From: a virus
Lineage: Duplodnaviria; Caudoviricetes
Virus record (IMG/VR): IMGVR_UViG_3300042558_004043
Length of the DNA: 64,000 bases
Reading direction: 5' to 3' (one strand)
Shown in pieces: positions 1 through 64,000 of the stretch. The notes under the pieces are model-generated. The model was not told the origin of the DNA, did no database searches, and was given only the letters and a program-made list of their open reading frames with translations. Every line of letters starts with the position of its first letter. Positions within the stretch are counted from its first letter, which is position 1. The translations under genes and the position numbers were made by a program.

Positions 1-1
1 T

Positions 2-268
2 GATAACCCCAACATAGTTATAAACATTGATGTATTCCCCAACCCAACTACAGATGTTATTAATATTGATTTGTCTGGTCTGAACGATTATAGTGGTCAA
101 AAACTAAGAATTATGAATTTGTCAGGTCAAATTGTATATGAAGAAAATGTAAACCAAAGTAAAGTTGTTATTGATGTTAAATCATTACTTTCTTCGGGAA
201 TCTACGTTCTTAACACGGTTGACCGAAATGGTACAATAACGTCCACAAACAAATTTGTGGTCCAATAA
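2..268 (+). CDS. 5'-truncated protein ending in a T9SS (Por secretion) type A C-terminal sorting domain
   Basis: Frame is open from position 2: DNPNIVINIDVFPNPTTDVINIDLSG...IMNLSGQIV...LSSGIYVL...TNKFVVQ. This has the VFPNP...G.Y.L...KF pattern of T9SS CTDs. Confidence 0.8.
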   Translation, partial: DNPNIVINIDVFPNPTTDVINIDLSGLNDYSGQKLRIMNLSGQIVYEENVNQSKVVIDVKSLLSSGIYVLNTVDRNGTITSTNKFVVQ

Positions 269-281
269 TCGACCAAAAAAG

Positions 282-310
282 AAAATACCACCTTCGGGTG
301 GTATTTTTTT
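282..310 (+). terminator. Intrinsic terminator
   Basis: AAAATACCACC-TTCG-GGTGGTATTTT hairpin followed by a T run. Confidence 0.85.
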
Positions 311-325
311 TGTTAATAACTTAAT

Positions 326-356
326 TTTGTGGGATGAGTTGTTCGCCGTATATTTG
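326..356 (+). promoter_or_regulatory. Bacteroidota sigma70-type promoter (-33 TTTG / -7 TAnnTTTG)
   Basis: TTTG 326-329, 19-nt spacer, TATATTTG 349-356. Similar -7 elements occur at 875, 1055, 1587, 4474, 4950, 9367 and 55245. Confidence 0.75.
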
Positions 357-360
357 TGGT

Positions 361-843
361 ATGAATAACGAAATCAAATACATACCCACAAAAGAGGCGA
401 TTATTGGATACTCTGATTCAACAATTGCCAAAACCGAAAAAAATGATTGTGTCGTAAGAGCCATCTCGTCATCATTTGAAATGCATTATGATGAGGCTCA
501 CAAGTTTGTTGCAAAGATTTGGTTCCGTAAAAACTTTGAAGGAACAAGAAACTTTGTCGGTGGTATGCGTCATATGGTTGACAATAAAATTCTGATTAAT
601 GGAAAATCATTCTCAAATTTGGGTAACCAGTACGGACATATGAAATATGATGTTAAGTCCAAAGGTCAAATGGTTAAACGTAATATGACCACCAGTACGT
701 TTATTAAGAAATATCCTGTTGGTAAGTATCTTGTGGTTGTTCGTGGTCACGCATTTTCAATCATTGATGGTCAAGTCGTTGGAAACGCATCTGACGCAAC
801 AATGAAGAAACGAGTGATTAATTTCGCATTCAAAATTTGTTAA
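361..843 (+). CDS. Hypothetical phage protein with NDCVVRA...GHAF motifs (possible Cys/His papain-like fold)
   Basis: ORF track gives 334..843. ATG 361 is preferred because it lies just after the promoter at 349-356. Confidence 0.7.
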   Translation: MNNEIKYIPTKEAIIGYSDSTIAKTEKNDCVVRAISSSFEMHYDEAHKFVAKIWFRKNFEGTRNFVGGMRHMVDNKILINGKSFSNLGNQYGHMKYDVKSKGQMVKRNMTTSTFIKKYPVGKYLVVVRGHAFSIIDGQVVGNASDATMKKRVINFAFKIC

Positions 844-902
844 TAACTTAATCTTATCGTAACCTAATTTGTTGTATCTTTGTCTACTTAAAACTAAAAA
901 CT

Positions 903-1043
903 ATGGAATACATCGGAGTATACAAGAAAAACAAAATGATTGGAATGATTGACCTTGACGAGATAACCGTTGAGTTATTGGATAGAATGTTTCAAGAAGG
1001 TTATGAGTTTATGAAATTCTCAAAAAAAGATTTGGTGGTTTAA
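903..1043 (+). CDS. Small hypothetical protein (46 aa, MEYIGVYKKNKMIGMIDLDE...)
   Basis: Read manually: ATG 903 to TAA 1043, downstream of TATCTTTG at 875-882. Below the ORF-track cutoff. Confidence 0.6.
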   Translation: MEYIGVYKKNKMIGMIDLDEITVELLDRMFQEGYEFMKFSKKDLVV

Positions 1044-1066
1044 AATTAAATACTTAAATTTGTCCA

Positions 1067-1249
1067 ATGAAACAAGAAACAATATGGTGTGAAAGATGTG
1101 GTGAAAAACTTAACCCATCAAAGGCTGTATGGCTTGAATTATCAATGACCGATGGAAAATACTATAATCAAATTCCTGGTGGTCACGATAGTCAAGGAGC
1201 ATTCAGTTTCGGTAAAGCATGTTCTAAATCACAATTAAAAGAAATATAA
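1067..1249 (+). CDS. Small hypothetical protein, possible zinc-binding (CxxC...C)
   Basis: 60-aa ORF with WCERCGEKL, preceded by TAAATTTG at 1055-1062. Confidence 0.65.
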   Translation: MKQETIWCERCGEKLNPSKAVWLELSMTDGKYYNQIPGGHDSQGAFSFGKACSKSQLKEI

Positions 1250-1250
1250 A

Positions 1251-1583
1251 ATGTCAGGAGGAGCATTCGACTACAAACAATGGCATATTGAACAAATTGC
1301 CGATGACGTTGAGAAACTGATTGAGAAAAATGGTCGTGAAAAAACACGAGAGGAACTCAAAGAAGAAGGATGGCGTGGGGATGATTGGTATGAGAAATAT
1401 CCTGAAGATTTAAGTCATTACAAATATCCTGATGAGGTAATTGAAAAATTCAAGGAGGGTATGAAAGTTCTTAGAGTCGCCGCAGTTTATGCTCAACGTA
1501 TTGATTGGTTGTTATCGGGCGATGATGGAGAAGAAAGTTTTTTGAAAAGATTGAAAGAAGAATTAGGTGAATTGGAAAAATAG
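1251..1583 (+). CDS. Hypothetical phage protein (MSGGAFDY...RIDWLLSGDDGEE)
   Basis: 110-aa ORF directly abutting the upstream gene. Confidence 0.8.
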   Translation: MSGGAFDYKQWHIEQIADDVEKLIEKNGREKTREELKEEGWRGDDWYEKYPEDLSHYKYPDEVIEKFKEGMKVLRVAAVYAQRIDWLLSGDDGEESFLKRLKEELGELEK

Positions 1584-1586
1584 TCG

Positions 1587-1610
1587 TATATTTGTAGAAG
1601 TTCTTTAAAA
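1587..1610 (+). promoter_or_regulatory. TAnnTTTG promoter followed by a boxA-like antitermination element
   Basis: TATATTTG 1587-1594, then AGTTCTTTAAAA 1599-1610, resembling rrn boxA GTTCTTTGAAAA. Confidence 0.6.
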
Positions 1611-1620
1611 ATATTTAAAA

Positions 1621-1744
1621 GGTGGGGTGGCAGACGAAAGTTAGATATATCCAAGTCAAACGTAGCTACGGTGTTTTTAAAACACGATGGATAAACGACA
1701 AGTAGAGCTTTAAGGGAATAAGTCGCTCTTATTCCTCCCCCACC
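1621..1744 (+). ncRNA. Unidentified structured RNA 1
   Basis: Closing stem GGTGGGG 1621-1627 / CCCCACC 1738-1744. Internal stems ATCCA/TGGAT and GGAATAAG/CTTATTCC. No credible ORF. Confidence 0.5.
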
Positions 1745-1747
1745 GAC

Positions 1748-1901
1748 CACATTATAGGTTGATTGGGGAATGATTATACCAATAGTTTGAGAGTGGATAC
1801 CGACTGGTATAATCGGAGTTGGCAGGTATTCACCTGAAGTAATGCCAATCGTAAAAGGGGTTGTCCACTCGACCATCTTCCCCTTACCTAAACTTAATGT
1901 G
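1748..1901 (+). ncRNA. Unidentified structured RNA 2 with predicted pseudoknot
   Basis: CACATTA/TAATGTG, TAGGT/ACCTA and GGGGAA/TTCCCC closing helices. GATTATACCA/TGGTATAATC hairpin whose loop (GAGTGGATACC) complements 1859-1870. Confidence 0.55.
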
Positions 1902-2077
1902 TTGTTCCCTTGAGAAAGGAAAGGAGTAGAGCTTAGTGACACTAGAGTCATCACTACAACACATAGGGTTTCTCACCCTAAAAATTCACAGAGTGGCGCA
2001 GGTTGATACTACTTCGCAAGTAGATTGATACAGAGTAAAAAGAGGTGGGGGAAACCACTCATTAACCCACCCAACAT

Positions 2078-2150
2078 AGTCAGGTGTACTTAACTGGTAA
2101 AGTACCTAACGCTTAATTAGGGAATACAGGTTCGATTCCTGTCCTGACTA
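2078..2150 (+). tRNA. Atypical tRNA-like element, nominal anticodon CTT (Lys)
   Basis: Acceptor AGTCAGG/CCTGACT+A; T-arm ACAGG-TTCGATT-CCTGT; anticodon arm CCTAA-CGCTTAA-TTAGG with G at position 33 and an irregular D/anticodon junction. Confidence 0.6.
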
Positions 2151-2248
2151 CAGAGGCTCGTCAAATGGGTGACGATTTATTAAATGAGGGGTGTAGATAC
2201 CTCAATGATACCGAGGTTTAATAAAGTAGTGACGTTAAATAACCCAAT

Positions 2249-2357
2249 AGTCAGGTGGCGGAATTGGCGCCAGTAGTTGTATCACGAGTTCAGTAATCCT
2301 CCCAATCGGACGTGAATCAAGGAGGTGACTATACAAGTTCGATTCTTGTCCTGACTA
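2249..2357 (+). tRNA. tRNA-like element with expanded anticodon domain (109 nt)
   Basis: Acceptor AGTCAGG/CCTGACT+A; D region TGGCGGAATTGG; T-arm ACAAG-TTCGATT-CTTGT. About 60 nt of branched sequence (CCTCC/GGAGG hairpin) replaces the anticodon arm. Confidence 0.6.
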
Positions 2358-2360
2358 CAA

Positions 2361-2562
2361 TGAGTAAGAGATACTCAGAGTCTTCGAATCAAGACTTAAA
2401 GAATGATTCCGCAGAATGTCTACGGCGCGAGTGGGACATCGTGGGATAAAGGGATAGACACATTCCCTCCCAGTAGTGTTGGATGTTTTTAACGGGTAAG
2501 ACCAGCAGGTTTTTAAGAAATAGAAAACCGATAAATCTACTCACCAATAATCTCAAGGTGGG
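2361..2562 (+). ncRNA. Unidentified structured RNA 3
   Basis: Hairpins TGAGTA/TACTCA, AGTCTT/AAGACT, TGGGA..GGGA/TTCCC TCCCA, GGTTTTT/AGAAAACC and a terminal CTCACC-AATAATCTCAA-GGTGGG. Flanked by tRNA-like elements. Confidence 0.55.
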
Positions 2563-2569
2563 GAAACAT

Positions 2570-2643
2570 AGTCGGATAGCTCAGGTGGTTAGAGTTGCAC
2601 GCTTATACCGTGATGGTCGTGGGTTCAACTCCCACTCCGACTA
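2570..2643 (+). tRNA. tRNA-Ile(TAT)
   Basis: Full cloverleaf: AGTCGGA/TCCGACT, GCTC/GAGT, GCACG-CTTATAC-CGTGA, GTGGG-TTCAACT-CCCAC. CCA is not encoded. Confidence 0.85.
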
Positions 2644-2710
2644 CAACTGAAAAACTATAGTTCATATCTAACTCGCGTTTTGTTCAAGATATTTACTATA
2701 AAACCTAACA

Positions 2711-3211
2711 ATGAAACACGTATTTTTTGTACTATGTACAATTTTGAGTATCAATGCCTTTTCACAAACTTTTAAAGACCCAGTATCTTTTAAGTCCGAT
2801 TTATGGCTTGTTCAAACTTTTGAGGAAGGCACATTCGTCGCTCCTGATACTATCTCAATAACTTGGGATATTAAAAAAGTTAGGCCAAATAAACATGCCA
2901 TATATGTTGACATCTCTAAAAAGGGAACATTGATTGGAATCAAATACCCAAATAAGGTTAAGTTAAGTTCTGAAGGATTACCCAATAATGGATTTATGGG
3001 TGAGAAGTGGTTCAGCAAATACTCAATGTATATTCAAAGTATGGTAAAGGATGAAGATGGATATATTTGGACAGTTACTGTTGGTAAAGATGCGTTTTCT
3101 GATGATTATACGGGATTAGAAAATGGTAGAATATATGTGGTCATACAAGACCCAAAACATATAAAACCAAGTTGGTATTTTACCATTAAAACCTTTGGGA
3201 GTAAAAAATAA
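2711..3211 (+). CDS. Exported hypothetical protein (Sec signal peptide, Gln at +1)
   Basis: MKHVFFVLCTILSINAFS-Q signal peptide; 166-aa ORF. Confidence 0.75.
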   Translation: MKHVFFVLCTILSINAFSQTFKDPVSFKSDLWLVQTFEEGTFVAPDTISITWDIKKVRPNKHAIYVDISKKGTLIGIKYPNKVKLSSEGLPNNGFMGEKWFSKYSMYIQSMVKDEDGYIWTVTVGKDAFSDDYTGLENGRIYVVIQDPKHIKPSWYFTIKTFGSKK

Positions 3212-3233
3212 ATTTAAGGTCGGGGATGGAGTT

Positions 3234-3266
3234 AAACCACACCAATAGGTGTGGTTTTTATTTTTT
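3234..3266 (+). terminator. Intrinsic terminator
   Basis: AAACCACACC-AATA-GGTGTGGTTT followed by a T-rich tail. Confidence 0.8.
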
Positions 3267-3342
3267 ATAAAAATATTTATCTTGAGTATGTTTGATATAT
3301 CTCAAATTATACATTATTATTTAACTCTAAAACTAAAATTCT

Positions 3343-4467
3343 ATGAAAAACCTAATTTTACTTCTCAGTTTATCTTTTTTAACGATAAATTTATTTTCAC
3401 AGTGTGAAAATGATTCCATTAATCCTTATTTTATCAACTTTGAACCTGAAGTTACCATTTCTTGTGATGTTGATTTGAGTGTTGTATTTCCTGTAGCACT
3501 TGATGAGTGTGATGATAGTGTTGAGATTGCTTGGTATGAAGAAGTTACGACCGGTATTTGTGAAAACAATTATGATGTTTTTAGAGTATATCGAGCTTTT
3601 GATAACTTTGGAAATCAATCAGTGGAGAGTCAAATAATTCACGTTGTTGATGAAACTTCGCCACTTTTTGTACCTTTGGTCAATCGTACAGTGGAATGTG
3701 GTGACTCAATTATATTCGATGACCCCCAAGTCACAGACAACTGTAGTGATTTTGTACTAACTTATTATAACATAATTCAAAATGTTGATAGTTGTTCTAC
3801 AATCTATACTAGGGTTTGGGAGGCCGTTGATTTTTGTGGAAATACTTCTATCTCGTCACAAACAATAACATCTATTGATATGACACCGCCGGTTATTACA
3901 GGTCCAATTTATTTGGAGGTTAATGAAGATGATAATATTGATACTTCGTTTGTAACTGTGACAGATAATTGTTCATCAATAAATTTAATTTATAGCGATT
4001 TAGAATATTCAGCAAATAACATTATAAGAAATTATACCGCAACTGACGCTTGTGGTAATGTGTCAACATTTGAACAAATTATTGGAATCAATATTGTTAT
4101 CCCACCTGGTGATGACGATGACGATGAAGATGAGGACGATGAAGATGAGGACGATGAAGATGAGGATGAAGATGAGGACGATGAAGATGAGGACGAAGAT
4201 GAGGACGATGAAGATGAGGATGAAGATGATGAAGATGACGATGATTGTCACAAAGTTGCGATTTGTCATGGAACGGGTAATGGTTCTTATCATACAATTT
4301 ATGTGAATCAAAATGCGGTTCAGGCACACCTAAATCACGGAGATTATCTTGGTCCTTGTACCGAAATGATAATTGATTGGCAAACTATTTTACCAAATAG
4401 TGATTTACAAATGAGAGTTATTAAGGGAAAAGATAATAAGTACAAAAAATTTGTGAGAGTTAGATAA
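3343..4467 (+). CDS. Exported protein with three HYR-like Cys-containing repeats, a 45-residue Asp/Glu tract and a C-terminal ICH..H..HGD..GPC motif
   Basis: Signal peptide MKNLILLLSLSFLTINLFS-Q. Repeats of the form A.D.C...I.R.(W/Y).A.D.CGN.S...Q.I.V.D...P. Confidence 0.75.
   Translation: MKNLILLLSLSFLTINLFSQCENDSINPYFINFEPEVTISCDVDLSVVFPVALDECDDSVEIAWYEEVTTGICENNYDVFRVYRAFDNFGNQSVESQIIHVVDETSPLFVPLVNRTVECGDSIIFDDPQVTDNCSDFVLTYYNIIQNVDSCSTIYTRVWEAVDFCGNTSISSQTITSIDMTPPVITGPIYLEVNEDDNIDTSFVTVTDNCSSINLIYSDLEYSANNIIRNYTATDACGNVSTFEQIIGINIVIPPGDDDDDEDEDDEDEDDEDEDEDEDDEDEDEDEDDEDEDEDDEDDDDCHKVAICHGTGNGSYHTIYVNQNAVQAHLNHGDYLGPCTEMIIDWQTILPNSDLQMRVIKGKDNKYKKFVRVR
4111..4245 (+). repeat. Coding microsatellite (GAT/GAC/GAA/GAG) encoding 45 consecutive D/E residues
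   Basis: Imperfect GATGAAGATGAGGAC units within 3343..4467. Confidence 0.95.
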
Positions 4468-4485
4468 AACACCTATCTTTGTACT

Positions 4486-4938
4486 ATGAAAAGAATTTAT
4501 TTGGATGACATTCGTACACCTCTATCTAACGATTGGATTGTTGTTAGAAATTACGACGATTTTGTTAATAAAGTAACTGAGATTGGTCTCGGTGAAATTG
4601 AAACAATCTCATTGGACCATGATTTGGGTGATACCGCAGTGAATGAGTATTTTGCAAATGTATCCCCAAACTACAAATTGGATTACGATAATATTAAGGA
4701 AAAAACCGGATATGATTGTACAAAATGGATTGTAGATTATTTTTATGAAATGAATCCTGATAGGATTGAGATGAGCCGTTCCAAAAAGGGTGCTAGTAGT
4801 ATTAAATTTCCTTTGGTAGTCGTACACTCGGCCAATCCTATCGGCTCGGCAAATATTATGGGGTATATTAATAATTTTTTGATGAATGAAAATAAACCTC
4901 AAACTTGTATTAGGGTTAATATTGACCATACGGTTTAA
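4486..4938 (+). CDS. Cyclic-phosphate-processing receiver (cREC)-like domain protein
   Basis: IYLDDIRTP, ISLDHDLG, TGYDC and VHSANPIG motifs. Own promoter TTTG-N20-TATCTTTG at 4450-4481. Confidence 0.75.
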   Translation: MKRIYLDDIRTPLSNDWIVVRNYDDFVNKVTEIGLGEIETISLDHDLGDTAVNEYFANVSPNYKLDYDNIKEKTGYDCTKWIVDYFYEMNPDRIEMSRSKKGASSIKFPLVVVHSANPIGSANIMGYINNFLMNENKPQTCIRVNIDHTV

Positions 4939-4958
4939 TTAAACATTCGTATATTTGT

Positions 4959-4992
4959 AAAAAAGTATGACTCTATGTCATACTTTTTTTTT
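4959..4992. terminator. Bidirectional intrinsic terminator
   Basis: AAAAAAGTATGAC-TCTAT-GTCATACTTTTTT. Confidence 0.8.
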
Positions 4993-5038
4993 GTTTTTGA
5001 TATTTATCTTAATATAATAACTGACTTAATAAAAACTG

Positions 5039-5374
5039 ATGATGGAGCAACACTTGGTTACAATTCTCGTTACACTAATAACGGTTTTAACTTCAAACGC
5101 GGCTTGGAAATATTATGAGAAAAGAATGTTGTTGAAGCAAAGGCAAGAAGAGAATCAACACAAAGATGGGGAACTTTATAGAGATGATTTAAGAGAAAGA
5201 ATTGTTAAATTAGAAACATTACTTGACGAATCATCCAAAGAAAAAGATAAGATGAGAGAAAACATCATCGTATTAACCACTTCACTCTCAAGATTAGAAG
5301 TTGAGGTGGATTTCTTAAGAAAAGAAAACGAAAAGTTAAGAGCGGAAAATCAATTTTTGAGAACTAAAGGATAA
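5039..5374 (+). CDS. Membrane protein with N-terminal TM helix and coiled coil (holin- or antiholin-like candidate)
   Basis: Hydrophobic LVTILVTLITVLT followed by a heptad-rich region. Stop overlaps the start of the M15 peptidase gene. Confidence 0.6.
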   Translation: MMEQHLVTILVTLITVLTSNAAWKYYEKRMLLKQRQEENQHKDGELYRDDLRERIVKLETLLDESSKEKDKMRENIIVLTTSLSRLEVEVDFLRKENEKLRAENQFLRTKG

Positions 5375-6057
5375 TGAATAAAAAATTAAATGAGGTAGTT
5401 GATACGTACTCAAATGTTGAATTTAGAGATAGAGTGGTAGGTAATTCAACGCCATCTAAGGATAATATTAATATTTCTTTATTATCAGACATTCAGACTG
5501 CAGCTAAAAAGGCGAATGTTCAAGTTTCAGTAACTACGGCAGTGACCGGACATAGAAAAGGAACTAGACATCAAACGGGTAATGCTGTTGATATTGCCAT
5601 GATTAACGGTAAAGGTTGGAGCGATGAAAGTTCTGCAAAAACCAAAGGGATTTATGATAGTATTAAACGATTTGTTGATGAATTGAAAAATTTGGGGTAT
5701 TTGGTGAATGTTAAAGAATCAGGTAATCCTAAAGTTGTTTTATGGTTTGGTTATAAAAATCATAATAATCATGTTCATATTTCAAATAAGTCAGGGGTAT
5801 CACCCACACAACCTCCTAAAGATTCGACAACTACCAACGATGAAGATTTACCAACACCTGATGATGATTCAGAAGAAATTAGCCCTGAATTATCTAAATC
5901 ACTTAAAACTTTAACTCCGGGCTCTAAAGGTCTTGATGTGTTTGGTGGAAAATTGGACCCTTTAATGAAAGGGTTTGAAAAGGCGTTTGGTCAATTTGGT
6001 ATGAATTCTATCGTTAAAGAAGATGTCGATAGAATTAAAAATTTGATGAATCTGTAA
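5374..6057 (+). CDS. Peptidase M15-like peptidoglycan hydrolase (endolysin or virion-associated lysin candidate)
   Basis: RH.TGNAVDI and HNNHVHIS Zn-binding motifs. Confidence 0.7.
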   Translation: MNKKLNEVVDTYSNVEFRDRVVGNSTPSKDNINISLLSDIQTAAKKANVQVSVTTAVTGHRKGTRHQTGNAVDIAMINGKGWSDESSAKTKGIYDSIKRFVDELKNLGYLVNVKESGNPKVVLWFGYKNHNNHVHISNKSGVSPTQPPKDSTTTNDEDLPTPDDDSEEISPELSKSLKTLTPGSKGLDVFGGKLDPLMKGFEKAFGQFGMNSIVKEDVDRIKNLMNL

Positions 6058-6069
6058 TTTTTTTACGAT

Positions 6070-6343
6070 TTTGCTTGTCTGGTGAGTATTTATCCTTATA
6101 TTTGTAAAAGATTTGACACCTACAGGTGATGAAAGATACTCGGAAAGTTAAATCAAAAAAAAAATACAAATAAATTTGGTAGATTGAAAAAGTCACCATA
6201 TATTTGTAAAGGATTTGAGACGGACAACGATTAAGATACAAGTCTCGAATCTTAAAAAAAGTTTAAGAAAAATTTGACAGAACGAAAAATTTGACTTAAA
6301 TTTGTAAAACAATTCGGGAATGACCGAAGAAGTTCTTTGAAAA
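6070..6343 (+). promoter_or_regulatory. Three tandem Bacteroidota-type promoters plus a boxB-like hairpin and boxA
   Basis: -7 elements at 6097-6104, 6199-6206 and 6297-6304, each with (T)TTG 19-20 nt upstream. Hairpin TTCGG-GAATGA-CCGAA 6313-6328, then AGTTCTTTGAAAA 6331-6343. Confidence 0.75.
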
Positions 6344-6344
6344 G

Positions 6345-14733: not shown

Positions 14734-16023
14734 ATGGGAAACTTAAGACCAATTGGTAGTGAAAAATTAGATGGTATGGATAAAATTAACCGTATTATGG
14801 AGATTGCTCGTTATAACGAACATATCCCACAACCAATAAATGAAGATTCATCAAATGAATATAAAATCACTTTAGCTGATGGTATTAATTACCAAATAGT
14901 TAAAGAAAAGAATGGTTATGTAATTAAAAAAGGACTTAATGAGTCAATTGATTATCTTGAACCAATGAAAAATAGAAAATATTATTCTTCATATTCTGCG
15001 GCCTTTAAAAGACTTAATTTAATTGCTAAAGAAGTTAATATCAATGAAGGTCAAGACAAAAATATTTCTTTGTTTACTGAGAGTGAAGAATCTGAAAAGA
15101 AATATTATTTGAAATTGAATACCAACGAACAGGCCGCACCAGCACCAGCTCCCGCACCTGCTCCGGCACCTGCACCCGCACCCGAGGCGGACATTCCTGT
15201 ACCATCAGCTGAGCCTGAAGCGGAAATGCCCCCTATGGATGACATGGCGGATGAGGCTCCTGATGATGAAGTTGTTACTTTTAAAGTAATTCAAAAATTG
15301 ACAGGAAAATTAGGTCAAAAATTAAGAACACTGAATGCTGATGAAGAAACAAAAATGACATCTGATGACACAAAATATGTTATAAATTCGATTCTTTCGG
15401 CTTTAGATTTAAACGGTTTAGCTCCCGAAGACAAGGAAGAAATTATGTCCAAGTTTGAAGGTGGTGAAGATATGGGTATGGAACCTGATATGGGTGGTGA
15501 AGACATGGGTATGGAACCTGACACTTCGGAAGAACCTATGCCACCAGCACCTGAAGGTGAAATGGCTGAGGGAGATATGGGAATGTCAATGGATGATATT
15601 AGTTCAATGTTTGATGATGAAGAGTCTGATGATTTTGATTATCCTTCTGAACCAAGACATAGGAAAATTAAAGATAGAAGAATCAGTGATGACCGTGCAT
15701 ACAAAATGGAAGAAATGATTGAGGGTATTTTCTCTGAATCTAAAATTGACAAAATTTTAACCAAATACTTCCAAATTGATGAAGCGGAAAAAAGAGAAAT
15801 ACAAAATAAAAAACCAAAAGTGGTTTCAGAAGAAGTTGAACGTAAAAAATTAGTTAAGAGAGTTCAATATGTTTCTGAAAGTGAAACTCAGTATTTGAAA
15901 TCAAAGAAACTTATTAGCCAATACCCTGATGCTAAATTGTTAGGAAAAACAAAGAACAAAAATTTGGTTTTCCAAGTAAATGAGTCTAAAATTAAGATTA
16001 CTCCAAAGGGTGATGTTATATGA
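14734..16023 (+). CDS. Hypothetical virion/head-associated protein with a Pro-Ala linker and acidic regions
   Basis: 429 aa, APAPAPAPAPAPAP tract, two TATTTATA copies upstream (14676, 14694). Confidence 0.8.
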   Translation: MGNLRPIGSEKLDGMDKINRIMEIARYNEHIPQPINEDSSNEYKITLADGINYQIVKEKNGYVIKKGLNESIDYLEPMKNRKYYSSYSAAFKRLNLIAKEVNINEGQDKNISLFTESEESEKKYYLKLNTNEQAAPAPAPAPAPAPAPAPEADIPVPSAEPEAEMPPMDDMADEAPDDEVVTFKVIQKLTGKLGQKLRTLNADEETKMTSDDTKYVINSILSALDLNGLAPEDKEEIMSKFEGGEDMGMEPDMGGEDMGMEPDTSEEPMPPAPEGEMAEGDMGMSMDDISSMFDDEESDDFDYPSEPRHRKIKDRRISDDRAYKMEEMIEGIFSESKIDKILTKYFQIDEAEKREIQNKKPKVVSEEVERKKLVKRVQYVSESETQYLKSKKLISQYPDAKLLGKTKNKNLVFQVNESKIKITPKGDVI

Positions 16024-16433
16024 GCTATTTGATATTTGTAAATGAATTAGGACCAAATTATAAGGGAGATAACATATACGAGTTTATTTTTTCTGACGAT
16101 TTGGAAGGTGTGTGGGGGGATTCATGGGAATCAAAACCATCAAACGGATACCCCCTCCCACCTGACTTAGAACATATAAAAAAGGTTGGAGTTTTGAAAA
16201 ACGACATAATAACAATGTCTGTGATTCAAAACTCTGATTATTTTTCAATGGTTGATGCGGTTGATGGTGTGATAGCTTTGTGTTGGGAAAATGAAAGTGA
16301 AACGATTGATTTTGACAGAAACAAGCGTTTGGTTTTTAGATTCGGTGAACCTGAAGAAACTGTAAAAAATAAACTATACGAAAGAGACATCGTATTAGAA
16401 TTTGAAAAAAAAATATTCTATGAAAGCCAATAA
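16020..16433 (+). CDS. Hypothetical protein
   Basis: 137-aa ORF overlapping the upstream stop (ATATGA). Confidence 0.8.
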   Translation: MSYLIFVNELGPNYKGDNIYEFIFSDDLEGVWGDSWESKPSNGYPLPPDLEHIKKVGVLKNDIITMSVIQNSDYFSMVDAVDGVIALCWENESETIDFDRNKRLVFRFGEPEETVKNKLYERDIVLEFEKKIFYESQ

Positions 16434-17430
16434 AAAAATAATGGAGTTATTAAATCACGGGTTTAGTAATTCTTTGCTTTCTAATCTTAATGAGAGACAA
16501 ATTGATTCTTTACATCAGAGACTTGAAGAGTCAAAAAAAGAAAATAAGGAACAAATAACAACAAGTGCAACCACGGTTCAAATTGTTGGACCCAAAGGAG
16601 GAACAACTACAATCGGGGGAAAACCTGTCACTATGACTCCAACTTCCGCAGGTATGGCAATTAAAGCTGAGAGCGAAATGAATGAGGATGATGATACTGA
16701 CATTGCATTGGCTTTACAATCTAAAGAAACCAATGAACAAGAATCTAATGATGGTGATATTTTATTAGCAATGAATGACCCTGAAATTGCGGTTACATTT
16801 GGTGCTCAAGATTTAGGAGAAAAATTTGAATCAAAAAAACAACAAAAATATTTTTGGTACAAGTGTGGTGATGGTAAAACAAAAGAACAGAAAAAGTGGT
16901 GTAAGATGGCAAAAGAATTTTCTGATTCTACTAAAAATTTTAGTAAATTACCTGAAAAAAAGAAAAAAGAAACAAAAGAAGAATTTGGAATGGGTGATTA
17001 CACAAAAAAATTATCATCAGTGTTAGCAAATAATTTAGAAAAAGCTGCGTATAATATGAAACCTGATGTTAAATTTGGCGAAAGTGTTTTAGAAAAGAAA
17101 ATTAGTAATTTAGTAGAAAAACATTTACCACCTAAGATGAGCAAAAAAGATTTAGTAAATATGATTAATGAGGCCGGAAAAGAAGTTGAGACCCCTGTTA
17201 AACCGGATGTTAAACCTGAAAGACCAAAGCCTCAAACCCCATATCAACCAAAACATAAACCAGCTCCAAAGGCCGGTGAGAGAGAAGTAGAAACCCCTGT
17301 CAAACCTGACGTTAAACCTGAAAGACCAAAACCACAAACTCCATATCAACCAAAACATAAACCAGCTCCAAAGGCCGAGGATGTTCCACAATGGTTAACA
17401 TTTGGGTCCATTGGTATTAATTTGAAATAA
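16420..17430 (+). CDS. Hypothetical protein with a tandem 34-aa Pro/Lys-rich repeat
   Basis: ORF track start 16402 (TTG); ATG 16420 preferred. Confidence 0.8.
   Translation: MKANKKIMELLNHGFSNSLLSNLNERQIDSLHQRLEESKKENKEQITTSATTVQIVGPKGGTTTIGGKPVTMTPTSAGMAIKAESEMNEDDDTDIALALQSKETNEQESNDGDILLAMNDPEIAVTFGAQDLGEKFESKKQQKYFWYKCGDGKTKEQKKWCKMAKEFSDSTKNFSKLPEKKKKETKEEFGMGDYTKKLSSVLANNLEKAAYNMKPDVKFGESVLEKKISNLVEKHLPPKMSKKDLVNMINEAGKEVETPVKPDVKPERPKPQTPYQPKHKPAPKAGEREVETPVKPDVKPERPKPQTPYQPKHKPAPKAEDVPQWLTFGSIGINLK
17182..17376 (+). repeat. Two in-frame 102-bp tandem repeats (EVETPVKPDVKPERPKPQTPYQPKHKPAPKA)
   Basis: Units start at 17182 and 17284; the differences are mostly synonymous. Confidence 0.9.
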
Positions 17431-17431
17431 A

Positions 17432-18757
17432 ATGAGTTTCAATCCTAATATGAAAAAAGTTATTACAGAAAGGAACAATTTAGAAAAAAAATTGGTTTCT
17501 GAGGGTCTAACGACAAAAGAAAAACAAACATTGAAAAACCTTAAATCAAAATTGAACGAGGCTCCGATTGATTACGAAGGTCCTGAAAGGATGGGTCGTG
17601 ACATCGAGAGAAAAATAACTAGTAAAGAAACTCCATATTCTGAAAATCCGGCATTACCAAAGGGTGACCGAGACTTTGTTGAGTTAGTTTCGTCAAAAAG
17701 ATTCAAAGATTCTGTTGACACTGTAAGACGATATTTGGGTACTACCGCACCTTTACAGGGAGGTAATCCCCTCATGCAACTTATGGGAATGGCAATGCAG
17801 TCGTTACAACAAGTAATGAGAATTGAATTTCAAAATAAAGAATACCTCGAAAGATTGGCGGTTGATTTGGTTAAAAAAGAAATGGGAATTCCTGACGGGG
17901 CAATGCAGTTTGATGCAAAATTGGTCCAAGGACCGATGTCATCTGCAGAAGGAATGAGGTCCACGCCTCAGAAACCAAGTAAAGAGGAAGTTAAACAGGC
18001 CTTTAAACATAAAGAAGAACTTGAGGATTTTGCTGATGAGTTTGAGAAATTCAATTTAGAAAAATCAAAAAGAAGATTTATTAATTCACTCATACAAGGG
18101 GCGTCTAAAAAAGGACACTATATGTTTGAGTTAGTTAGAGATGAACTAAACCGTCTTGACCCTAATTTGGTAAATCTATACGGTGTTAACCAATCACTTA
18201 TGGACCACCTTTATTGGGTAATGCCTGATATGGAAGGTATGGCAGCAAGTGGCGGAGGTCAAATGGGACAAACAAGTGTTGACCCTGAAACCGACCCACC
18301 AACTGTAAAAGCAAGAGCCGCAACATTCCCACTTCTTATCCACGAATTGATTAAGGGTATTTATGAAATATTTGGTACTCACGGACTTCCAGATGACCCA
18401 CGTCAGGCCGAAATGGTTATGGGGTCTGAGGATACTCTACCCGCAGAAATATGGGACATGAGATTAGGTCCAATATTTTGGGAAAAATTCACTGAAGCAT
18501 ACCCAATTGAGTTATTTGATGAAGATAAGAAACATATTCAACATTATTTGTTCATGAGATTTTCTAAATTACCGGCCGAGGATTTCTTCAAATTCGCTAA
18601 AGCGGTGTTAAACGGAGACCCATCAGGAGCAAAGGCCATGCAAAGAATGGTTGATGAGATTGTTTCAGATTTAAAGAAACAAGAATATGAACAAGAGTCT
18701 TCCAAATGGGAAGACGATGATATCGACGATGTTGACCTTTCAAGTTTAGGTCTATAA
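17432..18757 (+). CDS. Conserved-looking hypothetical protein upstream of TerL
   Basis: 441-aa ORF, co-oriented in the late operon. Confidence 0.85.
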   Translation: MSFNPNMKKVITERNNLEKKLVSEGLTTKEKQTLKNLKSKLNEAPIDYEGPERMGRDIERKITSKETPYSENPALPKGDRDFVELVSSKRFKDSVDTVRRYLGTTAPLQGGNPLMQLMGMAMQSLQQVMRIEFQNKEYLERLAVDLVKKEMGIPDGAMQFDAKLVQGPMSSAEGMRSTPQKPSKEEVKQAFKHKEELEDFADEFEKFNLEKSKRRFINSLIQGASKKGHYMFELVRDELNRLDPNLVNLYGVNQSLMDHLYWVMPDMEGMAASGGGQMGQTSVDPETDPPTVKARAATFPLLIHELIKGIYEIFGTHGLPDDPRQAEMVMGSEDTLPAEIWDMRLGPIFWEKFTEAYPIELFDEDKKHIQHYLFMRFSKLPAEDFFKFAKAVLNGDPSGAKAMQRMVDEIVSDLKKQEYEQESSKWEDDDIDDVDLSSLGL

Positions 18758-18809
18758 TAAAAACCCCCACTTAGTTGGGGGTTTAATATTTATATACAAA
18801 TATAGTCTT

Positions 18810-20570
18810 ATGACAAAAGAACAATTAATGCTTGAGTACGTAAAGTGCATGAAGGATACTCCATACGCACTACGTACCTATTTACAAACTTATGACAATA
18901 CCGTTTCGAAGTATGTTCCATTAGAACTATTTCCTGACCAAATTTCGTTACTTGATGACTATGAAAACTTTAACGAAAATATTGCATTAAAATATAGACA
19001 GGCAGGAGTTTCTACGGTTACCGCTGCTTGGGTATCAAAAAAGTTAGCCTTCGCAAAGAAAAACAAACCTGAAAAAATTCTAATTATCGCCAACAAACTT
19101 GACACATCTCAAGAAATGGCAAATAAAATAAGAGCGTTTATAACACAATGGCCTGAGTGGGTTGGTGTTGGATTTTCCGTCGAGAAAGACTCTCAAAAAC
19201 ACTATAAATTAAATAATGGATGTGAAGTAAAGGCGGTTGCGACATCAAAGGATGCACTTCGTGGATTCACCCCAACGATACTTATATTTGACGAGGCCGC
19301 GTTTATCGACGCAGATTCTGATTTTTGGGCGGCTTGTATGGCGTCCCTATCTACGGGTGGTAAAGTAATTGTAGTTTCAACACCTAATGGATATGACCCA
19401 ATCTATTATGAGATTTATGACCAAGCATTAAGAAATATGAATGATTTCAAAATTTCTGAGATGTATTGGTTTAGAGACCCAAGATATACCAGAGATTTAT
19501 ATTTGGTTAAAACTAAAGATATTATTCATTACTTACTAAACAAAGAAGAGTATAGTAAGGACGATGTTATAAGTTGGGAGAGTATACCCTTTGACGATAG
19601 AAACTACGAAGAACTTAAACTTATTATGGATACAGGTTATAAACCTTGTTCGGCTTGGTTTGAGGGTATGGTTAAGAAACTTAAATACGATAAACGTAAA
19701 GTATCTCAAGAGTTAGAATGTAACTTTTTGGGTTCGGGTGATAACGTATTTGATTCTAATTTGTTACAAAGAGTTAGAGAAAATTATATAAGAGAACCTC
19801 AAAATAAGATGATGGGTAACGCTCTTTGGATTTGGAAAGAACCAGTTGTTGGTCACAAATATGTTATGGGGGTTGACGTTAGTAGAGGAGATAGTGAAGA
19901 CTTTAGTTCATTTCAAATTATAGATTTTGATGAGAGAGAACAAGTTGCCGAGTACGTTGGTAAGTTACCTCCTGATACAATGGCTGAGATTTGTTATAAA
20001 TGGGCCAATATGTATTCTTGTTTTGTCGTAATAGATATAACCGGAGGAATGGGGGTATCAACAGCAAGAAAAATGCAAGAGATTGGATTTAAAAATCTAT
20101 ATGTTGATGGTGTTGATGTTGCAAACAAATGGAAGTGGGACCCAAAGGCCGCTGAAAAAATACCGGGTATTAATTTTAATAACAAAAGAGTTCAAATCAT
20201 AGCCTCGTTTGAGGAAGTCATGAGACATGATTTTAAAATTTATAGTAGTCGTTTGTTTAATGAGATGAATACATTTGTTTACATTAACGGAAGACCTGAC
20301 CACCAAAAGGGTCATCACGATGACTTAATTATGTCAATCGCCATGGCAACATATGTTGCTGAGTCATCTTTCAGTCAATTAACCAAAGTTACAGAACAAA
20401 CAAAGGCCATGATTGATTCGTGGTCTGTAAGTAATAATGATAATGTAACTAACCAACTTGCGTTTAATCCGGTATTACCAAATATCAATGAAAAAATCAA
20501 TCAATATGGTCAACAGAATGTCACCAGAGACGATTATATGAAATATAATTGGTTATTCGGAGGTAGGTAA
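18810..20570 (+). CDS. terL: Terminase large subunit (T4 gp17-like)
   Basis: KYRQAGVST Walker A region, LIFDEAAF Walker B, STPNG coupling motif, GVDVSRG nuclease Asp and HDDLIMS. Confidence 0.92.
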   Translation: MTKEQLMLEYVKCMKDTPYALRTYLQTYDNTVSKYVPLELFPDQISLLDDYENFNENIALKYRQAGVSTVTAAWVSKKLAFAKKNKPEKILIIANKLDTSQEMANKIRAFITQWPEWVGVGFSVEKDSQKHYKLNNGCEVKAVATSKDALRGFTPTILIFDEAAFIDADSDFWAACMASLSTGGKVIVVSTPNGYDPIYYEIYDQALRNMNDFKISEMYWFRDPRYTRDLYLVKTKDIIHYLLNKEEYSKDDVISWESIPFDDRNYEELKLIMDTGYKPCSAWFEGMVKKLKYDKRKVSQELECNFLGSGDNVFDSNLLQRVRENYIREPQNKMMGNALWIWKEPVVGHKYVMGVDVSRGDSEDFSSFQIIDFDEREQVAEYVGKLPPDTMAEICYKWANMYSCFVVIDITGGMGVSTARKMQEIGFKNLYVDGVDVANKWKWDPKAAEKIPGINFNNKRVQIIASFEEVMRHDFKIYSSRLFNEMNTFVYINGRPDHQKGHHDDLIMSIAMATYVAESSFSQLTKVTEQTKAMIDSWSVSNNDNVTNQLAFNPVLPNINEKINQYGQQNVTRDDYMKYNWLFGGR

Positions 20571-20606
20571 TATTTATATTATTGATAAAGTGATTAAATT
20601 ATCTTA

Positions 20607-22448
20607 ATGGAAAATAATAAACAATTTACGGTTTGGCAAAGACTCACAAGAGCGTTTGGACCAAACGCACTATTAAACCAAGACTATCCAACCTATAAGT
20701 TTGATAAAGAAGAATTATTAAAAACTACGTCCAAGCAGGAATATGAAAAAGAGTTATTACAAGCTCAACAAACATACTACCTTGCCAACCAATGGACAAA
20801 AATTGAAAGTAATCTTTATACTCAAGCGGTATATTATGAACCAACAAGATTGGCTTCATTTTACGATTACGAATCTATGGAATATACTCCTGAGATATCG
20901 GCAGCTTTGGACATTTATGGGGAAGAATCAACTACTGTTGACCAATATGGTTATATGTTACAGATTTATTCTGAGTCAAAAAGAATAAAAGGAATACTTG
21001 CGGATTTGTTCAATAACGCATTAGACGTAAATACTAACTTACCAATGTGGACAAGAAACACTTGTAAGTATGGTGATAATTTTGTTTATTTAAAATTGGA
21101 TTCGGACAAGGGTGTTGTCGGTTGTATGCAACTCCCAAACATTGAGATTGAACGTTTGGAACGAGGTATGCCGGCAAAATCTCAAAACGTAGAGGAACCA
21201 AAAGAAAATAGAGGTTTAAGATTTAAGTGGAAGGCAAAAGACATGGAATTCAATTCATGGGAGATTGCTCACTTTAGATTAATGGGTGATGATAGAAAAC
21301 TTCCTTACGGTACTTCTATGTTGGAAAAAGCTCGTCGTATTTGGAAACAATTATTGTTATCAGAGGATGCGATGTTGATATATAGAACATCAAGAGCACC
21401 TGAAAGACGTGTGTTTAAAGTGTTTGTTGGTAATATGGACGATAAAGATGTTGAGGCGTATGTACAACGTGTTGCAAATAAATTTAAACGTAGTCAGGTT
21501 GTTGACAGCCAAACAGGTAATGTCGATTTGAGATTCAATCAAATGGCGGTTGACCAAGATTACTTTATTCCTGTTCGTGACCCGGCTCAAGCGTCACCAA
21601 TTGAAACATTAGACGGGGCTAAAAACTTATCGGAAATAGCTGACATTGAATATATCCAAAAGAAACTTTTAACTGCACTTCGTGTTCCAAAAGCGTTTTT
21701 AGGCTTTGAGGAAGTTGTAGGGGAAGGTAAAAATTTATCTTTACAAGATATTCGTTTTGCTCGTACAATAAACAGAATCCAAAAGTGTATGATTGCCGAA
21801 TTGAACAAAATTGCTATTATTCACCTTTTCTTATTAGGTTTTGAGGATGAGTTAACTAATTTTACTTTAGGATTAACTAACCCATCGACCCAAGCTGACT
21901 TACTTAAAATCGATGTTTGGAAAGAAAAGATGTTATTATACAAAGATGCGGTTGGGGCTATTGAAGGTATTGCTCCAGTGTCTGTGTCTTGGGCTAAAAA
22001 ACATATTCTTGGATTCAGTGATGAAGAAATTAAACTTGATTTACAACAACAACGTATTGAAAAGGCCGTTGGAGCTGAGTTAACAAACACCGCCACAATT
22101 ATTGCTCACACAGGTATATTTGATAATGTGGATAAATTATATGGAGGACCTGGTTCAGGAGCAACCGCTTCATCCGCTGCAACTCCTCCACCACCTCCAG
22201 GAGGTGATATGGGAGGTGAAATGGGAGGTTTGGGTCCTGAACCTGGAGGAGCTGAATTACCTCCTCCACCACCTCCACCAGGTGGTGAAGAGGGTGGAAT
22301 AACTCCTGAATCGTTTAATAGAGATAATTTAAATATTTTATTAGAATCGGACTCATTATTTGAAGAGGATTCTTATATCGATTTATCTAAAGCTAAAAAT
22401 TCATTAGGTCAAATGGAGTCTCAACTAGAAAAACTTCTGAGAGATTGA
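20607..22448 (+). CDS. Portal protein (T4 gp20-like)
   Basis: TPEISAALDIY, LEDAMLIYRTSRAPERRVF-type motif, QDYFIPVR, LRVPKAFL; Pro/Gly-rich C-terminal tail. Confidence 0.92.
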   Translation: MENNKQFTVWQRLTRAFGPNALLNQDYPTYKFDKEELLKTTSKQEYEKELLQAQQTYYLANQWTKIESNLYTQAVYYEPTRLASFYDYESMEYTPEISAALDIYGEESTTVDQYGYMLQIYSESKRIKGILADLFNNALDVNTNLPMWTRNTCKYGDNFVYLKLDSDKGVVGCMQLPNIEIERLERGMPAKSQNVEEPKENRGLRFKWKAKDMEFNSWEIAHFRLMGDDRKLPYGTSMLEKARRIWKQLLLSEDAMLIYRTSRAPERRVFKVFVGNMDDKDVEAYVQRVANKFKRSQVVDSQTGNVDLRFNQMAVDQDYFIPVRDPAQASPIETLDGAKNLSEIADIEYIQKKLLTALRVPKAFLGFEEVVGEGKNLSLQDIRFARTINRIQKCMIAELNKIAIIHLFLLGFEDELTNFTLGLTNPSTQADLLKIDVWKEKMLLYKDAVGAIEGIAPVSVSWAKKHILGFSDEEIKLDLQQQRIEKAVGAELTNTATIIAHTGIFDNVDKLYGGPGSGATASSAATPPPPPGGDMGGEMGGLGPEPGGAELPPPPPPPGGEEGGITPESFNRDNLNILLESDSLFEEDSYIDLSKAKNSLGQMESQLEKLLRD

Positions 22449-22469
22449 TATTTATAATAAAAAAAGAAA

Positions 22470-23192
22470 ATGATTAAGTTCGGAAATATTAAATCAAAGA
22501 TTGAAGAAAAATTACTTGAATCTTATTCTAAGAATACTTTTAAATCTGAAATGAGGAATTTTAAGTCTTTAGTTTTGGGTAATAAGAATATTAGTAAGTT
22601 GTTTTATCTATACGATGAAATGAGTTCAAATAAAGGTTTAAACGAATCTTTGGTTAATGATTACATCTATGAATGTGTTACAATTTATGAGAACACCGTA
22701 AATAAAATTGATGAATCAACAATCAACAATCTAAAGAAATGGGTTTCTGATGTTAAATGTGATAATAAGTACGAGAACATTGATAATTTGTTTTCAACTG
22801 ACGTTTTAACAATTGAGTCTCGTTTAAAAAGTAAAAAGGTTATTTCTGAAAACTTAATTAAGTCTACTGAAACCAAAAAAACAGAAACAGTTAATTTGCC
22901 GATTTCAACTATGATTAATATTGCAAATAAAACTTTCTCAAATTACGTTGAAAATTTAAATGAGTCTGACAGACAAGATTTAATTAAATTTTTAAAGACC
23001 GAAGACTCTGAATTGGAACCTCAGTTTGAGTCAATTAAAAATGAGGTTAAAACAAAATTAACTTCTTTGAAGGAAGGCACACAAGATAATGACACTTTAG
23101 ACAGAGTTGAAGAAACAATAACAAAAGTTGATTCTGAGACGTATAATAAATTGTCATACTTCAGATTAAAGAACTTGAACGAAAGTCTTTAA
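22470..23192 (+). CDS. Hypothetical head-module protein
   Basis: 240-aa ORF after TATTTATA 22449, between the portal and protease genes. Confidence 0.8.
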   Translation: MIKFGNIKSKIEEKLLESYSKNTFKSEMRNFKSLVLGNKNISKLFYLYDEMSSNKGLNESLVNDYIYECVTIYENTVNKIDESTINNLKKWVSDVKCDNKYENIDNLFSTDVLTIESRLKSKKVISENLIKSTETKKTETVNLPISTMINIANKTFSNYVENLNESDRQDLIKFLKTEDSELEPQFESIKNEVKTKLTSLKEGTQDNDTLDRVEETITKVDSETYNKLSYFRLKNLNESL

Positions 23193-23380
23193 TCCTCAGA
23201 GTCTTTTCTTTTTTGAACGTATTTGGCTTTTTTAAGAATATCTCTTTTTCTAATAGATTTTTTGGTATATTCTTTTCTATTAACCAACTCAGAGGTTTGT
23301 TTTGTTTTAATAACTTTGCTCTTAAGAATTTTAAGTGCCTTCTCAATATTAATATTTTTATCTAATTTAACGATTAACAT
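23189..23380 (-). CDS. rpsU: 30S ribosomal protein bS21
   Basis: MLIVKL...IEKALK.LK.K..KT....EL..RKEY.KKS..KR....KAKY: the Bacteroidota-type bS21 pattern, with Tyr54. Confidence 0.85.
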   Translation of the reverse strand: MLIVKLDKNINIEKALKILKSKVIKTKQTSELVNRKEYTKKSIRKRDILKKAKYVQKRKDSED

Positions 23381-23472
23381 ATATTACAAATATCTTTAAA
23401 ATAAGTTTTTTTTTGACTATCGGTACAAATATACTTATTTTTTTTAAAAATAAACTTGTATAATATGGAAAG

Positions 23473-23946
23473 TTGATGAAAAAAGGAAAGACCTCACAGA
23501 TTCAGGGGTTTAAAACGGCCAAAGTAGTTTATGGCACGGTAGATTCAGTTAATTTCAAGTCATTGTATTTAAACATTCAAACATGGGTCGAACCCAAGAT
23601 AAATTCTGAAAATTGGAATAGAATAGTTTTAAACTTAAGTCGGTTTATAAAACATTCGGTCTTAGATTCTTTAGACAAAACATTATTTGATAATAAATTT
23701 ATTGTTGATTTAGATTTACGTTCAAGCGGATTACAAAAAGGTAAAAAGTCATTTTTAAATTTGGAAATAAATTTTTATTTGACAGGAGATGAGGGTGATT
23801 TTAAATCAAGACGACTCAAAGAGTCACTTAAAAAAATATGCAAACAATTATTTCAGGAAAACTTCACAAACAACGAATACTTCAAGTTCCAACTTACAAA
23901 AACCAAAAAAACTAAGGTAGAGAAAATAGAAACCGACAATCTTTAA
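23473..23946 (+). CDS. Hypothetical protein
   Basis: 157-aa ORF divergent from rpsU. Confidence 0.8.
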   Translation: MMKKGKTSQIQGFKTAKVVYGTVDSVNFKSLYLNIQTWVEPKINSENWNRIVLNLSRFIKHSVLDSLDKTLFDNKFIVDLDLRSSGLQKGKKSFLNLEINFYLTGDEGDFKSRRLKESLKKICKQLFQENFTNNEYFKFQLTKTKKTKVEKIETDNL

Positions 23947-23967
23947 TATTTATAAAGAAAATTAAAG

Positions 23968-24693
23968 ATGAATCATCAAATTATACAACCCGGTCAAATA
24001 GGTAAGGGATTACTTGTTGAACACGATGCGGGTTATATTTCACCTACGGAACAACGTAACGCCAATTTAATCCGTGAGTCTAAAGGAATGTTGGACCACT
24101 CAAAACCATTTGAGTTTTATGCGGTACTACAAAAATACAATACTCCAAATAGAAACGGTAGAATATATCCTGAAAAAGTATTAAAAAGAGAAGCCGACAA
24201 TTATAAAAAAATGATTGGTAAAGGTATTGCTTTGTCTGAATTAAATCACCCTGAGTCATCACTTGTCGATTTAGATAGAGTTTCTCATGCAATTACCGAT
24301 ATATGGTGGGAAGGTCCTGTTTTGATGGGTAAATTAAAATTACTCACTTCGCCAGGTTTTCATGAAAGAGGAATTGTTTCTACAAAAGGAGACCAAGCGG
24401 CAAATCTTTTAAGACAAGGTGTAACACTTGGTATCTCATCTCGTGGTGTGGGGTCACTTAAAAAAATTGGAGAACAAAACGAAGTACAGGACGATTTTGA
24501 ATTAATTTGTTTTGACCTTGTATGGTCACCATCAACACCTGGTGCTTATCTATTCTTGGAGCCAAATGACAGATTTAACTTTGAAGAAAACTTGGAGGAG
24601 GAGAACAAAATGAAAGCACAAAGAGTTTCAGGTGAAAGTTCAAACAAATCGCTTGACTTAATGAAAAAATTGAACGATTATTTGAAGTACTAA
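23968..24693 (+). CDS. Prohead core protease (T4 gp21-like)
   Basis: NRNGRIYP, ELNHP...LDRVSH, LGISSRGVGS, FDLVWSPSTPGA. Confidence 0.92.
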   Translation: MNHQIIQPGQIGKGLLVEHDAGYISPTEQRNANLIRESKGMLDHSKPFEFYAVLQKYNTPNRNGRIYPEKVLKREADNYKKMIGKGIALSELNHPESSLVDLDRVSHAITDIWWEGPVLMGKLKLLTSPGFHERGIVSTKGDQAANLLRQGVTLGISSRGVGSLKKIGEQNEVQDDFELICFDLVWSPSTPGAYLFLEPNDRFNFEENLEEENKMKAQRVSGESSNKSLDLMKKLNDYLKY

Positions 24694-24704
24694 AAATAAT
24701 TAAA

Positions 24705-24914
24705 ATGGACGAAAAATATTTTGTAGCAAAAATTACAACAGACATGCCTGACCCCGAGACAGGTAAAATTAAAAAACTAAGACAAGAAAAATTAGTTAAA
24801 GGTTATTCACCAACAGATGTAGAAGCAAAAGTGACTAAAGTTTTTGAAAATTATTCTGAAGATTGGAGAATAACCGCAATTGTTGAAAGTAAAATAGATG
24901 AGGTGATAGAATAA
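24705..24914 (+). CDS. Small hypothetical protein
   Basis: 69-aa ORF with an A-rich start context. Confidence 0.75.
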   Translation: MDEKYFVAKITTDMPDPETGKIKKLRQEKLVKGYSPTDVEAKVTKVFENYSEDWRITAIVESKIDEVIE

Positions 24915-24936
24915 TCTATATATCAATGATTAAATT

Positions 24937-24965
24937 AAAGGAGGTTTTATACCTCCTTTTTTATT
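24937..24965. terminator. Intrinsic terminator
   Basis: AAAGGAGGT-TTTAT-ACCTCCTTT followed by a T run. Confidence 0.85.
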
Positions 24966-25042
24966 TTATTTTGGTTTGATTTGTCAATATAAATAAATTT
25001 TTTAAAACTCGATAATATTTATATAAAAAATTAAAACCAAAA

Positions 25043-26512
25043 ATGGCAAAAGAAAAATCAATTGTTGAAGAGGCAATCATCCAAATGAGAAATTTGGAAG
25101 AAGCGGTTGCTGAAAATGCAAAAGGAATACTTGCTTCTACTATGAAGGAAGAAATCAAAGAGCTAGTAAAGGAATCTCTATCTGAACAAGAAGAAGATGA
25201 GATTGAAATGACTGATGTAGACATGGAAGGACCTGAAATGGAAACAGACGACGAAATGGACTCTGATGAAATGGACATGGGTATGGAAATGGATACTGAT
25301 GACGAAATGGAAGATATGGAAGAACCTATCGACCTTACCGACAAGTCAGATGAAGAAGTACTTCGTGTATTTCAACTTATGGGACCTGATGATAACATTA
25401 TCGTAACAAAAGACGATGCTGGAAACATCAATATCAAAGATGAAGAAAATGAATACATGATTGTAGGTGAATCTGACGAAGAAATGGAAGAAGAATTCTA
25501 TGAGTCAGAAGAAATGGAAGAATCTATGGAAATGGAGAAATCATATTCTACTGACGAATCAATTGAAGACATCGTTTCTAAAATGTTTGATGATGAAGAA
25601 TCAGACGAAGAAGAAATGGATTCTGAAGAAGACATGGAATTTAGCGATGAATATTCAGAAGGTGACGAAATTATGTACGAAATCGAAATGTCTGACGACT
25701 CCGATGAAGAAGAGGAGGAAGAGGAAACTGAAGGTATGGTGTACGAAATTGAAACGCCTGATGAAGACGAAGAAGAGGAAGAATACAATGAATCTTTAGA
25801 AGAGTCTAAAAAGACGTTCAAAGCAAAAGGTAAGAACATGGGTAAACCAAAATTCTCATATAATAAAAATCCAAATCAAGGTGAAGGGTTTAAAGTTGTT
25901 AAAAAGAGTGCTAACAAAACTATGGGTACAGGTAACGCTAAAAAAGTTAATGTATACAAAGATAAGGAAACTCTTGATGGCGAATTCAAAATTAAACCAA
26001 AAGGCGCTAAGAAAACGGAAACAAAAGAAGCCGCACGTACATATGGTAATGGTTCTAAATCAGGTCGTGGTCTAAGAAAAGGGATTACTCCTAATAGAAA
26101 CCTAACTTTTGAAGGTGTGGATTCAAACGAGTTACAAATTCTTAGAGAGAAAAACGAAGAGTATAGAAAGGCACTTAACGTGTTCAGAAATAAATTAAAC
26201 GAGGTAGCGGTATTCAATTCAAACTTGGCATACGCAACACGTTTGTTTACTGAACATTCAACATCTAAACAAGAAAAAATTAACATCTTGAAAAGATTTG
26301 ATGGTGTTGAAACTCTTAAAGAATCGAAGAATTTGTATAAATCAATCAAGGATGAGCTTTCAACGGTACAAAGTCAACCAATGAACGAGTCAATCGAACG
26401 TAAAATTGAATCAGTTCCGGCTACAGGTTCTGCGGTTAACTTAATTGAATCAAAAACTTATGAAAATCCTCAATTCCTTAGAATGAAAGATTTAATGGCA
26501 AAATTAAAATAA
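25043..26512 (+). CDS. Prohead scaffolding/core protein (T4 gp22-like)
   Basis: Lies between the protease and capsid genes. Extremely acidic middle; C-terminal coiled coil LNEVAVFNSNLAYATRLF. Confidence 0.75.
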   Translation: MAKEKSIVEEAIIQMRNLEEAVAENAKGILASTMKEEIKELVKESLSEQEEDEIEMTDVDMEGPEMETDDEMDSDEMDMGMEMDTDDEMEDMEEPIDLTDKSDEEVLRVFQLMGPDDNIIVTKDDAGNINIKDEENEYMIVGESDEEMEEEFYESEEMEESMEMEKSYSTDESIEDIVSKMFDDEESDEEEMDSEEDMEFSDEYSEGDEIMYEIEMSDDSDEEEEEEETEGMVYEIETPDEDEEEEEYNESLEESKKTFKAKGKNMGKPKFSYNKNPNQGEGFKVVKKSANKTMGTGNAKKVNVYKDKETLDGEFKIKPKGAKKTETKEAARTYGNGSKSGRGLRKGITPNRNLTFEGVDSNELQILREKNEEYRKALNVFRNKLNEVAVFNSNLAYATRLFTEHSTSKQEKINILKRFDGVETLKESKNLYKSIKDELSTVQSQPMNESIERKIESVPATGSAVNLIESKTYENPQFLRMKDLMAKLK

Positions 26513-26540
26513 ACTTAAAATTAATAAAAAACCAAAAAAA

Positions 26541-28406
26541 ATGGGAGCATTATTAGAATCAGGTCTTGTTGGTAACATCGGTCTTAAGCACCTTAAAGTT
26601 ATCAAAGAAGATACTATCAACAAATGGGACAAATTAGGGTTCCTTGAAGGTCTTAAAGGCCACCTAAAAGAAAATGTAGCGCAGTTATATGAAAACCAAG
26701 CGTCACATTTGATTAACGAAGCTACTTCTGACGGTTCTTCAGGTTCATTTGAAACTGTTGTATTCCCAATCGTTAGACGTGTATTCTCTAAGTTACTTGC
26801 TAATGAAATCGTATCAGTACAAGCTATGAACTTACCAATCGGTAAGTTGTTCTACTTCGTACCAAAGATTCAGGCTTACAATGCGGGTAATCCATACTTT
26901 GACCCACAATTACCATCAAATAACTACGATGGTTCTTCAGGTGGTCACTTGAGTCCAGTTGGGTCACCAGGTGCTTATCCTGGTTCACCGACATCAGGGT
27001 ATACAACTGGTAACCAATTCCAAAAGAACCTTTATGATTTGTTTTATGAAGGTAATGAAGGTCAATTAGACCCTCCAGGTTTGTTTGACTATTCAAAAGG
27101 ACAGTGGTCTGCAGTTACTGTACCCGGTGACGTTCAAGTTTGGTCAAATGGTTCATTGGTTAACTATGGTGGCGAATTTGATGGTTTGAACGTTAGAAAA
27201 GTTATCGTTAAAATTAGCGGTTTTGCTAATGTTGGTAATGGTAAATTAATTGGACCTGATGGTAATGAATACGATTCAGAAACTTTCTTGTCTGATTTAA
27301 GAGTATTTGCAACAAATGATTTCGTTGACGCAGAAAGTCCTTGTTCAGTAGTATTTGACGATGCTGGAGACCCAAATTCATTATTGTTTAGAGTTGTGAC
27401 TCAACAATATGGTCAAGGTATCGTTAGCGGATTAAACACTCGCACTCCAGTTCCATGGCCAGCACAAGGTAACGGAGGTTCATTCAACGATATTTGTAGC
27501 CCAACAGGTGACATTTATTTGGAAGTTGACCTTTCTTGTCCTGTTTGTGCAACTTGTTCAGGTACCACTTTAGATGGTTATACAGGTACGACTATTGATA
27601 CTTTAGGTTTAACTAACTTAAGTGCAGTATTCAGACGTTATAAGAACTTAGAATTCGAAGACCAAATCGGTGAAGTTTCTTTCGACCTTGAGTCTGTAAC
27701 TGTTTCTGTAACTGAAAGAAAGTTAAGAGCTCAGTGGTCTCCAGAACTTGCTCAAGACGTTGCGGCATTCCACAACATTGACGCTGAAGCTGAATTGACG
27801 GCTTTATTGTCAGAGCAAGTAGCTGCGGAAATTGACCGTGAAATTCTTCGTGACCTTCGTAAGGGTGCCGCTTGGAACTTACGTTGGGACTACAACGGTT
27901 GGAGAAGAATTTCTCAAACTACTTCTTACACTCAGAAAGATTGGAACCAAACATTGATTACTGCAATCAACCAATTGTCAGCTCAAATCCACAAGTCAAC
28001 TCTTCGTGGTGGTGCTAACTGGATTGTTGTATCATCTGAGGTTTCTGCAATCTTTGATGACTTGGAATATTTCCACGTTTCAAATGCGTCTCCTGAGCAA
28101 GACCAATACAACATGGGTATTGAAAGAGTGGGTACTTTAGCTGGTCGTTACCAGGTTTATCGTGACCCATACTTCCCACCGAACCAAATATTGATTGGTC
28201 ACAAAGGTACATCGTTACTTGATACTGGTTACATTTACGCACCGTATGTACCACTTCAATTAACTCCAACTATGTACAATCCATTCAACTTCACACCAAT
28301 CAAAGGTATCATGACACGTTACGCGAAGAAGATGGTCAACAACCGCTTCTATGGCAGAATTACAATTGATGGTGTTCGTACATTTGATTTAAGAGAATTG
28401 AGATAA
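26541..28406 (+). CDS. Major capsid protein (T4 gp23-like) with a large insertion domain
   Basis: VFPIVRRVF, VQAMNLPIG, RKLRAQWSPELAQD, EIDREIL, GYIYAPYVPL, MTRYA. Confidence 0.95.
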   Translation: MGALLESGLVGNIGLKHLKVIKEDTINKWDKLGFLEGLKGHLKENVAQLYENQASHLINEATSDGSSGSFETVVFPIVRRVFSKLLANEIVSVQAMNLPIGKLFYFVPKIQAYNAGNPYFDPQLPSNNYDGSSGGHLSPVGSPGAYPGSPTSGYTTGNQFQKNLYDLFYEGNEGQLDPPGLFDYSKGQWSAVTVPGDVQVWSNGSLVNYGGEFDGLNVRKVIVKISGFANVGNGKLIGPDGNEYDSETFLSDLRVFATNDFVDAESPCSVVFDDAGDPNSLLFRVVTQQYGQGIVSGLNTRTPVPWPAQGNGGSFNDICSPTGDIYLEVDLSCPVCATCSGTTLDGYTGTTIDTLGLTNLSAVFRRYKNLEFEDQIGEVSFDLESVTVSVTERKLRAQWSPELAQDVAAFHNIDAEAELTALLSEQVAAEIDREILRDLRKGAAWNLRWDYNGWRRISQTTSYTQKDWNQTLITAINQLSAQIHKSTLRGGANWIVVSSEVSAIFDDLEYFHVSNASPEQDQYNMGIERVGTLAGRYQVYRDPYFPPNQILIGHKGTSLLDTGYIYAPYVPLQLTPTMYNPFNFTPIKGIMTRYAKKMVNNRFYGRITIDGVRTFDLRELR

Positions 28407-28425
28407 TCAATATCTTAGTAATATT

Positions 28426-28455
28426 AAAAAGGTCAGAGAAATCTGACCTTTTTTA
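28426..28455. terminator. Bidirectional terminator after the major capsid gene
   Basis: AAAAAGGTCAGA-GAAA-TCTGACCTTTTT. Confidence 0.9.
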
Positions 28456-28462
28456 TTTTATA

Positions 28463-28590
28463 AAGGTGAGACTTGTATCTTAATCGTCTTCCATCTCACC
28501 TTATTGATTAGAATTGTTTCACTCTAATCTTATTTTAATATGTAGACGAAACCTCATTATGATTCGACATAAATTAGTTTGATAGGACAG
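28463..28590 (-). ncRNA. Candidate multi-hairpin small RNA convergent on the capsid gene
   Basis: Minus-strand TAAGTTTG at 28595-28602. Hairpins at 28463-28502, about 28506-28529 and about 28543-28570. The 28463-28502 hairpin shares 20 identical nt with 6227-6246. Confidence 0.4.
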
Positions 28591-28636
28591 GCATCAAACT
28601 TAAACAACGATATTTATATGTAAATGTTTTTTACAT

Positions 28637-29212
28637 ATGAGGTTTTTATTTTTATTGTTTTTTCTACCATTACTAACAAATGCACAACTTAGGGATTCGG
28701 TTTATGTAACAACTTCTATTTTTAATGTAGTATATTCTGAAAAGTTACAACAACCAAAATGGGTTGAATATAGGGTGTTATGTACTGACGGTACAATATC
28801 CCGTAAAGGTCTTGATTTTTATCCTGTAAAGGGAATTGTCACCTCAACTGAGGAAGACTATGAAAATAATATATACGATAAAGGTCATTTGGCTCCGGCA
28901 GCTGACTTTAATTGTGACAAAGAAAATTTAAAACAAAGTTTCTCATATCTTAATTGTACACTACAACACGAGAAACTAAATCGAGGCACATGGAGACTTC
29001 TTGAGGCTTACGAGAGAGAACTCGCAAAAACTAACACAGTTTCAGTTGAAATCAGGATGAATTATAGTAAAAATTCAAAAATCTTACCTACGGGAGCAAC
29101 TATACCCGATTCTTTTACAAAAATTATAACTTACGGAAATAAAAAAGAAAAATATTTCTTCAAAAATGAAGAGCCGAAATCGTCTGACTACAACAATTAC
29201 AAGGTCAAATGA
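28637..29212 (+). CDS. Exported DNA/RNA non-specific endonuclease (NucA/EndA-like)
   Basis: Signal peptide ...LTNA-Q; YDKGHLAPAADF, NCTLQHEKLNRGTW..LE motifs. Confidence 0.88.
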   Translation: MRFLFLLFFLPLLTNAQLRDSVYVTTSIFNVVYSEKLQQPKWVEYRVLCTDGTISRKGLDFYPVKGIVTSTEEDYENNIYDKGHLAPAADFNCDKENLKQSFSYLNCTLQHEKLNRGTWRLLEAYERELAKTNTVSVEIRMNYSKNSKILPTGATIPDSFTKIITYGNKKEKYFFKNEEPKSSDYNNYKVK

Positions 29213-29238
29213 TAATAAACAATTAAACCAATAAAAAA

Positions 29239-31563
29239 ATGAAAAAAATCGTTTTATTACTTACACTTTGTCTATCCTTTATTCTCGGATACGGTCAATA
29301 TGACTTATCCAAGAATATTGAAAGACAAATTATTGTGGTTCCAAAAAAAGGAATGGAACTACAAGCAAAAAATCACTTTAACCAAGGTGATACAAAAGTT
29401 GTTGTCGAGTTCGACCAACTTGGGTGGTATGTTGTCCTGATTCCGAATGGTGCGAGCCAAGACGAATTTATTAATCGAAACAAAAGTTTAAGTTTCGTAC
29501 AAAATCTTTACAAGGATGAGACAAGAGAAATGAAGTTGGACTATCTTCCAAACGACGCTGAATTTGCATCTTGTTGGCATCTACGTCAGTCTACTGATAA
29601 AGATATTGATGCCGATGAAGCATGGGACTTAGTTCCGGCAAACAATCCATTTGTTAGTGTTGCAATGTTCGACGGAGGATTGGATTTAACTATTCCTGAC
29701 CTCGTTGGGAATACAAACAGTCCATTCAATGCGGTTAATAGCACAACAAATATTCCTTATGTAAACGCTGAGGACAAACACGGAACAACTTGTTCGGGAA
29801 CTATTGCGGCCGTTACAAATAATGGTATTGGTGTTAGTAGTGTTGGTAACAACAAAGTAAAGGTAATGCCGGTTAACATTATGTCCGAAGTTTTTGCTGG
29901 AGGTAGTTTCCGAACATCGGACGTAATTCAGATTAATGGTGTAAATGCTGCGATGGCTAATCCAACTTGTGTTGCAATTGCAATGTCTTATGGTGGGTCA
30001 TCATACTCTGCGGCTCTTGACGCTTCGTTTCAGGCGGCAAGAACAACCGCAAGAGGTGGAAAAGGTATGGTGGTAGTAGCATCATCAGGAAATGGAGCTT
30101 CAGGTACTGCAAATCAATATCCGGCTAATTACCCAGCTGTATGGGGAATTGGGGCAACATCACAATCAGATGTTAGAGCAAGTTTCTCTAACTTCGGTCA
30201 AATTTGTGACATATCGGCACCTGGTGTTGGTATTAGAACTACTGATAGATTGGGAGCTGCGGGTTATAACGCAGGTGACTACACTTCTATAAACGGAACC
30301 TCATTCTCTTGTCCTATTACGGCAGCCGCTGCGGCTTTTGTATTCTACAAGAATTGGGAACTTACTGACGACCAAGTACTACAGATACTAGCTCAATCGG
30401 CTGAAAAAGTAGGTGGATATGTTTACTCTAACAATCCTACTTGGCCGTTATCAACAAGAAGTAATGAACTTGGTTATGGAAGAATTAATTTAAAAGATGC
30501 GATTAATCTAACACCAAACCCAGGTGGTGTAATTCCTCCTCCACCTCCTCCGACGCTCATTCATAACTTTGTAATTAATACTTTAACTGTAAGTCCTGCG
30601 GCGGTTACAGTAGGTTCTAATATTACAATTACTGCAAATGTCGCGACACAAAATCCTACATATCCATCGGTGAATGTAATGACTCAACACAGATTATCAA
30701 CCAACACAACTTGGGGTGACTCTGATGATATTGTTATAGGAACAACAAGTGGCAATCTTGGTGGTGGAGTTGCAACTGACGTTGAGACAATAACTTATAA
30801 TGTTGGTAACATTACAGGACTCAGATATATTATAAGTAGAGTTAATTATATGGGTACTATATCTGAAACTAATACAACTGATAATACAAGACAAACAAGT
30901 TTCAATGTTACTCAACCTGTTGTATCAGGTGGTGACTTATCAGTTGCACTGACTATACCGTCAACACCAACTGCAACAATTTCACCAACACAAACTCAAA
31001 TTACTTTCCAATGGAAGGTTACAAATACAGGTACAGTTCCAATTACATCATTTACTTGGGACAGAATGTGGGTGAATATTCCTGAAGCACCTAGAACTTG
31101 GCCTATGCCTGCAAATGGAGGTTTTCCAGGTTCTTGGCAAGGTCCATTACTTCCAGGTCAATTCATTTATTTACCAGGTGGAGGATTACCTACAAACCGA
31201 TTAGGCGTGTCTTATTTATCGGCATCTGTATGTTTTAGTACAAACAGTTGTGCTCTACCACTCGGTTCAACAAACACTTTCAGAGTAAGAATTCTTACTG
31301 TAAATGGTGGTGCAGGTGATGAAAACCTTGCAAATAACCAAGTTGAATGTACGGTAACAAGACTTGCAACTGCGGTTAACAATGACGAGGTTATTGATGC
31401 ACCTGAAGTTAAATTTGTTGAAGTTAGACAGTTTAGTAATTTATATGAAAAACCAATTAGGTACGGTAGTATTGATGAAGCAATACTTGAAAAGGGACTT
31501 AATGTAATTCACATTCATTACTCTGATGGAACGGTAGAAATTAAAAAGATTTCTGTAAACTAA
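29239..31563 (+). CDS. Exported S8 subtilase with CARDB-like domains and a T9SS-CTD-like tail
   Basis: Signal peptide ...LGYG-Q; triad motifs FDGG, HGTTCSG, GTSFSCP; C-terminus KGLNVIHIHYSDGTVEIKKISVN. Confidence 0.88.
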   Translation: MKKIVLLLTLCLSFILGYGQYDLSKNIERQIIVVPKKGMELQAKNHFNQGDTKVVVEFDQLGWYVVLIPNGASQDEFINRNKSLSFVQNLYKDETREMKLDYLPNDAEFASCWHLRQSTDKDIDADEAWDLVPANNPFVSVAMFDGGLDLTIPDLVGNTNSPFNAVNSTTNIPYVNAEDKHGTTCSGTIAAVTNNGIGVSSVGNNKVKVMPVNIMSEVFAGGSFRTSDVIQINGVNAAMANPTCVAIAMSYGGSSYSAALDASFQAARTTARGGKGMVVVASSGNGASGTANQYPANYPAVWGIGATSQSDVRASFSNFGQICDISAPGVGIRTTDRLGAAGYNAGDYTSINGTSFSCPITAAAAAFVFYKNWELTDDQVLQILAQSAEKVGGYVYSNNPTWPLSTRSNELGYGRINLKDAINLTPNPGGVIPPPPPPTLIHNFVINTLTVSPAAVTVGSNITITANVATQNPTYPSVNVMTQHRLSTNTTWGDSDDIVIGTTSGNLGGGVATDVETITYNVGNITGLRYIISRVNYMGTISETNTTDNTRQTSFNVTQPVVSGGDLSVALTIPSTPTATISPTQTQITFQWKVTNTGTVPITSFTWDRMWVNIPEAPRTWPMPANGGFPGSWQGPLLPGQFIYLPGGGLPTNRLGVSYLSASVCFSTNSCALPLGSTNTFRVRILTVNGGAGDENLANNQVECTVTRLATAVNNDEVIDAPEVKFVEVRQFSNLYEKPIRYGSIDEAILEKGLNVIHIHYSDGTVEIKKISVN

Positions 31564-31584
31564 AATAAAAAATAATTAAAAATT

Positions 31585-31610
31585 AAAAGGAGGCATTAGC
31601 CTCCTTTTTT
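31585..31610. terminator. Intrinsic terminator
   Basis: AAAAGGAGGC-ATTA-GCCTCCTTTT followed by a T run. Confidence 0.85.
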
Positions 31611-31644
31611 GTTTTATAGATATTTATAAAAAAACTTATTAAAT

Positions 31645-34600
31645 ATGGACCCTTTTATTTATTATTATGATTTCGAGGACTGTTTTCAACTTGACCTCTC
31701 AGGAAACCCATTAACCTATGTGGTAGGTTCAAATGAAGAATTGAGCTTAGACGCACCTTATTTAATCTACCCTATTGAAGAACCTAATAGTCGTAGTTGT
31801 GCGGTTTATATCACAGCATCAACATCAAGTGCTGCAACTCATTACACTGACGTTGCTTCAAAGTATGTTGATTGTGACTTATGTCTTTCTGCCAATACTC
31901 AAGTTGTTACGGTATCAGGTATTACAAAACCTGATTTAAGTAGTTTAAATTTGATTGCCGATAGTAGATTTAAAAAGGGAGATGTTTTAGGAGTAAACAT
32001 AGTTTATGACGATTCTGGAACTACTAAATTTATAAATTCTCCAGCAATTATAACTGAAACTTTTCCATATAAGTTTGGAAGTAAGGCTTGTGATTATTCA
32101 GTTTCTAATATTGAATACGTGGGTCCGTTTTACACATTTATAATTCATTTTAACCAACCTTTAAATACCAATATATACACCATTAATGTTGCGGCACCTA
32201 TGGGGTATTATCAAATTGTCACTAATACATATACCCTTAATTCCGAATCTGAGTCATTGAATATAGCACCAGGATATACTAGTATACCATTTAATGTTCC
32301 TTTACAGAATCCTGATACATGGGTACAAACCATAACTTTTAATGTAACATTTACATGTACTGATGGAACTACAACATTTAACGAAGTTACTTTTAATTTT
32401 CCGTGTAATTGTTATACTTTAAATAATAGCGGAGCCACGGCACAATCTGTGACTTATGTCAGTTGTGTAACTACTGAATTTTTTACAGAAACTTATCCTG
32501 TAAAAACTCTAAAATTTGTAGGTACCAAAAAAATATGTGCTAAAAGATTAATAAACGTTGGGTCAAATATTACATATGTAGATAATACCGAAACTGAAGG
32601 TGTGGTATGTTCTAATTTAACCGACCAACCATTTATAAATGAAGATATCAAATGTAGAAATTCTAGTTTATTTATTAGAAAAAGCATCAACTCAAGTATA
32701 CCAGTAAAAGTCAATTATTTACCATACGATTCGTTCCAACAAGTGGTTGAATCTAAAGGTGTCTATTATTTAGTTGAGGATTGTGTTAACGGTTCAACAA
32801 GTGTGATATTAAGTCACCAATATTTTGAGAAATATGGACAAATAATAAGTTTACCTACTGGAGAATCAAAATGTAAGAAAGTTTTAAACGCCGTAACCTC
32901 AGGTGATTATTCTGAAATATCAGGAGTTACTACAGAAATATTTAGTACAAAAGTTTTTGAAAACTGTTATGAGTGTTCAAATTATATAAATAATAGCGGT
33001 ATTGACGAAACATTTAAAGATAACTCATACACAACATCTCAAATTAATACGATTACTCAATTAAATGATGGGTCAATATTAGTTGGGGGAGACGGTTTAG
33101 TACAAGTGAATAATGGTTCTTTGTATAGTGCGGGAAACATTTTAAAAATGAGTCCTGAAGGTGAATTAGTTCTTAATTTTAATTCAAATAACGGAGGTAG
33201 TTTATCGTTATATAACGGTAATTACATTTATACAGACTTTAGCGAAGGGTTTAATTTTGATTCAGATTTCACTGTAGAATTTTGGCTAAATTATAGTAGT
33301 ACAAACTTAGAAAATCCTTCGATTATTTCTTTTTATGATTCATCAAATACCCAAGGGTGGGAATTATCATTTACAGGACTATGTCAACTTAATTTTACGT
33401 ATAACGAAAATGTAATTAATTTTGAAAGTCAGATTAATATATATCAATGGGTTCATATTGCAATAGTTAGAAATTCAGGAGATATTTTCCTATATGTTAA
33501 CGGAAAACAAGATTCAATTGTAACCACAGGTATTACAGATTCTATTACCGCAACAACAGGCACGTCATTCTACATTGGAACTAATTATGATAAGACAACT
33601 AATTTAGATGCCTATATTAGTAACCTTAGAATTTGTAAAATTGCAGTTTATACTGGTGAATTCACACCACAAACAACTCCCTTAACAATAACCCAATCAT
33701 CATATAGTAATGTGTCTTATTTACCAACAAGCGCAACCACGTTATTAATGAATTTTGAAAATTTATCATCAATACTATTTGATAACAGTATTTATTCTAA
33801 CGTTTTTTATTCATACAAACCAACAATTTCTTATTTAGCATTTTCACCGGTGAATAAAACCGACTTGAATGAAATTTATGACGGACAACCAACTAATAGT
33901 TTTGTTCAACTAGATTTACCTGAAGGGTTCACTTTGAATGCTTATGGTACAAAAATATCTACAGTTTATTTAGGAACAAATTCTTATTTAACATTTGAAC
34001 AAGGAAGTAATTCAGGAGATTTAATTTTACCTGAGGATATTCCTTCATCAATAAGTTCATCAGGTTTGTTTATCTCAACCGTTGGTGATGGACTTACTAC
34101 GGATAACGATACGTATATTAGAAAAATTTCAACCGGATATACCGAAAATGGGGAATCTTTAATTGTCCGTGTTGAGGGTGGTTATAAAAATTTCTTGGGT
34201 GGAGGTCAAGGTTTTTGTTGTAGATGTATTACCGTGACAAATCAATCACAAAATGTGAATTATTTAAATTACACAAAATGTGATAATTTATCAGAAGAAG
34301 TGACTATAACAGTATTACCGTCGAATGAATATACTTTTTGTGCGGTTTGGAGTGCTAATGAGTCTCCTGATTTACCTTCTAATCCATATTTTGCAGAACC
34401 ATTATCCTTCAGAGCTTACAGAAATGTTGCTCAAAATTTACAAATTGCACAACCTAATATATGGACAGATTTTACGTTTAATACGGAGAGTTTTGATTAC
34501 TATAATGGATATAATCCTACAACTGGAGTATATACCTCGCCAGGAAATGGTGATTATACGTTTAGAGCAAGATTTGTATTCGTGTCTCAACAGAACAATA

Positions 34601-37600
34601 ATTTCCTAACTGTGGGTCTTTTTGTTAATGGAGTATTATACGACTCATTTACTTATGGACCTTCAACCGCTTTAGTTAATTTTGAAACTGAAAGTATATT
34701 TGAAAACGTTCAATTAAATATTAATGATGCAGTAAGAATACGAGTTGCTAGAACTGTAAATGGTTCTACAACTGGAACATTTACAATATTGGCAGGAATC
34801 GATAGTTCTAATGGAAACAATTTATTTGAATTAACCAATGTTAACAGTGGTTTAAGTAACGAACTATCTCCAACAAGTGTAACAACAATAAGTGTAGATG
34901 GGTGGTGCGGAAAATTAACCGATGACTCCAATTCTCATTGGGTTTGTGGAGACGATTTCAGTTGGGTTGAGGGATGTTCCCCAATAGCGGTTTGTCAAGA
35001 AAATAACGTAGTTGCTAACCCACAATTTTTAGTTCAAGGAATACCGAATACAACCATACCTTCATGGGAGTCAGTTAATGGAGTCGGACAAACTTCAACA
35101 CTATGGCAGACAGTTGGTAATAATAGTACATTTGGCTCGGCCGCGCTATATACGGGAGGTGATTTAAATAATTATCTTCAACAAAACTGCTTGGTTATTG
35201 GGGCAACCTATGAAATTTCTTTTGACTTATCACTTCCTGTATTTTTTACCGATTTTGGTGGCACTTGTACTGTATTTCCTGGGCAAAGATGGGTTAGAGT
35301 TTTTGCAGGTTCTAATGGGTCTGAATTTTTTACTCCAACTAGTACATTTGGTTCCGGAGGATACCAAAGATTTACCACTACATTAGTAGCAACAAGTACA
35401 CTACTAAGATTTCAGGCACATGAAGATTGTGTTGCTAATATACCAATTTCTATTAGTAATATTTGTGCAATCCAAACCGAACCAGCCCCTGATTGTACTT
35501 GTTACGAAGTACGTCACACAAACGCAGGACTAAATCCTCCTCAGAGTACTTGGTTCTTATTTTCTTGGAGAGATTGTAGTGGTAGTCCACATAGTTCTTT
35601 TGTTGGCCAAAATCCTTTATTCCCTTGTATTCTAAATGATAATTTTAGTTTTGTTGACCAACCAGGGATAGGTACTAATGAACAATATGCTTATGTTGAG
35701 GATACCAATGAATTTTGCGGTCTTTCAAATTCTCAGTATTGTATTGAACCCACTGTTTTTCCTTGTACATGTTTTGAACTTAAAATAGGTAATAATCTAA
35801 CTGTCGAATTTTTAGATTGTGATGGTAATTATAGATTTATTACGAATAATTACGGTCCGTCGGTTACTGTTCAAGGAACTGTATGTATGACTTCTATCAT
35901 AAATACATCATCTCAAAGTAGTATTACAGACAGAGGTCCATGTACAGCAAATAACGCATATTGTTTAGCTCGTCTTTTACCTGACCCATTACCTCCGATT
36001 GAAGGTTGTATAGTAATGTTAAATTCATCTACAGACGAATTTGATATATTCTTATATGACACCAATCAAGGTAGTTTAATACCAATTTCACTACAAGGTC
36101 CATACATATTTAATAATGCGGATTCAAGTGGGGATACCTATACCGACATAGCAATTTCAAGAACATCTCAGAGAGTTTATTTCAAAACAAATGGTACCTA
36201 TCAAACAAATCAAGTTGGACCATATCCCGCCAGTTATATTGGGTATTTTACTATTAATTTCCAAACCGGAACTTACGTATCAGGGGCAACAATTAATGTA
36301 ACCCCTGATTTACCTTTCCAAGACCCGTATGATTTTTTTACGGTTAACCATGGATTAGAAGTTGATTTGGACGGATTCCATGTTTTTGTAAGCTCAATGA
36401 ACTATTCTGAACTTGATGATGTACAATCAATTCTAAGATGTGAAATTATTGACTCTGGTCAGGATACTATCCTTACCCAAGTATGTCCTTGTGAGAGATT
36501 ATTTGATTTATTACCAGGAAGAAGAGTTCAAGGGGATATGTGTAGAACTACTGATAATAAATTATTTATTACAACAACAGATGGTGAACGTGTATTCATT
36601 GAACAATGGCATACCGATGGAACACCTGAGGGGTCTCTTTTCGAGTTTGAAATTGTAACAGGTTTAAGCGCCGACGGAGATAATCAAATAGATTTATATA
36701 TATTAGACGGTTCGTTATTTTGTATAGATAATAATCAATTTAATATACCTGTTTATAAAGTAATTAGTGATTATCCTTATGGATTAGAGCCGGTTGATAG
36801 TATAACTAATCTTACCAATTATGCTACATATGGTGGATTATTTAACGGAGCTGCCACATTCCCTGAGTGTAATTCATTTAGTTTTATTTATCCTGACCCA
36901 AGATGTAGACCATTACTTTTATTTTCAGGGTTAAGTAATACCTTTTTTGTATCCAGATTCAACTTCTTACCATTCCAACCTATAAGCACTTTAAATTTAG
37001 GAACTCACCCCGTACCTACTGTAGGACCCAATGAAATTGCCCATACATTTGACTATGAAACAAATACAGGTTTATTATGGATTCTATTTAACACACAATC
37101 ATCAATTTGGGTAACAACAATATGGGAATTTACTTTAAACGGTACAACATTACCTAATGGTGAAATAGATTTTATTGGTACTTATAACAGACAAATTACT
37201 TTGACGCAGACCAATCAAGCAATTACGAGTCTTCGTTTCTTTGCCGGATTAGCGGCAATTGATGATAATACTTTAATAATTGGTACCCGCAATGGATATG
37301 GGACAAGTAGCGCAGCTCTTAGGTCCAGAATTGTACAACTTAATTTAACACCTGGTAATGTGAATTTGAATTTAACTTTTAACGCAAATACAACTACTAT
37401 GTTTACATTACCTACAGCAGGGTCTCCAGGGTACACTTTACCGAGAAATGCAATTATTCAATCAATGGATTATGCTGTAGATAATAAATTAATTGTAATT
37501 GTGAGAAGTGGATTACCTGAAAGCAGTAATATAAATTTAACAAGAGTCATTTTACAATACCCATACGCAATAGATGCACAATATGAATATATCAATACTA

Positions 37601-40600
37601 TATTAGACGCCGAAGGAAATGGCAACGCCACTAGTGATAATGTACAACAAATTGGAGTTGTTAACTATAATAATTTTATTTTTGTACATAGAAATCAGAA
37701 TATTGGGGCTAACCAGAATTGGGGCGGTTATATACTCAATAATGAGCCAAACTATGGTATTTCTGGTTATTTGGACATACCTCAAACTCAATATACTTTA
37801 TCACCACTTTTTAATACTGCTTTAAGAGCGTCCTCAACAATTAATGTAACTGTACCTAGCCAAATTCAATGTGAATTAACTAGATTTGTACCAAATATAG
37901 CGCCGGTCATTCCTACTTTAAGTAATTGCCCTGTATTTTTGAATTCTTCAGGATTGGAGGGTCTTTGGAATTATAACGTCACAAATAATACACATAACTT
38001 TATTTTATTACCTCAGCTTGGAGATGTTGCGGAAACTATCTATAGCTATAGAGATGTTGCGGTTTGTAATACTAATAATAGATTATATGTTTTACAAACA
38101 TTAAGTGATTTACCTCAACCCAATCCATCATCTCCATGGGACAATAATTTAATATGGTGGAATGTTGATTTTGAGACCGGACAGTTAATTGATGGTCCGT
38201 TCCTAATACAACTACCTTCACCAGTAACATTTGGAGCTCTTAGACTTAGCGAAGGATTAGAAGTTAGCCCTAACGGTAATTTAATATACCTATCTACAGT
38301 TCCAATCCCCGGAGAACCTCAAACTCCAAGAGTACTAATTTACGATGTTTTCAACACTAGCCAATTCAACTACTATACAGAATTGATAAGCTTTACAAAT
38401 GGAAGAAGAGTTAAAGGTGATTTTATAAGAACTAATAATGATAAATTATTTATTTCAACAACTGACGGAACAACTATATACATAGAACAATGGACTTGTG
38501 ACGATAGTCCAGAGGGCACTATTTTTGACAATGAAATTGAATTTGGTCCTGATGTTTATGAATCTTTGGATATTTTCTTAAGTTTAAATGAAGGAGTTAG
38601 TGAATTTTATGTAGTTGCTAGTCAAAATAGTACATCTTCAGTTTTTAAAATTGATGTTGATTTAACAATAACTCAATCGTGGAATAACACTAATTTACAA
38701 ACAATTAATGGGGCGGCATCTTATCCATCATGTCACTCATTTGAATTTGAATTCCCTGACCCAAGATGTAGACCGTTAATATTATTTTCAGGTAATAATC
38801 AATTTGTCGCAATTAGATGGGATGGAGAAACAGAGGACCCGCAACAAGTTTTAGACTTAGGAAATACATATCCGGCACCTGGAAATTCTGTACAGAGAAG
38901 TATGTCAATTACTCACATTTTTGATTTCAATTTTAACACAGGTTGGATGTGGATTAGTCGTAGACCAACCCCCGCAATTACTAATGTTAATTTTCAAATA
39001 TACGAATGGAGTATTGATGATGAAGATTTTAATTTAACTTTTAATAGAGTAATTAACGTTTCTGCATCAGGTACTACTTTTAGACACAACCTTGGAATTG
39101 CTTCATTAGACAGAAATACCTTGATAATTGAAACTTGGTCAGGTGGTACTGGCCCCTATAATAATCAGCAGAATTACCGTGAGTTTATTGGTCAGTTGGA
39201 TATTACTCCGGCATTAGGTAATAACTTATCTTTGGTGAATAATATGACATTAATGTTCAGATTACCGGCACAAGGAGATTCGATATATACCGGAACACGC
39301 TCAACTGTTATTTATAGTAATTTTTATTTAGGTCCTGATAATAAATTAGTAATATTTGCTAGAGATTCTACCAATTTGTCTCAGACGGGTATAAAATATC
39401 TTTTACAATATGAGTACGTCCAAAGTACAAATCCTAACTTTTTTGCATTCCCTGAAGTATATTTCCCATATCCTGACCCTCAGAATCCGGGAAATGGTGT
39501 TACAAATTTTATTGCAACATTCTTAGACGAAATAAGGTCAATAAGATTAACAAATAATGCTCCTGGTTTTGGAAATGCTTTCAGTCAACTTTTATTTAGT
39601 CCAACTAATTACCTTGTCACTGGCTCAAATATTGATGAATTTTGGACTCCCCCAAACGGACGAGGACCTTTTGGAGCGTCTTCAATAAACTCAAGTCCTG
39701 AAGCGATAGCCTTGTGTAATCCATTAACTTTTACACCAAATTTAATAGTAACAACTATATTACCTACTTGTCCTGTGTTTTTTGTCACAAGAGCCGATAA
39801 TAATGATTTAAATCCTAACAGGGTTTTTTATTATAATGTTAATGATAATGAGTCAATTGAAATTGAGTTACCAAATATACCTACTATTACAAATGATAGA
39901 TTTTGGGATATTGCCTATAATTCAGTAAGTCAAAGACTTTATTTATTACATGGTAGTAATCAAACAACTGATGTAAGATTAACATGGTGGAATGTTGATT
40001 TCATATCAGGATTTGTTATAACTCCAAACCCAACCTCAGTAACTCTACAAAATCCAGAACCACTTGTTAATGGAAACCCTGGACTATTTGCTGCGGCATT
40101 AGGGGTAAGTGAGGACGGACTCAATGTGTTTTTATCAACCAGACCTTCAAATTCTAACACATGGTCTATTAGAAGATTTGATACTGTGAGTCAGCAATTC
40201 ATAACTCCGGCTATTTTGACTTTACCCGTCGATGAAAGCCCAACGGATATTGCGGTTGTAAATAATAATAGAATGTTGATTGGTTATGGTGTAACTAATC
40301 CTACTAGATGGATGATTAAACAAATTTATTTGGATGGTAGTTTTACTAACGCGGTGATTGAAGAAACTGTGACTATTTTTAATTTTCCTGAGTCAACCGA
40401 TTACGGTAGTGGAATTGATTTATTTTTAACCGACCAAAATAGATTGTACATTGCCGCGTCATATGCAAGTAATTCATCAAATGTGTCTGACATTTATGAA
40501 GTTGACATATATGGTAATACCACATCGGTTTATTCCGACACTGGTTTGGGTAGAGTGTCAGGTGCGGCCAGCTCTCCATCCTGTTCATCTTTCTCATTCC

Positions 40601-43600
40601 AATCACTGTGTAATCCTTTGATGTTATGGTTGGCGCCTACTAGTCAAACACATAGATTAAGAGTATCAAGATACGCATTAGGTCTTGGAGAACCTACTTT
40701 CTTAAATTTAGGTACTAGTTACAATCCTAATATTTTAGGATTAGGCTCTTTAGTTGAAACATTAGATATTGCACATTCATTTGATTTTATAACAAATACC
40801 GGATTTTTATGGATTAAGAAAGTCGCCAACACTAATGTTACGTATATAAATGAATGGACAATTAATGATGAATACTATAATTTAACTTGGAGTAGATTAA
40901 TCACACTTAATACTTCAAATAATAACGGAGTGATTTCAAGAATTGACCAAGGTATGGCGTATATCTCTCCAAACACACTTGCCATGGGAGCAATAGTAGG
41001 TGGAGGATGGGCCGGTTGTCCAACAGCGTCTTGTAGAGGGGTTATTTTACAAGTTAATATTACAAATAATAGCATTACGTTTACTAACTGTACTGTGATG
41101 TTTAATCTTCCGGTTGTTGGAAGTGTGAATTACAATGGAACTACTAACTTACTTGTTTGGTCAGGTATGTATTTTATGGATAATAGCCTGATTATCACCG
41201 CAAAATACGGTAGTACTTTAGTCTCAGCGTCACCAATGTATATTTTAGAATATCCATATGTGATTGGGGCTACACCATCGTTGATTCAAGAAATAGGTCC
41301 TAATTATACCCAACCCGCAGTTTCGCACTTCCCAATGACAATGGAAAATGGTGTTTATTTGATTAGAAATGAAAACACTAACTGGTCTGTATTTGAATAT
41401 GAAACTTCGTTCCCAAATGGTGTTTCTTCTGTCTACCAAGGATTAACATTCAATGGAGTTACTGGACCTCACGGAGTTTCTTCAATAAATTCAACCGCCG
41501 AATCTTTACAACTATGCGAACCTATAGCTTTAACTACTGATTTGTGTGAAGAATGTGGTTTTTATTTTGACATAATTGAAACCGGTAACATAGGTTACAT
41601 AGTAGCCGGCAACTTATTGTCGACATGTCAGGGTAATATTTCAGATTATGTTATTAATTGGTACGGACCAAATAGTACAACAGAAATTGCGTTTACCAGC
41701 GGTTTAGGAAATCAATTTATTTATGATTATCCTCATCCATTAACAGGTGAACAATCTCCAATTGTATTATCAGGGGAATATTTACCTGTGATTGATAGAA
41801 TCAACTTAGGTGGTGTTATTTATTCACAAGATGGGTCAAATGGTAGTATTGCCACAAACTTGTCTTGTTTTGAATCAATTGAAGTTACATGTGCTGATTG
41901 TTTAAATGGAAATTCTGATGACCCTATTTATTCATATGAATTTTCATTCGATGGTGCGATTGTAGGAACTCAAACACCACCGTTCCAAACTTGTTTGTCT
42001 CTACCATCTACAGTTAATCATATTGCTTGGGCATTCACAGGATTTGCGGCTTATGATAATATTAAGATTATATATAATGGAAATAACTACACACAACCAG
42101 TTATTTTAGCCAATTTTAACATAGGTAGTACCCTGATTCCAATGGGAACAATGTGGACAAATTACGAAATAGACGTTGCCGCCCCATCTTTTAGTAAAGT
42201 CACGTCATTAACTGGTTTATTAAGAAGTCCAGGGTTTGAAAATATTATTTTCCAAATTACCTCCCCATCAGGTGCGAGCAATTGGATTTTAAAATATGAT
42301 TGTATGGAAACATTTGATTGTGAAAATTGTCCTCAAAATCAGGAAATTGAAAACAAGTATAAAATTGATTCAAGTAGTATAAGTACAACCTCATATGATG
42401 GTAATAATCAACCTATAGATTTTTCAGCATCTTGTTATAGTAAAGTTGTTTTGGGTATAAAAGTGTGTGATGAAGACTGTTCTACAGTATCAATACCTCA
42501 GACACTTTTCAATTATTATCCATATGCGTTTTCGCCTTACACGGGTCCTAAAGGTTATGCGTTATGTAATTTTCCACCAAATGACACAGTTTTATTTGGA
42601 GGTAATGAACAATTAACTTTAGATGGTTTAAAAACCATACAATTAAATCCTGGAAATCAACCATATAATTGTCTTTCATTATCTCAAACTAGCACAATAT
42701 CTTATAACAAATATGTTGACGGTGATTATTGGATTATCGAGGTCACCTCAAACTCCAATATTCCAATCGATTATATGTACCAATCATACTTAAATGCGAT
42801 GAATGAAATCTCATATTGCGGATATATGGATTGTAATCAAGATTTTCCAGGTGTTGTTGGGCAGACTTGTCCATTTAGTGGAGGAACGTCAATCAATGGT
42901 ATACCATCATATTCTGACCCAACAGATTATAGATATTATAGAAGTATTGAATTTGGTATTCCTACCGCATCAGGTAATACTTTATGTGGGGAAATTCTTG
43001 GGGGAGATACTGGAGGTTCAACAGGTACTGTTGGCAATACTACCGACACGGCTTTAAAATTCCAAATCCACGTTTCAGCTGTAGTAACTACAGGAACAAT
43101 GGATGGTTTAGAGTTTTATTTAAAAATTGAGAACTATGGATTTTTAGAATCAAATACATTCACTTGTTCTACTTCACCTAATTTTGGTATTAATATCATT
43201 AATTTTATAAATAATTCATATTACAGTGACGATGTTCAATTTACTTCACAAACAGGAGCAATATTTGAATCACCATTCACTACCTCAAGACGTGTTTATC
43301 TAACGTCATGTAATCCACGGGTTTCTTATAATATAGCAGGTTTGTTTGATACTAATTTAATCAGTAATGCCACATTGCCATTCTATTCTCAAAATGAAAG
43401 TTTACCTGAATTTTCTTCAACAACTTGCACTAATTTTGTAGGAATGTTTAATACGTATTTCCCCAATATAGTTGATTACTATATGTATAAATATAGACTT
43501 GAGATTATAGATAGTAACACAGTAGATTTTAACATTTACGCTTATCCTATAGTTAATGGTATATGGCAAAACACACCAATTTTGATTCTTACCTACGTAA

Positions 43601-43641
43601 ATGGTGTGGTAACTTTTAGTGACCCAAACTATGTATATTGA
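31645..43641 (+). CDS. Giant (3998 aa) modular virion protein, likely tail fibre or adhesin: LamG-like, C1q-like and repeated beta-propeller-like units
   Basis: FTVEFW...WVHIAIVRN...YISNLRI (LamG); YNPTTGVYT.P..G.Y.F (C1q-like); three alternating A/B repeat pairs; no signal peptide; late motif at 31621. Confidence 0.8.
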   Translation: MDPFIYYYDFEDCFQLDLSGNPLTYVVGSNEELSLDAPYLIYPIEEPNSRSCAVYITASTSSAATHYTDVASKYVDCDLCLSANTQVVTVSGITKPDLSSLNLIADSRFKKGDVLGVNIVYDDSGTTKFINSPAIITETFPYKFGSKACDYSVSNIEYVGPFYTFIIHFNQPLNTNIYTINVAAPMGYYQIVTNTYTLNSESESLNIAPGYTSIPFNVPLQNPDTWVQTITFNVTFTCTDGTTTFNEVTFNFPCNCYTLNNSGATAQSVTYVSCVTTEFFTETYPVKTLKFVGTKKICAKRLINVGSNITYVDNTETEGVVCSNLTDQPFINEDIKCRNSSLFIRKSINSSIPVKVNYLPYDSFQQVVESKGVYYLVEDCVNGSTSVILSHQYFEKYGQIISLPTGESKCKKVLNAVTSGDYSEISGVTTEIFSTKVFENCYECSNYINNSGIDETFKDNSYTTSQINTITQLNDGSILVGGDGLVQVNNGSLYSAGNILKMSPEGELVLNFNSNNGGSLSLYNGNYIYTDFSEGFNFDSDFTVEFWLNYSSTNLENPSIISFYDSSNTQGWELSFTGLCQLNFTYNENVINFESQINIYQWVHIAIVRNSGDIFLYVNGKQDSIVTTGITDSITATTGTSFYIGTNYDKTTNLDAYISNLRICKIAVYTGEFTPQTTPLTITQSSYSNVSYLPTSATTLLMNFENLSSILFDNSIYSNVFYSYKPTISYLAFSPVNKTDLNEIYDGQPTNSFVQLDLPEGFTLNAYGTKISTVYLGTNSYLTFEQGSNSGDLILPEDIPSSISSSGLFISTVGDGLTTDNDTYIRKISTGYTENGESLIVRVEGGYKNFLGGGQGFCCRCITVTNQSQNVNYLNYTKCDNLSEEVTITVLPSNEYTFCAVWSANESPDLPSNPYFAEPLSFRAYRNVAQNLQIAQPNIWTDFTFNTESFDYYNGYNPTTGVYTSPGNGDYTFRARFVFVSQQNNNFLTVGLFVNGVLYDSFTYGPSTALVNFETESIFENVQLNINDAVRIRVARTVNGSTTGTFTILAGIDSSNGNNLFELTNVNSGLSNELSPTSVTTISVDGWCGKLTDDSNSHWVCGDDFSWVEGCSPIAVCQENNVVANPQFLVQGIPNTTIPSWESVNGVGQTSTLWQTVGNNSTFGSAALYTGGDLNNYLQQNCLVIGATYEISFDLSLPVFFTDFGGTCTVFPGQRWVRVFAGSNGSEFFTPTSTFGSGGYQRFTTTLVATSTLLRFQAHEDCVANIPISISNICAIQTEPAPDCTCYEVRHTNAGLNPPQSTWFLFSWRDCSGSPHSSFVGQNPLFPCILNDNFSFVDQPGIGTNEQYAYVEDTNEFCGLSNSQYCIEPTVFPCTCFELKIGNNLTVEFLDCDGNYRFITNNYGPSVTVQGTVCMTSIINTSSQSSITDRGPCTANNAYCLARLLPDPLPPIEGCIVMLNSSTDEFDIFLYDTNQGSLIPISLQGPYIFNNADSSGDTYTDIAISRTSQRVYFKTNGTYQTNQVGPYPASYIGYFTINFQTGTYVSGATINVTPDLPFQDPYDFFTVNHGLEVDLDGFHVFVSSMNYSELDDVQSILRCEIIDSGQDTILTQVCPCERLFDLLPGRRVQGDMCRTTDNKLFITTTDGERVFIEQWHTDGTPEGSLFEFEIVTGLSADGDNQIDLYILDGSLFCIDNNQFNIPVYKVISDYPYGLEPVDSITNLTNYATYGGLFNGAATFPECNSFSFIYPDPRCRPLLLFSGLSNTFFVSRFNFLPFQPISTLNLGTHPVPTVGPNEIAHTFDYETNTGLLWILFNTQSSIWVTTIWEFTLNGTTLPNGEIDFIGTYNRQITLTQTNQAITSLRFFAGLAAIDDNTLIIGTRNGYGTSSAALRSRIVQLNLTPGNVNLNLTFNANTTTMFTLPTAGSPGYTLPRNAIIQSMDYAVDNKLIVIVRSGLPESSNINLTRVILQYPYAIDAQYEYINTILDAEGNGNATSDNVQQIGVVNYNNFIFVHRNQNIGANQNWGGYILNNEPNYGISGYLDIPQTQYTLSPLFNTALRASSTINVTVPSQIQCELTRFVPNIAPVIPTLSNCPVFLNSSGLEGLWNYNVTNNTHNFILLPQLGDVAETIYSYRDVAVCNTNNRLYVLQTLSDLPQPNPSSPWDNNLIWWNVDFETGQLIDGPFLIQLPSPVTFGALRLSEGLEVSPNGNLIYLSTVPIPGEPQTPRVLIYDVFNTSQFNYYTELISFTNGRRVKGDFIRTNNDKLFISTTDGTTIYIEQWTCDDSPEGTIFDNEIEFGPDVYESLDIFLSLNEGVSEFYVVASQNSTSSVFKIDVDLTITQSWNNTNLQTINGAASYPSCHSFEFEFPDPRCRPLILFSGNNQFVAIRWDGETEDPQQVLDLGNTYPAPGNSVQRSMSITHIFDFNFNTGWMWISRRPTPAITNVNFQIYEWSIDDEDFNLTFNRVINVSASGTTFRHNLGIASLDRNTLIIETWSGGTGPYNNQQNYREFIGQLDITPALGNNLSLVNNMTLMFRLPAQGDSIYTGTRSTVIYSNFYLGPDNKLVIFARDSTNLSQTGIKYLLQYEYVQSTNPNFFAFPEVYFPYPDPQNPGNGVTNFIATFLDEIRSIRLTNNAPGFGNAFSQLLFSPTNYLVTGSNIDEFWTPPNGRGPFGASSINSSPEAIALCNPLTFTPNLIVTTILPTCPVFFVTRADNNDLNPNRVFYYNVNDNESIEIELPNIPTITNDRFWDIAYNSVSQRLYLLHGSNQTTDVRLTWWNVDFISGFVITPNPTSVTLQNPEPLVNGNPGLFAAALGVSEDGLNVFLSTRPSNSNTWSIRRFDTVSQQFITPAILTLPVDESPTDIAVVNNNRMLIGYGVTNPTRWMIKQIYLDGSFTNAVIEETVTIFNFPESTDYGSGIDLFLTDQNRLYIAASYASNSSNVSDIYEVDIYGNTTSVYSDTGLGRVSGAASSPSCSSFSFQSLCNPLMLWLAPTSQTHRLRVSRYALGLGEPTFLNLGTSYNPNILGLGSLVETLDIAHSFDFITNTGFLWIKKVANTNVTYINEWTINDEYYNLTWSRLITLNTSNNNGVISRIDQGMAYISPNTLAMGAIVGGGWAGCPTASCRGVILQVNITNNSITFTNCTVMFNLPVVGSVNYNGTTNLLVWSGMYFMDNSLIITAKYGSTLVSASPMYILEYPYVIGATPSLIQEIGPNYTQPAVSHFPMTMENGVYLIRNENTNWSVFEYETSFPNGVSSVYQGLTFNGVTGPHGVSSINSTAESLQLCEPIALTTDLCEECGFYFDIIETGNIGYIVAGNLLSTCQGNISDYVINWYGPNSTTEIAFTSGLGNQFIYDYPHPLTGEQSPIVLSGEYLPVIDRINLGGVIYSQDGSNGSIATNLSCFESIEVTCADCLNGNSDDPIYSYEFSFDGAIVGTQTPPFQTCLSLPSTVNHIAWAFTGFAAYDNIKIIYNGNNYTQPVILANFNIGSTLIPMGTMWTNYEIDVAAPSFSKVTSLTGLLRSPGFENIIFQITSPSGASNWILKYDCMETFDCENCPQNQEIENKYKIDSSSISTTSYDGNNQPIDFSASCYSKVVLGIKVCDEDCSTVSIPQTLFNYYPYAFSPYTGPKGYALCNFPPNDTVLFGGNEQLTLDGLKTIQLNPGNQPYNCLSLSQTSTISYNKYVDGDYWIIEVTSNSNIPIDYMYQSYLNAMNEISYCGYMDCNQDFPGVVGQTCPFSGGTSINGIPSYSDPTDYRYYRSIEFGIPTASGNTLCGEILGGDTGGSTGTVGNTTDTALKFQIHVSAVVTTGTMDGLEFYLKIENYGFLESNTFTCSTSPNFGINIINFINNSYYSDDVQFTSQTGAIFESPFTTSRRVYLTSCNPRVSYNIAGLFDTNLISNATLPFYSQNESLPEFSSTTCTNFVGMFNTYFPNIVDYYMYKYRLEIIDSNTVDFNIYAYPIVNGIWQNTPILILTYVNGVVTFSDPNYVY
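36001..41520 (+). repeat. Internal (A-B)x3 protein repeats of about 280-330 aa each
   Basis: A units end NGAA(T/S)(F/Y)P.C.SF.F; B units start CRPL.LFSG and contain (I)AH.FD...TG..W. Confidence 0.75.
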
Positions 43642-43663
43642 TATTACAAAAAAATAATTATTA

Positions 43664-43691
43664 AAAAAGGAGGTTATTTAACCTCCTTTTT
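43664..43691. terminator. Intrinsic terminator
   Basis: AAAAAGGAGGTTA-TT-TAACCTCCTTTTT. Confidence 0.85.
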
Positions 43692-43762
43692 AATTTATTG
43701 ATATTTATATAAAAACTATAAATAATTGTATTTAGAATACACTATTAAAAAAATATAAGTAA

Positions 43763-46700
43763 ATGGAAAGTCAAAATTATAATCCTCCTTTGGGATTTGT
43801 GTTAACCCCGTTTCCAACAAATACACCTACACCAAGTAACACTCCAACCCCAACTAAAACGCCTAGCAGCGGGTTCGTTAATCCAACACCAACTAATAGT
43901 CCTACAAATACTAAAACTCCAACTAATACTAAAACCCCTACTAAAACTTCTGGAATTACTCCAACAAATACTCCAACTAGAACAAACCGCCCTGCAGAAG
44001 AATTGGCCGAAGTAACAGTAGGACCAAACGGGTTCCAAGGACCAACAATTTATGTAAAAAACTTAACAAAAAATACCATTTATATATATGATGGTTCAAA
44101 TGGTTGGACTGGATTAAACGTTAAAATAGGACAAACTAAAACCTTTCCATTAATAGAGTTTACAACTGGTATTATAAGAATTGACACCAATGCTGACTCA
44201 TATCAAAGTTATGAAAGCACATGTTATAATATAAATTACAGACAAGGTGATAAATCAAATACATCATTTTTAGGAGATTACGTTTATTTTGAAAAAGTTA
44301 ATTGTAATGAAGAGTTACCACAAGTTGTACTTAATAATACTTGTTTTTGTAATTCAGAAAAATGCGGAGTTGAACAAAATATAAATCAATCGGTAATTTC
44401 TTATACAACAATACAGTTATGTGAACAAAAAGAAAACACACCAAAAGGATTAGTTTATTTGGATACGGAAATTGACCCATCATTAGGTTTTCCGGTTACT
44501 TTTGACGTTTATTATAGCTCATTGTATCCTAACTCTCCTGATTTTACTTTCACATTAGATGATACCGATACGAGAATGTCAGATTTAGGAAGCTCTATTG
44601 ATAATTCTATTTATTTGGACGGTACCGGTCCTAAGTTCATTTTTGTTGTAATAACGGCCGAAAATGGAGGTAAGTGGTCAACATCAGTATCTTGTGCCGA
44701 TGATACTTCACCTTTAATATATAGTTACGAATTTTATTTGAATAACCCGAATAAATTTGTTTTAAATATTGAGTCTAATCCTTTCACAGGAACTGTTAAT
44801 AGACTTGGCGGTATAAGTGATGGAACTTCATCATATACTGAAACTTTTTTAACTAATACGGAAAGTTCAGTCATATTTGATTTTGCAAATATTAATAAAA
44901 ATAACACTCAATTTAAAAATTCACCAATAATAAATAAAAATGGTTTCACTAAAGATTTATTAGTTTCTGGAGCTTCTGTAAATACCATTGTTGAATTTGG
45001 TGATAGTATTTTGGTAGGTGGAGATTTTAATTATTATAATGATAGAATGGTTTGTCCATTAGTTAAACTAGACAAAAACGGAATCCAAGATTTAACTTTT
45101 TCAGATAATTTATATATAAGCGGAGAGGTTAAAACTATTTTATCCACAGATAAAGATTCGATATTTGTTGGTGGTGATTTAAAATCAAGCACATGCGATA
45201 GACACATTTTGTTTGTAGAACATGAAAATGTCATATATAACACTATACCAGGAGTGGTGTTACCAGGAGACCCGGCTGAAAAAAGATTCAATATAGTATC
45301 TTATAATATTTTAACCAATACGGCTAGAGTTATATTCGAAAGCGAAAATAATTTGCAAGCAGCGGTGGGTGAACAGGCGGTTGATATTGCACATACTTTT
45401 AATTATAATACAAATACAGGTAAGATTTGGATACTTTACAAATCGCCAGGAACTGGAACACATGCTAAAACAATATATGAGTATAACATTTTAAATTCTA
45501 ACTACGATGTTTCAGAATTAGTAAGAACTATAACCATAGCCGAGCCTGAAGAGTTCGTAGGTTTAGGAAGAGGATTGGCAGTATTTGATAGCGAAAATTT
45601 GATATCAACATTATTTAACAGTTTCTATGATATTTCTTTTGTAAAAATTCCTATAAATAGCGTCGGAAATGTAACGGTAAATCCAATTCCAATAGAGGGT
45701 ATAAATCCCGATATATTTTCTAATTACCCCGCAAACCCAAGATTTTACTCTGACGTATTAGTTACAGATAATAATACTATAGTTTACGCCTTTTCGGAGA
45801 GAGAGTCTTTAGGACAAAGCGCATATACAACTATTTATGAAATTGATATTGTAAGTGGGGGTGTAGTATTTTCAGCAACAACACCTGTGCAATATATAGA
45901 TGATGGAGGTATTGACATTAGGTTAGAAGTTGGAGGGTTGTTTTCTTTTCAAAATTATTGGTATCTTACATTTACGCGTCATCCAAACGATTTTTATGAC
46001 TCACCATCTAACAATGAGTTTATATTTAAAATTAATGACCCTAATATAGGATTTATTCCATTTGTTTATAATATACAATCAGCCAATCAATCAAACATAA
46101 CTCATCATCCCCAAAGAACATTTGTCGGGGCATCATCTTTGAAGGATTGTAATATCTTTTCGTATTTAGTTCGACCTCCTGAACCTTGCCAGTGTTATAA
46201 ATTCTATAATAGCGGAAGTACGGCTCAAGGTATGACATATGTTGATTGTGCATCAACAACTAAAAAAATTAAATTTAAAGGAACCAAAAAATTATGCGTT
46301 CAAAATGTATTATCTTTAGGAACAAATATTTCTCAAACTTTACTTGGTAATTGTGTTAATGGAAAATGTCCAATAACTCAAACACCATCAGATAACATTG
46401 TAAAAATAAATAGTTTAGGGCAAATAGATAATAAGTTCTTTAAAAATTCAGGTGAAGGATTTAACGGACCTGTAAATATAATAAAAAAATATATAAATAA
46501 TACTATTATAATTGGTGGTAATTTCTCTCAATATAATGGTCAAACAGCTAGAGGTATCATTATATTAAATACCGATGGTACAATATATGACAATTTTGAA
46601 GGAGGGTTTAATTTATCAGGTCTGACGCCAAATGTTACTGGTATTGAAATATTATTAGATAATTCATTAATAGTTATTGGAGGAGGAGATAATCTAAGTT

Positions 46701-49700
46701 CGTGGATTACCTCATTTAAAAAACAACCAATTCCAACAAATATTGTTAGAATAGATTCAAGAGGTATTTTAGATACCAAGTTTTCAGCGACAACTGGTTT
46801 AGATGGCTCCGCATATTCAATAACAACTGATTGTGATGGAAAAATAGTGATTACTGGTGACTTTGATTGTTATGAAGACACCAATGGTAATAATTGCGGA
46901 TTAAACAACGTATTAAGAATTAGTAATGAAGGTATTTGTGATACTGGATTTGCAAACGATTTATCACTTGACGGTCAGGTTAATGCTGTACTTTCTTTAA
47001 CAAAAAATAGAAGTTTATGTAACTATTCAGTTTCTAATATTGAATACGTGGGTCCAACTAATCAATTTAAGATTTATTTTGAGCAACCATTGGATGAAAA
47101 CATATCTTCAATTAAGGTTGAAAGACCAGGAGGATTCCAATTGTATTTAGTAGGTGAGAATTCTGAATATGTTGGAATTGAACCTGGAGATACATGGATA
47201 CCTCATAATGTTGGGTTGACCGGTTATCTTTCTGAATGGGTGCAAACAATAACATTTATAGTTACTTTCACATGTGTAGATGGAATAACTTCAGTTAACG
47301 AGGTAACTTTTAATTTCCCTTGTGATTGTTATACCTTATATAATAGTGGAACTACCCCTCAAATAGTAAGTTATGTCAGTTGCATAACAGACCCTGAATA
47401 TTTGACAACATATGCACCTTTACGTTCATACCCAACAAAAACCGTTAAATTTGTAGGTACCGAAAAAATATGTACAAAAAGATTAATAACAGTTGGGCCT
47501 AATGTTACATACGTAAACAATAGTGAAATTGTAGGGTCTCAAGATAGACAAATTTGTACTAATTTAACTGATAACCCATTTATTAATGAAAATATTAGAT
47601 GTAGAAGTACAAGTGGTTCTAATCCATTAGTTTCTGTAAAAAAGTTAACAACTCAACCACAGTTACAAAGTTGTGAAGAAAAAACTTTGATTTTTGGAGG
47701 TTCATTTACTTCCCCTGTTGAAAATTTAGTTAAAGTTAGTTTAGGTTCTAATGAAAGACTTTATGAATTTCTGACTTGTGATGGTATTACCGGATTCACT
47801 TATGCTCCGGTAAATACTGAAATTGGTTCTATAGTTTTAGCCTATGTAAATAAAACTGAAGTAGTTTGTGGTACCATAGGTTCTGAGGTTACATCAGGAG
47901 ACACTATAATCTATACTACTGATGCTAAAATAAAATATAGTAGTTGTACTGAGTGTTCAGAAACTTACCAAGTAAAATTATTAGTTAGAGAAAAAGGAAA
48001 ACAAGATAGAGTGTTCTTAAAAGGAATGGATAAAACTCAAATAGATAAAATTTTATCTGATGGGCCAATATTCTCAACTGGAGGGCCTGAAATATATGAA
48101 ATTTTAGATTATTGGTTGGGTTCGAGCGTTGTAGGTTCAAAGTCATTAAGTTTTAGTGCAATAACTCCTACTCCGTCGTTTACTCCAAGTTCAACAGTCC
48201 TAAGTAATTGCCCGAGTTTAACCGGTGTTACTATTTCTGATATTGAAATATCAGGAGGTGATTATAGATTCGTTAATAATGAATCTGGATATGATTTAAT
48301 ACAAATAACATCAACATATCAAATTATAACCTCCATAAGTAACGGACAAAGTACTATCTTACCATTATCTTATTTTGAAAATAATACCGCGATTTTTGCA
48401 ATTATTACTTATCCACAAAATTTCTCTTGTGTATATTGTATTGATATTTTAACAAATGAACAAGTAACTTGTAATTTTGTAACTCCCACCCCAACACCAA
48501 CAAAAACCCCTACTCAAACAATACCAACTTTATATCCTGATTGTCCAATATATTATATTCTTAACAATAGTTTGTATTTGTTTAACCTACAAAATTCAAA
48601 CAGTTATTTGATGGAGCCTAATTTCATTTATAATTCGGCCACAAAATTCACATTGGCTGAAAATAGTTTATATTCAGTCAAAAATCTGACATCTAACGGA
48701 AACATTTTTGCAACCCAAATAACTAAATATAATTTAACAAGTCCTCCATTAAATGTTACATTCTCTGATACATTTGATATTAGTTCTACTGATAATGCAA
48801 CTTCGATTTTTGCAATAAGTAACAACATAATATTTGTTTCATATTATGAAGGCGTTAATTTCATATCAACAAACAATTATATTAGACAATATACATTCCA
48901 AAATGGTGTTTTAAATAATAGCTTAACAACTGATTTAATAACGTTACCGGTAAATCTATTAATAATAGATTTTATTATTACTTCAACAAATAAAATTTTA
49001 GTTTTAGTAAAAAATACATTTAACAATTCTTACTATATAAATCAATACGACTATACTAACCCTAACGGCAATTCATCAGAATTAAGTATCTATATTTCAT
49101 CAGATAATGAAATTTCAGTAACTTCAATTTTTGAATTTAGTGGTCAATTGTATTTTACATATGTTGATTATAATACCGAGTGGTACGTTCAATTGGTTAA
49201 AAGTGTTAGTTTAAACCCACCTTACACAATTAGCACAGCCGCTTCTAATTTTAATGGTATATCTTCTGATTATTTTACATTATATTCTTGTTCTACTATT
49301 AATTTTATACAACCAACACCACAGCCTTCTACAACCCCTACTGAAACAAATGGGTATACAGCTGCAACTCCAACCGCAACCTCAACTAATGTACCGACTA
49401 AAACTCCAACTAAAACTAAAACACCAACAGTAACTAGAACAAACACTTCTAATTATGTTTCACCAACACCAACTAAAACCGGTACCCCAACTAAAACTAA
49501 AACTAAATCACCAACCCCTACAAATACTCCTACTAAGACTTCAACGACTACAAACACAAAAACCCCATTTAACACACCAAATCAAACACCATCAATAACT
49601 CCAACCAATACAGTAACAAAAACTGTAACAAAAACTCAAACACCTACAAGAACCCCATCTAGAACTCCAACAAATACTCCAACTAGAACAAATACCCCAA

Positions 49701-51769
49701 CTAGAACAAAAACTTCAACAAATACACCTACAATAACTCCAACTAATACCCCAACTCCAACTAAAACAGTAACACCTTATAATACTCCAACAAAAACATC
49801 TAGTGTTACTCCAACAAAAACTAAAACACCTACAAGAACACCATCAGTTACCCCATCGGTTACCGTTACTAAGACAGTAACTAGAACAATAAGACCTACC
49901 GCAACTCCAACTTTAACATCTAATTTACAGGTTATTTTTGAACCATGTTGTAGTTCAATATCTAATGAGATATTCGCATTATACCAAATACCACCTTCAG
50001 TTTTCGAATATTTAACAGGTGGAACTATTTGGGAGATTAATAGTAGTGGATTTATAGGATGTGCAAAAGTTTCAACGTCTGGAACATCGTTGTACAATTA
50101 CATATTCAATGGTATTAATGGACCTATTCAATCTTGTGATTCAGGTTCTTGTTTCACCGATTGCCCTAAGGATACTCCAACTCCAACAAAAACTCAAACT
50201 CCTACAAAAACCCCAACTCAAACTCAAACCCCAACAAACACTCCAACAAAATCAATTACTCCAACAAACACTCCAACAAAATCAATTACTCCTACAAAAA
50301 CAAAAACTCAAACTCCTACAAGAACTCAAACTCCTACAAGAACTCAAACACCAACTGTTACTAAAACTCAAACACCTACAAGAACTCAAACCCCAACCAA
50401 TTGTTCTGACACACAAATAATAACTTCGGCAACCACCCCATCCTCACAATCAATTGTAAATTTAACAGGAGTTACGTATGGTACTTATACAATGATGGGA
50501 ACCGTATTCCATAGTCCATTTAATTTAAATGGAACGAGTCCTAATAATGATTACCTATATCTTTCAACTACCCCTGTTGTATGGAGAAGAGCTAATTATA
50601 CTAATGGTCCTTTAAACAGAACTGGAAAATGGAGTACTGATTTAAATTTCCCTATTAATACTTGGTTAGGGTATAGCGTATGTGTTAATGCACCTGAAAC
50701 AAAAACATACTGGATTGGTTTGGGAGCGGATAATAATTTTAGAATTGTTGTCGATGGTACTGATATTGTAAACACAATCAATGGACCTTATGATGGGTTG
50801 TATGATAACGATACTAACATTTCATTTATATATTGGCATGTTTACCCTGTAACTCTTGGTGCTGGAAATCACGTAATAGAATTATACGGTTTAAATAGAG
50901 ATAATTTAAGTATAGCGTCTTTTGGATGTGAAATTTATAATAATACAATTGATGAATTAACGGGAGCAACTACCGTATCTGACTTGAATATATTATTCTC
51001 TTCTAGTGGGCAAACAAGTGCAACCACCGTTCAAAATATATCTGGACAATATTTGTCAAGCGGATATACATGTCCTACAGGTTATATTTATGACCCATGT
51101 AATTCAAATTGTTATACAATAACAAATCCTTGTCAACCTGGACCATTACCATCTGTTACTCCGACAAAAACTAAAACTCCAACTCCAACAAACACACCAA
51201 CAAAAACAAGGCCTATTGTTTATACCGGCTTTTCGGCATGTGACCAACCTATTTATGTAAATTCTCAACCAGGAATTCATGAGTATTTAATTATATTAGG
51301 AAGTGGTATTGGCGTAGTTCAGTTAAATTATAACTCTTATAGTATACCTGATAGCTATCAACTTATTTGGAACGGAAGTACGGTAATTGACACCGGATTT
51401 AGAGGAAGTTCAACTTATAACTCTCAACTGAATTCATTAGGATATCCTGATGTTGAAGGAGCGGGTAACGGGTTCGTTACATTTGATAAAACAGTTTCAT
51501 CTCCAATTACGAATACGGCTATGTTAATTGTTAATTCACCAATAGAAGCGGCGTTATGGAGTGTTACTGTAAATTGTCCTAAACCATTCCCGTCCCCAAC
51601 ACCTACCAAAACTAAAACTCCAACCAATAGTAAAACTCCAACTAAAACCCCAACACCTACTAAAACTCCAACACCTACACCAACAAATGCAACCATACCA
51701 CCACTTACGATAATTTATACATTAACTGACCCTAATAATCAAAATTTAAAGGGTGTTATAATAAAATAA
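43763..51769 (+). CDS. Giant (2668 aa) modular virion protein with delta-60-like propeller blades, Thr/Pro-rich linkers and a PA14-like domain
   Basis: Repeated I(L/I)VGG.F...N...IV.(L/I)...G..D..F blades; long TPT(K/R/N)T tracts; YWIGLGADNNF...G.HVIEL (PA14-like). Confidence 0.8.
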   Translation: MESQNYNPPLGFVLTPFPTNTPTPSNTPTPTKTPSSGFVNPTPTNSPTNTKTPTNTKTPTKTSGITPTNTPTRTNRPAEELAEVTVGPNGFQGPTIYVKNLTKNTIYIYDGSNGWTGLNVKIGQTKTFPLIEFTTGIIRIDTNADSYQSYESTCYNINYRQGDKSNTSFLGDYVYFEKVNCNEELPQVVLNNTCFCNSEKCGVEQNINQSVISYTTIQLCEQKENTPKGLVYLDTEIDPSLGFPVTFDVYYSSLYPNSPDFTFTLDDTDTRMSDLGSSIDNSIYLDGTGPKFIFVVITAENGGKWSTSVSCADDTSPLIYSYEFYLNNPNKFVLNIESNPFTGTVNRLGGISDGTSSYTETFLTNTESSVIFDFANINKNNTQFKNSPIINKNGFTKDLLVSGASVNTIVEFGDSILVGGDFNYYNDRMVCPLVKLDKNGIQDLTFSDNLYISGEVKTILSTDKDSIFVGGDLKSSTCDRHILFVEHENVIYNTIPGVVLPGDPAEKRFNIVSYNILTNTARVIFESENNLQAAVGEQAVDIAHTFNYNTNTGKIWILYKSPGTGTHAKTIYEYNILNSNYDVSELVRTITIAEPEEFVGLGRGLAVFDSENLISTLFNSFYDISFVKIPINSVGNVTVNPIPIEGINPDIFSNYPANPRFYSDVLVTDNNTIVYAFSERESLGQSAYTTIYEIDIVSGGVVFSATTPVQYIDDGGIDIRLEVGGLFSFQNYWYLTFTRHPNDFYDSPSNNEFIFKINDPNIGFIPFVYNIQSANQSNITHHPQRTFVGASSLKDCNIFSYLVRPPEPCQCYKFYNSGSTAQGMTYVDCASTTKKIKFKGTKKLCVQNVLSLGTNISQTLLGNCVNGKCPITQTPSDNIVKINSLGQIDNKFFKNSGEGFNGPVNIIKKYINNTIIIGGNFSQYNGQTARGIIILNTDGTIYDNFEGGFNLSGLTPNVTGIEILLDNSLIVIGGGDNLSSWITSFKKQPIPTNIVRIDSRGILDTKFSATTGLDGSAYSITTDCDGKIVITGDFDCYEDTNGNNCGLNNVLRISNEGICDTGFANDLSLDGQVNAVLSLTKNRSLCNYSVSNIEYVGPTNQFKIYFEQPLDENISSIKVERPGGFQLYLVGENSEYVGIEPGDTWIPHNVGLTGYLSEWVQTITFIVTFTCVDGITSVNEVTFNFPCDCYTLYNSGTTPQIVSYVSCITDPEYLTTYAPLRSYPTKTVKFVGTEKICTKRLITVGPNVTYVNNSEIVGSQDRQICTNLTDNPFINENIRCRSTSGSNPLVSVKKLTTQPQLQSCEEKTLIFGGSFTSPVENLVKVSLGSNERLYEFLTCDGITGFTYAPVNTEIGSIVLAYVNKTEVVCGTIGSEVTSGDTIIYTTDAKIKYSSCTECSETYQVKLLVREKGKQDRVFLKGMDKTQIDKILSDGPIFSTGGPEIYEILDYWLGSSVVGSKSLSFSAITPTPSFTPSSTVLSNCPSLTGVTISDIEISGGDYRFVNNESGYDLIQITSTYQIITSISNGQSTILPLSYFENNTAIFAIITYPQNFSCVYCIDILTNEQVTCNFVTPTPTPTKTPTQTIPTLYPDCPIYYILNNSLYLFNLQNSNSYLMEPNFIYNSATKFTLAENSLYSVKNLTSNGNIFATQITKYNLTSPPLNVTFSDTFDISSTDNATSIFAISNNIIFVSYYEGVNFISTNNYIRQYTFQNGVLNNSLTTDLITLPVNLLIIDFIITSTNKILVLVKNTFNNSYYINQYDYTNPNGNSSELSIYISSDNEISVTSIFEFSGQLYFTYVDYNTEWYVQLVKSVSLNPPYTISTAASNFNGISSDYFTLYSCSTINFIQPTPQPSTTPTETNGYTAATPTATSTNVPTKTPTKTKTPTVTRTNTSNYVSPTPTKTGTPTKTKTKSPTPTNTPTKTSTTTNTKTPFNTPNQTPSITPTNTVTKTVTKTQTPTRTPSRTPTNTPTRTNTPTRTKTSTNTPTITPTNTPTPTKTVTPYNTPTKTSSVTPTKTKTPTRTPSVTPSVTVTKTVTRTIRPTATPTLTSNLQVIFEPCCSSISNEIFALYQIPPSVFEYLTGGTIWEINSSGFIGCAKVSTSGTSLYNYIFNGINGPIQSCDSGSCFTDCPKDTPTPTKTQTPTKTPTQTQTPTNTPTKSITPTNTPTKSITPTKTKTQTPTRTQTPTRTQTPTVTKTQTPTRTQTPTNCSDTQIITSATTPSSQSIVNLTGVTYGTYTMMGTVFHSPFNLNGTSPNNDYLYLSTTPVVWRRANYTNGPLNRTGKWSTDLNFPINTWLGYSVCVNAPETKTYWIGLGADNNFRIVVDGTDIVNTINGPYDGLYDNDTNISFIYWHVYPVTLGAGNHVIELYGLNRDNLSIASFGCEIYNNTIDELTGATTVSDLNILFSSSGQTSATTVQNISGQYLSSGYTCPTGYIYDPCNSNCYTITNPCQPGPLPSVTPTKTKTPTPTNTPTKTRPIVYTGFSACDQPIYVNSQPGIHEYLIILGSGIGVVQLNYNSYSIPDSYQLIWNGSTVIDTGFRGSSTYNSQLNSLGYPDVEGAGNGFVTFDKTVSSPITNTAMLIVNSPIEAALWSVTVNCPKPFPSPTPTKTKTPTNSKTPTKTPTPTKTPTPTPTNATIPPLTIIYTLTDPNNQNLKGVIIK
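49310..50405 (+). repeat. Mucin-like Thr/Pro tandem repeats (TPTKTPTxT)
   Basis: AC-rich degenerate repeats (ACTCCAACA...) in frame. Shorter tracts near 43805-43985, 51155-51210 and 51585-51695. Confidence 0.9.
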
Positions 51770-51795
51770 AATAAAAATTTAAAAAACAAAAAAAT

Positions 51796-52668
51796 ATGCC
51801 ATTTATTTATACATTTAGTACAGGTTCTACAGAGGTCTATGACGCATCTGATTATAGCGGTGTTGATACATTACAAGCGGTTAGTGGGGGTGACATAAAC
51901 CTAATTAATTCAGTTTACAACATCAATTACCAAAAAATATTTGCAGGGCCATCTGCTAACTTTACAGGTTTAACTATTTATGATTCAGGTAATACTAAAA
52001 CAGTAATAAACGTATCTGGGTCCACTTTTGGAATAGCTGTCGATAATACCAATGATTTGGTTGCATTAATTGATGTATCTGGCGTATTTGATAATGTTGT
52101 TAAAGTTGTAGACGCATCTACAAATACAGTTGTAAGTACGATTGATGTTGCCACCAGTTATAAAGGTGATATAGCATCAGATAATAATGGTTATTGTTAT
52201 GTAGTCGGGGGTCACAGTGATGTTATGACAAAGGTAGATATTATCAGCGGTGTGACTGCAGATACTATTAATATTGGGGATGGGGCGGTTCTTAACAGAA
52301 AAGTCATATATAACACAAATAATAGTTTTGTTTACACTTGGACACCTACCGTTAGAATTAGAGTATGGGACCCTTCTGGATGGGGTAATGAGGCCAATAT
52401 AAATTTGACTGGAAACACCCCATTTTTTGTTTTTAATCCTGACAAAGATTATATTTATGTTGGAAATGTAACAGGTGGTACTAATGACTTTGTTATTACG
52501 ACAATTAGATGTGCAAATAATACAATACTCAGTGAAAACCTTATTTATTCCGGAGCAGTTATAGGTGGTGGTGGTGATACTGGAGTATTTGGATTTTATT
52601 CAACAGAGACACAATATTTATATGTAGGAGACTCAGAATCTGATAGTATTTTAGTCTTAACAACATAA
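51796..52668 (+). CDS. YncE/YVTN-like beta-propeller protein
   Basis: VKVVDASTNTVVSTIDV; GIAVD; repeated V..ID...I units. Confidence 0.7.
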   Translation: MPFIYTFSTGSTEVYDASDYSGVDTLQAVSGGDINLINSVYNINYQKIFAGPSANFTGLTIYDSGNTKTVINVSGSTFGIAVDNTNDLVALIDVSGVFDNVVKVVDASTNTVVSTIDVATSYKGDIASDNNGYCYVVGGHSDVMTKVDIISGVTADTINIGDGAVLNRKVIYNTNNSFVYTWTPTVRIRVWDPSGWGNEANINLTGNTPFFVFNPDKDYIYVGNVTGGTNDFVITTIRCANNTILSENLIYSGAVIGGGGDTGVFGFYSTETQYLYVGDSESDSILVLTT

Positions 52669-52690
52669 AAAAATTAAAAAATAAAATAAA

Positions 52691-52906
52691 ATGGCAGATA
52701 TTAATCCAATTTATTATTACGGTGACATTGCCGGCGCAAATGCCCCCCTGTCAGCCGGAACCCCAAATGTAATATGTTTAGAGCAATGTGACCAATCAGT
52801 TGTATCAGTTGCACCTCCTCATCCTGTATGGACAAACTTAGGTGGAAAGGCGGTGGTCATGTTAGACGCAGTTGTTTTGGGAGGCCCATTTGGTTTAAAC
52901 GGATAA
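52691..52906 (+). CDS. Small hypothetical structural protein
   Basis: 71-aa ORF with an A-rich start, co-oriented. Confidence 0.7.
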   Translation: MADINPIYYYGDIAGANAPLSAGTPNVICLEQCDQSVVSVAPPHPVWTNLGGKAVVMLDAVVLGGPFGLNG

Positions 52907-52912
52907 TTAATT

Positions 52913-53416
52913 ATGAAGAAAGTAGTTAGATTAACAGAATCAGAATTAATTAACGTTATTAAACGTATTATCACAGAAGGTCAGTCTGAAATTGATTCAA
53001 TTTTGGATAAGATAAACCGTGTTGGATTTGAGGGATTAACCCCAAAAGAACAATCTTATCTTAGACATTATTCTGAAACTGGTGAATTTAAAGATGATGA
53101 AGAGCTTGTAACAAGGTCTCAATCATTTGATTATGAACATAAGTTTTCAAATAAAATAGATGGAGTTGATATGACCTTCAAATATGAGTCAACTGAGGAT
53201 ACTCCTGATGAAATGATTCACAGTGGTTATTTGGAAATTAATAACGATGAGTTCTATGGTGAAATTTATTGTGACACAGATGGAACGTACTCAACATGTA
53301 ATTTTGAGGATGGCGACGGTGTAAATTTATTTGAAAAATATGAAGGTTTGGAACATGAGGTTGAGTATTTTTTAGATAATGTATGCGAAGAAATAAAAGG
53401 AAACGAAACGGTTTAA
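52913..53416 (+). CDS. Hypothetical virion-associated protein (KVVRLTESEL motif)
   Basis: 167-aa acidic ORF. Confidence 0.75.
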   Translation: MKKVVRLTESELINVIKRIITEGQSEIDSILDKINRVGFEGLTPKEQSYLRHYSETGEFKDDEELVTRSQSFDYEHKFSNKIDGVDMTFKYESTEDTPDEMIHSGYLEINNDEFYGEIYCDTDGTYSTCNFEDGDGVNLFEKYEGLEHEVEYFLDNVCEEIKGNETV

Positions 53417-53417
53417 A

Positions 53418-53897
53418 ATGAAAAACAACAAACTAGAAAATCTAATTAAAAAAGTTTTAGAAGAACAAACTTCTGATAGATACATGTTCTTTTCTAATTT
53501 AGAACAAATAAGAAGACAATGTGATATATTGTTAAGTGAAAATAGAGATGAAATTGATTCTATTTTGGACAACGGTCACGATTGGGCTCAAGACCATATT
53601 GCCGAGGCAAAGAATAATATGGACCAAGTATTTGATTTTTTAATGAACGAAACTTCTGATGAAAGTGATTTAGATGACCAATCAGATGAAGAAGAAATGG
53701 TTATGATGGAAGGTCGTAAAAAAGCGGGTACAAAATTGTGCTCAAGAGGTTACGCTGCCGCAAAGGCAAAGTTTAAAGTATTTCCCTCAGCATATAGCTC
53801 AGGCTACGGAGTTCAAGTCTGTAAAGGTAGAATGCCAGGATTAGACGGTAAAAAACGTTGTTCACCACCATATTGTGGTTCAAAAAAGAAGAAATAA
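53418..53897 (+). CDS. Hypothetical protein with a C-terminal KLC.RG.AAAK.KF..PSAY.SG..VQVCKG domain
   Basis: 159-aa ORF; acidic N-terminal half, basic C-terminal domain. Confidence 0.75.
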   Translation: MKNNKLENLIKKVLEEQTSDRYMFFSNLEQIRRQCDILLSENRDEIDSILDNGHDWAQDHIAEAKNNMDQVFDFLMNETSDESDLDDQSDEEEMVMMEGRKKAGTKLCSRGYAAAKAKFKVFPSAYSSGYGVQVCKGRMPGLDGKKRCSPPYCGSKKKK

Positions 53898-53911
53898 TTC
53901 TTCTTTTTTTT
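53882..53911. terminator. Intrinsic terminator (AT-rich)
   Basis: AAAAAAGAAGAA-AATAA-TTCTTCTTTTTT. Confidence 0.6.
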
Positions 53912-53943
53912 AACTTTTTGTGTTTACCCATATATTTATAAAT

Positions 53944-54459
53944 ATGGGCACACAAAAAAAATGTAAAATTTGTAATGAAGTAAAATTTTTGGACGAATTT
54001 TATAAATCACAAAGAGGTTTAAGATGTAAAACGTGCGTATTAGAATCAACAAGAGAATATAAAAGAAGCAAAAGGAAAGATTCCGAATTTAGAAAAATCG
54101 AAGGTCAAAAACAAAAGGAAAGAAGAGTTAGACTTTGGCAAAATACACTAATAAACGATTCTAAACACAGAAATATAGAAAATACATTAACTGTTGATGA
54201 TATAAATGAAATGTTTGAAAATCAAAAAGGACTTTGCTATTGGTTTAAAATACCATTAATCCCTTCAAGTAAGTCTAAACACCCCCAACAACCATCAATA
54301 GATAGATTAGATAGAAATAAAGGTTATACGAAAGATAACGTAGTTCTTTGTTGCTACTCTGCAAACATAGGTAGAAATGAAAATGATTTAGAAACTTGGA
54401 TTGAATTTATTAGTCTCTTGAATTTTAACAAATTATCCTTATTATTAGATAATGAATAA
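53944..54459 (+). CDS. Free-standing HNH-type (homing) endonuclease
   Basis: CKIC..K.LDEF...CKTC N-terminal Zn finger; CYW...SIDRLD..KGYTKDNVVLCC..AN. ATG 53944 follows TATTTATA 53933. Confidence 0.75.
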   Translation: MGTQKKCKICNEVKFLDEFYKSQRGLRCKTCVLESTREYKRSKRKDSEFRKIEGQKQKERRVRLWQNTLINDSKHRNIENTLTVDDINEMFENQKGLCYWFKIPLIPSSKSKHPQQPSIDRLDRNKGYTKDNVVLCCYSANIGRNENDLETWIEFISLLNFNKLSLLLDNE

Positions 54460-54880
54460 GAGTAAATTAAAGGATTATATCTTTATTTTTGCCATTATAT
54501 TACTTTTGGCATATATTTTCTTTTTGAAAGATAATTTTAAACATAAAGTTGAATCAACTAAAGAGGTTAATACATCACATCAAATTAACCAATTAAGAGA
54601 TTCTATTAGTATACTAAGATTATCAAATAGAGAATTATTACTTTCATTTTTACAAAGAGAACGTGATTATCAAGATGAAACTATAATAAATTATGAGACA
54701 AATATTACAAAAGTCACTCCTTCTATTGGTACTTATGTTGACCATGATAGGGACAGGATTTGGTCAGACTATACGTCCCAAGAGGATAGTGTTCCAAGGG
54801 GACACTGGGATATTCTTAACCAAAAGACAGGAGGGAGAAGTATTAAAGAGATTAGCGTTGAGGGATTCTTACAAAAGTGA
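54452..54880 (+). CDS. Membrane-anchored coiled-coil protein (i-spanin-like)
   Basis: N-terminal TM (YIFIFAIILLLAYIFFL) plus coiled coil; overlaps the next ORF by 188 nt in another frame. Confidence 0.6.
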   Translation: MNKSKLKDYIFIFAIILLLAYIFFLKDNFKHKVESTKEVNTSHQINQLRDSISILRLSNRELLLSFLQRERDYQDETIINYETNITKVTPSIGTYVDHDRDRIWSDYTSQEDSVPRGHWDILNQKTGGRSIKEISVEGFLQK

Positions 54881-55220
54881 GATAGACTCGATTTTCAAAT
54901 ACTCAAGTGATTGTACAGACGCTCTCTTATTATCAAGAGATGCGTTTTTTGGTTTATTTGATAACTACAAAGATTTGGAAGAAGAGGCGATGAATTCTGC
55001 ATTAAAAAATCAGAATTTGGAAAGCCAATTAGAACAGGCTCAAGAAAAAATATCACAAGAACAAAAAAAGAAAGTCAGGTGGAAAAGGGCAACGGTAAGT
55101 ACTAGTATTGTCGCTGTTGGAGCCGTAGCCGCGGTTGTTACTGGAGCGTGGTTACCTGCATTAGCCGTTGGAGCGGCAGTCGAGTTAGGTTATATTTTAA
55201 CACCTAAAAAAAATAAATAA
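54693..55220 (+). CDS. Exported coiled-coil protein with C-terminal hydrophobic helix (spanin-partner-like)
   Basis: Signal peptide ...GTGFG-Q, no lipobox Cys; C-terminal IVAVGAVAAVVTGAWLPALAVGAAV. Confidence 0.6.
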   Translation: MRQILQKSLLLLVLMLTMIGTGFGQTIRPKRIVFQGDTGIFLTKRQEGEVLKRLALRDSYKSEIDSIFKYSSDCTDALLLSRDAFFGLFDNYKDLEEEAMNSALKNQNLESQLEQAQEKISQEQKKKVRWKRATVSTSIVAVGAVAAVVTGAWLPALAVGAAVELGYILTPKKNK

Positions 55221-55270
55221 TTTTGTGGGATTGGAGTTTTGTCGTATATTTGTACCACAAAACACCTAAT

Positions 55271-55693
55271 ATGTTAAAAAAGTTAATAATCCGCTACAAG
55301 TTATTTCTCAGAAAAATAAATAGATTTACATCTATGGAATCTGAGTTATCGAAAGTTAACACAAGTCAATGTACATTTATTTGTCGTAAATTAATTCATG
55401 ACAAAAATTCAGAATTGTTAATTGCGCCAATTTCTGAAAAGATGTATATTAAAAACCAAGAATTAGGTATATTCATAACTAAAGATGGACACGAGGTTAC
55501 AATTACTAACCACACCTATAGTTATTTCATTAAATTGAGCCCAAATCAATCCGAAAAGTTAAACAATTTCTTCTTTAAAGAAATGGAGATTAGGGCTAAG
55601 ATTATGGAACGTGAATTAGAAGGTCAAATTAAACACTCTTTAGATAAGATATTCACAACTATAAGTTCGTATGAATCAAAGACCGTTGTTTAA
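55271..55693 (+). CDS. Hypothetical protein (early-type promoter)
   Basis: TTTG-N19-TATATTTG at 55222-55252; ATG 55271 preferred over the track start. Confidence 0.75.
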   Translation: MLKKLIIRYKLFLRKINRFTSMESELSKVNTSQCTFICRKLIHDKNSELLIAPISEKMYIKNQELGIFITKDGHEVTITNHTYSYFIKLSPNQSEKLNNFFFKEMEIRAKIMERELEGQIKHSLDKIFTTISSYESKTVV

Positions 55694-56401
55694 AACCGTA
55701 TTGATAAGTCTCTTGATTTGACTCTCAGTAAGTTTAATTTGTTCGTTTTGTTTTTTTGGTTTGTATGAAACCATAGTTGGTGAATTACCAGTTCCTGATT
55801 TTGGGTTACTTTTTTCGGCTTTTCTTTTTTGTTGACAAGCGGACCTTTTTTGAGCGTCTGTCATTTTAGAGGCAACACCCGCAGCTCTGCATTTTGGATA
55901 ACCCTTAGAATCAGCATCAGGTCTACCACAAGGCGGATGACCACCACCTTCTTTTTTACGACATATATTAACCCATGGACCCTTTGGTTGTTTACTTCCT
56001 TTAGGTTTCTTTTTAGTACCAAACCATACCCCTAAATCCTCTAATACAGTACTTTCAGTAATCTCAATCCATTCATTAAGTTTACCAGGTGTTGGGTTAA
56101 TTATATCTCCGTCATCGTCATTAATAGTGGGATGATTTTTTTTATAGTTAGATATTTTATTGGATTTTTTTTCCATTTTTTTAATCTTTTTTTTAGGTTC
56201 ATCCATGTGTCCGTCTAAACTATCATAGTTTAACTCGGCATTGTCGTATTTTGAAACTTGAATTGAAAATGGGGATAATTGATTTTTATCAAATTTTTTT
56301 AATCCTGGTTGTAACGGTAAACTGTAAGAACCTCTACTACCACTTTCAGAAGTGGCCTCTTTTAAGTATTGTATAATTTTATTTTTTAAATCCATTAACA
56401 A
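55676..56401 (-). CDS. Hypothetical protein with an EDLGVWFG..PWVNIC..PCGR..YPKCR domain
   Basis: 241-aa ORF; minus-strand TATTTATA at 56424-56431. Confidence 0.8.
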   Translation of the reverse strand: MLMDLKNKIIQYLKEATSESGSRGSYSLPLQPGLKKFDKNQLSPFSIQVSKYDNAELNYDSLDGHMDEPKKKIKKMEKKSNKISNYKKNHPTINDDDGDIINPTPGKLNEWIEITESTVLEDLGVWFGTKKKPKGSKQPKGPWVNICRKKEGGGHPPCGRPDADSKGYPKCRAAGVASKMTDAQKRSACQQKRKAEKSNPKSGTGNSPTMVSYKPKKQNEQIKLTESQIKRLINTVLNNGL

Positions 56402-56446
56402 TGTGTTTTTTATTGACTATAATTATAAATATCTAATTACAGTAAA

Positions 56447-56686
56447 ATGGAAAATAGTGAAAACAAAGAATTTGGTAAATTATTTAACTCAGTTTCATTA
56501 ATAAGTGAGGAACATTTGGAGTTAATATTAACAACAATGTCTCAAAAAGAGGCAATTTATCTATTGGTACAAGCGGTTAAGCATGCCCATCATTTGGGTA
56601 CTTATTCTATAGGAGAAACTGAGGTAATATCTAAAGCAATACGAGTTATTTCGAAAAGTACTGAAGAACCTACCGAAAATAGTTAA
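56447..56686 (+). CDS. Small hypothetical protein
   Basis: 79-aa ORF with an A-rich start (GTAAAATG). Confidence 0.65.
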   Translation: MENSENKEFGKLFNSVSLISEEHLELILTTMSQKEAIYLLVQAVKHAHHLGTYSIGETEVISKAIRVISKSTEEPTENS

Positions 56687-56688
56687 AC

Positions 56689-57342
56689 CTACGCAGTTGT
56701 TTGTGGGTTAACAGTAGACTGTACTGGTTTCTGTTCAGGATATGCGTTACAAGCGGTATAAACAGAATCATCTCTAACTAACATATCATTTTTCATACAA
56801 TTTCTAAGAGCGTCACATAGCGATTGACTAGCAACACTTTTAGAAAATGGATTTATTGGATTGACAGCTCTACCTATCGTTCTACACATTTCTTTATCGG
56901 CCTTACCTTGTTGTTTAACTTTATCCGCTTCTAATTTCGCCATTTCAATCGCCTGGGTGGCATCGTATTGTGTTTTAATGTCTTTGTTCAAATTGGATAA
57001 AGGAGATGTTGTTGGAATCTGAAGTTTAACATCTGTATTAGTTGGTAACTCCAATTTCACGTCTCTTGTTGCCATTGGGGTAATCGCTTCTTTACCTTTT
57101 TGAGATTGTTTTCTTTGTTCTATATCACTAATCGCTTGAGTTATTGCTGAATAAGTCATTTTACCAAACTTACCGTCAGCACCTGTCTTACCTAAATCAT
57201 GACCTAATTCAACTAGTTTATTCTGAACATCAATGAGAGTTACTGGTTTTTCCGCAGCTTGTTCTAAAACAATATTTTTTTGAGAGTATAAACTCACTAT
57301 TTCATTTTTATCTTCTTCTGTTAAAATAAATCTTTTGTTCAT
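56689..57342 (-). CDS. Peptidoglycan-binding-domain-containing virion protein
   Basis: VQNKLVELGHDLGKTGADGKFGKMTYSAI; N-terminal KRFILTEEDK motif. Confidence 0.75.
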   Translation of the reverse strand: MNKRFILTEEDKNEIVSLYSQKNIVLEQAAEKPVTLIDVQNKLVELGHDLGKTGADGKFGKMTYSAITQAISDIEQRKQSQKGKEAITPMATRDVKLELPTNTDVKLQIPTTSPLSNLNKDIKTQYDATQAIEMAKLEADKVKQQGKADKEMCRTIGRAVNPINPFSKSVASQSLCDALRNCMKNDMLVRDDSVYTACNAYPEQKPVQSTVNPQTTA

Positions 57343-57352
57343 TTTTTTTATA

Positions 57353-58177
57353 TTATTGAGAGAGTTTATCCATTATCGCTTTTAATGTTTTTGGTCCTAA
57401 AATTCCATCAACTTTTTCCACCCCTACCTTAGTTTGTAAATCTTTAATTCTTGTAACATTTGGATTTTCTTGGCCACCTTTTAAACCACCAGTTCCATCT
57501 GTTTCTGTTTTGGTCTGAACTTTAAAAATTTCATCATTACAAGTATAGTTCATCATGGTTCCATCAGCAAGACGCTTACGACCATTATTAAAATAAGTTT
57601 CACCATTAATTGTATAAACTATAGAACCGGATGGATTTTTTACTTGTTTAGCGTTAGGATGATTAATAACACATTGGTAATTATTCCATTTTTCTAATTG
57701 GTCCCTATCCGCAACAACAAGTTGTTGTTCTTTATCTAATACCCCACATAAATCGTCAAAGGCTTTTTGAACCGCAGATTGAAAATTTTCCCCAAAGTAT
57801 TGAATATTATCCTTATTAGTTCCAAACCTTTTTGAATCACAGTAATAATAAACATCTCCGGTTAAGTTCTCTAAAACTATACCAGTCAAGTCATCAACCA
57901 ATTGATACGGAATACCCTTTGATATTAAAAATTTAGAGGAACCTTTAACAAATTTAGTACCTTTGTTTAACTTTAATTCACGGTTCATAGTACCATCCGC
58001 TCGTTCCATTTCTAGGTAGTTATTCAAAATTAAAGTTTTAGCATTTAAATCCACCTCAACCCAATTTCCAGTACCGTATGATACCTCATTAATCAAATAA
58101 TGATTTTTAGTTGCTGACTCGTGAAGACCTATTATTCTATTTTTTTCTTCTTCTGTTATTACAAATAAATTTTTCAT
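57353..58177 (-). CDS. Virion-associated protein with a C-terminal PG-binding-like motif
   Basis: ATG 58177 (MKNLFVITEEEKNRIIGLH) follows minus-strand TATTTATA 58192-58199; C-terminus RIKDLQTKVGVEKVDGILGPKT. Confidence 0.75.
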   Translation of the reverse strand: MKNLFVITEEEKNRIIGLHESATKNHYLINEVSYGTGNWVEVDLNAKTLILNNYLEMERADGTMNRELKLNKGTKFVKGSSKFLISKGIPYQLVDDLTGIVLENLTGDVYYYCDSKRFGTNKDNIQYFGENFQSAVQKAFDDLCGVLDKEQQLVVADRDQLEKWNNYQCVINHPNAKQVKNPSGSIVYTINGETYFNNGRKRLADGTMMNYTCNDEIFKVQTKTETDGTGGLKGGQENPNVTRIKDLQTKVGVEKVDGILGPKTLKAIMDKLSQ

Positions 58178-58199
58178 GAAAAATATTTTATTATAAATA

Positions 58200-59663
58200 T
58201 CATAAATCCTCAAAATATTTCAAGTTGACTATTTGAAATTTGATGGTTCTTTTATATGTGTTTATTTCCCCACTACTTTCAACTTTCATATCGACAAAAT
58301 ATTCATTTGGTATTTTATCACGAGTATCAAATATGAAATAATATTCGTTTGGAGTTCTATTTAGTTTTGTCCAATCCTGTACTTGAACTTCGGTTTGACC
58401 TTCCCTAACATAAACTCGGTAATAAGCGTCAACGTTTGGTAATAGTTTTTGAGTGGTATAGGCTTGTTTTATTATAACACCTACTTTTCTAATGTCTGTA
58501 TTATAAATCTTTTCATCTTGTTTTAATCCATAGAAATCAAATCCATATAATTTTGGGTCTTGAGATTTTGGTCCAATTTGGATTGATTTTTTCATCGGGT
58601 ATACCGAAAAAGTGTTGGTCACATCACCAATATCAAATCCATTTAAAATTAGATTTGTCCATTTGTCAGTAAACATACATGGAGTTTTATAACCGGCTAA
58701 AGGAGGTAATGTGATTTCATAAACACCCTTAGTTCTTCTACACGAAGTTAAACCTGTTAATCCAACAATACCTCTACCATAAGGGTCTAAAATTGATACA
58801 GTAGGATTGACATCCAAATTTATTGGATTTCCATTATCGAATAGATATAGATATAATTTATTAACTTTACCTAATACAAATTCATTTCTATCGTCTTGAA
58901 TTAAATCATCATATGTTGTTTCCAAAAACGGTTCGTAAAAAGTTTGGGTGTGTCTTGTAAAGAATTGAGTTTCATATGCATCGGTTAAACCTTCTAAATT
59001 CTCAATTTCGGGTACGTATGCAATTCCCCATCCTGAAACACCACTTAATGAACCATTTAAAATTGAATTAATTTCATTGGTCATATCAAAACTAATGTTT
59101 TCATTACCAAATTGAAAATGTTGTGTGTCAATAATGGTCAATCCGCTGTAATTAACCGAACCCTGATTTTTGTTATTGTAAATTCCTGACTCAGACCATA
59201 AATCAATAGTGGTTCTTTGATACCAATTGGTAGGTCTTATTGAGTAAGATTCATCAAATTCACTAAATTCGTAAACCAAATCCCCGTAATCATATCCAAC
59301 ACCCTCATCCCAAATTTGGTTTGTAGGTATTCTAAATAATATTAAATCAAATGACGTTGCTCTTTTTCTGTTTTGTGATGTGTTTTGGTTTAATAAGTCG
59401 TCACCACCAAAAAACCCTGTATTTGTCATTCTTAAAACATGTCTAACACTATCATTACAATCTAATGTAATGACCCCATCGGTAACTTTTTCCTTCAATA
59501 AAGACAGGTCTAAATCAAAAATAAATCGGCTGAACCCTTGAGGATATTGACTAATGGTGGTTGACCCATAGAATAGTTCTGTAACAGGATTTCTTCCCGT
59601 GTTAACATAACTTCTATATATAATGGTATCGTTTTTACTGAAATAAGAATTATTAATTGACAT
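58200..59663 (-). CDS. Hypothetical structural protein
   Basis: 487-aa beta-rich ORF; GATATTTATT upstream on the minus strand. Confidence 0.8.
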   Translation of the reverse strand: MSINNSYFSKNDTIIYRSYVNTGRNPVTELFYGSTTISQYPQGFSRFIFDLDLSLLKEKVTDGVITLDCNDSVRHVLRMTNTGFFGGDDLLNQNTSQNRKRATSFDLILFRIPTNQIWDEGVGYDYGDLVYEFSEFDESYSIRPTNWYQRTTIDLWSESGIYNNKNQGSVNYSGLTIIDTQHFQFGNENISFDMTNEINSILNGSLSGVSGWGIAYVPEIENLEGLTDAYETQFFTRHTQTFYEPFLETTYDDLIQDDRNEFVLGKVNKLYLYLFDNGNPINLDVNPTVSILDPYGRGIVGLTGLTSCRRTKGVYEITLPPLAGYKTPCMFTDKWTNLILNGFDIGDVTNTFSVYPMKKSIQIGPKSQDPKLYGFDFYGLKQDEKIYNTDIRKVGVIIKQAYTTQKLLPNVDAYYRVYVREGQTEVQVQDWTKLNRTPNEYYFIFDTRDKIPNEYFVDMKVESSGEINTYKRTIKFQIVNLKYFEDL

Positions 59664-59685
59664 TAAAATGTTTTATCAATAAATA

Positions 59686-61299
59686 TCAATTGATTCTGAT
59701 TTCTTGATTCAGAATAGTATTTTCAGCATCGGCAAGTAATTGGTCTATCTCTAAAGTTGTTTGTCCGTTACCTGATGAAACAGGTACTGGAGGACTTGGA
59801 GCCACAGGATGAACGTGACCTTTAACAAATTCAAATATCTTCCTAAGTAGTTTAATTAATTCATCACCTCTAACTGTTGGGTATGTTTTTTCTTGTATTC
59901 CACCAGGTTTAGTAAATTCAATATCGGGTATACCATATATGGTATTTGTTAAATCAATTCTTCCTTTAGGTCCTGTAATATTATGAGATAATAAATATAG
60001 TTTTTGTCCTCCCAATACGGAATAAGTAACCGGACTAGAAAAAACATCAATTTTAGTATCTTGTCTTCTGTTAGTTTTAGTAGAAGGACCAATAGTTGGG
60101 ACATTATTTGTATTATTTGATACGACAAAACAACCCGTTTGAAAATTGTTTGATTTAACTTTAATCCCTTTTTGTAATTTGAAATAATTAACACTTTCTT
60201 GAACGTCACTTGGGTCAACATGTTCTGATAATGTTAGACCTTCTTGATATGTAATTTTAGATGGAGATACCGCAAACGGAAATCTATCGGCATCTTGGAA
60301 ATTAGACCTACTATTTACAACACTATCATTATATAACACAGTACCATCAAATACACTATCTATAAATGTATTAAATGTATATATTACCTCCTCGATTGTT
60401 TTATTTGAAAACCTAATACCCTCTATTTCATTCCCATAATCGGTACCTGAAGTTAAAGTACTAATTGACCCCAATTTAAAATTATCAGTGGTTGCACTTG
60501 TAGTCTCTAACATTCTATGGAGTGTTATACTACCTGAAAAATTATTGGCCGAGTTTCCTAATACACCACTATCAATATTCCAAATTATAATTCTTTTTAA
60601 TTTAGTTATAACTTTACTAACATCAAAACTGGTTTCAGTTTCCCCTTGGACTGCGGATGATAAAAAATTAGAAAGTTGTAGAAAGGCTCTGCTATTTTTA
60701 GATTTAGGATAATCTTGAGGTGTTAAGTCACTAGTGACAGTTTTACCTGCTCTTATTAAAACCTCCTCAGGTTTAACAATAACATCGGCACTACCCCTAC
60801 CTAATAAAGCGTTATCTCCTGGCTCGGGAAATATTCCGGAACTTACATCATCATTATATACGTTAAAATTATCTTTTAAATTAATACCTAATTTATATCT
60901 ATCGCCCGCCGATAAAATAGATTCAGATGAAGGTCTAGTCTCAAAATCAGAATTCATTGGGGACGAAAAAGGTCCTTGAATATAGAACTGATTACCAAAT
61001 AAAAACTTTTTATTTTGATAAATGATATGGACATATTCCCCTTCATCAGGAACTTGACTTATGTAGAACGGTAATAAAGGTAAAAGTATAAAAATGTCAT
61101 TTTCTCCCCACCAAAACTCTGTTTTTAAATCTTTCTCATCATCACGTAAATAAGTTTTATCAACAGATTTTAACATCTCAGAAACATATTCACTGTAAAT
61201 GGGTTTTGCTCTTACCCTACCTAACATTTTAGGGTCATACCTACTTATTACCTCACCAGGAAATATTATTTGATGTTCATTATTTTTATTTATGTTCAT
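59686..61299 (-). CDS. Baseplate hub/spike protein (gp5/VgrG-like OB-fold)
   Basis: GEVISRYDPKMLGRVRA...VPDEGEYV (gp5 OB-fold pattern); GDNALLGRGSAD; C-terminal VRGDEL..LL...H.HP. Confidence 0.65.
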   Translation of the reverse strand: MNINKNNEHQIIFPGEVISRYDPKMLGRVRAKPIYSEYVSEMLKSVDKTYLRDDEKDLKTEFWWGENDIFILLPLLPFYISQVPDEGEYVHIIYQNKKFLFGNQFYIQGPFSSPMNSDFETRPSSESILSAGDRYKLGINLKDNFNVYNDDVSSGIFPEPGDNALLGRGSADVIVKPEEVLIRAGKTVTSDLTPQDYPKSKNSRAFLQLSNFLSSAVQGETETSFDVSKVITKLKRIIIWNIDSGVLGNSANNFSGSITLHRMLETTSATTDNFKLGSISTLTSGTDYGNEIEGIRFSNKTIEEVIYTFNTFIDSVFDGTVLYNDSVVNSRSNFQDADRFPFAVSPSKITYQEGLTLSEHVDPSDVQESVNYFKLQKGIKVKSNNFQTGCFVVSNNTNNVPTIGPSTKTNRRQDTKIDVFSSPVTYSVLGGQKLYLLSHNITGPKGRIDLTNTIYGIPDIEFTKPGGIQEKTYPTVRGDELIKLLRKIFEFVKGHVHPVAPSPPVPVSSGNGQTTLEIDQLLADAENTILNQEIRIN

Positions 61300-61511
61300 T
61301 TTGTTTTGGTTCTATCTTGATGTTCTGATAAAAGTTTGTTGTATAAAACTTCTAATTTATCTAAATGATTAGTTAATTCTATAATTCTTTCTTTAGTAAA
61401 ATTAAAATCTTTTTGAATAAAATCCATCGCAAATGTTAAATCCTTATTTGATGACGATTTATATTCTTTTATAATCCTACTTGTTTTTTCCGAATCTTTC
61501 ATATCAATCAT
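61296..61511 (-). CDS. Small hypothetical protein
   Basis: 71-aa ORF coupled to neighbouring genes. Confidence 0.7.
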   Translation of the reverse strand: MIDMKDSEKTSRIIKEYKSSSNKDLTFAMDFIQKDFNFTKERIIELTNHLDKLEVLYNKLLSEHQDRTKTK

Positions 61512-61513
61512 AG

Positions 61514-63427
61514 TTATATTTTTTTACCAAAGGCGGATGAAGGTACAGTTAATCCGGCGGGTGTTATCGCCAAAGGGCCTATGGCTATTTGAACTTTTCC
61601 ATTTTCAGCTTCCTCGACTGACATGGCTTTCATTTGACCCAACATACTTAATACGGTTAGATTAGGACTACCATCTGGCATAGGACCGGTAGGGATACCC
61701 ATTTTTTGTAATTCTTCTATAGTTCCAATAAACGCTCTTGTAGAAGAATAACCATCCAAAAGTCTACTAGCGAGAGCTAACGGTAAAGGAATTTCTCCTC
61801 CCCATCCGGTTGTTGCAATTTGTAATAAACTAAGTAATTCATCAACAACACTTTTACATTCCCTCCAATCCCTAATAAATTGAGCTACCGTTATTAATAG
61901 TTGAATCAATTTTAAAATCATTATAATTCTTTTGTCGACCTTTTCTCTAGCCAAATCCAATACGATTTGTTGAATTAAATTTTTGATATCTTTTTTAATT
62001 ATATTAAATAATTCTTTTACAAAAATTGCCCCCACCTTAGAGATAAAATCTATCGCTCTACTTTTAAATTCTCTTAAAAAGTCCATCAGACTATTAATTC
62101 TATCATCAATATTATTACCGATTGATTTTAACATTACCATTATTGGAAGTAGTATTTTTGGTACCATCATTCCTGAAACTAATCCTTGAGAGATTAGTTT
62201 AATAAAGTTGAGATTAACCGATGCTTGTATGTTTCCTCGTAAACCAATTTTTGACCACTCGGGATTATTAATTAAAGAATCTGTCACATTGTTTGCGGCA
62301 TCAACTAAATTATCGTCAGGTATGAAATTCATTTGGTCCAATGAATCTATAATAGACGAGGCATCCACAGGTAGTTTTACATCGGTACAGTCCAAATATT
62401 CAACAACTCCTTTTTTAACATTCTCAACTTCTTGTTCGATTGTTCTTAAATCCAAATCAGTGAATTCAAAAAAAGATTCATCAATATTATCTAATTCACC
62501 TATTTTAGCAATTCCACTAACATCAATTTGTTGTTTATTATCAAAACACAATCCCAAAATTCTTTGTAATATCCTCTCAAACTTTTTTTGGTCAGTAACC
62601 TCAACAATACCTATGTTTGCTTTAATACTTATAGCGCCACTTAATGAGTTCATTATTTGAGCCATCGTTACATTAAAATCAAAGATTTTAATTGATTGAA
62701 AATAATCAACCATGAATTCTTTAACTTTATTTATTGATGAATTCCTATCCTGTAAAGTAACTTTGAAATAGGGTCCCGTCTCTCCAATTGCGTTAGTTTC
62801 AACATACTGAATATCAAACAAATCTTGACCTGATGCTCCCTTATAATATGCTCCATAATCACCAAAATACGAAGACGAACTCTGAATCCTATTCCAAAGT
62901 TCACGGTTCATAGAAAATGGATATAACTGTGGAGCATTTGCCGGTTCTTTCTCATATAAAATTTTTCCAGGTTTTTCTAATGGGGTGTAGTTAAGTAAAA
63001 TTTTACCAATATCTATTGAATTAACCTTTATATAAATGTCTTGTGCAACATACTCTTGGTCTTGGTTACACCCAACCATGTTAAAACTTTCCTCTAAAAG
63101 TAACTCTTTAATTTGTGGTTCACAATTTTTTAATGCTCTAATTAATTGTTTTTTTAAATAATTGACTGTGTTTGAACCATATGGAGACGATAAATTATTT
63201 ATGTCTAAAAGTTGGGAAAATTGGGTTTTGACTTCTCTTTGATATCTGTTAACTTGGTTTTTAACATCATTTAAAGAAGTCGTAACATCTGACTTATTCT
63301 GTTCAAAACTATCACCCGCCTTTTTTGTTATGTTATCGTAATCAGTTTTTAATGAATTATACGATTTATTGGCCTTGATTTTATCTTGAACCTTTTTATA
63401 GTCAACATTTACATCAACTGATGCCAT
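61514..63427 (-). CDS. Hypothetical protein
   Basis: 637-aa ORF in the minus-strand late operon. Confidence 0.85.
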   Translation of the reverse strand: MASVDVNVDYKKVQDKIKANKSYNSLKTDYDNITKKAGDSFEQNKSDVTTSLNDVKNQVNRYQREVKTQFSQLLDINNLSSPYGSNTVNYLKKQLIRALKNCEPQIKELLLEESFNMVGCNQDQEYVAQDIYIKVNSIDIGKILLNYTPLEKPGKILYEKEPANAPQLYPFSMNRELWNRIQSSSSYFGDYGAYYKGASGQDLFDIQYVETNAIGETGPYFKVTLQDRNSSINKVKEFMVDYFQSIKIFDFNVTMAQIMNSLSGAISIKANIGIVEVTDQKKFERILQRILGLCFDNKQQIDVSGIAKIGELDNIDESFFEFTDLDLRTIEQEVENVKKGVVEYLDCTDVKLPVDASSIIDSLDQMNFIPDDNLVDAANNVTDSLINNPEWSKIGLRGNIQASVNLNFIKLISQGLVSGMMVPKILLPIMVMLKSIGNNIDDRINSLMDFLREFKSRAIDFISKVGAIFVKELFNIIKKDIKNLIQQIVLDLAREKVDKRIIMILKLIQLLITVAQFIRDWRECKSVVDELLSLLQIATTGWGGEIPLPLALASRLLDGYSSTRAFIGTIEELQKMGIPTGPMPDGSPNLTVLSMLGQMKAMSVEEAENGKVQIAIGPLAITPAGLTVPSSAFGKKI

Positions 63428-63432
63428 AATAA

Positions 63433-63807
63433 TTATTTTTTCATTTTATATGGTTCATCCATTTTAGATAAATCCTTCTCCATTAAACTTTGAATTACCT
63501 CATCGTCAACATCTATATCTGATAAGGTAAAAGATTCTTTAGAAGCGCTAGTTTTTTCCCAGATACTTGACTGTAATTTTGATAAACTTAGTTTTTTCTC
63601 AACACAATCATTTATGATTTTTTGTTGTTCTTTAATGATAGGACCAAGAACTGTCATGTCCTCGGTCTCCTTCATTAACGAAAGCATTTTGTTTTGAATT
63701 CTAATAGCGGTATTTCTTTGTTCTACTAATTCATTGTAGATTTCTTGCATAAGAGCAAGTATAGATTCTTGAGTTAAATTAATTTCTTTTTTTTGTGGTC
63801 TGGCCAT
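63433..63807 (-). CDS. Hypothetical coiled-coil protein
   Basis: 124-aa ORF; GATATTTATT at 63811-63820 on the minus strand. Confidence 0.8.
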   Translation of the reverse strand: MARPQKKEINLTQESILALMQEIYNELVEQRNTAIRIQNKMLSLMKETEDMTVLGPIIKEQQKIINDCVEKKLSLSKLQSSIWEKTSASKESFTLSDIDVDDEVIQSLMEKDLSKMDEPYKMKK

Positions 63808-63832
63808 GATAATAAATATCTAAACGTATTTT

Positions 63833-64000
63833 TTATTTTAACATACCTTGAACCAACCCATAATAGATAACTTTATATTTTTTCATAGAGCTTCTAATTT
63901 CTTTGGTACTCAAATTAGTCATTTCCCTAAGTGATAATAAAATAATATTTTTATTAAACTTATTATTTGAAGTCCCTATGAATATATCATCATAATTTTG
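63833..64000 (-). CDS. 3' end of a CDS entering from the right edge (...NKFNKNIILLSLREMTNLSTKEIR...LK*); function unassigned, possibly the tail of a late sigma-like protein
   Basis: Read manually: frame open from 64000 to TAA 63835-63833. The sigma suggestion is weak recall only. Confidence 0.6.
   Translation of the reverse strand, partial: QNYDDIFIGTSNNKFNKNIILLSLREMTNLSTKEIRSSMKKYKVIYYGLVQGMLK

Follow-up and report, generated by a model that had tools for sequence, protein, structure and literature searches.

A chain of structured RNA modules and tRNA-shaped elements in the tRNA island of an uncultivated freshwater jumbo phage

Main finding and layout of the locus

In an uncultivated jumbo phage from freshwater, a gene-free stretch of about 1 kb (positions 1587–2643) consists of independent modules strung together and not of a single RNA. 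The analysed window is a 64,000-nucleotide stretch of DNA (Caudoviricetes; IMG/VR record IMGVR_UViG_3300042558_004043), and the features of the locus are collected in Table 1. At least three of the modules, the widespread A2 and C and the smaller A3, apparently represent undescribed phage RNA families that are absent from Rfam and located between tRNA genes, in the manner of the stable RNAs of phages T4 and T5. We consider it probable, if far from certain, that the whole stretch is an operon of stable RNAs belonging to a phage tRNA island, with tRNA-shaped parts that host enzymes would process.

The initial annotation had noted the absence of a credible ORF in this region. This holds, as all plus-strand ORFs within 1584–2710 encode 55 aa or fewer. 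An antisense ORF of 153 aa (1493–1954) was considered and rejected; it overlaps the upstream gene and cannot be reconciled with the indels seen in the A2 family. Given this lack of ORF capacity, and since length differences in the A2 family are not multiples of three, the stretch is regarded as non-coding. GOLLD, tRNA-Met, and tmRNA are found near the locus, as well as a cREC_REC (cyclic-phosphate-processing) gene at 4486–4938, about 2 kb from the RNA stretch.

The possibility had been left that all segments would turn out to be known RNA families. A search of positions 1400–2800 against Rfam 15, at the gathering score and with E values up to 10, gave no match besides the tRNA-shaped elements and chance-level ones, so that A1 to A4, B, and C are without an Rfam 15 match. 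In 27 related loci, no Rfam match covers a copy of A2 or C. Chance-level matches aside, tRNA, tmRNA, GOLLD, and one weak, cut-off group I intron make up the Rfam matches of the window stretch and these 27 loci taken together. A blastn search of the whole stretch against 50,697 GenBank phage records returned zero matches. There is no YrlA match in 1400–2800 that would indicate a YrlA-type Y RNA, and neither this record nor any of four complete relatives has its Ro60/TROVE partner (PF05731), for which the control genomes were positive.

Table 1. Coordinates of the modules, tRNA-shaped elements, and transcription signals
Feature	Position	Strand	Description
Promoter -7 box	1587–1594	+	TAtaTTTG, Bacteroidetes type; TATATTTG
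boxA-like word	1597–1611	+	GAAGTTCTTTAAAAA; putative site
A1	1621–1744	+	Multi-hairpin RNA; closing 7-bp stem GGUGGGG/CCCCACC
A2	1755–1890	+	Three-way junction RNA with pseudoknot; widespread unnamed family
A3	1898–1980	+	Small three-way junction, then 5-bp hairpin with 7-nt loop
A4	1987–2072	+	Two hairpins, pseudoknot possible
tK	2078–2150	+	Pseudo-tRNA of the AGUCAGG scaffold family; Lys-CUU-like loop with G33
Spacer B	2152–2248	+	Terminator-like hairpin at 2158–2175
tX	2249–2357	+	109-nt tRNA-like RNA; arm of about 60 nt replaces the anticodon arm
C	2358–2569	+	Pseudoknotted RNA of about 210 nt; widespread unnamed family
tRNA-Ile(UAU)	2570–2643	+	Canonical tRNA
Intrinsic terminator	3235–3266	+	GC-containing stem then T run, 3′ of gene 2711–3211

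Transcription signals

The stretch was proposed to open with a host-type promoter and a boxA-like element; both are present and conserved in relatives. The -7 box fits the Bacteroidetes consensus TAnnTTTG, and the word that follows resembles the boxA of rrn operons. In two relatives lacking A1 (L089 and L086), the same -7 box and following word lie directly 5′ of an A2 homologue. A near-identical word, GAAGTTCTTTGAAAA, is found at 6328–6342, in the leader of the window's GOLLD. Within the window, the promoter-plus-word pattern with up to two mismatches does not occur above chance. The interval 2644–2711 shows no terminator, and the intrinsic terminator 3′ of the next gene is probably the end of the transcription unit.

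The A2 and C families

Module C is part of a widespread family: more than 118 IMG/VR contigs carry its 5′ hairpin word. Compensatory changes affect 16 of 45 pairs in nine sequences. Over 62 sequences, each of the H2 pairs shows 10–20 double changes, and the covariation score is 0.213 compared with 0.126 in shuffles (reached by 0 of 500). The core motif of A2 is likewise present in more than 118 IMG/VR contigs. Its fold pairs 89.4% of cells in 34 sequences, versus 40–52% when the partners are slid, with compensatory changes in 8 of the 10 pairs of hairpin Ha and in 8 of the 12 pairs of pseudoknot K1. The covariation score is 0.288 against 0.140 in shuffles, and here too none of 500 shuffles reached it. 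An alternative A2 pseudoknot, pairing the Ha loop with the P2 loop, was discarded in favor of K1 (72.6% paired, a single covarying pair). All of these counts come from MAFFT alignments, whose quality is low across the variable middle of C, and not from covariance models. On this comparative evidence, both A2 and C are real pseudoknotted folds and covariation-supported families. Invariant unpaired nucleotides are found in each.

C occupies a fixed place relative to tRNA-shaped elements. It starts right past the 3′ end of such an element, tRNA or tRNA-like, in 65 of 76 copies, from dozens of phages, including just past the tRNA end in the 35 ARAGORN-called cases, and it ends 5–8 nt upstream of the next such element in 66 of 79. 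About 85% of its copies are enclosed, at fixed distances, by tRNAs or tRNA-like elements. The invariant word in its 3′ loop, UAAUCUCA, is the conserved loop of GOLLD's last hairpin, and a search with the C profile did not match the GOLLD region of the window.

The placement of A2 is looser. It follows a tRNA or tRNA-like element in 30 of 89 copies and precedes one in 41 of 88; where it is adjacent to a tRNA, it starts 1–4 nt past the tRNA 3′ end. About half of the copies adjoin no tRNA, as in this window, where A2 sits between A1 and A3, and some lie 10–30 nt upstream of an ORF. Two further placements were tried and rejected. As the leader of one gene family, A2 would be followed by related genes, and the largest cluster among 17 downstream ORFs has two members; as a promoter-proximal element it is not enriched (3 of 88 copies versus a background of 3.4%). 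Profiles of A2 and C find no second copy of either in the window, and the A2 profile gives no link to A4. Among 185,579 species genomes of cellular organisms, the A2 core has two matches, both in small MAG contigs. Literature on the A2 core words yielded unrelated papers only, and A2 or C may be among the unnamed candidates of a phage RNA survey comprising 10,006 of them.

Modules A1, A3, and A4 and spacer B

Compensatory changes also uphold the structure first seen in 1621–1744, 1991–2071, and 2361–2562. The segment 1748–1980 is structured as well, but it is not the single unit originally described, A2 and A3 being separate modules. A1 has a folding z of -2.0 relative to shuffles and three compensatory pairs in five sequences, and its homologues are limited to close relatives with at least 88% identity. 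Homologues of A3 reach down to about 65% identity; the closing stem is conserved in them, and the inner hairpin varies with compensatory changes. A4 has a narrow distribution but is found in every close relative, including those without A1; one compensatory pair was counted and a second was seen by eye, with a folding z of only -1.05. As there is no tRNA-like element between neighbors from A1 to A4, punctuation cannot separate these modules.

Spacer B is a different case. The segment 2151–2248 had been listed among the structured RNAs, a description that its z of 0.06 against shuffles does not support, and no homologue was found among about 210 related loci. Its only feature is the terminator-like hairpin right 3′ of tK, at which transcription may be partly stopped.

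tRNA-shaped elements and the scaffold family

Three tRNA-shaped elements with a common acceptor stem had been recognized, and this is confirmed: tK and tX have AGTCAGG/CCTGACT, and tRNA-Ile has AGTCGGA/TCCGACT. tRNA-Ile(UAU) is called by ARAGORN, scores 60.7 bits with RF00005 (cut-off 29), has the loop CUUAUAC with U33, and is 95–96% identical among relatives. The anticodon arms of the other two were both described as defective. This is accurate for tX, a cloverleaf fold in which a long interrupted arm stands in place of the 5-bp anticodon stem and 7-nt loop, and which is not called as a tRNA by ARAGORN or Rfam. In tK, by contrast, the arm is intact, with a 5-bp stem and a 7-nt loop (CGCUUAA), and the defect is G33, which is kept in the relative L078. 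ARAGORN calls tK as tRNA-Lys(ctt), and its 36.7 bits with RF00005 are above the gathering score, yet it lacks the U33 of decoding tRNAs, a residue present in 98.3% of 1301 phage tRNAs. The best explanation of these features is that tK and tX are non-decoding tRNA-shaped RNAs.

Both elements belong to a scaffold family of 184 unique elements of 67–145 nt, 150 of which are not called by ARAGORN. Their acceptor and T arm are constant, most have a tRNA-Leu-type D arm, and the middle varies in length and sequence; the 5′ and 3′ parts of tX match this family. U33 is absent in 16 of the 31 ARAGORN-called scaffold members, compared with 6 of 1270 other tRNAs. Changes on both strands leave the acceptor pairing intact, as in AGTCAGG/CCTGACT compared with AGTCGGA/TCCGACT and in L090, where AGTCAGA faces TTCTGACT. 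Stretches of 25–28 nt in the 3′ half are 92–100% identical across different elements from divergent phages. The middles are no more stable than shuffles (mean z = -0.38), which is consistent with pure processing signals and speaks against a functional insert. A constant acceptor and T arm around a freely varying middle is the pattern expected if these parts were kept for recognition by RNase P and RNase Z, a reading that is supported at the level of the family. Among 1418 phage tRNAs from these loci, 64% have U at -1, the trailer is N73-CAA or N73-CUA, and CCA is not encoded; the flanks of tK, tX, and tRNA-Ile are the same.

Cassette exchange and RNA-library contigs

Relatives sharing 97% identity differ in whether they carry A1 and A3, with A3 appearing as an indel, and the tRNA-like element is replaced among them. 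Module swaps among relatives coincide exactly with the tRNA-like boundaries. Complete relatives without A2 or C exist, hence no module is essential.

Four RNA libraries, from four studies, yielded contigs that cover and bridge 1586–1892, 1629–1983, 1987–2308, and 2349–2529, and tX is present in them. In some, 1892 runs directly into 1987, as in the form that lacks A3, and in three runs the partner switches exactly at 2248; variant junctions fall exactly at 2074/2077, 2152, 2248, and 2568. RNA libraries can contain DNA, and contigs cannot reveal RNA ends. Contig cover is almost nil over the flanking genes (1000–1586 and 2644–3400) and depth is highest in the bin with the 5′ half of tX, neither being a gauge of expression level or of RNA ends.

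A proposed maturation route and its alternatives

In the reading that we favor, transcription from the host-type promoter through the boxA-like leader would give a single precursor comprising the cassette-like RNAs A1, A2, A3, A4, and C, the non-decoding tK and tX, and the real tRNA-Ile(UAU). The tRNA-shaped parts retain the features that processing enzymes read (acceptor stem, T arm, GG in the D loop, mostly U at -1, and a CCA-less trailer), and on this basis host RNase P would cut their 5′ ends, and RNase Z or exonucleases their 3′ ends. These cuts would turn C, which is bracketed on both sides, into a separate RNA, and likewise the A block, tK, tX, and the tRNA. That RNase P and RNase Z cut here, that the products are stable, and that they have a function is inferred. 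The view that the pseudo-tRNAs act as processing signals gains from family-level placement, swaps at the boundaries, and the kept acceptor and T arm. The broader proposal, that such punctuation releases the full set of non-coding RNAs, fares less well, with A1 to A4 not separated by tRNA-like elements, B unsupported as a structured RNA, and one of the three marks being an ordinary tRNA-Ile. Our best guess is that the modules would be accessory RNAs acting on host translation or tRNA-conflict machinery, because they are single-copy, dispensable, and different among close relatives, and because the island carries tmRNA, GOLLD, and the cREC gene.

Other readings assign different roles to the same features. 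A2 and/or C could be new self-cleaving ribozymes that trim the adjoining tRNA ends, in which case the released RNAs would have no role of their own. Both families start 1–4 nt past tRNA 3′ ends, both combine pseudoknots with invariant unpaired nucleotides, the cREC gene is 2 kb away, and theta ribozymes are found within about 5 nt of phage tRNAs (PMC10879173). We nevertheless regard this as unlikely: no Rfam ribozyme family was matched at E up to 10, the H1/H2 pseudoknot of C has no hairpin (P3) between its strands and hence, by our reasoning, is not the nested HDV fold, and half or so of the A2 copies have no tRNA beside them, including the one here, flanked by A1 and A3. We have slightly greater doubts about the acceptor/T-arm halves being DNA-level recombination sites that shuffle cassettes between co-infecting phages, with the pseudo-tRNAs as decaying copies devoid of RNA function. 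The near-identity of the 25–28-nt stretches across divergent phages, the exact position of the variant junctions, and middles no more structured than shuffles would all suit such sites, whereas acceptor pairing maintained on both strands, retention of the 5′ strand along with the 3′ half (mostly with the tRNA-Leu-type D arm too), and the occurrence of tX in RNA-library contigs speak for an RNA.

It is very improbable that the stretch is a cis-acting leader, namely a riboswitch or antitermination RNA, for gene 2711–3211. The boxA-like word, the lack of a terminator upstream of 2711, and the A2 copies shortly 5′ of an ORF are compatible with this, but the 17 ORFs downstream of A2 are mutually unrelated, A2 is near promoters no more often than background, and C lies nearly always between tRNAs. 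Least tenable, being largely refuted by module-wise presence and absence, is that 1621–2072 forms one large ornate RNA of the GOLLD/ROOL kind. The minimum-energy fold does pair 1621–1627 with the 3′ end of the block (z = -2.4), GOLLD is in the same window, and C ends with the loop word of GOLLD's last hairpin. Against this, A1 and A3 are independently gained or lost in relatives, A2 occurs alone in other phages, GOLLD and ROOL are unmatched at E up to 10, and the C profile misses the GOLLD region.

Significance

Stable RNAs have long been known from the tRNA clusters of T4 and T5. To these, the locus contributes at least the two well-supported families A2 and C, the smaller A3, and many non-decoding tRNA-shaped scaffolds that form one large family; all come from jumbo phages of freshwater that are uncultivated. 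The fixed tRNA spacing gives a concrete and testable model of maturation, and the alignments from this analysis are ready material for RNA family models. Cassette turnover, together with the neighboring RNA-repair, tmRNA, and GOLLD genes, points to a role in a contest over the host translation apparatus. A bolder and improbable extension is that the AGUCAGG scaffold RNAs, A2, and C would be a host-aimed toolkit of tRNA-processed RNAs, serving as nuclease decoys or inhibitors or constituting a class of tRNA-end ribozymes. In the decoy form, tRNA-targeting defence nucleases would be the target, with presentation on a natural 'tRNA scaffold'; in the ribozyme form, A2 or C would represent a new class, self-cleaving or acting in trans, that works on tRNA ends. 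If either were true, A2 and C would count as functional RNA classes new to science, their members in freshwater phages numbering in the hundreds.

Relation to known systems

In mitochondrial tRNA punctuation and in engineered tRNA scaffolds for RNA expression, cutting by RNase P and RNase Z at tRNA shapes sets the ends of neighboring RNAs. Mitochondrial punctuation frees mRNAs and rRNAs, whereas small structured non-coding RNAs would be freed here by the cutting proposed above. RNAC and RNAD of phage T4 lie in its tRNA cluster and mature together with the tRNAs. These small phage RNAs (species 1 and 2 RNAs) still have no known function (PMC9697503), and no homology with them was found in the search of the stretch against the 50,697 phage records.

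The locus was put forward as a candidate for a new system, which it is not in kind, as the tRNA cluster of phage T5 is already annotated with tRNA-like and other stable RNAs. The T5 record (AY543070.1) lists RNA1 and RNA2 as tRNA-like stable RNAs, and RNAI, RNAIV, and RNA2H as stable RNAs of unknown function; RNA3 is also among the stable RNAs of this cluster. T5 is the closest precedent, with non-coding RNAs among tRNA genes as here. Its RNA1 and RNA2 are tRNA bodies with an expanded middle, like tX and the scaffold family, and RNA1 has the tRNA-Leu-type D arm GGAAUUGGUAGAC common to that family. However, no module has significant sequence similarity to the T5 RNAs and, unlike in T5, one acceptor/T-arm sequence is common to many scaffold elements and pseudoknotted families are present, which are known only from uncultivated phages, most of them from freshwater.

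The HDV-like theta ribozymes of gut phages, for which trimming of tRNA ends in phage tRNA arrays was proposed (Kienbeck et al. 2024, PMC10879173), resemble A2 and C as small structured RNAs adjoining tRNA ends. They are minimal HDV folds, however, whereas A2 and C have no HDV-type Rfam match and no nested double pseudoknot. Finally, GOLLD and ROOL are structured phage RNAs of unknown function that are frequently close to tRNA islands (PMC12286853), and they illustrate that such islands can hide remarkable RNAs. They measure 600–800 nt, compared with 85–210 nt for the modules here, and no similarity was found with covariance models or profiles. The GOLLD of this window (RF02032), 4 kb from the RNA stretch, has the same boxA-like leader.

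A conserved non-coding operon built of modules

The locus at 1587–2643 is a real, conserved non-coding operon, and most likely an operon of stable RNAs within a phage tRNA island. As the initial annotation had stated, it lacks any credible ORF: from the upstream gene's stop (1583) to the following gene (2711), no plus-strand ORF exceeds 55 aa. The promoter and boxA-like start that it had described were also recovered, as a candidate -7 box, TATATTTG, and a boxA-like word, GAAGTTCTTTAAAAA; we take the former to fit the Bacteroidetes -7 consensus and the latter the rrn-type boxA. The pair is kept in close relatives, and in two related phage loci, L089 and L086, it directly precedes a different first module. 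A near-identical boxA-like word, GAAGTTCTTTGAAAA, lies at 6328–6342 in the leader of the GOLLD RNA, behind TAnnTTTG boxes (6070–7303 region).

Features of the locus and its neighbourhood (window coordinates)
Feature	Position	Strand	Remark
Candidate Bacteroidetes -7 box	1587–1594		seen in sequence
boxA-like word	1597–1611		seen in sequence
A1	1621–1744		module
A2	1755–1890		module
A3	1898–1980		module
A4	1987–2072		module
tK	2078–2150		pseudo-tRNA
B	2152–2248		spacer
tX	2249–2357		tRNA-like
C	2358–2569		module
tRNA-Ile(UAU)	2570–2643		canonical
cREC_REC gene	4486–4938		cyclic-phosphate-processing receiver domain; PF20274, E = 1.7e-19
GOLLD	6789–7182		Rfam, 321 bits; model spans conserved 3' part
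tRNA-Met	7200–7272		directly after GOLLD
Terminator	~7281–7305		after tRNA-Met
tmRNA, phage-encoded	7821–8198	minus	Rfam, 93 bits

An alignment of six relatives showed that blocks are gained and lost as whole units. A1 is missing from L089 and L086, A3 is missing from L091, L092 and L002, which are otherwise 97–98% identical, and A4 is found in all six. The tRNA-shaped element 3' of A4 varies, being Lys-like in the window, an 81-nt non-tRNA in L091 and L092, and a tRNA-Glu in L002. Since A1 and A3 come and go as units, the hairpin-dense segment 1748–1980, initially taken as one, divides into A2 and A3. Across the present record and four complete relatives, no genome carries more than one copy of A2 or of C, and scaffold elements, which share a constant acceptor and T arm around a variable middle, occur one to five times; some complete genomes lack A2, C or both. 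Low copy number and absence from some genomes thus mark the modules as accessory cassettes.

Among five close relatives, A1 has three compensatory pairs. Homologues of A3 reach down to ~65% identity. Their closing stem and CCUUGAGAAAGG hairpin are conserved and their inner hairpin is variable, and a further hairpin trails. For A4, whose distribution is narrow, one compensatory pair was counted and a second seen by eye. Spacer B, which begins with a terminator-like hairpin, is no more stable in its fold than shuffles are (z = 0.06) and has no homologue among related loci; it is not counted as a structured RNA, contrary to the first reading.

Both the stretch and cassette variants of it turn up in RNA libraries. 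Each of six metatranscriptomes, freshwater or riverine, contains 30–39% of the sampled words of the stretch; contigs of four of these, from as many studies, cover and bridge 1586–1892, 1629–1983, 1987–2308 and 2349–2529, a presence that says nothing on abundance, RNA ends or transcription. It is at the borders of modules that the variants break: the contigs join 1892 to 1987 in three runs, which is the form without A3, and their change to dissimilar sequence falls precisely at 2074/2077, 2152, 2248 (three runs) and 2568.

Modules A2 and C

A2 and C are well-supported RNA families for which no earlier description was found. The core of A2 (CCAATCGTAAAAG and TGTCCAC, with four free bases between them) was found in more than 118 IMG/VR contigs, a lower bound. 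It is nearly absent from 185,579 species genomes, where it has 2 matches, both on small MAG contigs. Between 86 and 91 distinct copies share AGGUUGAUUGG at the 5' end, followed by a variable middle, the core, CCAUCU and CUUUCCU, and they form a stem, AAAG-NNNN/NNNN-CUUU, whose free positions covary. The structure, tested on 34 copies of the window's subtype, has five parts: a closing stem, P0; an invariant stem, P1 (GAUUGG/CCAAUC); a hairpin, Ha (8/10 pairs compensatory); a pseudoknot, K1, of the Ha loop with a downstream strand (8/12 compensatory); and a stem, P2. It pairs 89.4% of cells, against 40–52% with slid partners, and its covariation score is 0.288 versus 0.140 in shuffles, none of 500 reaching that value. 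An alternative pseudoknot of the Ha loop with the P2 loop was weak. No Rfam family matches A2 of the window or its copies in 15 other loci.

The 5' word of C, ATGAGTAAGAGATACTCA, is found in more than 118 IMG/VR contigs. Copies measure ~205–265 nt and close at the 3' end with an invariant AAUCUCA loop and GGUGGGG. In nine homologues, compensatory changes affect 16 of 45 pairs. Across 62 copies, the 5' part holds an H-type pseudoknot of helices H1 and H2, with 10–20 sequences changed on both sides at every pair of H2, and the covariation score is 0.213, against 0.126 in shuffles (none of 500 got that high) and no more than 0.150 for slid partners. Because MAFFT misaligns the variable middle, scores of the inner helices are poor. 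For both modules, the covariation across relatives that the initial annotation had proposed to look for is present. The locus shows no sequence similarity to GOLLD, but one link is striking: the 3' loop of C, UAAUCUCA, invariant in the 62 copies, equals the conserved loop of the last GOLLD hairpin in the Rfam consensus. The two loops (2548–2555 and 7171–7178) lie ~15–22 nt before a tRNA. By itself the octamer is not rare (8 in the window versus 4.3 expected). In the GOLLD structure, loop L27, which we take to be this last-hairpin loop, organises seven regions.

In the related loci L121, L139, L153 and L157, A2 stands in tandem, a short-middle copy being followed 7–8 nt on by a copy starting GGGTTGATTGGGG. 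The same conserved ~60 nt, ending in GGCGACTTAGAAAAATTGTGGGTAGTTTGTTTCAATATT, precede many short-middle copies (L094, L121, L139–L141, L144, L153, L157, L167 and L175) and may be the 3' end of another unnamed RNA module. L157 also has a tmRNA ~470 nt upstream.

tRNA-shaped elements

ARAGORN and Rfam both called a tRNA-Lys(ctt) at 2078–2150/2151 (36.7 bits) and a tRNA-Ile(tat) at 2570–2643/2644 (60.7 bits), and called nothing at tX. The shared acceptor stem was seen in all three elements. Of the two anticodon arms described as defective, that of tX is long and interrupted in a predicted cloverleaf, whereas tK, with a CGCUUAA loop carrying G33, is nevertheless called a tRNA. Its 3' half (T arm and acceptor strand) is repeated several times per locus in many relatives. 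Searching for AGTC[AG]GG, a T arm and CTG[AG]CT yielded a scaffold family of 184 distinct elements of 67–145 nt, 150 of which ARAGORN does not call tRNAs. Their commonest D arm is of the tRNA-Leu type, UGGCGGAAUUGGUAGACGC, and their middles, which differ in both length and sequence, are no more stably folded than shuffles (mean z = -0.38).

Of 1301 distinct tRNAs that ARAGORN called and whose anticodon was checked, 98.3% have U33, and the exceptions are concentrated in the scaffold family (16 of 31 members, versus 6 of 1270 other tRNAs). As tK is among these exceptions and its G33 is kept in the homologue at L078, it is in all likelihood a scaffold element that does not decode, despite the call by two programs. 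Both tK and tX are members of this large family of apparently non-decoding tRNA-shaped RNAs.

The 81-nt element replacing tK (L091:4557–4637, L092:5070–5150) holds a stem-loop, GGAUU-GGUUCCA-AAUCC, with a Glu-like UUC loop and again G at position 33. Two 94-nt scaffold elements (L040:10003–10096, L058:3–96), called tRNA-Pro(tgg) by ARAGORN, contain a second, internal T-arm-like hairpin, GGTCGGTTCGAGTCCGA. A candidate role of tX as a Y RNA was dropped: a Ro60 gene was looked for in this record and four complete relatives, and none is present.

Placement between tRNAs and possible maturation

A tRNA or tRNA-like element lies just upstream of C in 65 of 76 assessable copies (35 ARAGORN-called, which with one exception end 1 nt ahead of the motif, and 30 with a T-arm signature) and just downstream in 66 of 79, the 44 called ones starting 5–8 nt past the module. 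For A2, such neighbours are found upstream in 30 of 89 copies, mostly 1–4 nt away, and downstream in 41 of 88, 4–7 nt away; other copies adjoin different modules or ORFs. Among 1418 distinct tRNAs of these phages, U is at -1 in 64%, trailers are N73-CAA or N73-CUA, and none has an encoded CCA; the three elements of the window carry the same flanks. In L091 (4812–5859), a stretch with a 149-aa ORF replaces C between tX and tRNA-Ile.

A plausible model, drawn from these arrangements, is that real and pseudo tRNA-shaped elements would supply the sites at which RNase P and RNase Z cut, and that the structured RNAs between them would be freed as separate molecules. This processing-signal idea of the initial annotation is partly supported: it agrees with the synteny, with the flanks and with how the pseudo-tRNAs are conserved, but A1 to A4 have no punctuation between them, and B is of no interest as an RNA. 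New self-cleaving ribozymes trimming the tRNA ends would be an alternative to such cleavage.

Other alternatives bear on what the locus is. A single giant RNA would agree with a minimum-energy fold of the 5' half that pairs 1621–1627 with the 3' end of that half, but block-wise presence and absence led us to reject it there. If the locus consisted of DNA-level recombination sites with decaying tRNA copies, the tRNA-shaped elements would be remnants; their acceptor pairing is preserved through changes on both strands, indicating that selection acts on RNA. A cis leader of the downstream gene was also considered. The ORFs adjoining A2 copies, when compared, are unrelated to one another and A2 is not enriched behind promoters, which argues against a riboswitch or leader role of A2.

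Known systems and genomic neighbourhood

As a stable-RNA operon, the locus represents a kind of arrangement already known. In GenBank, the phage T5 record lists RNA1 and RNA2 ('tRNA-like stable RNA with unknown functions') among tRNA genes, and likewise RNA3, RNAI, RNAIV and RNA2H. T5 RNA1 shares a tRNA-Leu-type D arm and an expanded middle with the scaffold elements, but T5 and the locus have no sequence similarity. RNAC and RNAD of T4 are likewise unexplained RNAs, and GOLLD and ROOL are 'often near tRNA islands'.

The neighbourhood is itself an RNA island (see table). The cREC_REC gene, of a family tied to RNA repair, sits between the two ncRNA operons. The IMG/VR record containing the window is 108 kb long, with an estimated completeness of 37%; complete genomes of relatives with the same flanking genes measure 309–322 kb, and near-identical DNA is present in lake-water metagenomes of many studies. 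The upstream 110-aa protein (1251–1583), which is without a Pfam match, has ~395 relatives in IMG/VR, and its gene is a handy marker of the phage group. Two giant plus-strand ORFs of 3998 and 2668 aa lie back to back at 31645–43641 and 43763–51769.

Follow-up and report, generated by a model that had tools for sequence, protein, structure and literature searches.

RNA 3, the segment at 2361-2569 on the forward strand, is one copy of a new, undescribed family of structured RNAs of about 210 nt, and its resemblance to GOLLD, another structured RNA encoded nearby, is, as far as sequence comparison reaches, confined to a loop-and-receptor device. Among bacterial and phage RNAs of unknown function, few are as large as GOLLD and ROOL, whose folds are secured by loop-receptor contacts. 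The window, that is, the whole 64,000-nt stretch of phage DNA analyzed here, comes from a 108-kb virus record of IMG/VR with an estimated completeness of 37%; thus, the phage genome would be about 300 kb. RNA 3 is present in the record as a single copy, in a region (1587-2644) without a credible ORF, where structured segments alternate with tRNA-Lys (2078-2151, in the upstream array), a tRNA-like scaffold (2248-2358) that ends 2 nt before RNA 3, and tRNA-Ile(UAU) (2570-2644, forward strand, identified by ARAGORN and Rfam), which begins 7 nt past the last stem, P8; RNA 3 ends at the base before this tRNA. The conserved 3′ domain of GOLLD is located at 6789-7182 on the forward strand, 17 nt upstream of tRNA-Met(CAU) (7200-7273, forward strand), and its match to RF02032 (321 bits; the gathering threshold is 150 bits) identifies it as a genuine GOLLD RNA.

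The sequence-only reading of the window had noted that the last hairpins of the two RNAs hold the same 8-mer, TAATCTCA, at 2548-2555 in RNA 3 and at 7171-7178 in GOLLD, each within about 20 nt upstream of a tRNA. Both sets of coordinates proved exact, and the tRNA genes begin 7 nt (tRNA-Ile) and 17 nt (tRNA-Met) after the stems. The last hairpin of RNA 3 is composed of the stem C2540-C2545/G2557-G2562 and an 11-nt loop, AAUAAUCUCAA (2546-2556), and that of GOLLD (P27/L27, 7166-7182, forward strand) is composed of the stem A7166-U7169/G7179-U7182 and the loop GUAAUCUCA (7170-7178). Because the GOLLD hairpin falls within the Rfam match, where the consensus loop is GUAaUCUCA, this loop is a conserved feature of the GOLLD family; the RNA 3 loop AAUAAUCUCAA agrees with the general form of L27, GUA(A/U)UCUCA. 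As a bare 8-mer, TAATCTCA was not significant, with 8 occurrences against 4.27 expected on both strands of the window, and 9 of 100 shuffled windows reached at least 8 copies.

RNA 3 had no counterpart in the databases searched. Rfam 15 returned only tRNAs and noise on 1560-2700 at E ≤ 10, with no family for RNA 3, and blastn in distant mode against GenBank phages gave only chance matches of 22-26 nt. Homologs were present in IMG/VR, and the family now comprises 35 distinct sequences on more than 50 contigs (members are named below by locus, with three-digit L numbers). A covariance model of the whole RNA, R1, scored the window copy highest at 268 bits and the 34 other distinct members at 28-262 bits. 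The window copy has all the features by which the R1-defined family is recognized, namely eight covarying helices with the P2 pseudoknot, a small invariant GGGUAAGACC hairpin, an AUCUC terminal loop (L8), and tRNA or tRNA-like flanks.

How members were retrieved matters for any statement on the loop. Loci fetched through two neighboring proteins, with the RNA ignored, contained three distinct RNA 3 homologs, in all of which the loop was retained although the stem beneath it had changed (CUCACC/GGUGGG versus CCCCAA/UUGGGG). Our first retrieval pattern, GGGTAAGACC...TAATCTCA, brought in many further members, but it also gave about 15 chance matches in coding DNA and was biased toward the loop; thus, the conclusions on loop conservation rest on later patterns, which followed three loop-independent routes. 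Route 1, a pattern combining the first hairpin loop (L1) with GGGTAAGACC (also described as using L1 and GGGUAAGACC alone), returned 33 stretches, of which 31 were real; all the real ones carried AUCUCA, and only the dinucleotide preceding it varied (UA, GA, or AU). Route 2 used GGGTAAGACC and the 3′ strand of helix P7 and constrained neither L1 nor L8, and route 3 collected matches of a 3′-module model, R2 (76 positions, from GGGUAAGACC through P8), in loci fetched for GOLLD. The only L8 variants came from routes 2 and 3, and the AUCUC core was exact in 32 of the 35 members.

The objection that an 8-mer match can arise by chance and that the loop might not be conserved in homologs is thus answered by the family: the loop core is kept across RNA 3 homologs, including members retrieved without the loop, and because of this conservation the match rises above chance. 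Furthermore, the exact 9-nt GOLLD consensus loop, GUAAUCUCA, was found in several RNA 3 members (L105, L144, L142, L101, L113, and L107). These observations support conservation of the loop for a function in RNA 3 and speak against a chance 8-mer. The loop was also more frequent than expected ahead of tRNAs (43 versus 5), but this excess is not independent of the result, as the loci were chosen for carrying RNA 3.

Family members are nearly always placed between tRNA or tRNA-like genes. On the downstream side, ARAGORN found a tRNA after P8 in 26 of the 35 members, at a distance of 5-10 nt in 25 and 29 nt in one, and its identity varied (Leu, Ile, Met, Ser, Arg, Asp, Gly, and Ala). The other nine members (L092, L116, L133, L094, L119, L109, L243, L194, and L113) have a tRNA-like scaffold at the same spacing of 6-8 nt, for example, AGUCAGGUGGCGGAAUUGGU... 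or AGAGUGGCGCAGGUUGAUAC.... On the upstream side, an ARAGORN tRNA ends before P1 in 15 members (2-4 nt in 13 and 13 nt in two), and in many of the remaining ones P1 is preceded by a scaffold end, ...CUGACUACA.

We set the structure by hand on the subgroup of the window, built R1 (212 positions) from it, and aligned all members with Infernal; RNAalifold on a plain MAFFT alignment had given a poor consensus with misaligned helices. Standard pairs occupy 96.0% of 1435 cells in the 35-sequence alignment (A8), a count flattered for the model helices by the fitting of the alignment to the model structure, while the L1:L8 columns lie outside the model. The corresponding control values were 75% in column shuffles and 36-53% when one partner was slid by 1-3 columns, and compensatory changes on both sides were found in 33 of the 42 pairs; the observed values were unmatched in 500 shuffles. 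The margin over the controls is large despite the fitting, and the pseudoknot pairs described below were already visible on the plain MAFFT alignment. This covariation shows a fold of eight helices, including an H-type pseudoknot.

All elements of this fold are on the forward strand. The first hairpin, P1 (2361-2377, UGAGU/ACUCA), has compensatory changes in four of its five pairs and presents the loop L1, whose GAGAU (2368-2372), the proposed receptor of the terminal loop, varies only by A-to-G changes except in L215/L239 (AAGAC) and L194 (GAGAA). Next comes a hairpin, P2 (2379-2384/2391-2396), with the pseudoknot (2379-2409 as a whole), in which the P2 loop GAAUC (2386-2390) pairs with GAUUC (2405-2409); all five pseudoknot pairs have compensatory changes, one of them occurring as AU in 20, UA in 6, GC in 4, and CG in 3 sequences. 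P4 (2416-2439, AUGUC/GACAU) encloses a variable loop and is compensatory in five of five pairs, with 96.9% of cells paired. P5 (UGGG/CCCA) surrounds an A-rich linker and P6 (GGGA/UCCC) at 2442-2472, with compensatory changes in three of four and four of four pairs, respectively. The small, near-invariant hairpin GGGUAAGACC (2494-2503, GG/CC) is identical in 33 of the 35 members, the exceptions being L194 with GCGGUAAGACGC, a G:C-to-C:G swap, and L243 with GGGGAUGCCC. P7 (2508-2529, GGUUUU/AAAACC, with an A-rich loop) is compensatory in four of six pairs, and 93.3% of its cells pair. It is followed by the linker J7/8 (2530-2539, GAUAAAUCUA), which holds a conserved AUCU, and by the terminal hairpin P8 (2540-2562), which is compensatory in six of six pairs with 98.6% of cells paired and whose L8 core AUCUC lies at 2550-2554.

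The family also varies. The divergent subfamily L107/L113/L168, of which a dedicated search for further members yielded only L168, keeps P1/L1 (GGUA-(A/U)GAGA-UACC), the P5/P6 domain, GGGUAAGACC, P7, and P8/L8, with a different and longer region from P1 to P5; its P1 covaried (GGUA/UACC) around the same L1, and L8 was also unchanged. In L108 (3327-3596), as in L115 and L140, about 55 nt are inserted in the P4 loop and the remainder is intact. L155 (5635-5850) and L150 (3304-3523) look mosaic: their 5′ two-thirds resemble the subgroup of the window and their 3′ third, from about UUGACUAAUUUUAAG on, matches the L008 subgroup, which suggests recombination between members of the family. A pairing of the U-rich stretch 2476-2490 with the 3′ strand of P4 was rejected, as the mosaic member L155 has no complementarity there. 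The part of this stretch just before GGGUAAGACC (2485-2490) could form a three-pair stack with the A-rich P7 loop (2515-2522); six cells changed on both sides in a 26-sequence alignment, in low-complexity sequence, and the two elements may form a second pseudoknot.

We then looked for a partner of L8 within RNA 3. L1 GAGAU is the only other element that is as conserved as AUCUC and complementary to it, and the two pair in 97.7% of cells in the 35 members. All nine A-to-G changes in L1 (9 sequences) face U. In L215 and L239, L1 became AAGAC and L8 became UUGUCUC, so that a U:A pair was replaced by C:G, and in L177 GGAU pairs with AUCC through an event that involves an indel; mismatches occur at the helix end, A.C in L215/L239 and A.A in L194. 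The clear compensatory events thus amount to one (L215/L239, which are close relatives) plus the indel-linked L177, and because most positions never vary, the covariation falls short of proving the L1:L8 helix. It would also give the same signal for pairing within one molecule or between copies. On balance, we lean toward the reading that L8 closes the fold of RNA 3 by pairing with L1, at modest confidence.

An alternative that borrows more from GOLLD is that L1 pairs with J7/8 (AGAU:AUCU) in a long-range helix stacked on P8, and that L8 docks elsewhere, for example, on the L1:J7/8 helix and the invariant GGGUAAGACC hairpin. This arrangement copies GOLLD more closely, with L1:J7/8 corresponding to P23, GGGUAAGA to J24/26 (GGAUAAGA), and L8 to L27. 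Indeed, GGGUAAGA matches the GOLLD GGAUAAGA at seven of eight bases in this window, the two RNAs share an order of elements (a GAGA-type strand, GGRUAAGA, a hairpin, an xUCU strand, and a terminal-loop hairpin), and L144 changed A10 of L1 to G together with a U-to-C change in J7/8. However, L1:J7/8 pairs in only 94.3% of cells, with eight unpaired cells and a single double change; the unpaired cells include A.C in L173 and a mid-helix A.A in L243, and two mismatches in L215/L239, in which L1:L8 is compensated instead. Moreover, R2, which runs from GGGUAAGACC through P8, matched no GOLLD 3′ end, as described below. The common order of elements is a similarity by eye only, and no test supported homology. 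We therefore favor the complementary loop L1 as the predicted partner of L8 and consider pairing of L1 with J7/8 unlikely.

For comparison, we analyzed the contact made by the corresponding loop in GOLLD. A cryo-EM study of the GOLLD RNA env-38 described L27 as an intramolecular hub that pairs with P23 and J24/26 (Kretsch et al. 2025, PMC12286853), and in the window AUCU of L27 (7173-7176) is paired with GGAU of J24/26 (7122-7125). We fetched GOLLD 3′ ends by a pattern for the P26 hairpin, leaving both J24/26 and L27 unconstrained. Among 60 distinct GOLLDs (loci L157-L293), J24/26 GGAU occurred with L27 AAUCUCA in 44 and GGAA occurred with AUUCUCA in 16, with no discordant case. This double change fits the GGAU:AUCU pairing predicted from sequence and the published contact, and few evolutionary events may lie behind it. 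The exact 8-mer common to RNA 3 and GOLLD is one of the two states of GOLLD L27.

With respect to function, the loop had been proposed to be an end-protection, pseudoknot, or docking module. The docking or pseudoknot part agrees with a loop that is conserved, complementary to L1, and changed once in a compensatory manner, and our data support it as the best-fitting reading of the putative module. The end-protection part was dropped: any stable hairpin protects an end, and protection cannot account for the conservation of the loop sequence.

The same reading had suggested that RNA 3 could be a mini-GOLLD relative or a partner RNA, for instance docking on GOLLD through pairing of L1 GAGAU with L27 AUCUC, or being a degenerate miniature. 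The two RNAs are indeed only 4.6 kb apart in the window, and 12 of the 43 records with RNA 3 also hold GOLLD, as do 3 of the 5 that are at least 90% complete. However, the covariance models gave no cross-match in either direction. The Rfam GOLLD model, against which scoring had been proposed, had no match on the RNA 3 region 1560-2700 at E ≤ 10; RNA 3 did not reach the gathering threshold of 150 bits, while the positive control at 6789-7182 scored 321 bits. Conversely, on 60 GOLLD 3′ ends, R1 gave no match at E ≤ 1 and R2 none at E ≤ 10. RNA 3 as modeled in R1 and R2 lacks the GOLLD 3′ architecture, in which P23 encloses P24/P26 and J24/26 and P27 follows, and it has no linker that covaries as J24/26 does: J5/6, which is GGGAUAA in the window, varies freely. 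The best partner of L8 in RNA 3 is L1 GAGAU, a topology unlike that of GOLLD. Two specific correspondences were also tried and rejected: GUGGGAUAAAGGGA of RNA 3 was compared with GOLLD J24/26 plus P26, but its GGG forms part of P5, which covaries, and the linker shows unconstrained variation, and the equation of GGGUAAGACC with GOLLD P22 or J24/26 was unsupported by R2. As for a partnership, no GOLLD match was obtained in two RNA 3-bearing records of at least 90% completeness, one of 89 kb with terminal repeats and the other of 311 kb (estimated completeness of 100% and 93% for the pair), and the loops vary independently in the same genomes. In six genomes GOLLD L27 is UAUUCUCA while RNA 3 L8/L1 stay AUCUC/GAGAU, so that the UUCUC of L27 faces an unaltered GAGAU with no compensation across the two RNAs; in L215/L239, both L8 and L1 of RNA 3 changed while L27 of GOLLD on the same contig stayed GUAAUCUCA. 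RNA 3 is thus most likely not a reduced GOLLD, nor is partnership with GOLLD obligatory for it, and docking on GOLLD or descent as its miniature would be very improbable.

Because L8/L1 and L27/J24/26 change independently, each loop seems to evolve with the receptor in its own RNA, which argues against docking of RNA 3 on GOLLD and also against a shared trans factor. The factor, for example, a protein of the phage or host, the ribosome, or a further RNA, would recognize the loop as a binding site common to both RNAs. The same conserved loop of 8-9 nt at the 3′ ends of two phage RNAs beside tRNAs would suit such a factor, and GOLLD is reported to bind ribosomes in pull-downs (PMC12286853). Yet L27 is engaged within the molecule in the RNA-only cryo-EM structure, its A-to-U change goes together with its own J24/26 without exception in the 60 GOLLDs, and L8 of RNA 3 neither follows the L27 change in the same genomes nor, in L215/L239, is followed by L27 when it changes with its own L1. 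We consider a common trans factor quite unlikely. Coincidence, in which unrelated RNAs would each have set a UCUC loop against a purine receptor (GAGA or GGA), is somewhat less improbable: the window shows no enrichment of the 8-mer, the GOLLD loop itself differs (UAUUCUCA) in 16 of the 60 sampled GOLLDs, no similarity beyond the loop was detected with R1 or R2, and a third motif, described next, uses UUCUCA. On the other hand, several RNA 3 members carry the full GUAAUCUCA in a loop of equal size, the loop belongs to the last hairpin before the 3′ end in both RNAs, and the apparently recombinant L155 and L150 indicate that modules move between the RNAs of the arrays, and we therefore doubt that the identity is accidental. 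For the device common to GOLLD and RNA 3, the sequences would be compatible either with descent by module exchange between array RNAs or with convergence on a simple helix between a pyrimidine loop and a purine partner.

The third motif, family C, is located upstream of RNA 3 in the same operon (1898-1980, forward strand), with P1 GUGUUG/CACAAC, and is directly followed by a tRNA-like scaffold. Its first hairpin loop, UUGAGAAA (1910-1917), is complementary to its terminal loop, UUUCUCA (1969-1975), and UGAGA(A/G) and UUCUCA were kept in the 13 distinct copies found in the fetched loci. No Rfam match was obtained (1560-2700, E ≤ 10), and neither R1 nor R2 detected it. Like RNA 3, family C is immediately followed by a tRNA or tRNA-like scaffold and shows complementarity between its first and last loops; unlike RNA 3, it is only about 85 nt long, has another core (P1 and a variable hairpin), and has neither GGGUAAGACC nor a pseudoknot. 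In both loops of the pair, A and U are exchanged at one position between the two RNAs (UGAGAA:UUCUCA versus GAGAU:AUCUC), in parallel with the two states of GOLLD. Taken together, three RNAs of the window carry (A/U)UCUCA in a terminal loop, opposite a purine receptor located upstream.

From these features, we propose the following mechanism. RNA 3 is carried inside the tRNA gene arrays of large uncultivated phages and, judging from its flanks, would be cut from the array transcript by tRNA-processing enzymes, with RNase P cleavage at the 5′ end of tRNA-Ile presumably producing its 3′ end about 7 nt past the last hairpin. The terminal loop L8 would then act as a tertiary docking element: base pairing of its AUCUC (2550-2554) to the GAGAU of L1 (2368-2372) would give a helix between the two loops that fastens the 5′ and 3′ termini of the RNA to each other. 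L8 would be analogous to L27 of GOLLD, where AUCU pairs with GGAU of J24/26, and to the UGAGAA:UUCUCA arrangement of family C. It is conceivable, if doubtful, that L1 and L8 pair between molecules and that RNA 3 assembles head to tail into RNA-only rings or cages; in that case, such assemblies would be smaller relatives of the nanocages built by GOLLD and ROOL, and their release would go along with that of the phage tRNAs.

Compared with known systems, GOLLD is the closest in design. Phages encode both RNAs within or next to tRNA islands, the last hairpin of each carries GUA(A/U)UCUCA, and in both a conserved loop pairs with a purine-rich element of the same RNA, GGA(U/A) in GOLLD and, as proposed here, GAGAU in RNA 3. 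They differ in that GOLLD exceeds 800 nt while RNA 3 has about 210 nt and no other common helix detectable by covariance models, in that the receptor is an internal linker in GOLLD and a 5′ hairpin loop in our proposal for RNA 3, and in that RNA 3 also occurs without GOLLD. An RNA-only cage of 14 copies is a feature of GOLLD, whereas RNA 3 is known here from sequence alone. ROOL is likewise a large structured RNA of phages and prophages found near tRNA islands and held by kissing loops (PMC12286853). The ROOL model (RF03087) gave no match on 1560-2700 at E ≤ 10, and RNA 3 is about one-third of the size of ROOL with a different fold. In phage T4, species 1 and 2 (rnaC and rnaD) are small stable RNAs of unknown function in the tRNA cluster that are released by tRNA-processing enzymes; their likeness to RNA 3 is one of genomic setting only.

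The loop that is central to folding of the conserved GOLLD domain is thus found again in a phage RNA that is far smaller and evolves separately, and the family C motif of the same operon has it in the swapped version; this recurrence points to a portable loop-receptor device among the structured RNAs of phage tRNA arrays. With RNA 3, a further family is defined among the elements other than tRNAs in these arrays, which are poorly understood as a group. Its length of 210 nt brings chemical probing, mutagenesis, and cryo-EM within reach, which would make RNA 3 a tractable model of folding and possibly of assembly.

Two further features were recorded in this part of the window. A tmRNA (7821-8198, reverse strand; RF00023, 93 bits) is located about 550 nt downstream of the GOLLD/tRNA-Met pair on the opposite strand. 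The ORF at 3343-4467 (forward strand) contains a long run of Asp and Glu codons at 4100-4250, made of GAT/GAA/GAC/GAG repeats, and its predicted protein has a signal-peptide-like start.
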